Assembly: GCA_010093745.1 (NCBI GenBank)
Contig: MU005967.1
Coordinates: 1 to 64,000, forward strand
Reading direction: 5' to 3'
DNA: 64,000 nt
DNA from: Piedraia hortae CBS 480.64
Taxonomy: Eukaryota
Shown here piece by piece: positions 1 to 64,000 of the stretch (positions within the stretch are counted from its first letter, which is position 1; each line of letters opens with the position of its first letter). Made by a program: the position numbers and the translations under genes. The notes under the pieces are model-generated. The model saw only the letters and a list, made by a program, of their open reading frames with translations, was not told the DNA's origin and did no database searches.

Positions 1-2160
1 TAGTAACCGTCGCTCGGCTCTCGACTTCACGCGTCAACTAGTTTTCCGTAGAGATTTGTATGCAGGTACACATCTGCTCACAATTATAATAGTTAATTCC
101 CACCTTGTTTGTTGAGAAAACACCAGAAACGATGACCGTGAGGAGTCCTCCATGAATAACTGGGTGAGCAGTTTGATTCGCTCTAATGGCTCTTCGCTTC
201 ACCCTTTTCATAGGGTATGTCAAGAAGACATCTTGAGTCATGCATTAAGCTTTGCATGAGTCAATACCTTAACTACAAACATCTGATGCATCCAGCTCTA
301 GCCCAACTTCTGTGCTGTGTAGCAACATCTACCCTGGCCTCGAAAGATATCACGTCAATGCGAGTAACTTGTAGCATATAATTGATGAATATGCACACCA
401 ATGTACACAACAGAGCCTTGTCTAAAAGATTGCCTGTACCATGCCTGCAATTCCTATACGAAGGAAGTAAGGTAACACGAACACAAGTTCCAGGCTGTCT
501 GATGACATCCAACAACTACGCAAAAATCCATAAATCCTACGCTCTTCACCATAGCCACCGAAGAGTCACTTACAAAGGTCACCGCGACAACGGCTGAGGT
601 GGGGTCATTGCTAGAGAGCCTGCAAGCTGAGATATCATACTCATCACGAGATGACCTGGCAGACGCCCGCAACACGCCTCCGTACTACCTTGCAGGCATC
701 CGAGGCTTCTTGGAATCCATCCACGGGAAAACCAAAACATTTTTACATCCGGAGCGCTCAACTAGACTGAAATATATTCACATCTACCCTGGAGGACATT
801 TTGAGTGAATTTAAGCAGGCCAACGAAGGCGATAATACCACCTCCATGTCCAACTTAATTTCATATCTGCAGCTGGGACTCATCCATCCAGTCCATCAGC
901 TCAGCATGAACAATGACGGTCACTGAAACCGCTGGGGATATAAAGATGTCGGAGGAGTGAACCTCTGAGGACTAAAGGGTAGCGGATATCGATGACAAAA
1001 GTTTTCACTCAACTTTGACTGAAAAAGAGAATGTAGATGTCTATGTCTATGTCTCTATGAGGTGAGGTTCGAAACTTCCCCCACACTACATCAGTCTAAC
1101 CGCATTTGCCCTTAAGCATGAACGAGACAACGACCCGTCTCAGGGAAAACTTCCTCTATAGAGGTAAAAACCTTGAGAAGTTTCGACTTCTATCTATAGG
1201 TCTGGTCATGGTGGGTGCCACATCCTTCTGACAAAAGACAATAATGATAAATTTGAACGATCTAGTCAGCGTGCAAAAGGATACGGACCGACCTCCTCGT
1301 GAGAAACACTGTAGCAACCGTCACAATTCAGCTTCCCGACCTTGAATATGTGTGGAATACACGCTCTGGGATGAAAGCTATACCCACGCTCCGTTCTATG
1401 TAAGTCGCAATCAGTACGTATCCATAAAGGACACATCCCCAACTATAAAAAAGTATCAGCCACGAAAAAAGAGCCTGCTTCTTCCTCAACCATGAATCCG
1501 TCCTCGAAGTCGATGGCTACGTCTTGCTTGAGCCTGAACACTCCCAACCCCAAAGTTATTTAGCACGAAGACCGGCCTCTTCGAATCCTCATCCATCATA
1601 GCAGGACTCTATTCTCACCCGGCCACCGACCACGCAAAGCTAAAACTAATATGTACAGCCCAAATAAACAACTTGACGACCCAAGATTTGTGCACCTCGA
1701 CAACAATCAAACCCATCCGCAGAATTCCTGCATGCATCTCGTCAAATGTACCCCAAACGACAAGTACGAAGAATGGACACAGCCCAAAACCATGGTCCAA
1801 TTCTACAACACATTTATAGAATAGCCCTTAAGCCATCGCAAAATGCACTATCCAAACAAGAAGCTCTACATATGCGGGTGGAGAGGGGATTCATTAACTA
1901 AGTAAACACGAGGCTTTGCGTGGAGATTTGAATGGGGTGGTGTGTATTCTAGTCCTAGATTTGGAGGAGAGAACGGGGGATGATTGGCAGTTTGGAAAAT
2001 TTTCACGCATGAACACTAGATGCAGACAATTGGTGACGGTCACTTTTTGATGAAAGGAAAAGAGAACTGGAAAGGAGATGCTGAGTAACTGTTGACTTTT
2101 GCAAAACTCCAAACTCCGAGAGGTCTACAATTCACACAAGTCTACACATTATCCCATAAC

Positions 2161-3886
2161 CTACAACAAGACCATGCCAATGCCAGACACAACTGCCATG
2201 CCAATCGCCAAGACCATTGGAAGCATGCCAGAGCCTCCTGCAACATAAGAAACACCCGCACCCTTGTGGCTGGACGACGCAGCACCTGATCCGCTGCTAC
2301 CGCTGCTGCCGCTTCCACTGCTGCCGGAACCGCCACCAGTGGCAGTAGGAGAGCTCGTGACAACGCCCGTGCCAGCGGTGCCAGCCTGGTTCATGAGCGA
2401 GCTGCAGCTGCCACCGGGAGAACGGGCAGCCTGAGTCTTGGCAGAGCCACCAAAGTCGCAAGCGCTAGCCACCTTCTTCTGCGAATTGTAGTACTGGTTG
2501 AAGGCAAAGGCGAGCTTCTCCTTGGCGCTGCACATGCCGTAAGCTCCATAGGAGCCAGTAGTGGCGTTGGCGCTGATGCCAGCGCAGACACCCTGGCCGT
2601 AGCCGCAGACCTGACCAAAGAGCTTGCCATAGTTGTCCTCATTTGCATTATCAGCGACGGTGCAGCCCAGAGACTGATACATGCAGCTGCAGAGAGCCTT
2701 ATTGGGGCTTGGCGGCAGAGGTGACGCCTTGGGAGTCCAAGACTTACCCGTGGCAGGACACGAAGCAGGAGAGTTGGTGGGCTTGTAGTCGCTCATCTTG
2801 ACGCCGCTCGGCGAAGCCTTGGCAATCTGGCTGGCCAAGTTCTTGAAGTCTTGGTTAGGCGTGACAGAGTTGCCCGAGACCGAAACCAAACCATACTTGT
2901 TGGCCTCCTGGAAGTACATGTAGACGATGCCACCAGACCACACAGGAGCCATCTGGCTGCCGTAAAGCGCCTGGACCTCAGTGAAAGGACGAGGGCTGAC
3001 TTCGTTGCAGCCATACTCGGCAAAGAAGGCGGGAACCGAGTATGTAGAGAACTCCTTGGTGCGCACATCGTAGCCAGACTTCGAGTACGACGACTGACCG
3101 CACCAAGAGTAGATATTGTATCCCCAGAAATCGATAGTGCTAGCCGAATCACCGCAGTTGAAGTAGTTGGCCATGTTTTCACGGATATCAGCGTCGTCGT
3201 TGGTCGCGTAGCCGACACCAATGGTGCGGTAGTTCTTCGCCTTGATGTAGGTCTTGATATCGCGGACGGCTGCCTTGACGAAAGCACTGGCATCGGTGTT
3301 GTTAGGAGCATTCGAGACTTCATTGCCAGCAAGGAAGCCGAGAGTGTTGGTGAACTTGGCCAAATTGTCCACAACGCTGGTATAGCGCGCGTACAAGTCA
3401 TCGTTCCATGCGGGATCATTGCGGTTGATAGACTGGCCTGGAGAGGACAAGTCGGCCAGAACGTAAATGCCAGCATCGGCAAGCGCATTCATAGCCTGAG
3501 TGTGGTCGACCTTTGGGTCAACAGCATATACACGAATGGTATTCGTCTGCAGCTGCTTAAGGTACGGAATGTCGCGCTTTACGGCTGACAAGTCCGCCAG
3601 CGGATCCTTATAGTTGTCATTACCGCTACCACCGCTGCCGCTGTTGCCAGTACCACTGCTTCCGCTGGACCCGGCATATTCCTGCTGATAGGCAACGCCC
3701 TTGATGAAGCTGATCCGTCAGCGGGAGTGGCCCTAGTCGCGGCTGTGTGACTTACAATTGGGTACCGTTGGTCTTGTAGAAGAACTTGGAGCCCTTGATA
3801 ACAATTGGGTCAACGTCTGCGACAGCCGGAGTCGCCAAAAGTGCAATGGCGGCTAAGGCAGCCGAGGCAATGCTGAAGGACTTCAT
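2161..3886 (-). CDS. GAS1: 1,3-beta-glucanosyltransferase (GH72 + Cys-box/X8 domain, GPI-anchored; Gas1/Gel4 type)
   Basis: ATG 3886, signal peptide MKSFSIASAALAA, DPIVIKGSKFF, intron 3710-3755 (GTAAG..CAG), FFIKGVAYQ, AGNEV and AEYGCN catalytic motifs, Cys box, Ser/Gly linker, hydrophobic GPI tail. Confidence 0.95.
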
Positions 3887-4093
3887 GGCGTTCGTAGTAA
3901 GGTGTGGTGGAGGAGATTAAACAGCGGAAAAGAAAAAGGACTGGCAGTCTGGAGACACGGAAAGAGCGACGAGAAAGGTGAAGAACTGGGGGATTGCGCG
4001 AGCGTAGAAGGGTTTTGGGGCTGTGACTAGCCGGGTGTCGCCACTCTGGCGACAGGGGACGCAGGGTCCCCAGAGGGACCTAGCGTGACACCG

Positions 4094-4099
4094 ACGCGT
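4094..4099. promoter_or_regulatory. MCB-like element (ACGCGT) in the GAS1-FKS1 divergent promoter
   Basis: Exact ACGCGT ~210 bp upstream of the GAS1 ATG; a single hexamer could be chance. Confidence 0.3.
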
Positions 4100-5076
4100 C
4101 ATGGTGGGGCGCGCGTTGTCAGGGGCAGATTTTTCGGCCTTGGTGCCTGGCAGTCAGGGATCACCCAATTGCCGTGTATTCGATTACTCTCATTGGCCGT
4201 CCTATCAAGATCCTACATTTGATATCGGAGCCATGATGTCACTGCTGCAATCTTAGTTGATTGAGGTTGAGATGACACTCAGCCGACTTGTGTCATGTGT
4301 ATGCGCTACAGTGCTAGACGTGGGCCAGTTTTTAGATAGCGCACATGTTCCCGGACAGACCCCGAGAATAGACAAACGTCAAGAATGTTTCTCCCACGAA
4401 TGTCCACCGCCACCGACAGAAGCAACCCAGGGGCGATGCGGAACTAAAATAGGGTGCCAACGTCACATCACGTGCGGAAGAATTTCGGCCCGGCAGGCGT
4501 CCCAACGCCGCTTTTCCCCAAACGATCATGGAGGCGGTTGGGAATAACAATGAGTAGTACACACGGATAGATTACGTAGACGTGGAGACGTGTTGACTAC
4601 GTGATCCTACGCTACGCAAACAAACCGCCGTACTCAACAACAGCCTGTTAACCCCGCAGAGAAGGACCTTCTGACACCAAATCAGTTCAAAAGAGACAGG
4701 GCGGCCCCACGTCGGTAGCCAATCACAACCCCGGCCCCTGGCCGCAACGCACGGGCATTTCCCGCTCCAATCGCGTTCTCACAGCAACCCGCCCGCCATC
4801 CATCTCCCTTCCACACCAACTCATCTCATCGCACTCGCCACACACCCCATTGACACTTTCCCCCCATCACGCTCTCGCATCTTGCTCCGTTTGACCCAGA
4901 CGTCTGTCGCTCCTTAGATCGAAGTCAGTGCGAGAGGGCCCACACCTCCCGCCTGTCGACCTGTCAATCTCTCAACCTTTCTCTCCATGTCGACGTGACC
5001 TTTGGTTCGTGCAAATTCTTCAGCCGACCCATCAACCACGACTGACAGGTGCCAGTAATCTCTAATACACGACTCA

Positions 5077-8000
5077 ATGGCGCAGCCCCATCAGGGCGGT
5101 GGGTACGACGATGGCTATGCCCACGGCGGCGATGGCTACTACCACGATGATCATCAGGCGTACTACGACCAACAGGGCTACGGCCACGGCGGTCACGACG
5201 CCGGCTACGATGATAACGGCTACTATAACGATGGCCATGGCCAACAGGGCTACCACGATGGCGCCTACTACGACGCTGGCCAACAGGGGTACCATGATGA
5301 GTACTACAACGATCAGTACTACGACCAGGGCGCTGCTCCCGGTCAGGCCCAGCGTGGCTACGCGCCTCGAAAAGGGCGTCGGGGTCACGACTCTGAGGAA
5401 GACTCATCCACGTTCAGCGACTTCACTATGAATTCCAACATTGCGCGTGGCGCTGAAATGGACTACTATGGCCGAGGTGATGGCTACAGACCGTCTTCGC
5501 CTCAAGCCTCATATGGCGGCAATCGCTCGTCTGGAGCGTCAACGCCAGTTTATGGCGAAAACTATCAGAATGCCCTGCCCGCTGGACAACGTTCAAGGGA
5601 GCCTTACCCAGCATGGACGTCGGAGGCACAGATACCATTATCCAAGGAGGAGATTGAGGATATCTTCCTTGACCTCACAGCGAAGTTTGGGTTCCAAAGA
5701 GACAGCATGCGCAACATGTTTGACCATCTCATGACGCTGCTCGACTCCCGAGCCTCACGCATGTCTCCTAACCAGGCCCTTTTGTCCCTCCACGCCGACT
5801 ACATTGGCGGCGAGCATGCGAATTACCGCAAGTGGTACTTTGCTGCCCATCTGGATCTTGACGATGCTGTTGGCTTCGCCAATATGAAGCTCGGCAAGGC
5901 CAACCGTGCTACGCGTAAAGCCAGAAAGGCCGCTAAAAAGAACGCTGCTGCCAACCCGCAGGACGAGGAAGGTACGCTAGAGTCGCTCGAGGGCGACAAT
6001 AGCTTGGAGGCAGCCCAGTACCGGTGGAAGACGCGCATGAATCGTATGTCGCAGCACGATCGCGTCCGCCAACTTGCCCTTTACCTTCTCTGTTGGGGTG
6101 AGGCAAATCAAGTGCGCTTCATGCCCGAAATCCTGTGCTTCATCTTCAAGTGCGCCGATGACTACCTGCATTCGCCTGCTTGCCAAAACCGTGTTGAGCC
6201 AGTAGAGGAGTTTACTTTTCTCAACAACTGCATCACGCCGCTCTACAACTATTGCCGTGACCAAGGTTACGAGATCGTTGACGGCAAGTATGTCCGCAAA
6301 GAGCGTGACCATCAAAAGGTCATTGGTTACGACGACATGAACCAGCTCTTTTGGTATCCGGAAGGTATCGAGCGCATCGTCTTCGAGGACAAGACGCGTC
6401 TCGTCGATCTGCCTCCGCCCGAGCGGTATGAGCGCTTAAAGGACGTTGTCTGGAAAAAGGCATTCTTCAAGACCTACAAAGAGACGCGATCTTGGTTTCA
6501 TATGTTGACCAACTTCAACCGTATCTGGGTCATCCATCTCGTCGTTTACTGGTTCTACACTGCCTTCAACTCACCTACGCTATACACGCACAAGTATCAG
6601 CAACAGGTGAATAACCAGCCCCATGTCGCTGCACGGTGGTCTGCAGTTGGCTTGGGCGGCACCCTGGCTTGCATTATCCAAATCGCTGCTACCCTGGCTG
6701 AATGGCTTTACGTCCCGCGTCGGTGGGCCGGTGCACAGCATTTGACCAAGCGCCTCTTGTTGTTGATTGGACTCTTCGTTATCAACATCGGTCCTGCTGT
6801 CTACATCTTTGGTGTCTCGCAAACTGGCAAGATTGCTCAAATTCTTGGCGTTATTCAGTTTTTGATCGCCCTTGCCACGTTCTTCTTCTTTGCCATCATG
6901 CCTCTGGGTGGTCTCTTTGGTAGCTACCTCAACGGCAAGCGTCGTCGCTACGTGGCCAGCCAGACGTTCACAGCCAGCTGGCCCCGTTTACGTGGCAATG
7001 ACATGTGGATGTCGTACGGTCTCTGGGTGCTCGTCTTTGCCGCCAAGTTGTCGGAATCCTACTTCTTCCTGACGCTATCCCTGCGTGACCCTATCCGGAT
7101 TCTCTCTACGATGAAGATTAATCACTGTCTCGGCGATGCCATTGTCGGCACCATCCTTTGCTACAAGCAGCCGGTTGTACTCCTTATCCTGATGTACTTC
7201 ACCGACCTGATCCTCTTCTTCTTGGATACCTATCTGTGGTACATCATCTGGAATTGCGTCTTCTCCGTGGCACGATCTTTCTACCTTGGTGTTTCTATCT
7301 GGACACCTTGGCGCAACATCTTTTCGCGCTTGCCCAAGCGTATCTACTCGAAGATCTTGGCGACGACGGATATGGAGATCAAGTACAAGCCGAAGGTCCT
7401 GATCTCTCAGATTTGGAACGCGATTGTCATCTCGATGTATCGCGAGCATCTTCTTGCCATTGATCACGTCCAGAAACTGTTGTACCATCAGGTGCCCTCG
7501 GAGCAAGAAGGCAAAAGGACTTTGCGTGCGCCTACTTTCTTCGTCTCGCAGGAAGATCACTCGTTCAAGACGGAGTTCTTCCCTGCCATGTCTGAGGCTG
7601 AACGTCGCATCTCCTTCTTTGCCCAGTCGCTCTCGACGCCAATACCTGAGCCACTGCCGGTCGACAACATGCCCACTTTCACCGTCCTCATTCCTCACTA
7701 TGGCGAGAAGATTCTGTTGTCGCTCCGTGAGATTATCCGTGAGGATGAGCCTTACTCGCGTGTTACCATGCTGGAGTATCTTAAGCAACTGCATCCGCAC
7801 GAATGGGATTGCTTTGTTAAGGACACCAAGATTCTTGCAGATGAAACATCGCAGTTCAACGGAGATTTCGATAAGCAGGAAAAGGATACGGCCAAGAGCA
7901 AGATCGACGATCTTCCCTTTTACTGCATTGGTTTCAAATCAGCTGCGCCAGAATATACGCTTCGCACGCGTATCTGGGCTTCTCTGCGCTCACAGACGCT

Positions 8001-10847
8001 TTACCGTACCATTTCCGGCTTCATGAACTATAGCCGCGCTATCAAGCTGCTCTACCGTGTTGAGAACCCGGAAGTAGTTCAGATGTTTGGTGGTAACTCG
8101 GACAAGTTGGAACGCGAACTCGAGCGCATGGCACGTCGTAAATTCAAGATCTGCGTTGCCATGCAGCGTTATGCAAAGTTCTCAAAGGAAGAGCGTGAGA
8201 ATGCCGAGTTTTTGCTCCGTGCCTATCCTGATTTGCAAATTGCCTATCTTGACGAGGAGCCTCCGGCCAATGATGGTGAAGATCCGCGTCTCTACTCGTC
8301 TCTCGTCGATGGACATTCGGAAATCATGGAGAATGGCATGCGTCGTCCCAAGTTCCGTGTCATGCTTTCTGGCAACCCCATCTTGGGTGATGGCAAATCC
8401 GACAACCAGAACCAGTCTCTTATTTTCTACCGCGGCGAGTACATGCAACTTATTGATGCCAATCAGGACAACTATCTTGAAGAATGTCTTAAGATCCGCT
8501 CTGTGTTGGCCGAATTTGAGGAGATGACGACGGACAATGTTTCTCCCTACACTCCTGGTCTGCCGCCCACCAACTTCAGCCCCGTTGCCATTCTGGGAGC
8601 CCGCGAGTATATCTTTTCTGAGAACATCGGCATCCTCGGAGACGTGGCTGCCGGAAAGGAGCAGACTTTTGGTACTCTCTTCGCTCGTACGCTGGCACAG
8701 ATTGGAGGCAAGTTGCATTATGGACATCCGGATTTCTTGAACGGCATCTTCATGACCACGCGTGGTGGTGTGTCCAAAGCTCAAAAGGGTCTGCATCTGA
8801 ATGAGGATATCTACGCCGGCATGACTTCGCTTCTCCGAGGAGGCCGCATCAAGCACTGCGAGTACTACCAGTGCGGCAAGGGTCGTGACTTGGGCTTTGG
8901 CTCCATTCTCAATTTCACCACCAAGATCGGCACTGGTATGGGGGAGCAAATGCTGTCTCGCGAGTATTATTACCTAGGAACGCAACTCCCCCTCGACCGC
9001 TTCTTGTCGTTTTACTACGCGCATCCGGGTTTCCACATCAACAACCTGTTCATCATGTTGTCAGTCCAACTCTTCATGTGGTGCCTGATTAACGTTGGTG
9101 CTCTCCGACACGAAACCATTGCATGCCACTACAACCACAACGTGCCTATCACCGATCCTCTATTCCCGACGGGCTGCGCCAACGTAGTGCCGATCATGAA
9201 TTGGATCGAGCGTTGCATCGTTTCAATCTTCATCGTGTTCTTCATTTCGTTTGTGCCGCTGACGATTCAAGAACTTACGGAACGAGGCTTCTGGCGTGCG
9301 GCGACGCGTTTGGCCAAGCATTTCAGCTCGCTTTCACCGTTGTTTGAGGTGTTTGTCTGTCAAATCTATGCCTACTCACTGCAGCAAGATTTGTCGTTTG
9401 GAGGCGCCCGCTACATTGGTACCGGTCGTGGCTTTGCGACTGCACGCATTCCGTTTGGCATCCTCTACTCCCGGTTCGCTAGTCCGTCAATTTACCTGGG
9501 CGCACGCATGCTTCTGATGTTACTGTTTGGTACGCTCACGGTTTGGGGCTACTGGTTGCTTTGGTTCTGGGTTTCGATTACGGCCCTGTGCATCTCGCCG
9601 TTCATCTTCAACCCGCACCAATTTGCTTGGGCCGACTTCTTTATCGATTACCGCGAGTTCTTGCGTTGGTTATCTCGTGGCAACACGAAGTCGCATTCGG
9701 CCTCCTGGATTGGTTTCGTTCGCCTCTCACGTACCCGTCTCACCGGTTTCAAGCGCAAGGCTCTTGGTGAGCCCTCGGCTAAACTCTCTGGCGATACTCC
9801 GCGGGCCAAGTTCACCAACGTCTTCTTCAGCGAGATCCTTGGTCCGCTTGTGCTTGTGGCTGTCACTCTGATTCCGTACTTGTACATCAACTCTGGTACG
9901 GGTGTGACAAAGGAAAATAACCCCAACACGAGCATCCAGCCAACCAACTCGCTCATTCGTGTGGGTATCGTTGCACTCGCGCCCGTTGCCGTCAATGCAG
10001 GTGTTGCAGCCGGCTTCTTCGGCATGGCTTGTTGTATGGGCCCCATCTTTAGCATGTGTTGCAAGAAGTTCGGTGCTGTCTTGGCCGCTATCGCTCACGC
10101 CATCTCGGTTATCATGTTGCTGGTGTTCTTTGAGGCCATGTATCTGCTGGAGGGATGGGTGTTTGCGAAGACGCTGTCCGGCATGATCGCCGTCGTTGCC
10201 ATTCAGCGCTTCCTCTTCAAATTTATCATCGCTGTGGCATTGACTCGCGAGTTCCGAGCCGACACATCCAACATTGCTTGGTGGACTGGAAAATGGTACG
10301 CACTGGGCTGGCATACGCTGTCCCAGCCGGGACGTGAGTTCCTGTGTAAGATTACGGAGATGGGCTTCTTTGCCTCGGACTTTGTTCTGGGACACACGCT
10401 CCTCTTCTTCATGCTTCCGCCTCTGTTGATTCCTTATATCGACAAGTTCCATTCGGTTATGCTGTTTTGGCTGAGACCAAGGTGAGTTTTTGGTCCCAAT
10501 GGAAATGTAATTGGCATATACTGACTCTTTCTAGCCGACAAATTCGCCCGCCCATCTATTCGCTCAAACAGTCGAAGCTCCGCAGACGTCGGGTTGTTCG
10601 CTACGCAATCCTCTACTTTGCCATGTTCTTCCTTTTCTTGATTCTGTGCGCTGGTCCGGCAATTGTCAGCAAGTTCATGAGCCCACCCAAGCTTAATGTC
10701 ATGCAACTGCAACAGCCGACAAACTGGAAGAACAATGATACTATGGGAACCAGCCAGACGGGAACTGCTATGGTTGGTGGTGGATCGGCCGCGGCAACGA
10801 GTGTCGGGAATATCAAACGAGTGGTGTTGTTTTCGTATGACACGTAG
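5077..10847 (+). CDS. FKS1: 1,3-beta-glucan synthase catalytic subunit (GT48)
   Basis: 1802-aa ORF with [39 protein letters not shown]; intron 10482-10534 (GTGAG..TAG) joins [13 protein letters not shown]; stop 10847. Confidence 0.98.
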
Positions 10848-11675
10848 GCTGAGAGTTGTGGAGTGGACAGGCTTGTGCGTTCGTTTCGTGTAATGTGCAT
10901 TGGCTTGGTCATGTATACATGTATATAGTCAGACTGTTTTGTGGCCAATTGCAGAGGCAAGTCAGTCTGGCGAGGCGTCGTGGTTAGAGTTGGGTAATTA
11001 TGAGAGTGTATCTTTAAGCCTCAACCGTGCGTCTACAATTTCTCATGCCCAACTGCGAAGAAATTATCCCCTATGCCCTATGGCGTAGACCACCCCAGCC
11101 AAAAGTTCACAGGATACTTTTGAGAACACTCGACGGAAGAAATCAATAGTCCAGTCTACAAGTGTCCACATAGTCATGCAAATCAGATAAATCGACCCCT
11201 CTGCACTATCTGATACCTCATTCACAAAGTTGGAAAAATGGCTCTGGAAATATATGTAGTTCTACCTAAAATCAATCCGTTCTTTCCACCATTCATTTCC
11301 TCGACCGACTCGATCGTATTCAACACGAACAACGCCATTTCAGTGCTGAGATGAAATGATCAGGTGTTCTAAACTTCCACAATGGAGGTAGCTGTCGAAT
11401 CGTCTTTCCAGACGTGCCAATCAACCGAGCGAGAAGATTGGGCTACAATCAACCATTCATCTGGGATAGATTGTTCTTGCCTAGGAACAATTCAGGTCGC
11501 TTGTCTTTGTAAACCAATTGGTCAAATCCGAGAAGCCAGCAATGATACTATCATGATCTTTTCACGTAGAGCTATTATACGTGGGCAGGGCAGAGATGAG
11601 ATAAGGTGCCAACGTGCCCCTCCCGTGCACGGACGAAAATATAAACCGCACAAGAACCACAAAAAGATCGTCAAT

Positions 11676-13110
11676 GTTTGTTTGTTTGTTTGTTTTTCAT
11701 TTTACCTCTATGGATGGGTCCTAGCTCCTAATGAGCTTATATCCGGACCCTATTGGGCGCGGGGTTGCGCCACGCGCAAGCCGACTCATTCACTCACCGT
11801 CCTCTCCTTCGGTCCCCTCCGACCGCACCTCTTCCACGTCGATTCTTCGGCCCCTCGGGCCATCTTGGTTTCTGGTCAACTGCCTGGGGCAGATGTCCTC
11901 GTACAACCTGGATTGTGCCGTATACTTGGCGAACAGTTTAGCCCCTGCCGCTCGGGCAGAAATAAAAGTGTATGTTGGCATGAAGTCTCGTTGCTATCCG
12001 TGTACGATGCCACTGCGCGACACCTCTTACACCAGCAGCTGCACCCTAAGTTTTGTCCTCACAGAGGTTTCCCTCAGGGTCATGTCGCATGCGACATGGT
12101 GAATGCGCCCTGCTACTGTTATGAGGTGAGTCATGGAGTAAGACTGCATGCTGACAGTCTTACTGCATGTATGACCACTTGCTTATGGTCATACAATTGA
12201 TGACTCTTCATACGAGGCTACGCACGGGCCTTCCAGCCCAGAATATATTCTCTGATGTTCCCTCAAAGATATACTTGTATTCACTCATAAAACACATCTC
12301 TACTTTCCATCCATCGTTCTCACTCATACATACTATCTGTCTTTTTCAGTGTACTGGGGTCTTGAGACCCCCGCAAGAGCAGTGGAGCTCTGCATCGTGG
12401 TGATTGAACCTTTGATGGTACTCGGCAAAGTTGCCATGCTTCGTTCTGCACGCGACGAGTTGCCCTAGGTCTTTTAGTTGGAGGCGCAGTGCCTTCGGTG
12501 GCTTGGAAGGAAAGCCAATGGCCAGCTCCTGGTAGTGCTGGGGGTGGCATTCTCGGCCCACCATTCTCTCGCTGGTGCAGCGCTCCAGGCTCGTGCTGAT
12601 CTCTTTATATGAGCCAACGTAGGTGGCCTGACTGGGGCAGACGGGTCGACTGGGGCTGATGCTCCCATCTTGGCGAGGGCGTCGGCCCTGTCGTTGCCTT
12701 TGATGGCGGCATGACCTGGTACCCAATATACCTGGACACGACCTTCTGGAAGGTTTGGCATGCGGCGACGATTCTTCCACGAGTCGGCAAGTTTCCTGAA
12801 CTCAATGATGGGGGCCTGGCTGGTGTCGGTAGGCGTGACCCCCGACCCCAGACTGTGGGCGGCCTCTTCGTTGTCGAGCACCAGTTTAACTTCTTCAGCC
12901 ATCCAGATGCAAGCACGCTGGAACACTGTGCAGAGGCCTGCCACCACACCCTCAATCTCTGCGTCATATACTTCACACCTTGTTCCTAGGGGTTCGTACC
13001 CTGCTGCTACGATACCGAGGCCTTGATAAACAACGAAGTCGTAACTCGCCCGGTCGTCTTCCAGGCGCAAACCAGCGGTGTACATGACTATCTCATTCAG
13101 GTCTAGACCG
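11676..13110 (-). mobile_element. Degenerate 5'-truncated Tad/CgT1-like non-LTR retrotransposon (RNase H + CCHC end of ORF2, 3' UTR, (AAAC)n tail)
   Basis: WVPGHAAIKGNDRADALAK RNase H motif; YTDGS decayed to YTAGL; HGNFAEYHQRFNH..CSCG..KTPVH|FYFC knuckle; C-terminal GAKLFAKY..YEDICPR; tail gtttgtttgtttgtttg at ~11676-11697; frameshifts. Confidence 0.85.
11973..12348. mobile_element. Solo LTR (376 bp) inserted in the LINE
   Basis: Starts TGTTGG, ends TTTTCA; flanked by GTGTA direct repeat at 11968-11972 and 12349-12353; removing it restores LINE codons PVH-FYFC. Confidence 0.8.
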
Positions 13111-13116
13111 ACAAAA

Positions 13117-13143
13117 CCCCCCCCCCAAAAAAAAAAAAAAAAA
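13117..13143 (+). repeat. C10-A17 homopolymer tract beside the LINE 5' truncation point
   Basis: Seen directly. Confidence 0.8.
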
Positions 13144-13272
13144 TAAAACCACTTTTTCTCAAATCCGCACAATCGCTAGCGTTATTCGTAAACTACCCAA
13201 TCAAAACCATCACCCATGGAAGTGATCTGGAGGTTCATCACCTCAACTACACATCCCTATCCACCATAACTA

Positions 13273-14859
13273 TCATCCACCCCCCCTCCTCCTCTCCCCC
13301 CCAAACTGTTCAAAGAACTGTACCCTCAGCCCGTCCTGCTCAAACGAATTCCCATCTACATGTTCAAAACTCCCCCATTCACCCTGCTCTCCTGCTTGTT
13401 GCATCGCGAGCCCATGCACGATACTCGGATCGACCATCTCATGATATAACAATCCGTGGGGGTCATATGCCCGCGCTGCTTCGCGTGCGAGGACATCGGA
13501 TAGGTTGGCGTGTTGGGATGGAGGTTGGGGGGAGGTTGTCGGGAGGTCGGTCGTGCCTAGGGGCCCAGAACCTAGGGGGAGGGTCGCGTCGCCCGGTAGG
13601 TTTTCGGCGCTCGATGAGTTAGCTTCAGCGGGCAACATTGCCCCGGTACCCATATTCGCTGTGCCTGCTATGTTCGCCGTTCCCGGAAGGTTCGCTCCGC
13701 TCGCTCCACCCGCTCCGCCTCCAAAACTCGTTGCACTCCCAGCGCCCGCCCCGATGACACCGCTTGCTCCGCTCGCGATACTCCCCCTGGTACGTATCGT
13801 CGGCTTCGCGGGCGCGAGCTCTCTACACTCAGGACAATTCCTCGTGACGGCGGAAACCGTCTCCTTGATTCTCACCCAATGATACTTCTCCGCGAGCTGC
13901 GCCGTAGTCTTATTGATTCCCCCATGGGTTTGCACATGCACAGCCCTCGCGAGCTCATACTGTTTCTTCGGGTCCGAGATGACCTCCTTATCCTTTAGGA
14001 ACAGCTTCTCGTCCTCATCCTCACCCTCAAGACGATAATGCGTCGCTGCGGAGCGGAGACGCGATTTCTCCGCCCTGTCGCTTCCGCTAGGGTACGTTCC
14101 TGTTTTAAGATAAAAACGGATCTTATCGAACCGTTCCTCTCCGCCCTCGGGGTCGGATTCTATTCCCAATTCGCGGCCGAAGATGATCGCATCGACGAGT
14201 TGATCGGGATATGATTTTAGTTTTCCACAGCCTTTAACCCGCCCGATGCGTTTAAACCCCAACGCATCCCAGATGCGGAGCGACGCTACGTTCGTCTCGT
14301 ACACGAGGTTGAAGACGGAGTAGGTATACCCCAATAGAGGTGCCCATTTGAGGTATACTTCGCCCATTAAGCGGCCTACGCCGCGGTTACGGGCTGCGTC
14401 TGTGACTAGGAAACCTGCGTTGCAGACATGGCTGCTTCGGCCGGGATAGTTGGGTTTGATGTAGAAGCTGCCGAGACATTGTTTGGACCAGTTGACGCCT
14501 TGGCGTTCAAGGTCCATTAGTTCTTCAGCACTGCAAATGTCACCGTAGACCATGATTGCGCCGAAGTTGGCGAACCAGTAGGGGCCGAATTGGCCGGGTG
14601 GGAAGGGGTCGAGCATGGGGTAGGTGTCGCCTTTGGAGATTTCGCGGTTCATGACGTTTTCGAGTTCCGAGAGGAGTTTGGGAGGAACGGAACGCCAGGT
14701 TGTGAAGGGGACGAGGCTGGCAATCGTGACGCGGTCGCGTAGGGTTACTTGGCAGGATTCGATTTCGAGAGGTAAAGGGCCCTCCGGAATGGGATAGGGT
14801 GGTGAGCCCGACACCCGGTAGATGGGTGGGGCGGAGGGATCTTCCAGCATGGCTGGCAT
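13273..14859 (-). CDS. SPT10: Spt10-like GNAT acetyltransferase with H2C2 zinc finger (histone gene activator)
   Basis: GSFYIKPNYPGRSSHVCNAGF, YSVFNLVY, KSRLRSAATHY, H-x3-HGGINKTT...C-x2-C. Confidence 0.85.
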   Translation of the reverse strand: MPAMLEDPSAPPIYRVSGSPPYPIPEGPLPLEIESCQVTLRDRVTIASLVPFTTWRSVPPKLLSELENVMNREISKGDTYPMLDPFPPGQFGPYWFANFGAIMVYGDICSAEELMDLERQGVNWSKQCLGSFYIKPNYPGRSSHVCNAGFLVTDAARNRGVGRLMGEVYLKWAPLLGYTYSVFNLVYETNVASLRIWDALGFKRIGRVKGCGKLKSYPDQLVDAIIFGRELGIESDPEGGEERFDKIRFYLKTGTYPSGSDRAEKSRLRSAATHYRLEGEDEDEKLFLKDKEVISDPKKQYELARAVHVQTHGGINKTTAQLAEKYHWVRIKETVSAVTRNCPECRELAPAKPTIRTRGSIASGASGVIGAGAGSATSFGGGAGGASGANLPGTANIAGTANMGTGAMLPAEANSSSAENLPGDATLPLGSGPLGTTDLPTTSPQPPSQHANLSDVLAREAARAYDPHGLLYHEMVDPSIVHGLAMQQAGEQGEWGSFEHVDGNSFEQDGLRVQFFEQFGGERRRGGG

Positions 14860-15337
14860 GGCGGAGGAGAGCTATTGCTGCGCGGCATGTTTAGTTGAGG
14901 TTGGGTGTTGTGGGTGGAGGAACGTACGATGCGCGGTATGGACTCAACTCGTTGGAAGGCTCGTCGCGGGAGTATGTCGTGGCACGCTTGTGGCTCGGGC
15001 CTTGCCGTGTGACGTCGTTTCATTGCTGGATAGGGTAATGTGAGGTGCTGTGAGATGTTCTTTCTAGCCATCAACTTGTGTAATCTACCTATTTCATGAG
15101 TCAAGACGTGTATAATGTGATGTGGGATGACTTGTTTGACGTGGACAGTTCTCTGATCAAAGTCCCGTGTCAATCGTTGGACGGTGCATGTTTCCAGAAT
15201 ACACCTCCTGATTAGAAAAACAACTGCATGATTCTCATCTGCTTTGACACATGGTAAAGAGCCAGTATGGTAAGCTTAGCATGTAATGGGATGCTGGCTA
15301 AGCGGCGGCCTCGAGCGGCACATAACTACATGTTCAC

Positions 15338-15737
15338 CTATGCAGCAATCGTAACCTCGACCTCGACGCCAGCCTCGATATTGATAATGATCTGCTTCAC
15401 AACCTCGGTCGGGGCATCGAGATCGATAAGACGCTTGTGGATCCTGAAATGCCTGTCAACCAAAGCACCCCCTTCTTACCATCCAACCATACCTCATCTC
15501 AAACGTATCCCAGGTCTTGCTACCCTCACCGCAAGGCGTCTTGCGGGTGCTGATACGGAGAGTGTTGTTGGGCATGCGAACGGGGCCCTTGACGCGGAGC
15601 TCCTTCGACTTGGCGCGCTGGATGAGTTCGTTGCACACCTTCTCAAGTGACTGGACCTTGCGCGAGGTCAGGGTGATGCGAATTTTGTGGATCTTGGGCG
15701 CATCCTGCTGCGTCTTCTTGGGCTCTTGGAACGACAT
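15338..15737 (-). CDS. RPS20: 40S ribosomal protein S20 (uS10)
   Basis: [32 protein letters not shown]; intron 15444-15492; ends VEVTIAA*. Confidence 0.97.
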
Positions 15738-16031
15738 GTTTGCTGATTCTTCGCTGGGATTCCAATCACGACTGAAAGGAGCGTTAGTAGAATCATTGAA
15801 TGAATGTCCCTCTGTACTCGCCTCGGTCTTTGGTGCGACGCGGCAAAGTGATGATCGGTGGGAGTTTTGCGAGAAAGTGAGGTTCGGGTGTGCAGGAAAT
15901 CTTGGCACGCTATGCTGAATCGGGCGAACGTGTCAGTCCTCTGATTGGCTGTTGTCGCGACGAAGTCACATGCTGTCATCACAGCTGAAGCAATCTGGCG
16001 AATCTTGAGAAGAGCAGTTTTTCCAAACTGC

Positions 16032-17945
16032 ATGGCCAAAGACATGATGCGCGACAAGCTTGCATTCGCACCCGTTCCGCTGCTTCGTATCAGATTGACC
16101 CTTGCACCGGAAGAATGGAAAGCTGCGATTGATTCCTGGTTGACCCTCGCCGAGCAGGCCTTCATCCTTCCTATGGATCTGTTCTCAAAGCAGTGCAAGC
16201 CCGGCCGCTCGATGTCGGAGTTCCTCAAGTCTTACTGCAGAGAATTAGCGATCCAGACGCCCGAAGATGGCTCTTTTACCAGCGAACAAGCGCGGAAACT
16301 GGAGAGGCTCTGCTTCCTCATTACCGACCGCGCCGTGACCGCCGACGAAGCAGACTGGATCGCAGACCCTACATTTCTGTCACACTTCTGCAAAGCCTTT
16401 ATCCGACAATCCGGTCCGCTTACCCGGTTTATGGACACACTCTGGAGCCACAAACAGTCCAAACTGGAAGCCGTACTGGCAAAAACAAAAGCAAACCTCA
16501 CCAAGATCCTAGAGTCCTCCAGTCCCGAATCCGCAATCACAGATCTTTTGTCATTAGCCCCACTCGTCCACACCTCCGCCCAAACAGGCATAACCTTCAT
16601 AACCGGCGCTGACTTCCTCGATTCTCTGGCCACAGCCTACTCGAACCTCAAACATCCCTCCCACCACAAAACCCTTGCAGGGTTCACCTACCTCTGTCTA
16701 TCCTCTTCCCAGAATAACATCTCTCTCCTCTCAGAAAGCATCTACAGCCTCAAAGCGCAAGCAGACAGCACAATTGGCACGCCATCCTTACTCGCAGACG
16801 TAGCCACAAACACGCCTTTACTCACGAAACTAGCCCTCATCTCAAGCAACTATAGCTCCGAGCGGGTGCGTAAGCTCTGCGAAATCGTGCAGCATTGCCG
16901 CATGCCGAGCATTGCAAGGCGGAGACGGAAAGGTAAAAACAAAGCAGAGAGTGTGGAAATGCACATCCACCGCATGAGTCTCGTTACGCAGATCCAGGAC
17001 TTATTCCCCGAATTAGGTGCCGGGTTCGTGCTTAAACTGCTTGACATTTATGGGGATAATGTCGAGGAAGCTACCGCGCATTTGCTTGAGGATGACCTTC
17101 CGTCATCTCTGCGTGGTATGGACAGATCAGAGACGGCGCCGGTGAATGATACTGTTGTGCGGGATGAGATCCAGCATTTGGTCCCAAGACCCACGCCGCC
17201 GCCTGCCTTGCCGCAGATGCCAGTAAGGCGGAACGTGTTTGATGATGATGAGATCCTTGCTGCGGATGCTTCGCGGGTGTATATTGGCAAGAGGAAGGAT
17301 GATTCTGCGGATCTCGGGCAAGCTAATAAGGCGGCGATTCTGTCTGCGCTTGCGGCGATTGATCCTGATGATGACGAGAGAGATGATACCTACGACGCTG
17401 GAGATGTTGGTGGGACAGTAGAGCCGACGTTAGCTGGAGGGGAAGTGCAGACGAATCAGGACGAGGAGGATATGATCCTCTTTGGAGCCTACAAGTGCGC
17501 GCCGGAGCTTTTCCTTCGCAGTTCTGAGGCCAGGAAGAGTCACATTCGAATGGATCTTAAGCGCGAGACAAATATGACAGATGAGATGATTGAGGGCTGG
17601 GCGATTATGCTGCAGCGCGATCCGCGCCGTCTTCGTCAGCTCGAGCAGCGATATAGCGATCGCGCGCTAAACCCGTTCCAGCCTGAGCTCGCGAGAACAG
17701 CGTATCAGCAAGATGACTCCGATTCGGCGGGTAAAGAGGCTCAAAGGGGTGGAAGGGGTCGCGGACGAGGTGGTTTCCGCAGGGGAAGGGGTGGAAGGGG
17801 GGGAGGCAACGTGGCTGGTCCGTCAGACGACGCGAGCACTGCTCAAGCACAGCGGAGGAAAGAGGCGAATAAAGGAAGTCGAGCCAATCATAACCGCAGA
17901 GACCAGAGAGCGTGGAAGATGGCTCGCGGCGGGCTTGCCGGTTAA
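16032..17945 (+). CDS. CUE3: CUE-domain protein, ASCC2/Cue3 (ribosome quality control trigger complex)
   Basis: SLVTQIQDLFPELGAGF CUE domain, DDDERDDTYD, TDEMIEGWAIML, RGG tract, KEANKGSRANHNRR; first ATG at 16032. Confidence 0.85.
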   Translation: MAKDMMRDKLAFAPVPLLRIRLTLAPEEWKAAIDSWLTLAEQAFILPMDLFSKQCKPGRSMSEFLKSYCRELAIQTPEDGSFTSEQARKLERLCFLITDRAVTADEADWIADPTFLSHFCKAFIRQSGPLTRFMDTLWSHKQSKLEAVLAKTKANLTKILESSSPESAITDLLSLAPLVHTSAQTGITFITGADFLDSLATAYSNLKHPSHHKTLAGFTYLCLSSSQNNISLLSESIYSLKAQADSTIGTPSLLADVATNTPLLTKLALISSNYSSERVRKLCEIVQHCRMPSIARRRRKGKNKAESVEMHIHRMSLVTQIQDLFPELGAGFVLKLLDIYGDNVEEATAHLLEDDLPSSLRGMDRSETAPVNDTVVRDEIQHLVPRPTPPPALPQMPVRRNVFDDDEILAADASRVYIGKRKDDSADLGQANKAAILSALAAIDPDDDERDDTYDAGDVGGTVEPTLAGGEVQTNQDEEDMILFGAYKCAPELFLRSSEARKSHIRMDLKRETNMTDEMIEGWAIMLQRDPRRLRQLEQRYSDRALNPFQPELARTAYQQDDSDSAGKEAQRGGRGRGRGGFRRGRGGRGGGNVAGPSDDASTAQAQRRKEANKGSRANHNRRDQRAWKMARGGLAG

Positions 17946-19699
17946 TCATCACCTGACTCGCCCTCATCACGAGGCATATTCATGCCCAGAGCCCGCATCA
18001 TGTTTCCTGCTGGACCCGACGTTCCAGTCTGACTTTTGAAAGATTCAAGCAGGTTCTTTGCCAGGTTGAGATCGACTTGGTTGTAGTCCTCGTCGTCGGA
18101 ACTGCTCAGCTCAGCTTCAGCTTCGGCATCCTCTTCCTCTACGGCCTTCTCTTTGCCCTTTGGCATCATATGAGGCGGCCGTTCGGGACCAAACATGGGC
18201 TTTTTAGCAGGTTTTGGACCTTTATCAAATGCCCCGTGTGCTTTCAATTCCTTATCCATCATGGCCATGACTTTCTTCACTTCCTCGTCCTCATCATCGG
18301 GAGTATCAACATCCATATCAGCGTCTTCTAACGCCAGCCGCCTCGCTTCATCAAGCAACCCGCTCTTCTCAATCTGCTCAGCAGTCATACCCCTCGTCTC
18401 CTTCATGGACTTTGCGAACAAATCATCTTCCTTTTTCTTCACCTCCTCATCATCACTCTCATCAGAAGCATCATCATCATCATCATCATCCCTCTCGGAC
18501 CCCTCCTCCTCCTCCTCCAAAAACCCTTTAAACCTATCAACCATCCTCCTCAAATTCTCCTGCGCAGTGTGATCTCCAAACCTCTTCGCCTCCTTCCCTG
18601 ACAGCTCCTTCTCCAGTTCATTATAATCAACATCCAACCACTCCTCACTATCCTCTCTCTTCTCCCACTTCTCAATCTCTGCATCAGACGGCAATCTCAC
18701 CTTTCCCACCTCCAACTCCCCCAACAACTTTTTAATTTCTGCCGCAACACCCCCACCCCCCTTCACAGCAAGCAGCATTTCAAACCCACACGCGACCTTC
18801 ATCCCGACCTCCAACTTCATATCCCCCTTCAGTCTCGGCCGAACACCAACCCACGAGGGCGGCGTCTCAAAAACCTGACTCCTCAACTGCGCGAAGCCCA
18901 CCCTCGTAAACTTGACACTAACATCTACGAAATCCTCTGGCGGGAAACACAACATCGCCAGATCCTTCGTCAGGAGGGGCTTCATGCTCACAAAATCGCG
19001 CAAATAAAAAGCCTCTATCGCCTTCGAAATCGATGCGGGAAAAGTATGAATAACCCACGCCAGCCTACGAGGGATGCTAACCACTGCATGATGGAACGTA
19101 GCTTCAATCTCGTCTGGATAATTCCGTAGCCGGAAGAAAGCTTCTTCTTCGATGTACGGCGAGATGATGAGTTTTTCGGGGTGGAGAGTTATAAATGATA
19201 GGGCAGAGGTTATAGGGAGGTTTGTGGGGAGGGTGGTGTCAAGGGGAATCAGGCGCAAGTGTCCATTGTTGAGCCAGAGTCTGTGCTCTGCGAGGTCGGG
19301 GTTTAGCCATCTTGGGAGGGAACTGGAGGCTTCGATGAGGAGGAATTCACCGTCTGTGTCACATATACGGATCCAGGCGTCAGGGCAGAGATTGCTGAGG
19401 GTGAGGAGGAGGTAGACGATGAACCACTCGTCGGAGAGGGAGTCGGCGAAGATGGTCCGGCCGTGGAGGGAGGGGGGTTGGGCTGAGGTTAGTTTGAGGA
19501 CGAAGGGGTCATGGTGCCAGATGTAGGATTTTGTGTGTTGTTTGACGAGGTTGGTGGCGGTTTGGAGGATCTGGGAGAGTCGTTGTTTGGGGTTTTTGGC
19601 ATTGGGGACGAAGATGGAGTATTCGACACAGTCATCGGGGATACGACGGGCGAAGGTGGAGGTAAAGTCTTCTGTTGGGTTGGAGATGTTTTCTGTCAT
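17942..19699 (-). CDS. ECD: Ecdysoneless/SGT1-family protein
   Basis: YIWHHDPF, DEWFIVYLL, DGEFLLIEA..LPRWL, NLAKNLLESFKSQ..GPAGNMM. Confidence 0.88.
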   Translation of the reverse strand: MTENISNPTEDFTSTFARRIPDDCVEYSIFVPNAKNPKQRLSQILQTATNLVKQHTKSYIWHHDPFVLKLTSAQPPSLHGRTIFADSLSDEWFIVYLLLTLSNLCPDAWIRICDTDGEFLLIEASSSLPRWLNPDLAEHRLWLNNGHLRLIPLDTTLPTNLPITSALSFITLHPEKLIISPYIEEEAFFRLRNYPDEIEATFHHAVVSIPRRLAWVIHTFPASISKAIEAFYLRDFVSMKPLLTKDLAMLCFPPEDFVDVSVKFTRVGFAQLRSQVFETPPSWVGVRPRLKGDMKLEVGMKVACGFEMLLAVKGGGGVAAEIKKLLGELEVGKVRLPSDAEIEKWEKREDSEEWLDVDYNELEKELSGKEAKRFGDHTAQENLRRMVDRFKGFLEEEEEGSERDDDDDDDASDESDDEEVKKKEDDLFAKSMKETRGMTAEQIEKSGLLDEARRLALEDADMDVDTPDDEDEEVKKVMAMMDKELKAHGAFDKGPKPAKKPMFGPERPPHMMPKGKEKAVEEEDAEAEAELSSSDDEDYNQVDLNLAKNLLESFKSQTGTSGPAGNMMRALGMNMPRDEGESGDD

Positions 19700-19913
19700 G
19701 CTGATGGGAGGGTCCTACCTCTCTGATCGACTATCTTTGGTGATTGTCTGGTAGAGGGCATGATGTCATCGAGCGAAGATGGCGTTACGCTAACTAGATT
19801 GGGATGTTGACATATGCAAACAACGACGCGCGACGCGCTCCATCCAGCGACAAACTGAGCGACATTCATCTGAGCATTCGCAAGCACATTGGGCATAGTA
19901 CAGCAGTTCCGCC

Positions 19914-22900
19914 ATGGCGGCGCCCTTCATCAATACGCCCGCTACCGAACGCGACGACGCGACCAACCTTTCCGCTCACATTGATTTCTCTTTTGCGCAG
20001 CCATTTGCCTCTCCCTCCAAAGACCCGGCGCAGAACCTCAGGAATCATATGAAGGATATGCGCAACGGCAGCCGGCCGCTGCAAACTCCGCGCGTGCGTC
20101 AGGCGCTTGTTGACCGGCGCAACGCTGGTGCTCTCAAACAGCAGGAGTTCACTCCTTTACTCAAAAGCGCACAGCGAAATCACATCGTAAAGCGGGACGG
20201 TTATGCTGAGAAGGAAAATTCTGGCATCCCAAACACCCCGGCGGCGTTCCGGTCAAGCTACGCCAGTCAGGCCGGGCAGTTGCCCATCAGCAGCTCCATC
20301 ATGGACGATGACACAGCGTCATCTGCTGGAAACCGCATAGGCGACATCACACAGCTTCCTGCTGAGAGTTCTTCAATGATGGACACCACACCCATCCCGC
20401 AAATGCCTGACCGCAGCAGGGGCAATGGTGCCGTCCTCGACCAAGGCAACATGCTCACGCTCCGGGAGCAAGAGTCCAAGTTAGACCAGGTGCAAAAGGA
20501 AAATTTCAGCCTCAAGCTCAAGATCCATTACCTCGAGGAGAACCTCAATAAGCAGGGCACCGCCCATCAACAGCAGGTCATCAAAGAGAACATCGATCTC
20601 AAGACAGAGAAGATGATCCTCGAACGGGAAGTGCGCACCCAGAGGAAGAAGCTACAAGAAGCTGCCCGCGAAATTGAAGAAGTTCGCACCACTACCGAGA
20701 CGACAGCGGAGACGAAGCGCGCATCAGACGAGCTTAAGAAAGTGCAAAAGCTGGCCGAAGAGCGCAAGTCAATTGCCGAGGAGAGGCTGCGTGAGATTGA
20801 TGACCTCAGACGGAAGCTCAAAGCCGCGGAAGCTGCACAGACTAATTCAGCCGAGACTCAGCGGCTTCGCGATGAAGTACAAGACCTAGAGGCTGATCTC
20901 CGTGACAAAGACATCCAGCTGGATGAGAAGACAGAAGAGGTGGAGAACCTGCAAGAGAAAATCAGAGAGCTTTCTCAAGCTACCGAGGGCGCGAATAATC
21001 TTCAGCAAGACATTGATGAGCTCGAGGCGGAGCTAAACGAAAAAGACAAGGTCCTCGCCAACAAAGAGGCTAGAATTGCGGAACTGGAGGGACGGGTTAA
21101 TTCTGCCTATGACCGTGACCAGTCGACGAATAAGTTACGCGGCGATGTCTCTTCTCTTGAGAGTAAACTGCGTGAGAAGGAGGCTCAGTTGGATGAGAAA
21201 GATGAAAATATCGAGATGCTGCAGAAGAAGGTCAGGGAACTTTCACAGGCTACTGAAGGTGCAAACAACCTGCAGCAAGATATCGATGACCTTGAAACAG
21301 AGCTTAATGAAAAGGATAATTTGATTGCGAGGAAGGAAGCCAGAATTGCGGAGTTGGAAGAGCGGGTTAATTCGGCTTTTGATAGGGATCAGTCAACGAA
21401 GAAGCTGCATGGGACTGTTTCTGGTTTGGAGACTAAGCTGCGTGAGAAGGAAGCGGCGCTGGATCAGGCCACTGTGCAAGTAAAGGAGATGCAGAAGCGT
21501 GTCAATACCCTTGAAGCAGATATTCAGACTCTCGAATTGGAAAGCGACATGGAACGGAAGAGTCATGAGGATGAGGTTAAGCGGCTGAAGACCAAACTCA
21601 AGTCTGCCAAGTCCAACACGGAGGAGACTGATCGGCTGGAGGATGAAATCCAGGCCCTGCACGAGAAGTTGCGATCGGCAAACAGTATGCATGCGGCTGA
21701 GATCCGTAGACTGACGCAAGAGGCGGCTGATGCTCGTCAGGAGCTCGAAGATGAGAAGGCCTCGTATACTTCTGATGTCAAGCGGCTGCAGGATGAAGTG
21801 CAGACGCTCAAGACGAGACTCAAGTCTTCTGGTAGTTCCAGCGCGAACGAGCTGCGCCAGTGGAAGCACCAAGCGGAGACGGCTCAGCGGAGGGTGGAAG
21901 AGGTCGAATCCGCACATGCGGCTGAAATGAAGCAGATTGAGGACACCGTCCGTAGTGTACAGGCTGAGCTAGAGGACAGACAGGGAGAGATTGCTGCCCT
22001 GAAGCAGCGACTCCAGACGGCTCGCGGCAGCTGGGACGCGGATGCCCGGGCTACAGATGCTCGCATTCAAGAGAAAGACTCTCAACTACAGGAGCGGGAT
22101 GCGCAGTTGCGGGCCAAGACGGCCATCATCGATGAGCGCGATGAGGAGCTGGTCAAGATCAAGCAGAAGCTGCGCGAGGCAACGTCCGATTTCGAAGAGA
22201 AAGTCCGGGCTGCAAACGCAAGCTTACAGACCAAACTCAACGACAAGGACCATCTGATCCAGTCCCGAGAGTCTGAGCTCAAGACGCTGCAGAACCGCTT
22301 TAGTTCCCTGCAGAATTCGGAGCTGAAGCAGAAGACTGACCGCATCCGTGAGCTGGAGAGGACTGTCAAGGAGCATGAAAACGCCGTCAGGGACCAATCG
22401 CAGCAGACCTTGTCGCTGAAAGCCCGTTTGAGTGCTATGGAGACGCCGTCGAAGAAGGACAGTCTGATTAGGCAGCAGGCTGAGGAACTTCACGCCGCAC
22501 GCCAGCGGTTGACTGAGGTGACGATGGAGAAGGAAGCTGAGCTGGACCAGATGGAGCAGCAGCTGGCTGAGATGGAGATTAAGAATGCGAAGTTGGAGAT
22601 GCAAGTCGATGTCCTTGCGCGTAAAGAAGAACTCGTCAATACCAAGCAAGAGCACATCGAGCTACTTGAAGCCGAGATGAGGCAGATGCAGGCCCAACTT
22701 ATCGATGCCGAGAAGAAACACGTAGATGTCCGTCGTCTGGAACGGGAACTCGATCTCGCTCGTGCCAGCACCCAAACCAGGACGGATCAACTCGAGCATG
22801 ACTTTGCCCGCATCAAATTAGACCTCCAAGATGAGATCGTCGTACTAGAAGCAGCAGTAGACGAAATGACCACCGAAAAGGGCTCCCTTGAGGACAAAGT

Positions 22901-23831
22901 CCGAGACCTAGAATCCCAACTCCACCAATTCAAAGTAAACGGCACACCCGTTCGCGAGCGAGACAATCTCCAACACAAACTCGCAACCTCGCACTCCACC
23001 ATTGAAGCACTCAAAACCTCCATCAAAACCCTCGAAGCCTCCGTAGAGTCCACAACCCGAGAACGCGACTCCCTCCAACACAAACTCCAAACCTCGCACT
23101 CCGACCTTGAAGCCCTCAAATCCTCAATACAAACCCTCGAAACAGAAGTTATCTCAATCACCGCCGACCGCGACTCTCTCCAACAAAATCTCTCTACAGC
23201 CGAAGCGAACCACACCGCCCTCCGCTCCACAATCGAAAAACTCGAGATCACAGCCCTACAACCACCCAAACCCCAAGACTCGGTCAAACTCCGCACTCGA
23301 ATCGAAAATCTAAAATCCGACCTCCAACACGAAAAATCACTCGCAGAACAGCGCCTAGCAGCCCTCCAAGCCCGGCACGAAGCGGAACTCAAAGGCCTAG
23401 CGAAACAAATCCAGTTTCTCCGTGCGAAATGCACACGGGAGGAGAACTTTCGTGCTGATCTAGCGTTTTCGAAGAAGTTCTTTCTGCTACAGATTGAGCT
23501 TTATAATAAATGGTGCGTTTGCTGTCACTACTTATCCTCTCTCTCTCTTTCTCTCTCTTTCTCTCCCTCCCCCTTCCGCCCCCGGCCACCCACCCGATGC
23601 TAATCTGTTTATAGTAATCAAACGGACCTGCGATTACTAGAGGAAATGGGCATCACGCCGGATATGACTGTCCTCACCGAGCAGAGACCATCTCTGCGGT
23701 CCGTGGGGCTGATGGTTATTAGTTGTATAAGGATGAAACGACTCCAACAGAGTTGGGCGGCGAATGCGAGGGTTCAGGAGGCGTTGATTAGGAAGTTGGA
23801 TGCAATGAGGAGACAGCGTGTTAGAGCATAA
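19914..23831 (+). CDS. PCP1: Pericentrin-like spindle pole body protein (CM1 motif, coiled coil, PACT domain)
   Basis: TLREQE..KENFSLKLKIHYLEE (CM1); intron 23513-23614 joins FRADLAFSKKFF..YNKC-NQTDLRLLEEMG; LRSVGLMVISCIRMKRL (PACT). Confidence 0.88.
20961..21470 (+). repeat. Intragenic tandem duplication, 270-nt (90-aa) unit
   Basis: RELSQATEGANNLQQDID..DRDQST..KLREKEA repeated at 20961 and 21231. Confidence 0.9.
22953..23250 (+). repeat. Intragenic 105-nt (35-aa) repeat, about 3 copies
   Basis: RERDNLQHKL / RERDSLQHKL / ADRDSLQQNL units. Confidence 0.8.
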
Positions 23832-23847
23832 TGACTGGTGTTTCTGG

Positions 23848-24054
23848 TTATTGTTTTATGAGGCTTGAAAATTTATGGTCGCGTTCCGTCATTACCCTCC
23901 TCAACTCCGCTTTAGCTGCTTCGGATTTCGAATCCGCTGCTTCAGGGTCAGGGGGTATAAATTTGAATGATGCGAGGTGGGTGGTCAGCTTGTCGACTTT
24001 CTCGCGGGGCGAAGATACTTTTTCATGGTTCCTGAATCGAACCCCAGGGCGCAT
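23848..24054 (-). CDS. 68-aa ORF duplicating the HAUS1 C-terminus (functional status unknown)
   Basis: LASFKFIPPDPEAA..AKAELRRVMTERDHKFSSLIK aligns with HAUS1 LAAFEALPPDPGAA..AREELRRVTRERDRSFEGLIK. Confidence 0.5.
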   Translation of the reverse strand: MRPGVRFRNHEKVSSPREKVDKLTTHLASFKFIPPDPEAADSKSEAAKAELRRVMTERDHKFSSLIKQ

Positions 24055-24860
24055 TACTTAATGAGTCCCTCAAAACTCCGATCGCGCTCCCTCGTAACCC
24101 TCCTCAACTCCTCCCTCGCTTGTTCAATTCTCTCCCCCGCCGCCCCCGGATCAGGAGGCAAAGCTTCGAACGCGGCAAGTCTCTTCTCCAACCCCTCCAA
24201 CCTCTTGCGAAGCGCCTTTACCCTTTCCATCCTCTCCCAAACCTCACCAACCTCCCCCTCGGACCCATCCCTCTTCAGCACCGCCAAGCGGGAGTCATAC
24301 TCCCCCACCTTCGCCCGCACGACCTTTGTACTTTTCCCCCACTCTGTAGCCTTCTCATGCAGCTCGGCGTAGGAAGGGAAAGCATCTAGCCCCGATATTA
24401 TAGCTTCTAGGTTGGACTGTTCGGAGCGGAGGGCAGACTGTGTCGCTTCCGCCCTAGAAACCCTCCCCTCCAATTCAAAAACCTCATTCGTGAGGCGCAC
24501 ACAAGCCGGTGCTAACCCCTGGGGCTGAACCCCAAGGAGCACACTCGCTGCTGCTAGTTCATTAAGACCCTCCCTAGCATGGGGAGTTAAAGTTCCAAGG
24601 AGGGATGTGCAGAACTCACTACCCTTTGAAGCGGAGCGTAGAGTTGACATTTGCACGTTTTCAGTGAGATGTCTCAGCTCATCAGCTTTTTCGTTTAGGT
24701 TCGCGAGGGTTAGGAGTGCTTGGAGGGTTTCCTCTGTGCGTTCGAATACTGGGGGGGTGGCAGGGTGGTACTTTTTCGAGAGCCAGGTTGTGACGGACGC
24801 CCAGTCTTGAGCTTGGAGGTGCGCTGCGAGGGCTTTGGAGGGGGAAAATGATGTTTCCAT
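24054..24860 (-). CDS. HAUS1: Augmin/HAUS complex subunit 1-like protein
   Basis: FSPSKA..DWASVTTWLSKKY..PVFERTEETLQALLTLANLNEKAD, C-terminal F..LPPD motif. Confidence 0.75.
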   Translation of the reverse strand: METSFSPSKALAAHLQAQDWASVTTWLSKKYHPATPPVFERTEETLQALLTLANLNEKADELRHLTENVQMSTLRSASKGSEFCTSLLGTLTPHAREGLNELAAASVLLGVQPQGLAPACVRLTNEVFELEGRVSRAEATQSALRSEQSNLEAIISGLDAFPSYAELHEKATEWGKSTKVVRAKVGEYDSRLAVLKRDGSEGEVGEVWERMERVKALRKRLEGLEKRLAAFEALPPDPGAAGERIEQAREELRRVTRERDRSFEGLIK

Positions 24861-25064
24861 TGGGTGAGTTTTTGGGGTGAGGGTTTTGTTGGTAGCTTGG
24901 CTAGATGGGAAGGTGATGTTTTACCTTGAGTTAGCTAAGCTATTGGGTGGCTCAAACGCACAAAGGTCGCGTAGTTTTGATTGGTGGGTTCGGGCCGGTC
25001 CGCTGCTTGACATCAATTAACCAAGCTATCTCTCTGGCAAATAAACAGGAGTGGATAGTTGGGA

Positions 25065-27164
25065 ATGGCGATTAAGGCAGATCTCCAAGCTGCAAAGAGT
25101 GCGCTTGATGATTCAAAATATGAAGAGGCTGCCGCTGCCGCGCAGAGAGTCTTGACCGCCGACCCACAGAATTTCAACGGGCAGTTACTGTACGGGCGTG
25201 CGTGCGAGAAGCAGCGGGACTTCCAAGGTGCCGAAAGAGCTTACCGCGCCGCGGCCAAGGCTAAACCCCATGACCGCAACCCGTGGCTGGGGCTCTGTAG
25301 TGTTTACGAAGCCCTGGGGACGGATAAAATTGATGAATATCATGAAGCTACGCTAAAGGTAGCGGATATCCTGGCTGAAGCGGATGATAAACATCGCTGT
25401 CAGGTCGCTGTGGATAAGTTTGTGGCATTTGCGGAGCAGTTTGGCTCCAGAGAGCAGTATAGACATGCGCTGGGGATGCTGCTGCCGGACAGTTCGATCT
25501 ATGATTTTTTGCAGGGGAGGATACCGCATGCGTCTTCGACGTATATGAGGTTGGTGAAAATGATGGAGGAGGAGGAGGTGCAGAGGATTCGGAGGGAGAT
25601 CGCTGAGCGGAGGACACGGATAGGTGCTACGCTTAGCCAGGTTACGGTTGATGTGAAGAACGAGGTGCTTGGGAATAGTCCGTTGGAGGGATTGTATCAG
25701 AAAGTGATTGATTGGTCGCTTGATGATGGGGTGAGGAGGGAGTACGAGGAGAAGTTACTGCAGAGGGCGTATGATGTGCTTGCCGTTCTGCCCGTGAAGG
25801 AGAAGGCTGGCAAGCGGGAGCAAGTGTTGATGTTGGCGAGAGGAATGGTCATTATTCATCATGGATTCCGCCTCGCTTGGGACCTGGTCATTGAGTCAAA
25901 GGATCCGTATGATTTGCAAGAGTTTGATGTAAATGTCCTGCAGGAATACACCTCTCTTTTTCCGGATACAGGTCTCGCGAAGGTGTTGTCAGCATGGCTG
26001 AGCAGCGAGCGTTCGCCATTCCCGACATCGGACGAAGATGAGAATCCAATGAGTCTCGAGGTCCGGCTCGTACTGCTTGTTGAGGGCCTCTCCGAAGCAG
26101 GGCAGTCACCGCTCGCGCATCGCATCGTTTCCACATACTACCTACATATAGAAGAGTACGAAAGCGCAGCAGATACAGCCCGAACGGGCGTCAGATTAGC
26201 CACCGCAGAATCACACAAACTAGGCACATCCCTACAAAACACAAAAGACGCTCTAAATACCGTCCTCGCAACCGCACTTGTCCACCACCTCTCTCCCAAA
26301 TATCACACCGAAGCCCGCCAACTCTTCGAAGATATCCTGAAGCGGGACAACCGATCCTCACCCGCCCTCATGGGCCTAGGCCTCATCCTTGAAGAAACAG
26401 AAGACTACACGGACGCAATCACCTACTTCACGCGAGCCCTGGACCAAGACCCTGGGAACGAACGCATCGGAATCGAATTAGCCTGGTGTCGCGCCCTCTG
26501 TGGCGACTACCTCTCCGCCCGCGAAGAACTCGAAACCTACCTCTCCATCCTAGAACCCACAGACCGCGACCTCCGCGCCCTCGCCCTCTACCGCATCGGA
26601 ATCTGCATCTGGGAACTTGATCCCTCCAAACCAGCCCGCAAATCCCGCGACGGCGCATACAGCTATTTCCTCAATTCCATCCAAACGAACCGCAACTTTG
26701 CCCCCGCATACACCAGCCTAGGCTATTACTACGCCGACTACGCCAAAGACAAAAAGCGCGCTCCTCTCTGCTTCCAGAAAGCCTTTGAGCTCTCTTCCGC
26801 GGAAACAGATGCCGCGGAGCGATTAGCTAGGATTTTTGCGGATAAGGGTGAGTGGGATCTTGTAGAGGCTGTGGCACAGAGGGTTGTGGATTCTGGACGT
26901 GCGAGGCCTCCCCCTGGCTCGAAAAAGAAGGGGCTTAGTTGGCCGTTCTCTGCGCTGGGCGTTGTGCAGATGAATAGGCAGGAGTTTAGGGCTGCGATTC
27001 CGATGTTTCATACGGCATTGAGGATGAATCCGGGGGACTTCCATGCGTGTGTTGGCCTTGGGGAGAGTTATCATAATTGTGGGAGGTATGGGGCTGCGTT
27101 GAAGGCGTTGGGTTTTGCGTTGGAGGGCGTTGGGGGTGGGGGTGGGGGTGGGGAAATTTTGTGA
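25065..27164 (+). CDS. SKI3: Superkiller protein 3, N-terminal half (TPR repeats), 699 aa
   Basis: TPRs; EIAERRTRIGA, APAYTSLGYYYADY..CFQKAFEL, RPPPGSKKKGLSWPFSALG, GLGESYHNCGRY; ends GGGGGGGEIL then TGA TGA. Confidence 0.88.
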   Translation: MAIKADLQAAKSALDDSKYEEAAAAAQRVLTADPQNFNGQLLYGRACEKQRDFQGAERAYRAAAKAKPHDRNPWLGLCSVYEALGTDKIDEYHEATLKVADILAEADDKHRCQVAVDKFVAFAEQFGSREQYRHALGMLLPDSSIYDFLQGRIPHASSTYMRLVKMMEEEEVQRIRREIAERRTRIGATLSQVTVDVKNEVLGNSPLEGLYQKVIDWSLDDGVRREYEEKLLQRAYDVLAVLPVKEKAGKREQVLMLARGMVIIHHGFRLAWDLVIESKDPYDLQEFDVNVLQEYTSLFPDTGLAKVLSAWLSSERSPFPTSDEDENPMSLEVRLVLLVEGLSEAGQSPLAHRIVSTYYLHIEEYESAADTARTGVRLATAESHKLGTSLQNTKDALNTVLATALVHHLSPKYHTEARQLFEDILKRDNRSSPALMGLGLILEETEDYTDAITYFTRALDQDPGNERIGIELAWCRALCGDYLSAREELETYLSILEPTDRDLRALALYRIGICIWELDPSKPARKSRDGAYSYFLNSIQTNRNFAPAYTSLGYYYADYAKDKKRAPLCFQKAFELSSAETDAAERLARIFADKGEWDLVEAVAQRVVDSGRARPPPGSKKKGLSWPFSALGVVQMNRQEFRAAIPMFHTALRMNPGDFHACVGLGESYHNCGRYGAALKALGFALEGVGGGGGGGEIL
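27131..27153 (+). repeat. (GGGGGT)n tract, G-quadruplex-capable; complementary to 35047-35068
   Basis: tgggggtgggggtgggggtgggg seen directly. Confidence 0.85.
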
Positions 27165-27896
27165 TGAAGGTGAGGTCTGTGGGGTTGGGCGTTTTTTTTC
27201 TTGGAGTGGAGGGCTTTGCTGATATGCGAATGTTCTTTGAGAAAGGGAACTTTCGATAGGGTTAGAGATGTTTGGTGGTGGTGCAGGGGCAAAAGGGGAG
27301 CAGTGGAGCGCGAGGTTTTTTGCTATCTAGCAAGGGGTAAACTTGAACTCAAGTGGTTCATGTCCCGGAATCGAAAGCATTTCTGCAAGGTGTCGGCGGA
27401 ATTTCCCCCCAAACAGTGACATTCAATCAGAAGCAAACATTCTGCTATACGCGTCTACTCAGCAGACAACGACATACCTTTCCCATCGATCGACCATCTG
27501 TGTTGTTGAGAAGTATCAGTGCCATACCTCGGCCTGATAACAAAGACTATACCAAGAAAAATTCTGTATAGCAAAATGCTCAAAGAGCATAATAAAGAGG
27601 ACAGTGGGGCGATGGAGTGATATTTGGAAACTGTCTGAAGAAAGAAGCTACTTGTATATAAGCTCGCTGCTGAACATCAGAAAACATAACTTTGTTAAAA
27701 TTCAATCTTCAGAACGATTACGCTACGCAACAACTAACTTCCAACAATCTGTACACCATCGCACGTCCTCACGCATAGCAATCCCAGCTACGACGTCATC
27801 TCTTCATACAGTTACATGTACTTATTCATCCCCACCCTCATCCAGCTCCATATCCTTGCCCTCCTCCCGTCCCTCATCTCCATTCTCATCTCCACC

Positions 27897-28973
27897 CTAC
27901 TCTCCACTCTCCTGCTCATCCGACACATCTGACCCACTCAAATCGCTCACAAACTCTTCCGAAACTTTCTCATCTTCACCACCATCCTCATTATCGAGCC
28001 TAATCGGGAAATACACCCACCACCTCGTCTTCCCCCTTATCTCCCCTTGTCCCAGTTCCTCCCGATTCACCCACTCCGCCCTCGGCAGCCCCGTCGACTT
28101 GAAAACAGGTGGCTCCCAAACCGCCGGCTGAAGCTTCTTCAGCGTACCCTTCTTCACCCGCTCGAGCGTAGCAGACGAGTACTTGGTATGTTTTGGCCCC
28201 ACGAGCTCACCCAGCGGAATGCGCTCTTCGCGCGAAAGGATTTGACGTAGGGGCGCGTATTTGCCCCATGTGGGCTCCATGTTAGGACACCGGGAGAGGA
28301 CCTGTGGAGCTGGAGGTTCTAGTGGGCGAGCGACTGGGTCTCCGAGAACCGTCAGTGGGTCCGCAAAAATAATCGGTGGCTCTTCAGGCAGGGCAGGTGG
28401 ATCCTCGGGCTCGGCTTGCGGCATCTCAAACATCGCCTCTAGGTCTTCGGGACGAGCGGGCATTTCAGGGGAGAGGGCCGTGTCCTCGGCGGTTGTAGTC
28501 GTTGTCGTCTCCGCTGGCTGGACATCCACATTACCCCGAAGCTGAACACTCCGGTTCACATCTCGATCATCATTCCCCAGTGAATGAACCTGATTCGTAT
28601 TTTCCGCCGAGCGAAATGCATCCTCCCAATCCCAATCCAACTCCGGAATTTCGTGCCCTTCTTGCAGATCACTCACGAGTTGTTCATTATGGAACTCGTA
28701 CCCTCGTCCGAGCTGGAAGGTGTGGTCGGTGTCCGGGATGATATTGTCGGGATGGTACCCCAATCGGGTGAGTTCCCTGAGGTCTTGTTCGAATTTCTTG
28801 GTGATGACGGGGGCCATGTCGTCGCTAAAGGTATGTTCGATTTGAAGAGGGTCCCTGGTGACGTTCTCTTGGTTGTTATCACAGAACATGAGGCGCTGGA
28901 TTATGTCGAGGACATAACGCGCAGTTTCCATTTGCGTGGGATCTTGGTTGGAGTGGTTGGTTGGTTGGGGCAT
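27897..28973 (-). CDS. Orphan protein, paralog A (acidic tail)
   Basis: Long ORF; start set at MPQPTN by alignment with paralog B; shared RIPLGELVGP domain. Confidence 0.7.
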   Translation of the reverse strand: MPQPTNHSNQDPTQMETARYVLDIIQRLMFCDNNQENVTRDPLQIEHTFSDDMAPVITKKFEQDLRELTRLGYHPDNIIPDTDHTFQLGRGYEFHNEQLVSDLQEGHEIPELDWDWEDAFRSAENTNQVHSLGNDDRDVNRSVQLRGNVDVQPAETTTTTTAEDTALSPEMPARPEDLEAMFEMPQAEPEDPPALPEEPPIIFADPLTVLGDPVARPLEPPAPQVLSRCPNMEPTWGKYAPLRQILSREERIPLGELVGPKHTKYSSATLERVKKGTLKKLQPAVWEPPVFKSTGLPRAEWVNREELGQGEIRGKTRWWVYFPIRLDNEDGGEDEKVSEEFVSDLSGSDVSDEQESGE

Positions 28974-29413
28974 TTTGTGTGGAAAATTGTGTGTGGAGGG
29001 TTTGTGTTTGTTGAGGTTGGGAGGGAGAATGAGGGAGGGGGGGTGAGGCATGGCAAAGTAAAGTTGGGATGGAGTTTTCTTGGGAGAGATTCTTGAGTTA
29101 TGGAAGTTTACTTGGGGGAAGTTGACTTTGGGTGAAGAAATTTCATTCATCTTGTTTACGGGATCTGTGTTGGATGCAGGGCCCTGGTGGCAACTGATAG
29201 TTGTGAATACAAGGCGAGTGTGTGCCCCTTTAGCCTGCGCTCACCGTAGCCGTATATGTGTATAAGCAGTATTTCTTTCGTCGTGGGTATGATATTACGG
29301 TATTTGAAATGGGACTGTCGATGGAGAGTTACAAGATGTCCATGGACCATATGATAACAGTTCAAGAACCGCATAGAATAAGGCTCTTACCGACACCACT
29401 CCACATCCCACAA

Positions 29414-30409
29414 TCACTCCTGGACCCCCTCCTCCAGCTCTTCCTCCTCCGTTTCATCAGTCTCACTCGTATCCACATCCTCCCCCTCCTTGTCAACATA
29501 ATCCTCATCCTCCCCTTCCAATTCCACTTCACTCGCAAAATGAAACCTCCACCACTCATCATTCTCCGGCTTTTGGTCCTTCGGTCCCATTCCATACGTC
29601 TCCGGTCTCGGAACAGTCAGAACCGCCGATCCCCAAACCGCCGGACCCAGCTTCATCATCGACTCTCTTTGCACACGCAAAAGTGTCTCAGACGAATAGT
29701 TGGAATAAGACGGTCCCACCAGCTCGCCCAGGGGGATTCTCTTCTGCCGTGGGAGAATGGAGCGTAGATGTGCGTATGCGCCCCAATAGGGCTCTACATT
29801 GGACAGCAGAGTTGCATCGGTAGAAGCATCGGTGGAAAGGGTGGAGGTGGTTGGGGTGTTCGGAGGGATGTTTTCCGGCGGAGCCTGGGGAGTACTGGGA
29901 GGTGCGGCAGCGGTGGTATCCGCAGTACTCTCGGGCTGCACATCCGGCCTTACATCCTGTGCGGTTTCGGCAGCTGCGGTGGGAACACCCTCGGCACTCC
30001 CACGCTGCACGTCCGGCCCGATGCCCAGTGTGGTTCCTGTACCCTGGAAAGTTATCTGAAAGTCTTGATGAAACTCGGGATCAATGTAAGCCTGGAAAAG
30101 ACAACGGACGAAATCCGCATTTGCGATTTCCCGACCGCCGTACAGCTGGAAGGTTGCATCTTGGCCCGGACGGAAAGAGTTTGGATAGAAGCCCATCACT
30201 AGGTGGCGAGGAAGAGTTGCCTCAAGATCCAGAGAGACAATCTCCTCCAGGTCCGCTGTGGATTCCCCTAGCGCCAAGCTTACGGGGTTGGGAGGAACGT
30301 TCTCCTGATCGTCATCATCGAGTGCGTCCCGCTGGAAGAGTTCAAGCACATAGCGAGAGGGTTCCATTTGGGTCGGGTGTTGGGGGTTGGGGTTGTTTGG
30401 TTGTGGCAT
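29414..30409 (-). CDS. Orphan protein, paralog B, 331 aa
   Basis: MPQPNN..PTQME..RYVL..QENV and EP.WG.YA.LR.IL....RIPLGELVGP shared with paralog A. Confidence 0.72.
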   Translation of the reverse strand: MPQPNNPNPQHPTQMEPSRYVLELFQRDALDDDDQENVPPNPVSLALGESTADLEEIVSLDLEATLPRHLVMGFYPNSFRPGQDATFQLYGGREIANADFVRCLFQAYIDPEFHQDFQITFQGTGTTLGIGPDVQRGSAEGVPTAAAETAQDVRPDVQPESTADTTAAAPPSTPQAPPENIPPNTPTTSTLSTDASTDATLLSNVEPYWGAYAHLRSILPRQKRIPLGELVGPSYSNYSSETLLRVQRESMMKLGPAVWGSAVLTVPRPETYGMGPKDQKPENDEWWRFHFASEVELEGEDEDYVDKEGEDVDTSETDETEEEELEEGVQE

Positions 30410-30876
30410 GGTTTCTGTCTCTCTGTCTGATGTGGAGTTTGCGTGGGAATGGGTTTATTGTTGAGAGGGAAGGAGAATTGAGAAAATGGAGAGCATGTCA
30501 GGGTGCAGTTGGCATCATTTTCTCGTGAGAGAGATTTCAGGTCGGGGTTCTTCACCCGGGGGGTCACACTGGGTGAAGTAATTTTATCTCACGATTTCAT
30601 GGTCTGGGTTTATGTTGACTACAGGGGGGAACAACTAAAGGCGTTTGCGGAACTGTGTTGGCGAGAATTTGTGGAGCGATTTGTTGGGGGGATTTTCGTC
30701 TGGGGAGATAGGGGTTGGCCTTGGCGGGATGTGGGGCTGGATGCACGCTATAAGGTTATGACTTCTCTTGCGCTCACCTTTCGCTTACCTCGTCAGCAAG
30801 TATACCAAACATCTAATGAACTGAAACTCAATACCTGTTTAATATATCATCACGTCAAACTACCAACGCCTACAGA

Positions 30877-31641
30877 CTAGTCCACATCAGGCCCATTCCC
30901 AGCTTCTTCATTCTCCTTTGCCCGTTGCAAAATCCTATCCAGACGCGCCTGATTGAGTTCTCGCTGCGACCACGGTGGAGCTCTCTCCTGCTCGCCTACG
31001 GTGCTTACTGCTGGCGGGGCAGGCTGCGGGGCGGCCTGTTCTTGCGGAGCAGGGCGAGGTTCTTGAGTCGGACCAGCCTCTTGCGGCTTGGGACGGTGAG
31101 CTAGAGGCTTAGACTCTGCCGGAGGCGCTGGACGATCCTCTTGCTCTATTGGACGAGTAGCTTGAGGGGCCGAACGGCCCTTCTCTTGAGCCTTAGGACG
31201 AGACTCTTCGGCTGTCCATTGACTTTCCTGTGGAGGAGGGTGGTTGGGAACCACCGGTCTCGCTGGTCTCTCGAGCCTAGCCTGACGTTCTTTGATCCTG
31301 CTCATACCCTGAGAAGTAGACTGAGCTTCTGTCGTTCGAGCACCCTGAAGAATCCTATCTAGACGAGCTTGGGCCCTTTCTCCATGCGTTGGCGAAGACG
31401 GGTTCTCATCCCTGACTCTATCCATTGCCTCTAAAATTCTTTGCCCTGGGCGGGAAGTCTCCGGAGGGAGGCGTTTGAATGCAATAGGCCTGATCGGCCT
31501 CCTCTCCATCCTCTCCTGAGCAACCTCAATCCGGCTTGGGGGAGCATCTTGATCATTGTTCATCGTGGGCCTATGAGATGATGACCCTTCTCGTTGCTTA
31601 TGCGGAGAAGACTTCTCTTTATGTTTGCAAGACGCCGCCAC
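30877..31641 (-). CDS. Orphan low-complexity protein with repeated QARLDRILQ motif
   Basis: 254-codon ORF with internal motif repeats (QARLDRILQ x2, RQARLER). Confidence 0.55.
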   Translation of the reverse strand: MAASCKHKEKSSPHKQREGSSSHRPTMNNDQDAPPSRIEVAQERMERRPIRPIAFKRLPPETSRPGQRILEAMDRVRDENPSSPTHGERAQARLDRILQGARTTEAQSTSQGMSRIKERQARLERPARPVVPNHPPPQESQWTAEESRPKAQEKGRSAPQATRPIEQEDRPAPPAESKPLAHRPKPQEAGPTQEPRPAPQEQAAPQPAPPAVSTVGEQERAPPWSQRELNQARLDRILQRAKENEEAGNGPDVD

Positions 31642-32753
31642 CGTGGGTGTTGGTTTGAAGATGTTGACCTTAGCTCTACCTCAGGTGGCAGTTCCCGCGG
31701 CACAATCCCCCGTTCCCTCCTCAACCTCGCAATATCGCTGGCAGATACGTCTTGACTGGCATCTCGTACAGATGACTGCTACCTCGCTGCCCAGCGCGTG
31801 TGAGTCGCCGTCACAACCCTGTCAATACGGTCATTCATCTCACGAGACAGAGTGGGGTCGCCAATGTGTTGGCTGTTGAGGCTTCCGTGCATCTCGCCTG
31901 CGGCACAGCGAAGGCGGGATTCAGCCAGGCATTGCGCATATGTAGGTGTAAGGCCACCATTTACTGTTAGTTCGCGGCCACTCTGCTGCGAGGACCAGCT
32001 TTTGATTTCTGCCGATTTGCCCATTCTTCCCTACTGTTTGGTTTCTGATTTGAGGTTTGTGGGCCCATTTAGGCTGGTTTATACGGGTATATGAGTGCGG
32101 GAACATGAACACAGTGCATATTGGAAGTTTCGAATGAATCCTACTTTTTGTGTCCGACAAGGGATACAGCGGGACAGTCTTAGGTGAATACAGACGTCGA
32201 CCAGCAGGTCGGTGCCACCTTTCCATGCAACTGTCACTGTCAAGAGGCTCAAAATGTATCGGGCATCAATAAAGCAATTCAGTGAGGGATATCTTAATGC
32301 TCACTCTTAGTTGACCTCCTCACATCACAAATCGTTGCTAATATCTTGTTCTGGATGTAAGAAAATCATGAGAGCAAATCAACATATAAAGACGGAAATA
32401 TGCAGACGGGAGAAGCAAACATTCGCAAGTCTTCTTTTGTTCTATCCATCAAGACGAAGCACGTGAATTTTCATGTACAAACCGCTGGAGGGATCCTCGG
32501 CATGTACCCGGGAATGCCTGTCCGAAGAACAGACTAGCCACAATGACCACAGAACTGGGTGAAAGAAGGCGCAGAAAGATGTGAATAGATCTTTGTCCTC
32601 ATTCAAAGCAGCCTGCCAGATTAGGATATACCTGCCATATAGATCACAATAGAAGCGAAACTCCTCTTTAACGCCAAGTGAAGACTAATCTTCTCCAGAC
32701 ATTTTATACACATGTACAGAAAAAACCACCACCTATCAACAGTCTCATCGAAC

Positions 32754-33482
32754 TTAGTCAACATCCAAACTCAAATCTTCCGAATTCTCCGCTTCTGGCC
32801 GTGCTCTTATGAGAGCCGGGTCCCTCGGCCTGTGTCCTCCCGACGCATACCAAGCATCCTCGCCTCCTGAAGTTCGCGGCGGAACTGATGCTGACCGTCC
32901 ACTTCTTCGAGATGACGACAGTGGTGGGAATCCTGTCGGTGGTCGCATAGACGGAGGTGTTTGTGATCCACCAAATCCCGACTGTGAGCCCAAGCCCCTT
33001 GAAGCGTCAACTCCACGAGGCATGCCCGGGCGAATGTTCTGTATAAGTTGGTTCGTCATGGACCCGCCAATTCCTCCAGCACCAGCACTTCTATAGATAC
33101 TTTCTCCAAAATTTCCACCAGAACCTCTTCCAAGACCGTAACCTGGAATCCAGAATAGAGAGTGACCCAATTGTCGCAGCGTCCTAACAGTCCAGTCCAG
33201 CTCCTCAGCAAATACCTTGCGAACGGATGGGTCAAATGCAGGAAACCGAGCGGCCTCTTGGACTTTCGGCAAGTAAAAAGTCAGCACATCCTCGTGGAGG
33301 CCATCCATCCAAGTGCGACTCCTGAGGGTTTCTGAGCCAAGGTGGAAAGGTGAGTGGGGATGAAGCTTGTTATACTGTCTGATAGCGTGTCGGCGGGCTC
33401 GAACTACTTGTTTGGGAATTTCATGCGGACAGTCGCTCCGGGGAACCCATGTGTTGTATATCTCGTGTTGACTTCGTGACAT
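32754..33482 (-). CDS. Orphan protein, 242 aa (globular-looking N-half, Gly/Ser/Pro/Arg tail)
   Basis: ATG-initiated ORF with protein-like composition; no family recognised. Confidence 0.55.
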   Translation of the reverse strand: MSRSQHEIYNTWVPRSDCPHEIPKQVVRARRHAIRQYNKLHPHSPFHLGSETLRSRTWMDGLHEDVLTFYLPKVQEAARFPAFDPSVRKVFAEELDWTVRTLRQLGHSLFWIPGYGLGRGSGGNFGESIYRSAGAGGIGGSMTNQLIQNIRPGMPRGVDASRGLGSQSGFGGSQTPPSMRPPTGFPPLSSSRRSGRSASVPPRTSGGEDAWYASGGHRPRDPALIRARPEAENSEDLSLDVD

Positions 33483-35046
33483 CTTGCTTACACGCGGTGT
33501 TCTATAATTTTCAGGATCAGGATTTGGAGTCTAATAAAAGGTGGGGGGGAGGGGGATGGTGAAGCAGCAGCAGTGTGAGGAAGGGCAAGGTGGGTGAATG
33601 GCACAAGCGTGTTCACTGTTCCGAGCTTGTGATGTGTGTAAATTGATTTGAGCATTCGTGCATGATCTTCGTGACATGACTACATCCCACCAGCTCTCTC
33701 GATTAGGTGCATATGTCGATCAGCATGCTTGAGTGTAGCCGTGTAAGGCTCAATGCATGGCAGAAGACCTTGTACTCTCGTGGAAGAAGTATTAGAAAAT
33801 CATCAATAAACAAGGACCGTTTGTGCTTGTGTTCACCGCCATGAAACACTCTGTCAAAAACTGCTGATGTATGGTGTTCTTTGAAGCAAGAGGATGCTTG
33901 GCACGCCTCGACATGATATTCCGTGCTTCATAATCCATCTGGTGATCCGTGGTACCATCACCACCTGGGATATAGAGACTTACACTGGGGGATTGGCTAT
34001 AGATTCGAGAAACCGTACGTCGGAATTGCCAATTCTTACATATGGGCAATCAGCTACTTGGGAATTGAACAAGCCATGGAAATTTCATAGCTGTTGCATT
34101 GTACCACCCAGCAAGCCCGGTTAGAACGTGACCTTGCAGTTCAGTCGCAAAAGTCATATTTAGTGGTCAAATGCCAGATGTACCAGCGAAAGACATCCAG
34201 ATGTCATCACCGCAAGTCATCAATCTCACGAAGACCGCTTTACTTCTAGTTTGAGAAAGGCGACCTTCCCACTTGGGACATGATTGTGCTCCGCAGCGGG
34301 GTAAGCTAGCGGAATTACGTGCGCCAAGCCCAATGCATGCGACGGCACATTTCGCTTAAAAGGGCGGAAGCAACTTTAGGAGGCCAAGGGCTTCCATCTT
34401 TGTCGATAAGGCCTCGAGGAAGCGGTTCCCAACATATGAGGGGCAAGATTTGGAGGCGGATGGGCCGCCGCGGCAAGGGACCGCAGAATCGGGAGCTTAC
34501 CAAGATCTTCCCCCGATCGTGACGGCCATGGTCGACCGCGATGGTGCAGCTCTGGCCGCCTCTGCCAAGTCCAAGCCTGTTGCTGAAGATCTGAAACATC
34601 TGCTGTCACATTCTGCCCGTTCTTCTCTCACGTTTGATTCTCTGGCGCCATCTTCCAACCGCGATCAGTGTGACCTTACCTCATCTGACATCGAGTTTGA
34701 GGCAAATACCGAGACTTTAGAGAACTTGAAAGAAAGGGCCAGTCTAAGTCACGAACTTTTCGACGAGGTTGTACGGCCGATGATGGACTGTTTCGTCATG
34801 GAGAATGGGTACTGCCATAGGGATCCACATAGCACACAACCTGATCCATTCTCAACATGTTATGCAGCTATGTAACTCACACACCTGTATGCGTAGTCTG
34901 CGCAGAGCTAGCGATTCATTGTAGTATCACTTCCCAATCAATCCCAATACCGACCGACATCTGCCTTAAACAGTTCTCCAAGAACACAGAACAACCGAGA
35001 ACTTTGCCAAGATGACGGGACATTACAGGCGCAGTGGGGCAGCAAA

Positions 35047-35073
35047 CCCACCCCCACCCCCACCCCCACCCCA
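35047..35073 (+). repeat. (ACCCCC)n tract just upstream of the SKI3 C-half
   Basis: cccacccccacccccacccccacccca seen directly. Confidence 0.85.
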
Positions 35074-35102
35074 CCACATCAATCGCAAACAACCAACCAA
35101 CA

Positions 35103-37064
35103 ATGTCACACCCTAAACCCGAAACCTGGCCAGCGCAATACCTCCTCTCAAACGTCCACCGTGAACTTGGCTCCTATACCGAGTCCATAACCCTCCTCCG
35201 CAAAATCCTCGCAACCAACCCCCGAGAGGTCATAATCCTCCTAAGCCTTCAACAGACCTACAATGAACAAGCCTTATCCAACCTGCGATCGGGTCTCTAC
35301 GGCGCAGCCGCCCTCAGCGCCCATGAAGCAATCAAAACCGCGGGAATCCTCATCTCAGCGCACGCCGACGCAAAAAACCTCTGGAAGAACCTAGGCGACT
35401 CGTGTCTCATCTACACTTTAACAGACAAACTCCCCTTCCCCGCGGAGGAAGTAGCTTCCATCCTCGGGGCCGAAGGCTCTCACTCAGACTCCACCTCAAA
35501 CTCTCCCTCCGCCTCAGCCGAAGGCTCCTCAAGCGACCCCACCCCCTTCCTCGCCGCGCAGCGTGCCTACACGCGCGTCCTCTCCCTGAACAGCAATGAC
35601 ATCCACGCTCAAAGCGTAGCATACTACAACCTAGGCTACATCTCCTACCTAACCTCCACCACCCAAACCACCAAGTCCTCGCTCAAAACCTCAATCCGCA
35701 ACTTCAAAAGCGCGATCGAGCTCGAAGCCGGCAACTCCGAATTCTGGAACGGGCTCGGCGTGGCAGCCATGAAAATAAACCCCCGCGTCGCACAACACGC
35801 GTTCGTGCGGTCCTTGCACCTCAACGAGCTGAACGCACGGGTTTGGACGAATTTGGGTGTGTTGTATCTCCTGCAAAAAGACGAGGAGTTAGCACATCGC
35901 GCATTCGGGAGGGCACAGTCTACTGATCCCACGTATGCGAGTGCGTGGGTGGGTGAGGGGGTGCTAAAGGGAGATAAGGGATTGGCGTCATTCACGCACG
36001 CGTTTGAAATTGCGGACGCGGGGGATAGGGCGGTGAAGAAGGTTTATCCCGCGGCGTTTTTCGATCAGAGTGGAGGCGCGTCGCGTGACCTGGCGGGTCT
36101 GATTCAGCCGCTGTTTGCGTTAGAGCAGCTCCGCGCACAGAGCGGGGGACAGAAGTACGAGCACCTTTCTGCGTTGTTTAGGGAGAGGGTAGGGGATTAT
36201 GATTCCGCAATTGAGAGTTTGATGAAGCTTAGTGAGGCTGCGGAGATGGAGTATGAGGTTGAAGAGAGTAAGGAGGCGTTGGAGCATTATGCGCAGGCGA
36301 AGGCGGATCTGGCGAGGTGTGCGCTTGCGTGTGGGAGGTTCGAGGAGGCGAGAGACAATGCGACTGCGGCATTGGACTTGGAGGTTGGAGGCGAGAGATT
36401 GCGCCTTTCGGCGCATTTGACGGCTGGGCTTGCGGCGGACGGGTTGGGAATGATGGGGGAGGCGGTTGCGATGTTTAAGAAGGCGCTTACGGAGAGTGAG
36501 GGCGCGGCGGATGTGTTTTGTTTGCTGGGGAAGGTGCTTTGGGCGAAGGGGGGTACGGAGGAGAGGGATGTGGCGAGGGAACAGGTCGTGGGGTGTATAG
36601 AGCGGAATCCGGATCATGTGGGTTGTGTTGTTCTGTTGGGTGCCATGGCCGCGTTGGATGATGATGTGGAAGGGTTGGAGGCGGTAAAGGAGGATCTCCT
36701 GCGGTTGAGGATGAGGGAGGGATTAGAGGCTGCTGATGCAGCGGATATTGATCGATTGTTACTCGCTCTGGCGGGTTTGGAGTCGAATGGGAATGAACTG
36801 GCGCAGGCGCAGGAAGCGGTTGCCCTTCATCCCGAGGAGCCAAATGCTTGGGCTGAACTGGCGGCTCTTTCTGACGACGCGACTGTAGCCAAGACGGCCC
36901 TGAGGGCTGCACAAAAGGCTGTTCCGCCCTTTGGCAGTCTAGATGCTGCCGCTTTGGCGAAGGCTGCGGCAGAGGTGGGAGATGGAAGATCAGTGCAAGA
37001 GGCTGTTGTGCTTGCACCGTGGGAGGCAGTGGGATGGAAGAGATTAATAGAATTGGCTACATGA
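35103..37064 (+). CDS. SKI3: Superkiller protein 3, C-terminal half (TPR repeats), 653 aa
   Basis: ETWPAQYLLSNVHRELG, FKSAIELEAGNSEFWNGLG, VAQHAFVRSLHLNE, RAQSTDPTYASAWVGEG, ends AVVLAPWEAVGW; ATG in acaATG context; frame open back to 35016. Confidence 0.88.
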   Translation: MSHPKPETWPAQYLLSNVHRELGSYTESITLLRKILATNPREVIILLSLQQTYNEQALSNLRSGLYGAAALSAHEAIKTAGILISAHADAKNLWKNLGDSCLIYTLTDKLPFPAEEVASILGAEGSHSDSTSNSPSASAEGSSSDPTPFLAAQRAYTRVLSLNSNDIHAQSVAYYNLGYISYLTSTTQTTKSSLKTSIRNFKSAIELEAGNSEFWNGLGVAAMKINPRVAQHAFVRSLHLNELNARVWTNLGVLYLLQKDEELAHRAFGRAQSTDPTYASAWVGEGVLKGDKGLASFTHAFEIADAGDRAVKKVYPAAFFDQSGGASRDLAGLIQPLFALEQLRAQSGGQKYEHLSALFRERVGDYDSAIESLMKLSEAAEMEYEVEESKEALEHYAQAKADLARCALACGRFEEARDNATAALDLEVGGERLRLSAHLTAGLAADGLGMMGEAVAMFKKALTESEGAADVFCLLGKVLWAKGGTEERDVAREQVVGCIERNPDHVGCVVLLGAMAALDDDVEGLEAVKEDLLRLRMREGLEAADAADIDRLLLALAGLESNGNELAQAQEAVALHPEEPNAWAELAALSDDATVAKTALRAAQKAVPPFGSLDAAALAKAAAEVGDGRSVQEAVVLAPWEAVGWKRLIELAT

Positions 37065-37118
37065 GGTGAGCGTTTATACATTAACTTACACACTAATCGT
37101 ACAACGGTAGACACCGGT

Positions 37119-38037
37119 TTACTCGACGAACGACTGCAGCCGCTTCAGCCAGTCCACGTATTCCTTTTGCTCATGCTCGATGACATGGTCTGGAATGAAC
37201 ATGGAGAGGTTGGTGTTGATGCCGCGAGCTTCGAGGTATTTGTGGAACAGCGACTGGACCTCCTCGTCCAAATGAGGGAACAGCGGTCCAGTATACACTC
37301 CGTCCGTGTCTTTACGAAGCAGCTCGACGGCCGAGGTTGAATGCATTTCCTTACTGTCTGGCAGATGCACGACATGGTTGATGTGGAAAAAGCTGTCGGT
37401 GGTATCCATGTACAGCTTCAGAGCGCCCTGTGGAGAGTCAGCGATGATCCTTCAACGGGAGCGGCATACTGACCTTGTTCCTCTTACGAATCAGAACGCG
37501 GACTTCGGCCGGGATAGGCACATCCCAGTCCTCCTCCTCCAACGTCTCAGCCTTTGAATCCGATTCCTCGTAGCGCTGATCCATGCGGTCTTCAGGCACA
37601 ACCTTGAACTTGTCTGACGTTCCACTGTTGATTTCGTCGCTGTCTAGCTCATCGTCACTCATCTCGTCTTCCATCTCTTCATCCGGCCCAAGGCTATTGT
37701 CCGCCTCAGAGACGTTGAACATGACGGTGATGTCCTCATCTTCGTATTTGCGCTCCATGATCACCTCCCCCGTGCCTGTCGTGTCGGAGATCTTCCATCC
37801 TGGGTTCTTTTCCAGGAAAGACTTGACATCGAGGTTATTCGTCTTAGACATCTCGTTTGACTCCAACTGAGCCTCCTGCGAAAGTTTGGCCGCCAATTGT
37901 TGAGAGGCGGAGTCGAAGCGGGAGTGCGAGAGCGAGAATGCTTGAACACGCTGCGTAGGGAATCGGCGGAACGGCGTTCTGCAGGCAAATCGGGTAGTAC
38001 CCCGAGGGATAGCACGGTATACAGTTCGTGTGAGCAT
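37119..38037 (-). CDS. MAM33: Mitochondrial acidic matrix glycoprotein (MAM33/C1QBP)
   Basis: Arg-rich presequence, acidic loop, intron 37428-37473, YTGPLF..LDEEVQ..YLEARGIN..EQKEYVDWL. Confidence 0.9.
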
Positions 38038-38187
38038 GATGTTAATGAAAGCCGGTGATGTTAAGCTGAAAGTTCAAAGCGGAACAACGTCTGCGGAAAA
38101 AAAAAAAACGGTGCGGTAGCGGACGGGTCGGGTCGGACCGTAGCTTGAACCACTGCTAGCGCGCCTTCAACCTCAGATGTTCAGACC

Positions 38188-39072
38188 ATGGCCGAGTCGC
38201 AAAGCTCCAAACCCTCACCGCTTCGATCAATTATCGCCGGAAGTACGGCAGGTGCTGTTGAAATTGCCATCACATACCCAGCGGAATTTGCAAAGACCCG
38301 TATACAATTAAATCAGCGACTGGGACCAGGTCAGAAGTTGCCATGGCCTCCCTTTGGACGACAGTGGTACGCGGGATGCACAACCCTGATAGTTGGAAAC
38401 AGCATAAAAGCCGGCGTTCGCTTCGTGGCCTTTGACCAATACAAGCAAATGCTGTCAAATAGTGACGGCACGATATCAGGGCCCATGACAGTCGTAAGCG
38501 GCTTCCTAGCCGGAGCTACCGAGAGTTTGCTAGCTGTGACGCCGTTCGAGAGCATAAAGACTCAGCTCATTGATGACCAGAAGCGGACACAGCCGCGGAT
38601 GCGAGGCTTCATCCACGGCAGCGGGGTCATATTTCGCGATGAGGGCATAAAGGGCTTTTTCAAAGGCTTTGTGCCTACCACTGCTAGACAGGCAGCGAAC
38701 AGTGCGGTACGGTTTAGTGCTTATACTTCGCTACGTCAGGCAGCACAGTCGTACGTTGCACCCGGCGAGAAGCTGAATTCGGCAGCGACGTTTGCCATAG
38801 GAGGAATGGCGGGGATTGCCACGGTTTACTCAACACAACCAATCGATACGGTCAAGACGAGGATGCAGAGCCTGGATTCAAAGGGTCAGTACAAGAACAG
38901 CATCGACTGTGCAATTAAAATAGTCCAGAACGAGGGTTTCTTCAAGCTCTGGAGTGGTGCATTACCTCGGCTAGGCCGGTTGGTCTTGAGTGGTGGCATT
39001 GTGTTTACCATGTACGAACAGACCATGGACCTGATGAATAGGGTAGATCCTCAGCGGAGGTATATCCCTTGA
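38188..39072 (+). CDS. CTP1: Mitochondrial citrate/tricarboxylate carrier
   Basis: Three carrier repeats (YPAEFAKTR, TPFESIKTQ, QPIDTVKTRMQ), GNSIKAGVRF, RQAANSAVRF. Confidence 0.92.
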   Translation: MAESQSSKPSPLRSIIAGSTAGAVEIAITYPAEFAKTRIQLNQRLGPGQKLPWPPFGRQWYAGCTTLIVGNSIKAGVRFVAFDQYKQMLSNSDGTISGPMTVVSGFLAGATESLLAVTPFESIKTQLIDDQKRTQPRMRGFIHGSGVIFRDEGIKGFFKGFVPTTARQAANSAVRFSAYTSLRQAAQSYVAPGEKLNSAATFAIGGMAGIATVYSTQPIDTVKTRMQSLDSKGQYKNSIDCAIKIVQNEGFFKLWSGALPRLGRLVLSGGIVFTMYEQTMDLMNRVDPQRRYIP

Positions 39073-39199
39073 GTAAAAAGACGGTGAGGAATAGATACCA
39101 ACAGCGACTTTTGACTTCAGACATGGCTGGCCCGGTGCTCTTAGCTGGGCGGTGAATAAGATGATGCAGATTAGATTAACGTGTATCATACAGAACAAA

Positions 39200-39909
39200 T
39201 TACTGCCCATCTTGCTTCCGATCGAGCACCTTGTCTACGATGCCCCAATCCAGAGCTTCTGTGGCGCCCATAAAGTAGTCTCTCTCCATAATCTTTTCGA
39301 TCTCGTCCAGACTCTTTTTGCCGCCCTCTTTCGGCGTCAGATGTCTTTGGTAAATCTTGTTTAACTGCTCTCTGACCCGTAAAATTTCCTTTGCGTGAAT
39401 GGCAATGTCCGATGCCTGACCGTGATACCCGCCGGAGACTTGATGCACCATGATTCTGCTATGCGGTAAACACTGTCTTTGGCCCTTTGCACCGCCGCAC
39501 AGCAGCAAGCTACCCATGCTGGCAGCCTCGCCCATGCAGATTGTGGCGACGGGCGAGCGAATGTACTGCATGGTGTCGTAGATGGCCAGGCCAGCAGTCA
39601 CGCTGCCCCCCGGGCTGTTGATGTACATGTTAATGGGCTTGGAAGGGTTCTCAGCTTCGAGAAACAGCAGCTGGGCCACAACGGACGCCGAAGTTCTCTC
39701 GTCCACCTCGCCATTGAGGCAGACGATGCGCTCTTTTAGCAGTCGCGAGAAGATGTCGAATGTCTGCCATCCGCCTCCCTAATTGGCTAAGCAGCGGCCG
39801 CTGGTGAGTTTGATATACGTACAGTTGACTCGGTCACAAACGGATAGGGCAGATTGGAATATAGAGGGGTTCCTCTTTGCGCGAGCCGCCGGACACTTTG
39901 TTTGAACAT
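39200..39909 (-). CDS. CLPP: Mitochondrial ATP-dependent Clp protease proteolytic subunit
   Basis: Intron 39779-39822; [45 protein letters not shown]. Confidence 0.95.
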
Positions 39910-40006
39910 TGTTAGGGTGGTGTGTGGCCTGGAACACACCGTCGTCAAGGCAGGAGCAGAACCGGGGCGCATTCCGTTCACCAAGCAAATTCTACATATC
40001 TACAGA

Positions 40007-40681
40007 CTACACGTTGCCCATATTGGCCTTCTCCTTGAGCATTCCAAGCCTGTCATCTTTCCATTTTTGGTGCCATGCATCAACCTTACCGCCCAGATAT
40101 TCCACATTACAAGGCTCGAGAAGTAAAAGACCGCGCGCGACGGTGAAGTTCCGAAGCACGAATTTGGATCCAATGGCCATGTCAACGCCTACTTTGTTGA
40201 CGGGGGCAAGCTCCAAAGCATATGCTTTGACGCCTTTCGCATCTTGCAACAGCAACTTGTGAGGGCCGGTGAACGAAGGCAAAGCCGGAGTTTCATCATG
40301 CTCATCCGGCGCCGCAGGAATAATCTCCCTGCCTCGAGTGACCTCTCCCCGTTGTGCAGCTTCGATGGCTTCGACCTGGCTCCACCGGCTGCGACCAATG
40401 TCCTCCACATCAAGCACCTGCACAGTTACAGGCCCACGTACAGACTTCTCCCTGGCGGTCGCGTCAGTCACATTGGCTGGAAAGCACAACGACGGCCGCA
40501 CCGATGTCTGCAGGTCAGAAGCCAGTATACGGAAAAGAGCAGTATTACGCAGGCCGACCAGCGGCGTATCAGCCCGGATACCTTGCATGAGCATCTGCAT
40601 CCATGCTCCGTTAGGCGGGACCTGTTTGGAAGCCAGGAACTCCGTAATCTGCGAGGCTAGCTCGGCTCCATCGCTGCTCAT
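40007..40681 (-). CDS. RMI1: RecQ-mediated genome instability protein 1 (N-terminal OB fold)
   Basis: VQVLDVEDIGRSRWSQVEAIE, HKLLLQDAKG, IGSKFVL..VARGLLLLEP..LGGKV. Confidence 0.88.
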   Translation of the reverse strand: MSSDGAELASQITEFLASKQVPPNGAWMQMLMQGIRADTPLVGLRNTALFRILASDLQTSVRPSLCFPANVTDATAREKSVRGPVTVQVLDVEDIGRSRWSQVEAIEAAQRGEVTRGREIIPAAPDEHDETPALPSFTGPHKLLLQDAKGVKAYALELAPVNKVGVDMAIGSKFVLRNFTVARGLLLLEPCNVEYLGGKVDAWHQKWKDDRLGMLKEKANMGNV

Positions 40682-40821
40682 TGTGGAGGCCGAGGTGCGA
40701 GGTGCCGGGCTGAAACGGGCTTAGCTCCCGACGGCCCTTGGACGTGGATTGGTGGGGCTATCGGCTAGCGTCGGGTAGCGCCAGACGACCAGCAAAGAGG
40801 GAATGAGGGAGAGTCGCGGAC

Positions 40822-43119
40822 ATGCTTGGCCGACGGCGCAATAGGCTGCTGGCCGCTATCGTCTTCTTTGCGCTCGTCTTTACGTTGTACTCCAAACGGC
40901 CGCAGGTTTCGCAAATCGCCACCAGCGACCGAATTGTCGGCGGCGGCGCCGTCATCCGCCCACATGGCAAGGAAGGGACGAGTTCAGCAGCGCGTGCGGC
41001 GCCCACAAGGCACCCCGCAACACCAACGCTGGAGGAGGATAAGCTTCCCATTGCCTTTGGCCAAGGCCGCAAGGAACCTGACAGCGTGGCGGCCGAGCTG
41101 ACGCGCATCCACTGGACGTCGGCCAAGGAGCAGTTTCCCATCTCGACGACGATGCAGCTGCCCACGGCTACGGCTGCAGCCATTCCGCGAATTCAAATTA
41201 TCGGCCCCAAAGCTGGAAAAGCCGATAAGCAGCGGCTGGACAAGATCCGGGAGGCAACGCAATGGGCGTGGAATGGCTACCGTAACAAAGGCTGGGGTGC
41301 CGATGAGATCAAGCCCGTCTCGGGTGGGGTGAAAAACCTCTTTAATGGCTGGGGTGCTACGCTCGTCGACAGCCTCGACACCCTGTGGATCATGGACATG
41401 AAAAAGGAGTTTGACGAAGCGGTGGAGCAGGTGAAGAACATCGACTTCACCACCACCAAGCGCAGCGACATTCCTCTGTTTGAGACGACGATCCGCTATC
41501 TGGGCGGGTTGATTGGTGCGTACGATGTCACCGGGCGGCAGCAGCAATACGCTGTTCTGCTGCACAAGGCCGTCGAACTGGCCGATGTTCTGTATTCCGC
41601 ATTTGACACTCCCAATCGTATGCCGCAGACTTATTACAGATGGCGTCCTGCGTTTGCATCCCAGCCCCACCGCGCTGGCTACAGAGTCATCCTTGCCGAG
41701 CTCGGCAGCCTCTCGTTGGAATTTACCCGTCTTGCACAGCTGACGGGCGAACCAAAGTATTATGATGCCGTTCAACGCATCACCGATGCCCTGGAAGAGT
41801 GGCAGAACAACACACGCATTCCCGGCATGTGGCCCATTAATGTAGACGCATCTGGCTGTGAGAAACCAGCTCAGATCCACGTCAAACCCGCCAGCGTCAT
41901 TCAGTACAACGACAATGGCGACCAAATGATGATTGGTCCGCCACTGTTAGCTCATGGACCAAAGAAACAACAGAAGCGTGACAATCTGCCGTCCGCTGAA
42001 CCGCAGTCGTCACCGAACACGCGGTCTGAATCTCAATACAGTGGCCAGGACGTATGTCTTCCCAAGGGCTTGGGCTCAGCCAGCAAATCAGGCGATGAAA
42101 CCTTTAGTCTCGGTGCCATGTCTGACTCAACATACGAGTATCTGCCCAAAGAGTACCTTCTCCTCGGGGGCAAGATGGATCAATACAAGAAAATGTACGA
42201 GCGCGCTGCAGACGTGGCTAAGAAGTACGTTCTTTTCCGACCCATGACCCCCGACAATGTAGACATTCTCTTCTCCGGCGTTCTCTATGTCGGCGTCAAT
42301 ATCACAGACGACTCGTACATTTACCAACATGTCCCCGAAGCAGAGCACCTGTCCTGCTTCGCCGGCGGCATGTTTGCCATGGGCGGAAAAATCTTCAACC
42401 GACCTGAGGAGGTCGAAATCGGCGCAAAACTTACCAACGGCTGCGTGTGGGCGTACAACGTTTCGCAAACAGGCATTATGCCTGAGAAATTCCTCACAGT
42501 CCGCTGTTCCGACAGTAAAGACTGCCCATGGGATGAGAAGAAATACTGGGCGGCTCTTGACCCGTATGAGGAATCTCGTCAACAACTCTCCAACCTTCCA
42601 CAGCAAAAACCACCTCCACATCACTACTCCGACGAAAGTCCCTCTGAGAAAAACCTCGAAAGCAGGATGAGGAACAGCACAATCGGCCCTCGCGCCGCAG
42701 CGGACGAAACAGACCGCTTCCTCCCTGCGGAGCCTCTTTCCCACGAAGATTTCGTCGCGGCACGCATCGCAGAGGAAAGGCTCCCTCCAGGCTTCACATC
42801 CGTTGAGTCGAGGAAGTATATCCTCCGCCCCGAAGCCATTGAAAGCGTCTTCTACATGTTCCGCATCACCGGCAACGAGTACTGGCGCGAGGTTGGATGG
42901 AACATGTTTGTTGCGATTGATACTCATACGCGCACGTCGCTGGCGCATTCGGCTGTTAAAGATGTTACGATGAAGACGACGGCGTTCGAGGACTCGATGG
43001 AGAGCTTCTGGATCGCGGAGACGTTGAAGTACTTTTACCTCTTGTTTGAGGATAGCGAGAAGTGGAGTCTTGATGACTATGTCTTCAATACTGAGGCGCA
43101 TCCGTTTAAGAGGATGTGA
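40822..43119 (+). CDS. Class I alpha-1,2-mannosidase (GH47), type II membrane protein
   Basis: N-terminal TM; GWGATLVDSLDTL, FETTIRYLGG, LAELGSLSLEF, YILRPEAIES, MESFWIAETLKY, FNTEAHP. Confidence 0.95.
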   Translation: MLGRRRNRLLAAIVFFALVFTLYSKRPQVSQIATSDRIVGGGAVIRPHGKEGTSSAARAAPTRHPATPTLEEDKLPIAFGQGRKEPDSVAAELTRIHWTSAKEQFPISTTMQLPTATAAAIPRIQIIGPKAGKADKQRLDKIREATQWAWNGYRNKGWGADEIKPVSGGVKNLFNGWGATLVDSLDTLWIMDMKKEFDEAVEQVKNIDFTTTKRSDIPLFETTIRYLGGLIGAYDVTGRQQQYAVLLHKAVELADVLYSAFDTPNRMPQTYYRWRPAFASQPHRAGYRVILAELGSLSLEFTRLAQLTGEPKYYDAVQRITDALEEWQNNTRIPGMWPINVDASGCEKPAQIHVKPASVIQYNDNGDQMMIGPPLLAHGPKKQQKRDNLPSAEPQSSPNTRSESQYSGQDVCLPKGLGSASKSGDETFSLGAMSDSTYEYLPKEYLLLGGKMDQYKKMYERAADVAKKYVLFRPMTPDNVDILFSGVLYVGVNITDDSYIYQHVPEAEHLSCFAGGMFAMGGKIFNRPEEVEIGAKLTNGCVWAYNVSQTGIMPEKFLTVRCSDSKDCPWDEKKYWAALDPYEESRQQLSNLPQQKPPPHHYSDESPSEKNLESRMRNSTIGPRAAADETDRFLPAEPLSHEDFVAARIAEERLPPGFTSVESRKYILRPEAIESVFYMFRITGNEYWREVGWNMFVAIDTHTRTSLAHSAVKDVTMKTTAFEDSMESFWIAETLKYFYLLFEDSEKWSLDDYVFNTEAHPFKRM

Positions 43120-43506
43120 GCTATGATTGTTGATATCATGTGAAAAGTATTTTATTTGGGATGGGTTGGACTGGATAATCTAGTTGTCTTGACAAGTGCT
43201 TAGCATTCACAGCGATCATCACCAACTGCAGAAGCTTACTGTTTTTTTTTTATGGGAAGAATGCCTCCCAACCAAGTCGTGAATCTTGTCTCAAGCGATT
43301 GGCAATGAACCTTGCCGTCAAATCATCAAGCCATCATTCCACTGAATTACCTAACCTGCAACGGTATGTACATCTGTACACAAAGTATACTAACCTGTAG
43401 GACCCTCCCCAAACCTATCGAAACACCTGGGTATCATCTTCATCTCATTCTTCTCATCACCCCCACCTGTTACTCCCCCCCCTCTTACCATTTATTCCCC
43501 ACTTGC

Positions 43507-43770
43507 CTACCCTCTACTCCCCCCACCTAACCCCCCCGCTTTTCCCCCAATCAGAAAAACAATTGGAATCGCACCAGCTGCGATGGTAAGGATATATATC
43601 ACGACAACCACAAGCCAAAGCCATCTTACCCCGTGACCACTCTTCCTGCCATTTGTATCGCGTTTCCACCATGTCGATGTGGGGTTGGCAGGAGGGGTGT
43701 CGTGGAGAGGGAGGGGGATGATGTGTTCTCTGCTGCTGTTGAAGTCTTTTTGGGGTGGGGTTTTGGACAT
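43507..43770 (-). CDS. Small single-pass membrane protein, 87 aa (hypothetical)
   Basis: ATG ORF with WLWLVVVVIYILTIAAGAIPIVFLIG hydrophobic segment. Confidence 0.45.
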   Translation of the reverse strand: MSKTPPQKDFNSSREHIIPLPLHDTPPANPTSTWWKRDTNGRKSGHGVRWLWLVVVVIYILTIAAGAIPIVFLIGGKAGGLGGGSRG

Positions 43771-44978
43771 CGTTCCTTGGGCGGGTGATGGGTTGGTTGA
43801 TGGATCCCGTGTGCTGGTCCCGTGTATGGGTAGTTTTATCTCTTGGGTTGGTCGGTATGGGTGGGTTCCCCCCTGCCTGGTTGTTGAGTTAAGTGGACGC
43901 GTCGCTTGAATACTCCGCTTCGTAGATCGAGGAGAGGGTGATTCGTCGTTTCGCGATCAAAGTGATGCTCCCGTAGCCCTGCTACAATTGAGATGTGTCG
44001 GCGCTTCACGGTTCGCTCTTCTCAGCTTAGCCCGCTACCCTTCCAGTCAATCGTGAGATAGTGTCGTCGCTTCGTTAGATTGTAGCTTGCTACACTTCCA
44101 ATGGACCGTCAAGGTGAAGAAGCCAAGGCTGAAATACAATCCGCCCCAACCACGTTAGTGGCGCATGGTTTCACCAATAGACTCCTAATATTGGACCTTG
44201 CGGTTGATGTGGTTGGCTGGCGCCACAACCGTTTCTCGTAATCGGTTGTTTCAAGCGGGGGCCAGGGGGGTGCCGAGGTGGTTGTTCTCGACCGTCGACT
44301 CCTCGCATCAGGGCACATGTTTTGTGGTGTTGGGGTAGAGGATAGAAGAGTAAAATCAGCAGGGTCTACGAGCGAACGAGGGTCGTGAACGATAGGTGGA
44401 TTTTGCGAAACTGTGAGGTTGAGAGTCTATAATGTGGGTAGACTTGAATACCCTCGACATGATGAGGTCCCAAAAGCAGTCTATAGCAGCTGCTCTATCC
44501 CGTTTCGAATCTGTTATTGATACCTACTAGGTATCAATCGTGGAACAGCATTCAACTGCAAAGCAAACAAGTGTACCTCCGCCACAAAACCGTACCCCAC
44601 GCATCGTAGACGTTTATGGCCTCCCAAAAGTCATAATTTCACATTCTGTGTACATCACCACTGCGTGCACACTCGCGAATTACTCAGCCTATAGCCGACG
44701 AACATGGCCGAAACCTAATTTATCTAATGCTCCTCAGTCAATAGATTAACATCACACGCTTTTCAACGTTCCCATTATCGTCTACGACTAATATCGTCCT
44801 CCAGCGGTAGACGCCAAAAGCCACAATGACCCAAAAGCCTGAGCATATCATCATGAGCAATGGCAATGCCTCTCAACTTCATGGGAGGCTAAAAACTCAA
44901 GTTTCAAACAAAGAATACTACAACAAAACTACCAACGCACAACGATATATACCCTCCACAAAATCCCAAAACATTCCC

Positions 44979-47900
44979 TTACCTCCCTCCCGGTTTCGAC
45001 TTCCACGAGGTATTACTCTTCCTGACTCTAGCAGCATACTGTCCCTTGCACTTCCTCGCAGCGTTATCCCTCTTCGTTCGTTTGGGAGGTGGCTTCTTCT
45101 GCTCAGGAGGGAGGTATCCGAACCTCTGGGTGAGAGATTCCTGAGGCTGCTGAAAGTAAGTGCTCTGCTCACCCACTGCATCTTCCTCGGGCTCGCAGTC
45201 TGAGGAGGATTGAAAACTATCGTCGTATTCGAATTCATCGTCGCTGACGAGGTCGATCACGTTTTGGTCGTTGGGGTCGACGGGCGGTGGCTCGTATGAG
45301 CCGTCGTAGGTGGCGCGTATCTCCTTGAGGAGATCGCAGAATCCTTGGCCGTAGTAACGGACTTTTTCGTGGCTGATGTGAGGGATGAGGCACATCTTGG
45401 CGGGAGTGTCGGCGGAGGTGATGACCATTTGGCGGAGAATGGTGTCGGAAAAGGGCGCGGAGCGGAGGTCGTTGTTTAGCATGATATCGCGCGTCTTGCG
45501 CTTGGCTGCATCGACGAAACCCTCGACCATCATGCGGGTTTCGGGACTCAGCCCGTCCATGACGGCATCAGACTCGATGGGTGGGCCGACTTGGCGCCTG
45601 TTTGGAGCGCGTTTGCTGCTGTTGCCCTCCCGAATGGGTGCGAAGCCAAAGTCTACGTCGTTTTCTACGGATTCGTCTAGACGTGGCTGACGGTCACGAC
45701 GTTTTTGAACGGGTGAGGAGACGTTTGTGGACAGAGGCAGTTGGGCGGCTGCCTGTTTCTTCTTCTTCGCCGATTCCCTCTTCTTTGTAGTCTTCTCCTC
45801 CAACATGGACGGGCCGTCGGGCACCTGAAGTTGCATGCGTTTTCCTCTGGAGTAGGTCATGTTGTTAGGGCCAAGAACAAGGTACTGGATGGCGAAGCCT
45901 TTCTTGTTGACCACATTGTCCTCTCTGAGTGCGCCATCGCTGATGAGCTTCGAAAAGAGCCGCTCAATTGTCCCCCGACTCTCGCCGCTCGCAGCGCCCA
46001 ATTGCGGGAGTTTATCATGTCCATTGTCCTTGCACTTCCGGTGGCCACGACCGGCTAAGAGATCCATGCAGTACGCCTGAGTAACTCTCTTATCACACAC
46101 CCCTTTCACCAGGTCAACTGCCTCTTTGGCTAGCTCCGTAAGGTCTCTGCTAATGAACCTCGTGGTGGAGTTGCAGTTGTCACACTGCTGATTGCACTCT
46201 TCTCGGCTGAATACTTCACTAAAGTATTGCAGCACCTGAACTCTGCGACAGTCACAGCCGTTTTCGCAATATTGAACCATTCGTTTCAGCATGTCCTTCT
46301 GCCTCTTCTTCTGCTCATAGTCTCCTTCACCTTGATCAATCATGCTGCTCAGCTTCGAAAAGTCACTGTAGTGATAGAAAAGGTGACAGCCAGATGGCCT
46401 ACCGTCTCGACCGGCACGTCCAGTCTCCTGGTAGTAGCCTTCAAGGGATTTTGGTAGACTATTGTGAATGACGAACCGCACATTGGCCTTGTCGATGCCC
46501 ATACCAAAGGCAATGGTTGCAACAATCACGTTGTATTCACCCGTCTGCCAAGCGCGCTGCACCCTCTTTTTCTCTTGAGACTCCAACGCGGCATGGTAGT
46601 GGTGTGCCTTGATCTTGTACTTTTGGCTCAAAGCCTTGGCCAAGTCCTCGCAATTTTTCCTGGATAAACAGTAGATGATGCCCGACTGCTTGGGATACTT
46701 GTCATTGATGAGGCCGGCAATGGCTTCAACGGGTTTGGTAGGCTTCTTGATGACCTCGTAGTACAGGTTAGGCCGGTTGAAACTGCGTGAGTACGTCTCG
46801 CAATTCCTCATGCCGAGATTGTGCATCACATCAAGCTTGACATTCTGCGTTGCCGTGGCCGTCAGTGCCATGATGGGCACATCGGGGAACTGCCGCCTTA
46901 CATCGCCCAGCAGTTTGTAGTCTGGCCTGAAATCATGGCCCCACTGGCTAACACAGTGCGCCTCGTCAATAACGAGTCGAGCAAGCTGCTTTCGATTGTA
47001 CAATCCCTTGAAGATATCCAGCATGGTTTGGTTCTTGCTAAGCATCTCAGGCGTCACGTAGAGGCATTGGATCATCGCCTGTGGGTTGCGATGGTTGAGC
47101 GCTGCCCTGATCTCTCGCTTCTCCTCTGATGTGCTCTCACCGTTCATCAGATACGCCTTGATGTTGAGCTCGCGCAGATGCTGCACCTGATCTTCCATCA
47201 AGCTCAGCAAGGGTGACACCACTATCGTCACTCCCTTGGTCTTGCCCGTCGTAATGAGAGACGGAAGCTGGTAACAGAGCGACTTGCCTCCGCCCGTGGG
47301 CATGAGCACAAAGGCGTCTTTCCCGCCCAGAGTTGCATTGATCGCCTGAAGTTGGTTTTCACGGAACCCTTTGAGGCGGAAGCGCTCACGAAGAGTTCTT
47401 TTGACGTCGTTGGACCAAGCAAAGCGGAAATGAGCTTCGAGCGCCGCATCGTCTTGTTGTGAACTCATCGGCTTCTTCTGCTTCTTCGCCGGCAGTCGTG
47501 TCTTAACGTTACCGCTTGTCTCGGCCAGGACGGGCCTTAAAGCAGGTTGGACATTTTCCTGCGGTCCGTCATCTAGTGCCATCAATTCCTCTTCCAAGCC
47601 CAAGTCAAGATAGTCATCATCGTCTTCGATCCTAGCGACTGACGGCGAGCCCATCGTGTGTGTGAACATGTTCGAGTTTTCATCGTTGAAGCTCTGCTGT
47701 GGCAATTGCAAGCCACTCGCCCGTGAACTTGCAATATTGCCATGCACAGGCCTGACAGACGTGGGCGGTGACATTGCCTGTTTCTGTGCAGCTACGGTGG
47801 AGTGGACTGGAGGTTTCGGCTGGGTCTTGTTGACAGCCTCCATGGAAGAGCCTCCTGATTGCTCGAAAAAGGCTCTTACTTGTTCTACACAAGGCTTGAG

Positions 47901-49022
47901 CAGCGTCACGCATTCGGCCTCCAGCTTTTCAATTTTTTGCTTGCATTCAAGGTTGGCAGCACTAGCAGCATCTACAGCCTTTTTGCCCTGACGAGCCTTT
48001 AGTGCACGCAGCACCGAATCGTTCAACTCTTTCTTCTCCTTCGTCAACGCTTGATGCTTGCTGCATTTTGCGGTGACAGCTTCAAGGCTTTCCATTCGCT
48101 CCCATGAAGCTTCATACACCTGCTCCATGGCCGTACTGTCCTCTTGACGTTCCTTGAGGTCTGCCAGAGCGACACATATGCCATCGAACTCATCTTGGAG
48201 ACCTTTTGATAAGCGCTCAATTTCATCTCTAGACGTCTCGAATAGCTTCCTGATGAGCTTGGTATCGCTGTCAACTGAATTTTCAGTCACTGCAGGGTTG
48301 CTGGTCGCCGGGGGCATTGGTGTCGGTAGTGTGGGAGCTGCACTCTCAAACATTGGTGCATCATTTGGAGGTCGTGGTTGCTCCAAGATGCGCCTTTTGC
48401 TGGGTGGTGTGCTCTGTCGCTTCTTCCGTTTGTCTCCTAGTCCGACTGGCATCCCGCTCTCGCTATCTGAATCGACCACGATAGAATCGTCCACTACCAT
48501 CGCGAGATCAGCCAGATCAACTTGCGCAGCCTGCGCCCTTCTAACCGGACCAGGCGTATATGGCGGAGGAGGGGTGCGCCTATCCTCGTCAAGCACCGGA
48601 GTTTCCCAAGAAACAGCACCGTTTTGGGACATCGCGGCTGTAGTCTGCTGAGCCGGCTCAGGCTGGCTTCCCAGCTCGGTAAGGTCAAGGACTTCAATAT
48701 CATCAATGTCGAAATCTTCTTCAGGAGTTGAGGCGGCTGGTTTGGAGGCTGAACGGAACACAAATCCAGTTGGAGCTGCCGGTGTTGCGAGTGTCTTGTT
48801 GGAAGCAAGAGACAACAACCCAGGCTTGGACTTGCTGGCAGAGTAGGGAGCGGCGTGAAGTCTAGCCATACTGTCTGAAATGTCCTCAACAGTATTATGT
48901 TCTCGTACCGGCATTTGTTGTGGTGCAACTCCACCCAAATGTGCTTGATCCGCCGGTGGAACTGGTGCTTTGGTCCGAATCAACCAGGAGAGATGCTCCT
49001 GCAAGTTGTGACGCGTCATCAA
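44979..49022 (-). CDS. SGS1: RecQ family DNA helicase (Sgs1/Rqh1/MusN)
   Basis: N-terminal TRHNLQEHLSWL, MPTGGGKSLCYQLP, DEAHCVSQWGHDFRPDY, YYQETGRAGRDG, RQC zinc cysteines, HRDC-like region. Confidence 0.96.
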   Translation of the reverse strand: MMTRHNLQEHLSWLIRTKAPVPPADQAHLGGVAPQQMPVREHNTVEDISDSMARLHAAPYSASKSKPGLLSLASNKTLATPAAPTGFVFRSASKPAASTPEEDFDIDDIEVLDLTELGSQPEPAQQTTAAMSQNGAVSWETPVLDEDRRTPPPPYTPGPVRRAQAAQVDLADLAMVVDDSIVVDSDSESGMPVGLGDKRKKRQSTPPSKRRILEQPRPPNDAPMFESAAPTLPTPMPPATSNPAVTENSVDSDTKLIRKLFETSRDEIERLSKGLQDEFDGICVALADLKERQEDSTAMEQVYEASWERMESLEAVTAKCSKHQALTKEKKELNDSVLRALKARQGKKAVDAASAANLECKQKIEKLEAECVTLLKPCVEQVRAFFEQSGGSSMEAVNKTQPKPPVHSTVAAQKQAMSPPTSVRPVHGNIASSRASGLQLPQQSFNDENSNMFTHTMGSPSVARIEDDDDYLDLGLEEELMALDDGPQENVQPALRPVLAETSGNVKTRLPAKKQKKPMSSQQDDAALEAHFRFAWSNDVKRTLRERFRLKGFRENQLQAINATLGGKDAFVLMPTGGGKSLCYQLPSLITTGKTKGVTIVVSPLLSLMEDQVQHLRELNIKAYLMNGESTSEEKREIRAALNHRNPQAMIQCLYVTPEMLSKNQTMLDIFKGLYNRKQLARLVIDEAHCVSQWGHDFRPDYKLLGDVRRQFPDVPIMALTATATQNVKLDVMHNLGMRNCETYSRSFNRPNLYYEVIKKPTKPVEAIAGLINDKYPKQSGIIYCLSRKNCEDLAKALSQKYKIKAHHYHAALESQEKKRVQRAWQTGEYNVIVATIAFGMGIDKANVRFVIHNSLPKSLEGYYQETGRAGRDGRPSGCHLFYHYSDFSKLSSMIDQGEGDYEQKKRQKDMLKRMVQYCENGCDCRRVQVLQYFSEVFSREECNQQCDNCNSTTRFISRDLTELAKEAVDLVKGVCDKRVTQAYCMDLLAGRGHRKCKDNGHDKLPQLGAASGESRGTIERLFSKLISDGALREDNVVNKKGFAIQYLVLGPNNMTYSRGKRMQLQVPDGPSMLEEKTTKKRESAKKKKQAAAQLPLSTNVSSPVQKRRDRQPRLDESVENDVDFGFAPIREGNSSKRAPNRRQVGPPIESDAVMDGLSPETRMMVEGFVDAAKRKTRDIMLNNDLRSAPFSDTILRQMVITSADTPAKMCLIPHISHEKVRYYGQGFCDLLKEIRATYDGSYEPPPVDPNDQNVIDLVSDDEFEYDDSFQSSSDCEPEEDAVGEQSTYFQQPQESLTQRFGYLPPEQKKPPPKRTKRDNAARKCKGQYAARVRKSNTSWKSKPGGR

Positions 49023-49071
49023 CGCTTCTCATCGTCGTCTAGTAGACATTGGATCTTATGTCGTTCCTACT

Positions 49072-49136
49072 ACGCGTCTGTGGCGACGCGCCATCCCAGG
49101 AGATTTTTGGTCACGTGAGGCGTGTTTTGAACGCGT
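49072..49136. promoter_or_regulatory. Paired MCB elements (ACGCGT x2 plus GACGCG) upstream of SGS1
   Basis: ACGCGT at 49072-49077 and 49131-49136, within 115 bp of the ATG. Confidence 0.55.
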
Positions 49137-49256
49137 CACCGTTGACCCACTTTTGACAGCCAATCACGTATTGGCCTGTCCAACCTCATCCATCAAAGCG
49201 TCTGATGTTTATCCACGAAATGTTTGCAAGCTTTTCCTATCCAACTACGTACATTC

Positions 49257-50863
49257 CTAATCTTTCGGCATTCCCTCTCGTAGATTGTCATACTTGCTCT
49301 GGGGGTACTCCAGGCAGTTCTCGGACTGCTCCATGTTACCAAGGCCATCGACAACGACCCTGATAAGGCTCTTTTCGTCGGTGACGGGAAGGTCACCACT
49401 CGTTTCCCACCTTGTAGTGTCAGAACTGTAAAGACTGAATGATGTTCATGTACTTACCACATGCCGCCTCCGAGACCATTCTTCTTAACATAGTCCACCT
49501 TTTGGGATGCTACCTCGGGCGTATCGTATGAGACCATCAAGCGGCTGGAGGGGTCATGAGACCAGGCCGCGATGGCATCTTTGTCGTGGTGGACTTGGGC
49601 TCCCGGGCGGGGCAGCGCCTAGATGATGTCAGCTTTCTTCTTGAACATTGCAGACGGCGTGATCAGGACATCGTCAGATTAGATCAAGTAACGAGAGCTA
49701 TTGCTCATGGCGCCGGGTTCTATCACATTGCAGCTATAGAAGAAACTGAAAGTGCAGGACCACTGCGAGTCGCAGGGAAGGCTGTCATCATGGATAGAAA
49801 GACCATTGTTACTTACCTTGTAGTCCCAGACTCCCTGCTCCCAGCTGCCTTCGCCGACGCCGTTGAATGACTGTCCAAGTCCATCCGTACCGGCAAAAGC
49901 CCGACCGTACAAAGGCATACCCAGAACAATCTTGCTGGGTTTGACGCCATGGTCAATGTAGTACCTAACGGCAAAGTCAATGCTAAAAGGCGTCGTGTTG
50001 GGATCGCTCTTTGACGGAAACACGTTTGCCTGATGTCCAGACTTTTGGTCCCAAGAACCGGCAAAATCATATGCCATCATGTTCCAGAAGTCAAGATACT
50101 GGTCCATCTCCTTGAGCTTTAGCCAATGGCAATTGGAAGGACCAGCGGGAGAGGCGATGGTCAGCAAAAAGTGCGGCTTAGACGGCAGGGTTTGACTGTA
50201 CGAGTCCAACTCGGACCGAACAGCGGCTAGGAGCTTGACAAAGTCGGCAGCTTCGCCATCGGACTTGGGGTACTCCCAATCAATGTCCAAACCATCCAAG
50301 CCCAAATCTTTTAGCAGCTGAACAGAGGTTTTGGCAAAGTTGTTGCGACCCTGTTCGGTAGATGCTGGACCAGCAAAGTTGGAGGAGTAGGTCCAACCAC
50401 CAATGCTCAGCAACACCTTGAGGTTGCGGTTCTTCTTTTTGAGAAGATAAAGCTGTTTAATGCACCCGTAGACATTGTTTCCGGAATCGTTCCACGAATC
50501 TGTAGAATAGTGCTTTTCCACATCAGACCAAGAGTCTGTAAGATGGACCTCGCCCGTTTCTGGGCGAATATTGGCAAAGGCATACAAGACATGGGTAAGC
50601 TTGTCAGCCGGAATGTCTTGTGGCTGGTGGTTTCTGCCGTAGATGGCCCAGTTAACAAAGTAAGCTACGCTGCGGTAGCCATTCTGCGAGTCTGCACGAG
50701 GCTCTACATTTCCATAAGAAGCTGGGAGCTGTTCTGCAGCTCCTCCGGGACTTGGCTGCTGTTCTACATGTTCCTGTGAGGGTGAATGATGATGCTCCGC
50801 ATCGGCGTTAGCAAGTGTGCCTAAGGAGCCAAGGGCTGCCAAACAAACTGACAGCCACTGCAT
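49257..50863 (-). CDS. Secreted GH18 chitinase (fungal subgroup A)
   Basis: Signal peptide; [37 protein letters not shown]; introns 49619-49816 and 49411-49457; GGGMWWETSGD..SKYDNLR. Confidence 0.95.
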
Positions 50864-51735
50864 GATGCGGGTGATAGATGGACAGGAGGGAACTTACTCC
50901 GGTACTTGTCACGTAGATGATGAGCCAGCTTTTCCATACTGTCGGTTTCTTGTGAAGGGGTATCCTCGCCGTAAACTCTGTCACCCGCCGAACGGGATTC
51001 CCCTTGTGGGCGCTCGACACTTTAACATTGAAGCAAATCTCTGATCATACTCTTTATCTAGCTATTCCTGCTTCCGATGTATGATTGCCACATAAAGACA
51101 CTCAGCATACAGATCAGGATTCGAAAAAAGACATCCACCATCCAGGCCAGCATTGGAGCAAAAGGTCCGGATCATTTCGAAACAGTTCATCACTCGGATA
51201 TTAACTTTACAGACAAGATATAAAGATCGAAGACAGTTTCATGACCTGGCTAGACCTGTCGACCCAATGGAACGGGCTTCCGGGCCTCTCATGCTAAACA
51301 ATCACCGATAATAAGTCCTGACTCAATGCCGAATGAAATCCTAGTCACTTGAACGAGACCTTGTTCCATCCAATGCTCATTCGAAGGGGCAGCTGATCCG
51401 ATTCAGTCTAGAACATACCTTGCACCTGGAACCAAGTTAATCCAGAAAGATGTCTACGAAAGCTTTGCGAGGCTTTTCTTTGGAATCACTGACGTCTCAA
51501 GACATTCAGAATTTCCTGGGATCCGCGGCAATGATCTGGATTACCAATTGAATACCAAACATTCTAGTTCGATCCCCGTACCCAACGCCCACCTGAAAAA
51601 GTAGCAGATCGGACCCTGGTCGTCCTCCATCATCCAGACCAAAGACAGTCCCTCTGATCAGAGACCATCCTACATACAGTACACACCCAAGCAATCGCTC
51701 TGCCTGACATCGTTCCCACAGCCTCAAGCAACGCC

Positions 51736-53268
51736 TTAACCCATAACCTCCAACCCCTCCCTCAACGCCTCCATAACAACACCCACGTCCTTTTCCGGAT
51801 CCACCTGCCAATTCGCCACCGCGATCCTAACCGCGGGTCTCCCACCCCAAACCGTCCTACCCACAAAAACTCTACTCAACCCATTCACTATCTCCACAAA
51901 CCTCCCTAACCTGCTATCCTCCCCCTCATCCCTAAACCTAAAACAAACAATCATAAACGTCTCACGAACATACTCCTCCTCATCCACCCCATCCTCTTTT
52001 ATCGGCAACGTCTCCCACCCGTCCTTCCTCAACTCCCTAACTAGCCCCCTCGCAAGCCTCACCATATTCCCCACAAGATTCGCATACCCCTCTCTCCCAA
52101 ACTCCAACAAAGTCGCATACACGGGGAAAGCTCTAAATCTCCTCGAATTCTCAATCCCAATGTTCAATGGCGAGGGCACATCCCCCCCTCCACTCAAATA
52201 AGTCGCGTTGGGGTTACAGCAGACCTCCTCCGCAATGTCCACCCTCTTTGAAAGGAAAAAACCGCAATCATACGGGACGTTGAGGATCTTGTGCGCGTCG
52301 CCTGTAATCGAATCCGCGAGGTCAAGATCCGATGCCCCTGATCGGACGGCCTGCTGCGTTAGCAGCCCCCCTCCGTGGTGAGGGGAAATACATACCTCGA
52401 ATTCTGGTGTTGGGGGGAGTACCCGTGCAAACGCCCCAAACGCAGCATCGATGTGAATCCACGCACCATATCTATCGGCCAGCTCCCTTATTTCGCGGAG
52501 CATCCCTCCTTTCGTCGCGAAACGGCCCGTGTTAACTTCTGAGGTGGAAATGACGATAATACTCCCTACATCCCTCTTCAACCACCCCTCCAACACCCCG
52601 AGTTCCATCACGCCTATATCGTGGACGTTCCCCCTCCCGATCCCAGTCAGCGAGGCGGCTTTATAAATCGACGAGTGTGGCGTGGTCGTGAGGACCTGCA
52701 CCCTTCTTGTTCCAGCTAATCCACTCTCGGCTATACTTCCCCGTTGTTCCACTTTCCCGCCTTGTCCACTCTGTCCTCTGTCTCCATCATGTCTACTGTA
52801 TTCGTTCTGATTCTCGGGTTTTGCTTGTACACCCCCCCGTAGGACCCCCTCCCCGAGGACATACTCCCTCCCCACCGCCAACCCCAAAAGATTACTCCCC
52901 ATCGCACCGGTCGTGAAGGTCTTATGTCTCCACTCTTTGGGGGTTAAACCCAACAACTCACAAACCATCTCTAACGCTTTTACCTCGATTTTCGTCGCGA
53001 TCGTGTCATGGGGAAGGTGAACCTGCACGTTCTGGTCGTGTTCAGTGACGAGGTGGTCTGCGTAACGCGCTGAGGGGGTCGCTCCGCCGGTGACGAAGCC
53101 GTAGAAGTGTTTGCTCGAACTGCTGCGGTTGAGGCCGGGGAGGAGGGAGGACAGGTGGGTTTGGGCTTCTTTGAGGCCGATGCCCACTCCTGGGAGGGTT
53201 GGTTTGATGAGGGAAGAGGTTGAGTTGATTTCTTCTTTAGTTGGGAGGATACGTGGGCGGGAGGACAT
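51736..53268 (-). CDS. Group II PLP-dependent decarboxylase
   Basis: FYGFVTGG, WIHIDAAFG, ADSITGDAHKILNVPYDCG (PLP lysine), ENSRRFRA; probable in-frame intron 52351-52395. Confidence 0.9.
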   Translation of the reverse strand: MSSRPRILPTKEEINSTSSLIKPTLPGVGIGLKEAQTHLSSLLPGLNRSSSSKHFYGFVTGGATPSARYADHLVTEHDQNVQVHLPHDTIATKIEVKALEMVCELLGLTPKEWRHKTFTTGAMGSNLLGLAVGREYVLGEGVLRGGVQAKPENQNEYSRHDGDRGQSGQGGKVEQRGSIAESGLAGTRRVQVLTTTPHSSIYKAASLTGIGRGNVHDIGVMELGVLEGWLKRDVGSIIVISTSEVNTGRFATKGGMLREIRELADRYGAWIHIDAAFGAFARVLPPTPEFEVCISPHHGGGLLTQQAVRSGASDLDLADSITGDAHKILNVPYDCGFFLSKRVDIAEEVCCNPNATYLSGGGDVPSPLNIGIENSRRFRAFPVYATLLEFGREGYANLVGNMVRLARGLVRELRKDGWETLPIKEDGVDEEEYVRETFMIVCFRFRDEGEDSRLGRFVEIVNGLSRVFVGRTVWGGRPAVRIAVANWQVDPEKDVGVVMEALREGLEVMG

Positions 53269-53496
53269 CGTAGATAAGTCGAGGATATAGATTGATGATG
53301 GTATAGTGGGAAGCTACGCAGACTCGAATTTGGATATGGTGGGGACAGTTTCAGGTCGGACATTAAGATAATCTAATGTACACGAAAAACGTGGGCGGTG
53401 AGAACCCAACTATACAATTCTTTTGAATCGCCAAGAGGATTGATGACAAAGGGGGTATCTTCAACATCTAATTCAAAAAGGAAAAAAAAAAAAAGG

Positions 53497-54782
53497 TCAA
53501 CTGCTGATGATGCTGGAAACAAACTTGGAGAATCGATCTCCATAAGGTACCGGCGGGATTGGGGAGATTAAATCTTCGTTGCCTTTGAAGGATTTTATGA
53601 AGTGTTCGCTTTTTTTGACGTAGTTGTACTGTTTTCGATTAGCCAACGAGCTTGCTAGAATGGAAAATAACATACTCGTGTCAGACAGTCGACGATGCCG
53701 AGATAGTAGATTTCCCCTGCGGGAAGGTCTTCTTGATCGGTTGCCCGATATCCGCCATCGTCTGCGTAGAATTGGGAACCTTTTGGATTCGACTCGTCTG
53801 GCATCCTTACTATCGTCTGTCCCAGGGGTTTTGGCCGCTCTTTCTGGACCGAGACTCGGAGCTCGCGCGCTCGTGCTGCACTCTCCAGCTTACTTGGAGT
53901 GCGCGCAAGTGGTCGTAAGCGCGGTTCGTCGTCACCTGGTTGGAACACTTGTAGCGTTCTTTGCAGCAGATTTTCGTCGTTTCCGCGTTGTAAGTCATGT
54001 ATGCCCACCAGGAGCGAGTAATCCATGATTTCCAATCGCTGCAAAAACGCCACGTCCCGATTCAACTGATCCATAAACTGCGCCCGCTTCTGAGGCCCCA
54101 GATGGAGACGCAGATCCCGCCGTAACCAGTTCAGATCCTTGAGCGTCGCGTGCGGGTTCTGCTTAAGAAGCTCCTCGTTGTAGTCGCGACCGATGGTGCT
54201 TCCTTTAAGGTCAAAGGTTTGGTGAATGTCTCGGTGCGGCGGAAAGAGATTATTCATTACGATAAAGTGTATCTTCTTGCCATACGGGAGCTTAACCCGA
54301 TAGAGCCCGTAAAACTGCGAAAGTAGGGTATTGGGATTTTTAGAGACGTGCTCGTAATAATCCTTTAGCCGCTTCCACAGCGTACGGTGCTCGGTTGGCC
54401 TGATGGTCTTTATTATGTATGTGTAATCGCGCGAAAAGTAGAAAAAACTGCCGCTTTTCCCCGGCGAGCCCAGCTCCGAGAGAATGTATTTGGCCGTGAG
54501 CGAGACGAGATACTCTGCCGGGTCGATGCCAAACGCATTACGGATTTCGCGAAACACCCAGGGCGCATAGTCCTTGAATTTGAAGTCGTACTTTGCGCTC
54601 GGCGTCAACTCGCTGCCGGTGATGTCGAAACTGTATTTCTTGGAATGCTTAAAGTCGGCGTCCGTCAGCGGATTGGGTATCTTTGCGTGTACGCGGCTAA
54701 CGCAGAAGCGGATTCCCGTAAGCATGTTATACATGCGAACATAGTTTTGGTGCCCCTCCTCAATCTGCTTGGCGCCGGACAT
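53497..54782 (-). CDS. MSS4: Phosphatidylinositol-4-phosphate 5-kinase (short form, ~412 aa)
   Basis: [46 protein letters not shown]; intron 53629-53675; KKSEHF..ISPIPP..YGDRF. Confidence 0.92.
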
Positions 54783-54957
54783 GTTGGGCCAGGTTTGGGA
54801 GTGCCGGAGGGGTTGGGGGAAACCGCGCTGTCAACACAACGTTTCCGCTGAGGCCTCATTGCACGTCGTGCGGGGCGGCCCGCTCCGTTACATTATACCG
54901 GCCCGTCCCGTGCAGCAATCTCCCGTCTTGGCATTTTCCCCTGCATTTTTGACCACA

Positions 54958-55845
54958 ATGGCGCTTCCCGGCAACCCCGCTCATCTTCTCCCTCCCTCGT
55001 GGGCCAAGGTCGTTCAGGCGTGGCTAGAAGAGGACACGCCTAGCTTTGACTATGGCGGCTTCGTAGTCGGCGAGGGTCCAGCCGAGGCACACTTGCTTGC
55101 GAAGAGCCGTGGCATTCTAGCGGGCGTGCCGTTCGTTGACGAAGTCTTCAAGCAGCTGGGCTGCAAGGTAGAATGGTTTGCCCAAGAGGGAAACGAGGTG
55201 GGTCGGATACGAAAGCAACACATTGCGACAGTCACGGGGCCGACTCGGCACTTACTGCTGGGCGAAAGAGTGGCGCTCAACGTGCTTGCGCGATGTTCTG
55301 GCATTGCAACTAGATCAAGGTCATTCTTGATCATGCTGCGTAATGCAGACTACAAGAATAGGCTTGCCGGTACTCGCAAAACCACCCCAGGCTTTAGGCT
55401 AGTGGAGAAATACGGTATGATTGTCGGCGGCTGCGATCCACATCGGGAAGATCTCAGTGCCATGACCATGTTGAAAGATAATCACATCTGGGCGTGCGGC
55501 GGCAACATACGGACAGCTGTAGCGGCAGCAAAGTCGGTTGGCGGATTCGCAATCAAGGTCGAAGTCGAGTGCCAGAGCGAAGAGGAAGCCAATGCTGCCA
55601 TTGAAGCCGGAGCTGATGTGGTCATGCTCGATAACTTTAGCGCTGAAAATGTAAGAGCAGCATCGAAATCCCTCAAAGACCGCTGGGGCAGAGGCAAGTT
55701 TCTAATTGAAGTGTCGGGTGGACTGACGGAAGATCTCGTTGGAGAGTACGTCTGCGACGACATTGACGTGATCAGCACTTCGGCAATCCATCAGGGCACG
55801 AAACACGTCGACTTTTCGTTGAAGATTGTGCCTGCCAAGGCTTGA
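54958..55845 (+). CDS. BNA6: Nicotinate-nucleotide pyrophosphorylase (quinolinate phosphoribosyltransferase)
   Basis: [42 protein letters not shown]. Confidence 0.96.
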
Positions 55846-56260
55846 AAGGTACGTGCATCTGCTATTTTTCATGTCATGATGAGCATGCAAAAAAATATGT
55901 TTCAACCCCATATGAATACTCGTGTTTCGAAATGCATCTAACTGAACAATTCTCAACGATATCTGGACATTTGGTCAAGAGGACATGCTAACGATTATCA
56001 GAGGAAGATGTAAAACTGATCACGGGTAGATGAAGTCACGTAGCGGTAGGACAAAACTATTCAAATTCTCATCCCACGACTGGGCTGTGTGTAGCGACGA
56101 TAGAAGCAGTAATTACTTATAGCGTGTCAATGTAGAAGCGGTTCACGCCCCAGTCACACCCCTCCTGCAGAGTGATGTTCACATCCCTGTCGATGATATA
56201 GCCGTTTGTCGCCCCACCCTAAAAGTCTCAAACCTCGAACGCCCTACCAAATAACAAAAA

Positions 56261-58534
56261 ATGGGCAAAGGCAAAGGAAAGAAAAAGCCCCGACCGAAAC
56301 GCAAGTCCAAGCGCCAATCGAACGGGGGTCACTCACAGCAACCGCCAGGCAGTAAGTCGTGAATGGCGCGTCACATCAAAACAAACAGAACTGACTTGAA
56401 AGGCGAGAGTGACGACAGTCTTTTCAGCGGAATCTGCTTCAAAGGTTTTGCGCAGAACAGACCGAACATGCGCTCAGCCCTCAATCCCGCCGCGCAGGCC
56501 TACACCCCGCGCCGCAACGGCGGGAATACGAACGGCACGAGCAACCTGCGCCACAGTTCCATAGCCTTTGTGTCCGTTGGAGTGCATGTGCCGGAACCGA
56601 TGGAGGACAAGCCCGCTGCGGAGTCGGACGCGATGGAGGTAGAGCCGGCCACTGCGAAGCTGGAGGCAATGAAGGTTGATCAGTTACCTACGAAGCCCGA
56701 TGCAATGGACGTCGAAGCGACCGCTGAGGCGAAGCCGGAAGCTCAGCCCGACGCAAAGCTCAAAGTGAAGCTCGCAGCGAATACCGGAGGCAAGCCCAAC
56801 GGCGCCGATTCTAATCCCCTTGCCATCGACTCTGCCCCCTCGCAAAGCGAAACTCGCAGTCTCTGCGCCGAAGCACCGCCCTCCCGAATGAATATCACCG
56901 ACACACCGCCCACCCAACCCAAGTGCTCGCCCTTCCGAGGCGACGTCCCCCCCTTCGAATTGAAGCCCAACCTCCTCCAAGGCACCACCTCTCAATGCAC
57001 ACTGAAGTCCACGCTCCGCCCCTCCGCAACCCTCTTCAGCCCCGACAGGCTCTTCGTCGTCGACCGGCTCGGCCAAAAAAGCAGCCACGACGTCGCGGCG
57101 GAGCTCTTCCAACCAATCGAAAACCCCACCTCCCCGACCTCCTCCTCATCGAGCGAAGTAATCCTCTTCAAAGGCCGCGGAGTAAAAACCAACCAACCCT
57201 TCACCCGCAAACCCCAGACAAATATCACAAAACCAGACTGGCACGATAAAACCGTCCCACGCTCCGCAAGGGGCAGCAGTCCCGGCTGGCCACCTCTAGA
57301 ATCATACTGGGACGACTTACCGCCTATGCCCGCGCGGCTAAAGTCCCCTCCTGCGCTGAACAACGGATGGGGTTGGAAGGACGGTCAGACAGCCGAAAGC
57401 CTGGCCTACTTCCGTGACCAGATGCGTGAGTCGCTGCGCGGGAAGAGGGGGATTAATGCCCCCGGGAAGCGCGGTAAAAAAAACCCCGCAAACGAGGTCA
57501 AGGAGGCTGCCATGGCGGATTATGTTTCTAACCTCCTCTCCCATGAGGGTTTGGGCGCGTTTGTGCCCGAGGGGGAGTGGGAGAGTTGTTCGAGTTCCTC
57601 TTCTTCCTCTGACGACGAAGATGAATATGATGAGCAGCAGCAGGAGGAGGAGGAGCTCATCGATCTCGACTCTGACGATGACGAGGATGAGGAAGAGTAT
57701 ACTCTAGCAGAGCAATTCTCCGACGAAGCGGACCTCCGCCAGCGTCATACCGACGCGATGACCGACGAGGAGATTGCTGAACTTCTTTCTTCGTTTAAGA
57801 AAAAGGTTGGGAAAGGAAAAGCTAGGGACCCGTTCCCCTCAGCTACTGCCCTCGCGGATGCACTCGCCCCTCCGAAGGATAAGAATCACCCCCCGGCCGA
57901 TCTGACATATCTCTCTGACCCGGAGTTGAAAGCTACGTTGTTACAGTCGTGGTCGGCGGATAGGGAGGCGAAGCGGCTCAAGAAAGCGGAGAGGAGGAAA
58001 CTGCGAGAGGAGGGACTGCTTTCTTCTTCGGGGAAGGTTGATCTCAAGCAAAAGTATAGGAAGGGGAGCATGACGACAGCCCAAATGAGGAAAGAGTTGA
58101 GGGTTTTTATGGCGGATGAGGGCAGGGAGAGCGTTTCGTTTCCGCCGATGAATACGGCGGAGAGGAAGGTATTGCACAACTTGGCGGGCAAGTTGGGGTG
58201 TAAGAGTAAGAGTATGGGGAAAGGGAAACAGAGATTTACGATTGTGAGCAAGACGGAGAAATCGAAGCATCACGGCCAGGAGGAGGTGGAGGTCGATTAT
58301 TGGGGAAGAGGCGGGAAAAAGCACAGGGGACGCTCGAAACATGAGGCTAGTGTACGCCATGGGGAAGTTGTTGGTGCTGGTGCTCCCGAGTTGAGCAGTG
58401 AGAGTCTTGGACACAAATTGATGGAGAAAATGGGTTGGGTCAAGGGGACGGCCCTCGGAAAAGAAGGGTCAGGTGGACGATTGCTACCGGTTGAGCAGAT
58501 CATGAGGTCCGGGAAGACAGGCCTCGGCGGGTAG
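56261..58534 (+). CDS. SQS1: R3H and G-patch domain protein (Sqs1/Pfa1-like)
   Basis: ATG 56261, intron 56352-56402 in matching phase; LRHSSIAFVS, FPPM..ERKVLHNLA..KSKSMGKG (R3H), GHKLMEKMGWVKGTALG (G-patch). Confidence 0.85.
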
Positions 58535-58750
58535 TATACAGTGTAGACACAAATGAAATTATCAGTCAGACTCAAAAAAGCTGATTTTCAAAAGGTATAG
58601 GCCTAACCTATGCTACTGTACAGGCAGACCCGCATCCTTTACCTTGTGGTATTGCTTGCAGCGCAAAACATAACCGACCCATGACCGCATTATCGCATAA
58701 ACGCCGCCTCGTGACACCCAGAGAGACTAGAAACAATTCGCGCCCAACAC

Positions 58751-59271
<521 letters not shown>

Positions 59272-59629
59272 TTGAACGGTTAATAAGAGCTGGTGGTTGA
59301 CTTTGGAAGTTGATTGTGATGTGGATGCAGAGTGCAAGAGCGATGTGTTGAGGGAGAAAAGGGAGAAGACCGAAAAGCGCGGGTGGGCAGTGTTCTTATA
59401 GTGGGGTCACGGCTGGCGTTGATTAGAGACGCGTCTTCCCCAGTTTGTTGACCGCGCGGTGGTCCGAGCGCCCCGGAGTGATTGTGCGCGTCACGCCTGG
59501 GGTTTAAGAGCCCAGATTCCCCAACCTCACCTTCTTCCTCCTCACATCCTTCTTGCGCAGAACCCAGCACTTGCACCACTACCAACACTCTAACCACTTC
59601 AATCTCAACCACTTCTTCATTTTGCGAAA
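59272..59629. promoter_or_regulatory. Bidirectional H2A/H2B promoter with ACGCGT (59429-59434)
   Basis: Divergent histone genes 358 bp apart; MCB hexamer and further CGCG cores. Confidence 0.6.
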
Positions 59630-60132
59630 ATGACTGGAGGCAAATCTGGAGGCAAGGCCAGCGGTGCCAAGACCAACGCCCAGAGGTGAGCTTTTTGCAG
59701 CGTTTTCCGTGGCCCTCAAAAAACTGACTCGATTCAGCCGTTCGTCCAAGGCCGGTCTCGCTTTCCCCGTCGGCCGTGTCCACCGTCTGCTCCGAAAGGG
59801 CAACTATGCTCAACGTGTTGGTGCTGGTGCTCCCGTCTATCTCGCTGCTGTTCTCGAATACCTTGCTGCTGAGATTCTCGAATTGGCCGGCAACGCTGCT
59901 CGCGACAACAAGAAGACACGTATCATCCCCCGCCATCTCCAGCTGGCCATCCGCAACGATGAGGAGTTGAACAAGCTGCTTGGCCACGTCACGATTGCCC
60001 AGGGCGGTGTCCTCCCCAACATCCACCAAAGTGAGTATCTTGTCTGCCTACTTTTGGCATTTCTAACGCGTCTCAGACCTCCTTCCCAAGAAGACCAACA
60101 AGAGCGGCAAGGGTCCCAGCCAAGAGCTGTAA
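59630..60132 (+). CDS. HTA1: Histone H2A with C-terminal SQEL (gamma-H2A site)
   Basis: [17 protein letters not shown]..; introns 59686-59737 and 60031-60076; ends KGPSQEL*. Confidence 0.97.
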
Positions 60133-60434
60133 ACAAGTCTCTTTCTCATGGGTTAGGCGTCACTGGTGTTGTGCAATGATAATGGGTTTCATCGATGGCG
60201 GCTGGCTACGTGTCTGGTACGAGCACTGATCCAGATGGAACGGTGTATACTATTATGCTCGAAGCGCTTCTGTAGTGCTTTTATGATGATACCACCATGA
60301 TTCGATCTTGTGCGGTAGTTCCAATCGTCCGCTTCGTCTCTGAGCTGTGCAGACGGAGCCAATGTCAGACTGTAGGCTGTTACTTCTGAAATGTCTGGCA
60401 CACTGATGACAAGGAATTATACAAGACTAAACAT

Positions 60435-61982
60435 CTACAAAAGCATCTTGGCGGGATCCTCAATGAACTCCTTGATCTTGACCAAGAAAGTTACCGCCTC
60501 ACGGCCATCGAGTAACCGATGATCGTAAGTCAGCGCAAGATACATCATGGGACGAATCTCGACTTTTCCGTTGATGGCCACGGGCATATCCTTGATAGCG
60601 TGCAATCCCAACACAGCCGTCTGGGGCAGATTGATGATTGGAGTTCCCATTAGCGAACCAAAGACGCCTCCGTTGGAGATGGTAAACGTCCCGCCCGCCA
60701 TGTCCTCTATCGTCAACTTGTTATCGCGGGCCTGTAACCAATTAGACTTCAAGCTCCTCCTTGACGGAACGGAATAGGGAGATCATACCTTCTTGCCAAG
60801 ATCAGCGATGGCCTTTTCGATCCCAACGAGATCCATGCCCTCCGCGTTGCGGACGACGGGGGTCACAAGGCCCTTCTCCGTCGCCACCGCGACGCTGATA
60901 TCGACATAGTCACGGTAGACGATTGTATCTCCACCGTCAGGGCCCTCGATACAGGCGTTCACGTTGGGGACCTCCTTCATTGCCAGCGTCGCTGCCTTGG
61001 AGAAGGCCGACATGTAACCCAGCTTGACACCCGTACGCTGCATCACTTCATCCTTGTATCGCTTCCGGAATCCCATGATGGCAGACATGTCGACGATGTT
61101 GAACGTCGTCAGCGATGCGGCCGTGTTCTGGGATTGTTTGAGACGCTCCGCGATGCGCAGACGCATGCGGTTCATCTTCACCCGACGCTCTTCGCGGTTA
61201 CCGAAAGGAGTCTCCTGCTTGGGAGCCTGCTTCTGCTCCTGTTTCGGTGCGGGCTTGGGCTTGGATTCCTGCTTGGACTCGGTCTTTTGGGGTTGCTTTT
61301 CTTCTTTTTGCGGTTGCTTTTCCTCCTTTGGTGGTTGTTTTTCTTCCTTTTCTGGCTGCTTTTCCTCTTTCTTAGGCTCTTCCTTGGGCTTTGACTCCTC
61401 CTTGGACTCGGACTTTTCGCCCGGCTGGCCACCCACTTCGAATCGGATCAGGTCCTGACCCACTGAGACTGTGTCCTGTTCGTTGACGAGGAGCTCTTTG
61501 ATGGTACCGGCTGCCGGTGCGTTTACTTCAACGTCGATCTTGTCCGTTTCGATTGTCGCAATCTCCTCGTTCTCCTCTACGTAGTCGCCAGGCTGTCTGA
61601 TGAACTGCTTCAGCGTGCCCTCGGAGATGGACTCTGCCATTTGTGGCACTTTGATTATCTGCTCTTCTGTTGCAAGGTTAGAAGCAGACTTGAAGTGTCG
61701 GGAGCGTATACGAACCTCTGCAGTGACCCGACATGCTGAAGAGACGCATCTGGGTAGGGAGAGCCCTGCTACAAATGGGTTAGAACTTTTCCATACTTGG
61801 GATGGGGAAGGTGGGGGGGCCAGCTGCTCATACGTTTGGGGCAGAGACGGTACTGGTCGGCTGGCGCTGAGAGAGCGCAGCCCAAGGGAGCGCAAGCATC
61901 GACCCTGCTGTAGCCAAGTTACCGACCGTATGGCCGGGCGCGAGGCCGCGACTACGCGACGTAAGCAGACATTCGATGACAT
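60435..61982 (-). CDS. KGD2: 2-oxoglutarate dehydrogenase E2 (dihydrolipoamide succinyltransferase)
   Basis: Lipoyl motif [34 protein letters not shown]; predicted introns 61769-61833, 61667-61715, 60732-60788. Confidence 0.95.
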
Positions 61983-62296
61983 GTTGTCAACGTGGGGATG
62001 CAGGAGCGGAAACGGAAGTCTGGTTCCGGGATTTGGTTTGATAAATATTTACGCCACCGTTGTTTCGTCCATGGGATGTCAAGACGGTGGACTGCTCTTC
62101 TAGCTGAGCTACATGAAGTATTAATTACAGCTCTACGGATGCCCTCTCATACTTCAAGCACATGTCAGACAGCAGCTCGACGTTGGCATTTAACACTTCG
62201 TCGATAGCCGTATATGGTTATATCCCCCCCACGACGGAACGGTTCCGTTCTGACTTCAGTCGAGTCGCAACCTCACCCGGCAGAACACGGCGCATC

Positions 62297-62735
62297 ATGT
62301 CGCAAACGGCGCGAGTTCTGTAGGTTGGATTGCACTGAAGGCTCAGAATTCTGACAGTCTAGCAAACTCTACCGTCGGTCGTTGAAGCTTGCGCTTGACT
62401 GGACCATTTACAGACATCTCTGGCGCGGACAAGCGGTCTACATTCGCTCGCTTTTCGATGCAAATAGGCACATTACTGAGCCGAATCAGCGGAGAGTTCG
62501 TCGATCATCAGTGTCTGGGAACGACCGAAGCTAATAATTCAGGAACTTCTGGACCAGACGGAAGCGATCTTGGAAAAGTGGAAGCATCCCGATCCCTACA
62601 GACCGCCGACGGCCCCCGGCGGGTCAAAATACGAAAGGAACCTACCGTTGCACAACACCAATCGTGAGTTTCTGCTATCTGTACGGAAGGCGAAGGCTGA
62701 CTGTTGCAGCACCGCCCGAGGGCTTGCACTTGTAG
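62297..62735 (+). CDS. NDUFB9: NADH:ubiquinone oxidoreductase subunit NDUFB9/B22 (LYR family)
   Basis: Spliced model (introns 62320-62362, 62496-62542, 62664-62709): LYRRSLKLALDW..WKHPDPYRPPTAPGGSKYERN. Confidence 0.92.
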
Positions 62736-62762
62736 ATACTAGCCATGCAGTGATTATTATGT

Positions 62763-63962
62763 TTACAGCCTTGCTCGAGCAGCTTCCAACCAGTCGCCCA
62801 TTGTCTTGACCAAGAATTCAATCTGTTCGACGGTGTTCCCTGCATGCAAGCAGATGCGAACTCTTTCGGTGCCTGGCGGGACGGTAGGAGGTACTATGCC
62901 TCTGACGGCAATTCCCTTAGTTTGGCAGTAAGCTGCCAATGCCTTTGGCTCTGAAGATCTGACTGAGAATATCGGTGAGTTGGGACGCTCTTGCGGGACG
63001 TGTATCAGCTGGGTTGCTGCAGGATATCCATCCCGTAGGTCAATCAGCCTGGAATGCAACTCCTTTGTCAACTCCCTCAGTCTCCGCGCAGCATCCACAG
63101 TCCGGCCCTCTTCCAGAAATGCATAACTGGCCTTAATGGCAGCCAGATTCGGGAAGGAGAGAAAGGTAGTGTAGATGAGTGGACGGGCGTAGTTGATGAG
63201 GTACCGTCTTATTGTGCTACTGCACAGCAGTATTGCCCCATTGCACGCAAGTGCCTTTCCAAACGTGTGCAATCGCACCGTTATATCCTTCTCCAGCCCC
63301 AACTCTGAAACGAGGCCCCTTCCATTAGGCCCATATACACCCGTCGAATGCGCCTCATCAACGATGAGATGTACATCTTTCCACTTGCGCAGCGTCCGTA
63401 CCATCTCCCTCAACGGTGCCACATCCCCGTCCATGCTATACAGCGCCTCTACCGCAACGAAAACATTCTTCCCCCTTCCCGCTACCCCCTGTAGTACCTC
63501 CTCTAATGCATCGACATCATTATGTCTGAACGCAACCCTCTCCCCCGCCCTCGACAACCTCATCCCATCATGCACACTTGCATGGATATGCTCATCATAG
63601 ACAATCACATCCCCAACCTGCGGCAAGCAGGAAAACAACCCCACATTCGCATCAAATCCAGAGTTACAAAGCAAGCCCCTTTCCGCACCATGAAAGTGGG
63701 CAATCCTCTTTTCCAATCCCTCCGCGATCGCAGAATTCCCATCTAGTAACCTCGACCCTCCACTCCCCAATCCCGGCGCGTTCTGTACCTCCTCCAGAAA
63801 CTTCTTCCTCAGCGCCTCACTGCTCCCAAGTGACAAGAAGTCATTCGACGAAAAGTCAACCGCATACTTACCCGTCGAAAGCGTCCGTAATGTAGCCTGC
63901 GAAGCGCGCTTCTCCAGCGCTTCCTGTAACTTCCCTTCCAATGTTGCCATAGCCTCACCCAT
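62763..63962 (-). CDS. bioF: 8-amino-7-oxononanoate synthase with C-terminal PTS1 (ARL)
   Basis: DFSSNDFL, GSGGSRLLDGN, HASVHDG, VDEAHSTG, HTFGKA, PPTVP..RVRICLHAGN; start may be 63950. Confidence 0.93.
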   Translation of the reverse strand: MGEAMATLEGKLQEALEKRASQATLRTLSTGKYAVDFSSNDFLSLGSSEALRKKFLEEVQNAPGLGSGGSRLLDGNSAIAEGLEKRIAHFHGAERGLLCNSGFDANVGLFSCLPQVGDVIVYDEHIHASVHDGMRLSRAGERVAFRHNDVDALEEVLQGVAGRGKNVFVAVEALYSMDGDVAPLREMVRTLRKWKDVHLIVDEAHSTGVYGPNGRGLVSELGLEKDITVRLHTFGKALACNGAILLCSSTIRRYLINYARPLIYTTFLSFPNLAAIKASYAFLEEGRTVDAARRLRELTKELHSRLIDLRDGYPAATQLIHVPQERPNSPIFSVRSSEPKALAAYCQTKGIAVRGIVPPTVPPGTERVRICLHAGNTVEQIEFLVKTMGDWLEAARARL

Positions 63963-64000
63963 CTAACGCTGCATCCACATAACTAACTTTAAGTTACGGT

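Follow-up and report, generated by a model that had tools for sequence, protein, structure and literature searches.

Inserted DNA splits the SKI3 gene of a Dothideomycete into two intact open reading frames

Ski3 of S. cerevisiae and human SKIC3 (TTC37) are single-chain TPR scaffolds of the Ski2-Ski3-Ski8 (SKI) complex, which acts in cytoplasmic RNA decay (PDB 4BUJ, 5MC6, 7QDR, 9G8O). In the window studied here, the whole 64-kb stretch of DNA that was analysed, SKI3 is found not as one polypeptide of ~1400 residues but as two open reading frames (ORFs) of 699 and 653 aa, which raises the question of how the gene came to be divided and what its parts still make. A sequence-only reading had offered two answers, a true gene fission and a giant intron; the former is supported by a seamless break in a TPR loop, by synteny, by RNA-like contigs and by the changes at the break, and the latter is not. 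We confirm the two intact ORFs, which the evidence indicates arose when an insertion broke the single Ski3-scaffold gene of a Dothideomycete, and which probably make a two-piece Ski3.

Consecutive parts of Ski3 at the ancestral locus

The N-half ORF (25065..27164, + strand) encodes approximately the N-terminal arm and, of the C-terminal arm, the first TPRs; the C-half ORF (35103..37064, + strand) encodes the remainder of that arm. The sequence-only reading had described them as stop-free, on the same strand and in the right order, 1352 aa in total and ~7.9 kb apart, and so they are: both lie on the + strand (699 + 653 aa), the gap between them is 7938 nt in the window, and the two frames, of 2.1 kb and 1.96 kb, run without stops and can be aligned with orthologues over their full length. 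The C-half frame is open from 35016, also as claimed, with no in-frame ATG before 35103. The N-half terminates in ...GESYHNCGRYGAALKALGFALEGVGGGGGGGEIL and a stop codon, its final 13 residues (GVGGGGGGGEIL) being new sequence; the C-half starts with MSHPKPETWPAQYLLSNVHRELG.

Alignment to Ski3 orthologues, a check that had been proposed, places the halves as consecutive parts, ~1-700 and ~705-end, which jointly cover Ski3 from residue 1 to the end. Against yeast Ski3, the N-half aligns with residues 4-762 (E 3e-77) and the C-half with residues 770-1426 (E 4.6e-38); comparison with nine Dothideomycete Ski3 proteins of full length (1385-1426 aa) gives 58-62% identity for the N-half and 46-50% for the C-half. 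The best identity to any available relative is 62-63%. The N-half spans residues 1 to ~688-704 of these proteins and the C-half begins at ~701-711, apart from one (P0012) in which a 31-residue N-terminal extension moves the end of the N-half to 735 and the start of the C-half to 741. In human SKIC3 (9g8o_B), N-half residues 505-683 correspond to ~458-626 and C-half residues 5-289 to ~632-909. Several TPR families of Pfam are found in each half, with PF18833 (TPR_22) at residues 141-228. A full-length relative searched against the 64-kb window matched these two pieces only, and no third SKI3 piece was found there.

The break falls in an 11-residue loop that separates two TPR repeats, and no conserved residues are lost: where relatives read ...ALE-PHDGVSMKVAG-ETW..., the window reads ALEGV + GGGGGGGEIL and a stop, then MSHPKP + ETW. 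The C-half ATG lies 6 residues ahead of the conserved ETW motif, and many relatives have a loop Met near this position. The Gly-rich tail and stop codon of the N-half come from the left edge of the insert. We estimate, from residue numbers given in papers, that the interrupted loop separates TPR 17 and 18 (yeast residues ~762-770); compared with Ski3N as assigned in the accessible part of PMC10659929, where its last residue is 701, the break is ~60 residues further on, inside the C-terminal arm.

The sequence-only reading took the two segments to be adjacent in homologues, and this is what metagenome loci show: among 80 SKI3 loci, 78 hold both parts (the other 2 begin within the C part), and the parts are contiguous, 4-55 nt apart, in 78/78. 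The ancestral neighbours are likewise in place. Upstream of the N-half lies a HAUS1-like gene (24054..24860, − strand; Pfam PF25762, E 5.2e-18), a relative of which sits on the opposite strand directly upstream of intact SKI3 in 8/80 loci; downstream of the C-half lies a MAM33-like gene (first exon 37438..38037, − strand; Pfam PF02330, E 1.5e-12; intron of 46 nt at 37427-37472), whose relative, also on the − strand, directly follows intact SKI3 in 4/80. At one locus (L048) both flank SKI3, as in the window. The two ORFs, then, represent successive stretches of the ancestral gene, with no overlap, and lie at its ancestral locus (HAUS1-SKI3-MAM33). Because the parts are contiguous in relatives and HAUS1 and MAM33 still flank the halves, the comparison indicates that DNA was inserted into SKI3, rather than an intron or a misjoin.

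Taken together, the halves resemble Ski3/SKIC3 in their full-length alignment and their TPR families, and their neighbours are those found in other Dothideomycetes; they differ in coming from two ORFs, with 7.9 kb between them, where one of ~1390-1430 aa is usual, and in the unusual divergence of the break-adjacent repeats and of the whole C-half. Gene fission events in fungal genomes are the subject of PMC2557144, and in the portion of that paper available to us the outcome is the same, one ancestral gene giving two ORFs of consecutive parts; in the present case the cause can be seen, an insert of 7.9 kb with an inverted G-rich microsatellite at its edges. A literature search pairing 'Ski3' with 'gene fission' found no report.

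The insert and its edges

Contigs of two public runs from two studies bear on the insert: X1, a DNA run, and X2, an RNA-like run, which we take to behave as RNA because one of its contigs omits the 46-nt MAM33 intron (37427-37472, CT..AC ends). The intervening segment (27165..35102, 7938 nt, no strand assigned) is single-copy by contig depth apart from an LTR; X1 depth is ~11-13 across the halves, the insert and the flanks. It contains only orphan ORFs and one solo LTR, and its comparison with the 80 metagenome SKI3 loci gave 0 protein and 0 DNA matches. What we read as the solo LTR (27501..27746, strand unassigned) is a 246-bp dispersed, high-copy repeat with TG...CA termini, flanked on either side by the 5-bp direct repeat ATCTG; its X1 depth is 762 vs ~12 (~60-fold), with loose ends at 27499-27501 and 27746-27747 leading into many different contexts.

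No Pfam domain was found in any ORF of the insert. On the − strand, orfA (27897..29150, 417 aa; X2 contig over 27937-28977) and its tandem paralogue orfB (29414..30409, 331 aa; X2 contig over 29407-29938) are 35% identical (E 4e-43); a search of 5.8 billion proteins, limited to lengths of 229-730 aa, yielded no orfA homologue with E<=0.001, and for orfB the atlas offered a weak lead, DUF2420 (0.79). Two further − strand orphans are the low-complexity orfC (30877..31563, 228 aa; X2 contig over 30864-31387) and orfD (32754..33482, 242 aa), the latter within the X2 contig 32730-37426. The same contig holds orfE (34528..34875, 115 aa), upstream of the C-half and on its strand (+), and may be either a gene in its own right or part of the C-half transcript as an upstream ORF. 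Should that mRNA begin a long way upstream, orfE and an ATG at 35011, seen in the sequence itself, would be upstream ORFs ahead of the C-half ATG.

The insert is edged by an inverted repeat of a G-rich microsatellite: a left arm, (TGGGGG)n (27131..27153, + strand), of G-quadruplex form on the + strand and encoding the terminal Gly run of the N-half, and a right arm, (CCCCCA)n (35047..35072, + strand), of G-quadruplex form on the − strand. The arms are 100% complementary over matches of 22 and 21 nt (repeat length 22-26 nt). All 5 matches to the (TGGGGG)n pattern in the window are at the two break points, vs 0.01 expected, the repeat has 0 occurrences in 1.09 Mb of related loci, and the only two G-quadruplex motifs of the 64-kb window are at the insert edges. 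Weaker similarity reaches outward, to 27107 on the left and to 35097 on the right, six bases short of the C-half ATG; the right arm may include ~25 nt that resemble the last N-half codons (equalled by 27/5000 shuffles in an anchored test), and this extension past the microsatellite is weak, as the 41-nt flanks gave no significance when tested locally (1589/5000 shuffles). The predicted duplex of the two edges has an energy of -86.4 kcal/mol vs a mean of -65.3 (sd 5.2, best -82.5) for shuffles.

A non-autonomous DNA transposon with terminal inverted repeats was considered. A perfect inverted repeat is present, as pure microsatellite, and its weaker similarity runs into SKI3, not into the insert. 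Against such an element, a target-site duplication is absent, the arms being flanked by GGGCGT (left) and ACCACA (right); no transposase is evident, as the insert ORFs carry no Pfam domain; and X1 depth, ~12 as in the flanks, speaks against multiple copies. The two edges, (TGGGGG)n tracts placed head to head and of G-quadruplex form, suggest that a break in such a tract was repaired, rather than ordinary transposition. Under a staggered-break model, short inverted copies of breakpoint sequence are reportedly left at both ends of a rearranged segment. Inverted duplications formed by staggered breaks at inversion breakpoints are treated in PMC1885836, insofar as its accessible part goes, and short inverted copies likewise edge the SKI3 insert; however, one inversion cannot leave both SKI3 halves co-oriented, so it would at most account for the insert having been flipped after its arrival.

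Splicing and assembly as alternatives

Could the two ORFs instead be one gene with a 7.9-kb intron, or give trans-spliced transcripts, so that a single Ski3 of ~1380 aa is made? The strings on which this reading was built, phase-compatible GGTGGGG and (T)ACAG/GCAG, do occur in the window, and the frame ahead of the C-half is open; the two edges could also pair if both were in RNA, given their predicted duplex. The supposed donors, however, are units of the (TGGGGG)n microsatellite, with their reverse complement, unnoticed in the sequence-only reading, at the other insert edge. A junction from ~27.1 to ~35.0 kb was reported from neither X1 nor X2, and no joint was dropped at masked repeats; the X2 contig is continuous from 32730 past both proposed acceptors (35028/35034) into the C-half; 0/78 relatives have an intron or insert at the site; the sole confirmed intron here is that of 46 nt; and opposite-strand ORFs between the halves appear to be transcribed. 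The single ~8-kb joint reported (27747->35742) is from one X1 contig and has a 22-letter side within the LTR. A giant spliceosomal intron is not supported, and we regard splicing of either kind as highly improbable; contigs can miss rare forms and may have missed a minor trans-spliced species.

An assembly artefact is improbable, whether a misjoin of the N-half by way of the microsatellite or of the high-copy LTR, or a misplaced insert. In its favour, the left junction (27133-27159) is bridged by none of the listed X1/X2 contigs and is supported by the window's own assembly and conserved synteny, and the ~60-fold repeated LTR separates the N-half from the insert's unique part, so the true distance between the halves could differ from 7.9 kb. 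The X1 contigs cover 27888-31353 and 31336-38500 (the latter of 21,674 nt), and the X2 contigs cover 25055-27120 of the N-half region, plus 22 letters, and 32730-37426 (5,297 nt). The right junction (35047-35102) is thus bridged in both runs, by the X1 contig 31336-38500 and the X2 contig 32730-37426, and because these show unbroken non-SKI3 DNA before the C-half, SKI3 is broken whatever the left edge. A random misjoin, moreover, would not leave the halves in ancestral order and orientation between ancestral neighbours; the same rare microsatellite stands at both edges, substitutions are concentrated at the break, and no X1 or X2 contig joins the halves directly at >=90% likeness.

A probable two-chain Ski3 and the divergence of its halves

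We favour, with a probability of about 0.6, a real gene fission in which ~7.9 kb of lineage-specific DNA was inserted into a TPR loop of SKI3 and the halves form a two-chain Ski3. A single-exon SKI3 would have lain between HAUS1 and MAM33; single-copy DNA would have entered the loop between two TPR repeats, giving the N-half its short Gly-rich tail and stop from the insert and leaving the C-half to start at the ATG near ETW. The halves would then be translated separately and re-form a two-chain Ski3 solenoid, presumably stapled by the N-terminal region of Ski2. In yeast and human, this Ski2 region runs through the interior of the Ski3 C-terminal arm. The C-half would bear the Ski8 and exosome-adaptor surfaces, and the N-half the autoinhibitory arm.

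Engineered Ski3-deltaN complexes reportedly originate in the work of Halbach et al. (2013). According to the accessible parts of PMC8860381 and PMC10659929, the yeast/human counterpart of the C-half binds the Ski2 N-terminal region, two Ski8 and Ski7; Ski2N threads within the Ski3C solenoid over nearly its whole length; and the complex without Ski3N remains active in vitro. Removal of Ski3N raises RNA-dependent activities, as stated in the part of PMC10659929 at hand, so the scaffold can function with no N arm covalently joined to it. The split gene resembles the Ski3-deltaN design, as far as that source sets it out, in detaching the N arm from the region that, with Ski2N and Ski8, makes up the gatekeeping module; unlike in that design, the N part is still encoded and lies under RNA-like contigs rather than being deleted.

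Complex prediction for N-half residues 430-699 with C-half residues 1-330 weakly supports binding of the two. The mark was reached by 51/78 solved complexes and 2/108 mismatched pairs; the score here was 0.34 (best of 3 controls, 0.02), and at <=0.60 the mark was reached by just 5 of the 78 solved complexes, and by all 4 passing mismatches (of 180). The runs agree in >=94% of contacts, with partner pLDDT >=77. As Ski3 structures are already solved, the pass may reflect only likeness to them.

Among columns invariant in 23 relatives, the N-half keeps 144/165 and the C-half 113/129 (87% each), fractions of 0.873 and 0.876 vs jackknife minima of 0.927 and 0.949 among the relatives. The losses cluster at the break: within 60 residues of it the N-half has lost 11/30 vs 10/135 elsewhere (p 1.3e-4) and the C-half 7/20 vs 9/109 (p 3.6e-3). 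Losses clustered in this way would arise neither from an assembly artefact nor from a break of very recent date. The break adjoins the best-conserved stretch of the family, in which relatives match their own consensus at 0.88-0.93 identity. The root-to-tip distance of the C-half, 1.469, is ~1.8x the median of 21 relatives (0.809) and exceeds their maximum (0.982); that of the N-half, 0.786, is at the top of its range (relatives' maximum 0.794).

The faster C-half and the extra invariant losses fit relaxed constraint or partial loss of function. It is possible, if rather unlikely, that the split is real but that Ski3 function has been or is being lost, the halves being decaying remnants or only one of them functional, such as the C-half as a Ski3-deltaN-like scaffold. 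The C-half has diverged beyond every relative, both halves have lost more invariants than any, divergence peaks in the most conserved repeats beside the break, and the N-half could be dispensable given that, in the part of PMC10659929 at hand, a complex built on Ski3 without the N arm stays active in vitro. Yet both frames have stayed stop-free and alignable from end to end, each half keeps 87% of its invariants, the N-half is not faster than the fastest relative, and RNA-like X2 contigs, which give neither transcript ends nor strand, cover each half. Under the favoured fission into a two-chain Ski3, the break-adjacent repeats would have diverged after the split, with constraint on the C-half relaxed; the excess change sits at the break instead of being uniform, which fits adaptation of new termini.

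Consecutive parts of one Ski3 protein

The SKI3 N-half (25065–27164, 699 aa) and C-half (35103–37064, 653 aa) are both stop-free, lie on the forward strand in the right order, as the sequence-only reading had described, and are 7938 nt apart. Alignment of both halves to Ski3 orthologs, the check proposed there, places them as consecutive parts of one protein, from residue 1 to the end: the N-half aligns with residues 4–762 of yeast Ski3 (E 3e-77) and the C-half with residues 770–1426 (E 4.6e-38); against nine single-chain Dothideomycete Ski3 proteins, the N-half corresponds to residues 1 to ~688–704 and the C-half starts from ~701–711; and in P0012, a Ski3 match from the protein search, the N-half ends at 735 and the C-half starts at 741, owing to a 31-residue N-terminal extension of P0012. 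The nearest proteins in a search of 5.8 billion are single-chain Dothideomycete Ski3 proteins of about 1385–1430 aa, with a top identity of 62–63% and source fungi including Salinomyces, Elasticomyces, Zasmidium, Fulvia and Baudoinia. A search of the 64-kb window with a full-length relative found no third SKI3 piece.

Aligned with relatives, the break falls inside a short loop. This region reads ...RYNSALRTFNYALE-PHDGVSMKVAG-ETWFARYMLANVHRELG... in relatives; in the window the N-half ends in ...RYGAALKALGFALEGV followed by GGGGGGGEIL and a stop, and the C-half begins with MSHPKP followed by ETWPAQYLLSNVHRELG. Judged by what we take to be the TPR consensus, a repeat's B helix directly precedes the end of the N-half, and the A helix of the following repeat opens the C-half. 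In many relatives a Met stands five residues ahead of the conserved E of ETW, nearly the same distance as that of the C-half start codon (six ahead), and it may thus be that the C-half starts at this ancestral loop Met codon.

Starting from 14 aligned full-length Ski3 proteins, we retrieved 80 metagenome loci and then searched them by tblastn with the window proteins. Both SKI3 parts were present in 78 of the 80 loci (L052 and L073, two of these loci, begin within the C part), and the end of the N part lies 4–55 nt from the start of the C part in 78 of 78. The earlier statement that the two segments adjoin in homologs is thereby borne out, and, given this contiguity, none of these relatives has an intron or an insert at the break site. 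At least 8 loci carry a HAUS1 relative directly upstream of SKI3, on the opposite strand, and at least 4 a MAM33 relative directly downstream, both counts being lower bounds because the two proteins evolve fast, tblastn matches were cut off at E 1e-5 and the flanks of many loci are short. In one locus, L048, the order HAUS1(−), SKI3(+), MAM33(−) is the same as that around the two halves in the window. A mitochondrial-carrier gene at 38188–39072 of the window lies downstream of MAM33, and its 83%-identical relative in L048 (1357–2226) lies upstream of HAUS1; this is a local rearrangement between lineages in which the HAUS1-SKI3-MAM33 core is otherwise kept.

No other split Ski3 was found among the near-length matches, the closest proteins, the best 150 representatives and the 80 metagenome loci; the shorter proteins among the eight near-length matches and the best 150 representatives are fragment-like. 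The sole protein near the N-half in size that covers at least 90% of it is P0008, another search match (671 aa, 44–45% identity), whose contig, at 3,597 nt, does not extend far enough to separate a split gene from a cut-off gene.

The intervening DNA and its edges

The SKI3 split is best explained as an insertion, rather than an intron or a misjoin. We compared the window over 24000–38500 with contigs of two public runs of the same organism from different studies, X1 (DNA) and X2 (RNA-like), 223 further pieces existing beyond the contigs listed here. The listed X1 contigs cover 24000–25665, 25663–27120 (plus 12 letters), 27160–27529, 27888–31353 and 31336–38500; those of X2 cover 24000–24864, 25055–27120 (plus 22 letters), 27937–28977, 29407–29938, 30864–31387 and 32730–37426, the last joined to 37473–38048. 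We take X2, whose RNA label is itself only a guess, as RNA because this joint skips the 46-nt GT..AG intron of the MAM33-like gene (37427–37472, reverse strand, hence CT..AC ends). In X2, 24865–25054 is without a listed piece and depth is 0 across 31744–32227, holes that prove nothing.

A giant intron, one of two explanations in the sequence-only reading, was credited with GGTGGGG donors, with acceptors at 35028 or 35034 and with an open frame. The supposed donors proved to be repeat units within a (TGGGGG)n microsatellite (27131–27153), and X2 contig 32730–37426 passes unbroken through both proposed acceptors. No spliced joint from ~2713x to ~3503x was reported in the X1 and X2 contigs, with 0 joints dropped at masked repeats; such contigs carry no transcript ends, strand or level, and rare forms can be missed. 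We rejected a joint of 27747 to 35742 (one X1 contig, with a 22-letter side, inside the LTR described below) as a repeat artefact.

As for a misjoin, the right junction is bridged in both runs, X1 contig 31336–38500 and X2 contig 32730–37426 being unbroken there. The left junction (27133–27159) is unbridged among the listed contigs: X1 ends at ~27132 and restarts at 27160, and X2 ends at ~27142, a gap that we treat as a limitation and not as evidence. The listed contigs of both runs thus stop in the left tract yet pass through the right one, one possibility being that the left tract is longer or variable.

The exact reverse complement of the left-edge (TGGGGG)n tract, (CCCCCA)n, stands at the right edge (35047–35072), with inverted matches of 22 and 21 nt that are 100% complementary. 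A 15-mer of the repeat has 5 matches in the window, all at the two edges, against 0.01 expected, and the repeat has 0 occurrences across 1.09 Mb of related fungal loci. Within the 64 kb, canonical G-quadruplex motifs (G≥4, loops 1–3) occur solely in these two tracts, one per strand, and at each edge the G-rich strand runs 5'→3' away from the SKI3 half, into the insert. By blastn the inverted similarity runs outward (27107–27153 vs. 35052–35097, 81% over 48 nt) and takes in the 3'-most codons of the N-half as well as the leader, stopping six bases short of the C-half ATG. In an anchored 25-nt test this extension was equalled by 27 shuffles out of 5000 and by none of 5000 random 25-mers from the window; in a local test of the 41-nt flanks, 1589 of 5000 shuffles did as well (not significant); the inner flanks of the arms are without similarity (4018/5000 shuffles). 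These tests point weakly to an inverted repeat extending into SKI3.

Within the insert, orfA (27897–29150) and orfB (29414–30409), both on the reverse strand, are orphans covered by X2 contigs; they lie in tandem and are paralogous (35% identity, E 4e-43), with conserved blocks at both termini and a variable central part that is acidic/Pro-rich. The 5.8-billion-protein search (proteins of 229–730 aa) gave no orfA homologue at E≤0.001; Pfam gave nothing in the insert ORFs even at E 10, bar two chance-level matches; Rfam gave nothing in the insert at E≤0.1, and no tRNA was found there; and the six insert ORFs all had zero matches in the 80 metagenome loci. An atlas lead to DUF2420 (0.79) was set aside, its score being below a useful level and Pfam giving no confirmation. 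At 27501–27746 stands a 246-bp dispersed repeat with ~60-fold contig depth and many differing flanks in X1 and X2, termini TG...CA, a 5-bp direct repeat ATCTG on either side and, within the 64 kb, no further copy; it has the look of a solo LTR from an abundant retrotransposon family. X1 depth over the remaining insert is about 12, equal to that of the flanks.

An ordinary transposon was rejected as the source of the insert, which is single-copy and without target duplication or transposase. One or two inversions as cause of the split, worked by hand, were likewise rejected, since neither leaves the halves pointing the same way together with an inverted arm beside the C-half. Staggered breaks are reportedly able to produce inverted duplications at inversion breakpoints, and if an insert that was already present had inverted through staggered breaks, the inverted copies could have arisen in this way. 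The presence of G-quadruplex-type tracts at both edges suggests breakage and repair at such a tract: as the G-rich strands run away from each half, both broken ends were perhaps capped or repaired at a G-quadruplex tract, and 7.9 kb of foreign DNA would then have been captured.

Divergence of the two halves

We aligned 23 named relatives with the two window halves as separate rows. The window is 55–63% (N-half) and 43–52% (C-half) identical to the relatives, whose own medians are 68% and 62%, and even its nearest relatives reach only about 62% and 50%. In trees (FastTree, LG+gamma, rooted on Aplosporella and Bathelium), root-to-tip distance is 0.786 for the N-half (other 21: median 0.624, maximum 0.794) and 1.469 for the C-half (other 21: median 0.809, maximum 0.982). 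Columns invariant in all 23 relatives are kept by the window at 144 of 165 positions in the N-half and 113 of 129 in the C-half, fewer than in any relative (jackknife minima 0.927 and 0.949). Losses are concentrated around the break: 11/30 (N) and 7/20 (C) invariants are lost at a distance of up to 60 residues, as against 10/135 and 9/109 elsewhere (Fisher p 1.3e-4 and 3.6e-3), and in relatives no part of the protein is better conserved than the repeats beside the break (0.88–0.93 identity to consensus). An assembly error is an unlikely source of the split, since it would not give rise to such clustering. We read these comparisons as a long-standing break, followed by the evolution of new ends and an altered interface and by a relaxation of constraint on the C-half.

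A possible two-chain Ski3

Yeast, human and all the fungal relatives examined have Ski3 as a single long TPR protein. In the yeast complex, as described in parts of PMC10659929, Ski3N forms an autoinhibitory arm that touches the Ski2 arch, is assigned the residues up to 701 and raises activity when removed; Ski3C, Ski2N and two Ski8 form a gatekeeping module, with Ski7 on TPRs 20–29. Portions of PMC8860381 describe the human C arm as a four-turn solenoid of TPRs 9–40, inside which Ski2N runs for almost its full length, with a conserved hairpin at TPRs 17–19. The break corresponds to yeast ~762–770 and human ~626–632, which we estimate, from residue numbers given in the two papers, to be about TPR 17/18, within the C arm and near the end of its first turn. 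As Ski2N threads through this arm, it could staple a two-chain Ski3: chain 1 would comprise the autoinhibitory N arm and the first solenoid turn, chain 2 would be the Ski2/Ski8-binding C arm, and the two would be joined only by TPR stacking and the Ski2 N-terminal thread.

Complex prediction of N-half residues 430–699 with C-half residues 1–330 gave a score of 0.34, the best of three controls reaching 0.02; runs share at least 94% of contacts, and partner pLDDT is at least 77. Among solved complexes, 51 of 78 reach the prediction mark, as do 2 of 108 mismatched pairs; at 0.60 or less, only 5 of these 78 reach it, together with all four passing mismatches (of 180). The prediction weakly supports pairing of the halves, and may be a mere echo of solved Ski3 structures.

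To the joint reading of a two-chain scaffold, a separately dosed inhibitory arm, G-quadruplex end repair and mRNA pairing we give a probability of only about one in eight. If it is true, the dose of the inhibitory arm could be set independently of the scaffold. A natural and apparently tolerated cut between repeats offers a test of how much covalent continuity the SKI scaffold needs, of whether the Ski2 N-terminal thread is sufficient to hold the solenoid and of whether the autoinhibitory arm can be active in trans. The locus further shows with unusual clarity how a fission arises: the ancestral neighbours are still whole, the coding sequence has suffered no loss, both the new stop and the new start can be pinpointed, and the insert has odd edges formed by inverted microsatellites of G-quadruplex type. 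Gene fission is a known kind of event in fungi, as stated in part of PMC2557144, and the general importance of this single-lineage case is consequently moderate; our literature search for Ski3 combined with gene fission found no report.

Should both be transcribed, the complementary (UGGGGG)n and (CCCCCA)n tracts could pair the 3' end of the N-half mRNA with the leader of the C-half mRNA; the two mRNAs would then be held near each other for co-translational assembly. Read from the DNA, an ATG at 35011 that is out of frame opens a short upstream ORF (35011–35112) that overlaps the C-half start codon, and its place in the C-half mRNA depends on the transcription start.

Follow-up and report, generated by a model that had tools for sequence, protein, structure and literature searches.

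In the 64-kb window (the whole stretch of DNA analyzed), the SKI3 gene is cut at one codon by ∼7.97 kb of unrelated DNA (27131-35102), and complementary G- and C-tracts lie at the two sides of the cut. With about even confidence, we favor a gene fission into two transcription units, in which the tracts are slippage-expanded extremes of the compositional skew found at gene ends. The features of the locus are given in Table 1.

Table 1. Features of the interrupted SKI3 locus, in window coordinates
Feature	Coordinates	Strand	Description
SKI3 N-half gene	25065..27164	+	699 aa plus stop; TPR repeats; ends ...FALEGV-GGGGGGG-EIL-stop; from ORF and translation
G-tract, T(G5T)3G4	27131-27153	+	TGGGGGTGGGGGTGGGGGTGGGG; last N-half codons (Gly7); four G-runs with 1-nt loops
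N-half stop (27162-27164) and presumed 3' UTR	27154..27500	+	G+T-rich to ∼27320
Solo LTR (TGTTG...CAACA)	27501..27746	+	from sequence; 5-bp target duplication ATCTG at 27496-27500 and 27747-27751
Orphan ORF P0003	27897..29240	-	start-to-stop part ∼27897-29150; RNA contig 27937-28977
Orphan ORF P0004, P0003 paralogue	29414..30454	-	RNA contig 29407-29938
ORF P0005	30877..31680	-	low-complexity, Pro/Gln/Arg-rich; putative gene
ORF P0006	32754..33530	-	transcribed; own C-rich 5' leader on coding strand, 33538-33559 (+ strand coordinates)
Divergent intergenic region, P0006/C-half	33531..35046		presumed C-half promoter and 5' UTR; one RNA contig covers all
C-tract, C3A(C5A)3C4	35047-35072	+	CCCACCCCCACCCCCACCCCCACCCC; 30 nt upstream of SKI3 C-half ATG
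SKI3 C-half gene	35103..37064	+	653 aa plus stop; begins MSHPKPETWPAQYLLSNVHRELG

Both halves are recognizable as SKI3. The N-half, in which Pfam finds TPR families, is 59-63% identical to full-length Dothideomycetes SKI3 proteins of ∼1390 aa, and the C-half is 49-51% identical to 6 orthologues (identities to the 6 are ∼61% and ∼50% for the two halves). There is no internal stop in their 699 and 653 codons, and the halves stay intact despite a third-codon-position skew (G+T over A+C) that reaches +0.72 and -0.60. Mapped onto yeast Ski3 (4BUJ_B), the N-half ends at about residue 767, while residue 9 of the C-half falls at about residue 774. Where an orthologue reads ...ALEPHDGVSMKVAGETW..., the window reads ...ALEGV, then the interruption, then MSHPKPETW..., and the initiator ATG of the C-half aligns with a Met found in most orthologues. 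The ancestral split site is a short loop between two TPR repeats, and orthologue alignment places the insertion with a precision of roughly one codon, all SKI3 sequence being retained. Elsewhere in the genome there may be another, intact copy of SKI3.

SKI3 is uninterrupted in all 57 metagenome loci that cover the split site (62 orthologous loci in total, of which 5 stop short of it), the two parts lying 3-48 nt apart. In these relatives the loop is ordinary coding sequence of ∼10-15 codons, and a tract is present in 0 of 41 distinct loop sequences, all of them from distant orthologues with at most 63% protein identity. A database search for a close relative found none, the best identity being ∼63%. 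The upstream neighbor (24057-24920) has homologues upstream of intact SKI3 in 9 loci, and homologues of three downstream ORFs lie on the downstream side of intact SKI3 (2 loci for 37441-38073, 5 for 40010-40720 and 2 for 40807-43116). Conserved neighbors beside both halves thus indicate a 7.97-kb insertion at the ancestral SKI3 locus. The insert ORFs have no match in the 62 SKI3 loci, whose 1.5-kb flanks were covered. The skew changes by 0.51 at the split in the window, as against a mean of -0.06 and a maximum of 0.07 in 23 near-full intact orthologues; the step is derived.

The solo LTR within the insert is a later, separate insertion; many loose-ended contigs stack exactly at it in both sequencing runs, and no second copy lies within the 64-kb window. 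P0003 and P0004 are 35% identical over 352 aa (E 7e-43). Neither has a Pfam family, and P0003 has no homologue at E≤0.001. Among the 6 insert ORFs, neither a Pfam family nor a transposase was found.

RNA evidence comes from run X2, whose contigs lack three segments of 102, 46 and 44 nt bounded by GT..AG or CT..AC; DNA run X1 retains all three, which identifies X2 as RNA. These three verified introns (44-102 nt) have GTNNGT donors in 3/3 cases. Over the N-half, an X2 contig runs from 25055 to 27120 and continues 22 letters into the masked G-tract; cover past the tract is deduced solely from bin depth. On the other side, an RNA contig (32730-37426) passes unbroken and unspliced through the C-tract and across 35042/43. 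No listed contig joins 271xx to 350xx, that is, N-half to C-half, in data made of assembled contigs that drop rare isoforms and give neither strand nor ends.

As the preliminary description had observed, positions 35047-35068 are the exact 22-nt reverse complement of 27131-27152 (TGGGGG repeats), and the interruption point lies at most 30 nt from each tract. A second register pairs 27133-27153 with 35052-35072 over 21 nt; beyond the tracts, comparison of the two insert ends revealed no further similarity. It was also right that one tract ends the N-half and the other precedes the C-half ATG. The first base of the G-tract is the third base of the codon GTT (Val), the final N-half residue that can be aligned to orthologues; the tract is translated as G7, after which come E, I, L and the stop (TGA at 27162). 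The C-tract, which an upstream ORF from ATG 35012 reads as Pro8, ends 30 nt before the ATG at 35103. The caution that both are of low complexity and fit the local skew was well founded, since each is embedded in a larger block of like skew (excess of G+T over A+C of +0.44 at 27154-27320 and -0.80 at 35073-35102).

Composition alone does not produce such a match. In first-order Markov resamples of both flanking skew blocks, the longest inverted match averaged 10.2 and never exceeded 14 (0/300 reached 15). With at most one mismatch, GGGGGTGGGGGT matches 7 times, at 4 loci, where 0.30 matches would be expected; 0 of 100 shuffles reached this count. Of the 7, 5 fall within the two SKI3 tracts, and further (G5T)2 units are found at 18749 and, allowing 1 mismatch, at 30382. 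The two are the sole hexamer tracts of their kind in the 64 kb, the remaining G-rich and C-rich gene-end tracts of the window having no hexamer periodicity. Microsatellites of at least 15 nt occupy only 6 loci in the window, and 2 of them are one hexamer in opposite orientations, both at the edges of one insertion. By a rough estimate, independent growth of both tracts would coincide in this way about one time in a thousand. Chance does not account for the shared motif, which leaves some room both for an origin of the tracts at the junctions and for a role in RNA pairing.

The placement of the tracts follows a known rule. In fungi, C bias peaks over the promoter and 5' UTR, G bias marks the 3' end and continues into the UTR, and fourfold-degenerate sites show the bias too (McLean and Tirosh, 2011; PMC3315797). 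Coding strands in the window show the pattern strongly, being C-rich at the 5' side and G-rich at the 3' side, and the SKI3 tracts fit this exactly. Switches from A+C-rich to G+T-rich sequence fall inside ORFs in 10 of 13 cases, and the well-localized reverse switches sit between ORFs, with one exception. The 22-mer upstream of the ATG contains at least 13 C in 8/28 ORFs (4/28 for G), and the one at the 3' end contains 13 or more G in 8/28 (3/28 for C). The SKI3 tracts score 19 and 19 by this measure, followed by 18 (ORF 13276-14871) and 17 (P0006). Exceptions to the rule are the G-rich first 900 nt of the N-half, its internal switch at ∼26000 and the C-rich end of ORF 19899-23600. The window departs from what is described in the available text of PMC3315797 in the very large amplitude in some genes (third-position skew ∼0.7, blocks of 0.6-0.9 kb) and in that T and A follow G and C; that work also reports averages, whereas the tracts here are perfect hexamer repeats. 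The preliminary description had named as evidence against a pairing role that such tracts are common at gene ends genome-wide and that no joined transcript exists. On the scale of the window this largely holds, since G-rich 3' and C-rich 5' ends are found repeatedly and no transcript linking the halves was observed.

We consider it quite unlikely that the G-tract of the N-half RNA pairs with the C-tract of the C-half leader, whether for splicing or for coordinated translation or assembly. The coincidence of motif and place does demand a cause; both tracts are transcribed, the 22-nt RNA duplex would be very stable (-71.7 kcal/mol), and some donors and acceptors could be paired in frame (27129 GTTGGG with AG 35041-42; 27136/42/48 GTGGGG with AGs ending at 35028 or 35034). 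There is also a precedent in Giardia, where the Hsp90 halves are trans-spliced with the aid of 26-nt complements (PMC8494341). However, all these acceptors lie upstream of the C-tract, and the first later AG (35132-33) is within the conserved PETWPAQ coding sequence. As no AG separates the C-tract from conserved coding sequence, the tract cannot occupy a 3' intron half, and the Giardia geometry, with complements inside the intron halves, fails. The only in-frame donors, GTTGGG and GTGGGG, lack the GTNNGT of the verified introns, than which a 7.9-kb intron would be >75 times longer, and neither a group I/II intron nor any other Rfam family was found in 24000-38000. Stops follow directly past the G-tract (27162, 27165 and 27171, the first after 9 nt), the C-half has its own conserved Met, RNA is continuous over 35042/43 and no N-to-C joint is listed. 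An intramolecular G-quadruplex would further compete for the G-tract (-45.0 kcal/mol when allowed, -3.4 when not). The cis- or trans-splicing put forward in the preliminary description is therefore not supported, and the tracts probably have no pairing function. Another of its suggestions, a G-quadruplex site that promoted the insertion, fares no better. A pre-existing quadruplex or palindromic tract in the SKI3 loop could have caused the break and been split by the insertion: 4-5 G-runs with 1-nt loops make a strong quadruplex motif, and the tracts placed side by side give a 44-nt palindrome with the break between them, palindromes being a known kind of fragile sequence. Yet none of the 41 orthologous loops, from relatives at ≤63% protein identity, has a G- or C-tract, and 30 nt of other sequence separate the C-tract from the Met, so we give this reading an equally small chance.

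Birth of the tracts at the junctions, during the insertion event itself, is a better candidate, albeit still an unlikely one, and to that extent breakpoint scars are possible. The tracts would be either terminal inverted repeats of a mobile or mobilized 8-kb segment, or the product of extending both 3' break ends by one G-rich repeat (telomerase-like or by slippage) before a fragment was captured. This would suit the precision of the insertion, the absence of the inserted DNA from all 62 SKI3 loci, the start of the G-tract at the break itself and the perfect 22-nt inverted identity beyond what composition gives. On both sides, moreover, the 5'-to-3' direction of the G-rich strand points into the insert, exactly as expected from extending both 3' ends. 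Against it, inspection of the sequence revealed no target-site duplication even when transitions were allowed, the 6 insert ORFs lack a transposase or Pfam family, and the inverted similarity is confined to the microsatellite. The solo LTR is the only place where many different contigs stack, which excludes a repeat family with the same subterminal sequence at ≥90% likeness. The C-tract lies 30 nt from the conserved Met, away from the break, and the scar of an old event would need to have remained perfect. The Dothideomycetes telomere repeat is TTAGGG, although this may not be the repeat of this organism; the tract repeat differs from it, and TTAGGGTTAGGG is matched once in the window with 1 mismatch, no more than chance would give. 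An assembly artefact, in which the interruption or its left junction was falsely joined at low-complexity sequence, seems very improbable. No contig listed for either run bridges 27132-27144 or the LTR flanks, so that the window assembly is the sole source for the left junction. In contrast, two contigs span the right junction: a DNA contig (31336-40000, 0 differences), which is not independent if X1 is the source of the window, as it may be, and the RNA contig 32730-37426 of a second study. The interruption of SKI3 is therefore real and measures at least 3.7 kb. Conserved neighbors on both sides place the halves at one locus in one orientation, and no contig directly joins them.

Under the gene fission that we favor, ∼7.97 kb of unrelated DNA with lineage-specific minus-strand ORFs would have entered the ancestral SKI3, the LTR arriving later. 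The N-half would be read through the G-tract as a Gly7 tail up to a stop and a G+T-rich 3' region, and the C-half, preceded by a C+A-rich leader with the C-tract in it, would use an ancestral internal Met as its start. Replication slippage of the G5T/C5A unit may have sharpened the tracts, either imported with the insert or grown in place, into local extremes of the gene-end composition rule. They would be complementary because the 5' and 3' biases are mirror images. For the split to be tolerated, an imported insert would have had to bring a terminator at its left end and a promoter at its right end.

Related cases are known. Cand1 of aspergilli is split into candA-N and candA-C, which was attributed to a double-strand break and rearrangement (PMC6581859). 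Like SKI3, it is an all-helical repeat scaffold encoded by a single gene in most eukaryotes, now two genes nearby on one chromosome with other ORFs between them, and its parts are expressed separately. Unlike those of SKI3, the CandA halves have opposite transcriptional orientations and their complex was shown experimentally, whereas SKI3 kept its orientation and ancestral neighbors, its split being a simple insertion, and binding of its halves is weakly supported by prediction; the available portion of PMC6581859 makes no mention of complementary tracts. Giardia lamblia Hsp90 (PMC8494341) also has two ORFs for one protein on one chromosome, with complements of 26 nt against 22 nt here. Its pre-mRNAs have a canonical GU, branch point, polypyrimidine tract and AG, and a joined mRNA exists, whereas in SKI3 the acceptors are wrongly placed, the N-half carries a stop and the C-half a start of its own, and the contigs hold no joined RNA. 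The split Doa10 of Kluyveromyces lactis, although a membrane protein, is likewise a natural fission of a nuclear gene, for which it is proposed that the two products together restore the larger protein (PMC3464245).

Prediction weakly suggests that the SKI3 halves may contact one another. N-half residues 440-699 with C-half residues 1-300 scored 0.40 (best of 3 controls 0.00), with ≥94% contact agreement between runs and partner pLDDT ≥78. In the benchmark, the mark was reached by 51/78 solved complexes and 2/108 mismatched pairs; at scores ≤0.60, only 5/78 solved complexes reached it, plus all 4 mismatches that passed. Whole Ski3 structures are already solved, so this pass may be recall of them. 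Under the favored reading, the two halves of the gene would be expressed as separate mRNAs, and their polypeptides would reassemble into one Ski3 scaffold.

SKI3, which encodes a TPR scaffold, lies in the window as two open reading frames, an N-half and a C-half, both intact, the one with its own stop and the other with its own start at an ATG that aligns with a conserved Met found in most orthologues. Together they cover the whole protein, whose full-length relatives have about 1390 aa (1338-1796 aa among the matches listed, at least 120 proteins). The closest relatives in the protein collections searched are Dothideomycetes, at only ~62-63% identity. In the alignment the orthologues read through ...FNYALEPHDGVSMKVAGETWFAKY...; in the window ...GFALEGV runs into the tract on the left, and the right side has MSHPKPETWPAQY. 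This places the break within about one codon, with no SKI3 sequence lost. On solved structures the site is a short loop between TPR repeats, flanked in yeast Ski3 (4BUJ) by residues ~767 and ~774 and in human TTC37 by residues ~647 and ~653. Identity to six orthologues is ~61% for the N-half and ~50% for the C-half, as against 72.5% and 65.2% among the six themselves, so the C-half is somewhat faster-evolving. Since both frames are still open and recognisably conserved despite heavy synonymous skew, their sequences argue for continued selection on both halves.

A scan of metagenome contigs yielded 62 SKI3 loci. All 57 that hold both sides of the break are uninterrupted, with 3-48 nt between the N-like and the C-like part, and the remaining five stop short of the break site. 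Neither a G5T nor a C5A tract occurs in 41 distinct orthologous loop DNAs, and the 27-mer adjoining the G-tract has no match in the metagenome contigs. Protein searches, for the C-half against 1.84 billion representatives, returned no relative with only an N-half or only a C-half. The ten matches of N-half size are all partial models or distant, and none is a split form. The best match to the C-half, P0138 (679 aa), was considered as a split gene and judged to be a truncated model, because its start is the internal Met of YMLANVHRELG. Neither half, nor the insert proteins P0003 and P0004, has an exact match in the protein collection.

Contigs of two public sequencing runs match the window. X1 is DNA and may be the window's source; X2 comes from another study and is RNA, since its contigs skip introns that the DNA contigs keep. 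Most of the verified 102-nt intron is CT-rich sequence of low complexity (TCTCTC..., CCCTCCCCC). Positions 25055-27120 are covered by one X2 contig, with 22 letters more in the masked tract, and another X2 contig, unbroken over 32730-37426, passes through both the C-tract and the start codon of the C-half. In the DNA, one contig covers 31336-40000 without differences from the window. The joined transcript raised by the preliminary description has no counterpart at the level that contigs reveal: RNA contigs cover both halves, none joins them and no joint between 271xx and 350xx appears in X2, in contigs that show neither ends nor strand and drop rare forms. Bin depth over 26801-27400 is above what the N-half contig alone would give, which suggests RNA beyond the G-tract. 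Among the contigs listed for X1 and X2 none lies over 27132-27144, inside the G-tract, and none crosses the flanks of the solo LTR, which we do not count as evidence. A DNA joint of 27747 to 35742, found in one contig with a short side of 22 letters, was discarded, the contig ending in the LTR repeat.

Features at and around the interrupted SKI3 locus
Feature	Position	Strand	Description
Intron	23512-23613		GT..AG, 102 nt; skipped in X2 contigs
SKI3 N-half	25065-27164	+	ORF, 699 aa; stop at 27162
Insert	27131-35102		four minus-strand ORFs
G-tract	27131-27153		end of the N-half frame
Solo LTR	27501-27746		TGTTG...CAACA, 246 bp; intact 5-bp target duplication ATCTG
P0003	27897-29240	-	orphan, transcribed; in tandem with P0004
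P0004	29414-30454	-	orphan, transcribed; in tandem with P0003
C-tract	35047-35072		upstream of the C-half ATG
SKI3 C-half	35103-37064	+	ORF, 653 aa; ATG at 35103
Intron	37427-37472		CT..AC ends; skipped in X2 contigs
Intron	39778-39821		CT..AC ends; skipped in X2 contigs

Gene neighbourhoods point to a lineage-specific insertion at the ancestral SKI3 locus. At nine loci the upstream flank of an intact SKI3 carries homologues of the window's upstream neighbour, and three of the window's downstream ORFs have homologues in the downstream flank, at 2, 5 and 2 loci. No ORF from the insert is matched at any of the 62 metagenome SKI3 loci, within flanks of 1.5 kb. None of the four minus-strand ORFs has a Pfam family. 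P0003, for which no homologue was detected, and P0004 are paralogues (35% identity, E 7e-43) that have in common the motif RIPLGELVGP..YSS.TL.RV and acidic tails, and a third of these ORFs, P0006, drew scores of at most 0.84 in a protein atlas, which are leads only. No Rfam family (E<=0.1) and no tRNA was found in 24000-38000. The solo LTR is a later, ordinary event. It is the only place where many loose-ended contigs pile up, and since many contigs of both X1 and X2 carry copies of it, an LTR retrotransposon family is present in the genome.

The preliminary description had noted two tracts bracketing the interruption, and this observation is borne out: 27131-27152 is the exact reverse complement of 35047-35068, perfect over 22 nt. 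The + strand reads GAG GGC GTT GGG GGT GGG GGT GGG GGT GGG GAA ATT TTG TGA at 27123-27164 and ...GCAGCAAA CCCACCCCCACCCCCACCCCCACCCC ACCACATCAATCGCAAACAACCAACCAACA ATG at 35039-35105, and outside the tracts the two ends of the interval have nothing in common. Local composition does not account for the match, because in first-order resamples of the skew blocks on both flanks the longest inverted match averaged 10.2 nt and was 14 at most (none of 300 reached 15 nt), the dodecamer GGGGGTGGGGGT is in excess (seven matches with at most one mismatch at four loci in the window, against 0.30 expected, five of the seven in the two tracts), and microsatellite loci of at least 15 nt number only six in the window. 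Stretches of at least 16 nt made only of G and T number 12 in the window, and those only of C and A number 7. The tracts are alike in motif, length and place, a coincidence that, if they arose independently, we roughly estimate at one in a thousand. The window's longest homopolymer pair is elsewhere, at 13111-13143 between two minus-strand ORFs, where C10 is directly followed by A17.

The same description had cautioned that the tracts are of low complexity and fit the local skew, and this caveat proved the better lead. Gene-end skew recurs across the window, and its blocks run on across the borders of the insert. Blocks of 0.6-0.9 kb switch composition, with a third-position excess of G+T over A+C that reaches about 0.7 either way; some genes show skew of up to ~0.7 and others hardly any (for example 13276-19714, 25059-27161, 35016-37061 and 56363-58531). 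The coding strand of nearly every gene, in either orientation, is C/A-rich at its 5' end and G/T-rich at its 3' end. Switches from A+C-rich to G+T-rich lie inside ORFs in 10 of 13 cases, and the opposite switches, where well localised, lie between ORFs, with one exception inside the N-half at ~26000. By block, the third-position skew of the C-half is -0.60, -0.58, -0.40, +0.50, +0.74, +0.68 and +0.29, and that of the last block of the N-half is +0.72. McLean and Tirosh (PMC3315797) describe, for 64 fungal species, a coding strand biased to C in the 5' UTR and 5' end and to G at the 3' end, at degenerate sites too, with the bias strongest in the promoter and 5' UTR and reaching into the 3' UTR. 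The pattern of the window is this gene-end GC skew; T and A move with G and C, and the rule of 5' C and 3' G is kept. In third-position blocks it also far exceeds what 23 SKI3 orthologues from other fungi show. At the loop the skew steps by 0.51 in the window and by -0.06 on average (maximum 0.07) in the 23 intact orthologues, whose species are generally without a strong block pattern. G-rich 22-mers stand at the 3' ends of 8 of 28 ORFs (C-rich: 3 of 28) and C-rich ones upstream of the ATG of 8 of 28 (G-rich: 4 of 28); the SKI3 tracts score 19 of 22, and the next best 18 and 17. Two switches from G+T-rich to A+C-rich, a kind that elsewhere separates genes, fall within long ORFs: the one in the N-half just mentioned (25825-26175) and one at ~22600 in the ORF 19899-23600. 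Over its first 900 nt the N-half, contrary to the rule, has a G-rich coding strand, and there may be an internal or antisense transcription unit.

What the skew leaves unexplained is the perfection of the complementarity, a residual puzzle for which selection for RNA pairing is the boldest option and the least supported. Under this reading the two mRNAs would pair in trans, through the last codons of the N-half and the leader of the C-half, their 22-nt complementarity kept or built after the 8-kb insertion, either for joining or for coupled translation that makes both parts of the scaffold together, and we regard this as very unlikely. A tract-tract RNA duplex would be strong, with a predicted fold energy of -71.7 kcal/mol, and an intramolecular G-quadruplex (-45.0 with it, -3.4 without) competes for the G-tract. 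Low-level spliceosomal joining could use the donor at 27129 and the acceptor at 35042, adding a His-Pro-rich loop. The preliminary proposal that pairing serves cis- or trans-splicing is nevertheless not supported. The N-half frame meets TGA at 27162, 27165 and 27171. The first AG 3' of the C-tract, 35132-33, lies within the conserved PETWPAQ coding sequence, so the tract cannot lie in a 3' intron half as in Giardia; the usable AGs end at 35028, 35034 and 35042, all upstream of it. In-frame donors are GTTGGG at 27129, which pairs with the AG at 35041-42, and GTGGGG at 27136, 27142 and 27148, which pair with the AGs ending at 35028 or 35034; every such pair would leave the C-tract exonic and add ~20 residues of His-Pro-rich loop. 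The three verified introns have donors GTGCGT, GTCAGT and GTACGT, that is GTNNGT, which the N-half candidates lack, and the intron needed to join the halves would measure 7.9 kb against 44-102 nt. Giardia Hsp90 has complements inside both intron halves, after the 5' splice site and before the branch point and the 3' splice site, and a joined mature mRNA, whereas in SKI3 this geometry fails, X2 contigs hold no joined form and RNA is continuous across 35042/43.

A common origin of the tracts at the insertion would explain the coincidence. Had both 3' ends of one break been extended by the same G-rich repeat, as when a broken chromosome heals by de novo telomere addition, exactly the observed orientation would result, with the G-rich strand running 5' to 3' towards the break on both sides; the C-tract, however, stands 30 nt off the break, and the repeat differs from TTAGGG, the telomere repeat of Dothideomycetes. 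The tracts could also be terminal repeats of a mobilised segment, as an inverted repeat of 22 nt that is perfect but does not reach beyond the microsatellite. Its right copy lies 30 nt inside the edge of the insert, the flanks (...GGAGGGCGT and CCCCACCACATC / ACCACATC) have no common direct repeat as a target-site duplication, no transposase was found (0 Pfam families in 6 insert ORFs tested), and no repeat family marks the ends of the insert, only the solo LTR drawing many contigs. Other routes to the present arrangement were considered and set aside. A Helitron would have TC...CTRR ends and a site between A and T, neither of which is present, and the whole insert, with a TG start and a CA end, has neither target duplication nor gag or pol of an LTR element. 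Two overlapping inversions would place the ancestral downstream neighbours between the halves, when they are still downstream; an inversion with staggered breaks would put the G-tract, not the C-tract, beside the C-half; and duplication with complementary degeneration would not bring the two break points to within one codon of each other.

The most fitting label for the finding is natural fission of SKI3 accompanied by gene-end tracts. In the best reading the halves behave as two genes; the insert would supply a stop and a G/T-rich 3' region to the N-half and a divergent promoter region and C/A-rich leader to the C-half, and both frames stay open and conserved. An insertion lacking either the terminator side or the promoter side would probably have been lost. 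Within 35012-35116 lies a 34-codon upstream ORF (MTGHYRRSGAANPPPPPPPPHHINRKQPTNNVTP, then stop) in which the C-tract encodes eight prolines and whose end falls 11 nt beyond the C-half ATG; should the leader begin upstream of 35012, this ORF could throttle translation of the C-half. A predicted contact of the last part of the N-half with the first part of the C-half scored 0.40, against 0.00 for the best of three controls, on a scale whose mark 51 of 78 solved complexes and 2 of 108 mismatched pairs reach; at scores of 0.60 or below, only 5 of those 78 do so, and so do all 4 of the mismatches that passed. Between runs at least 94% of contacts are the same, with partner pLDDT of at least 78. This faintly hints that the halves might form a complex doing the single protein's job, and the predicted contact may be recall of solved whole Ski3 structures. 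Our literature search on SKI3 and split genes found no earlier report. The closest precedent is Cand1 of aspergilli, split into two genes five ORFs apart, with a double-strand break and rearrangement proposed (PMC6581859), and a second is the reportedly split Doa10 of K. lactis (PMC3464245).

If real, the pairing would give the nucleus of a fungus a parallel to the split-gene system of Giardia and, if functional, would be the first such system in fungal nuclear genes. As this case illustrates, mirror-image gene-end bias, if strong, can yield long perfect complementarity between neighbouring transcripts, which an observer could wrongly take for a designed RNA-pairing element. The conserved SKI complex, which delivers mRNA to the exosome, has Ski3 as its scaffold, and all other fungi sampled make Ski3 as a single polypeptide of ~1400 residues. 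A lineage that retains it as two genes, both intact and transcribed, with the split inside the TPR superhelix, offers a natural experiment that shows whether the scaffold tolerates a break, and how a gene can outlast an insertion that brings a terminator to one half and a promoter to the other.
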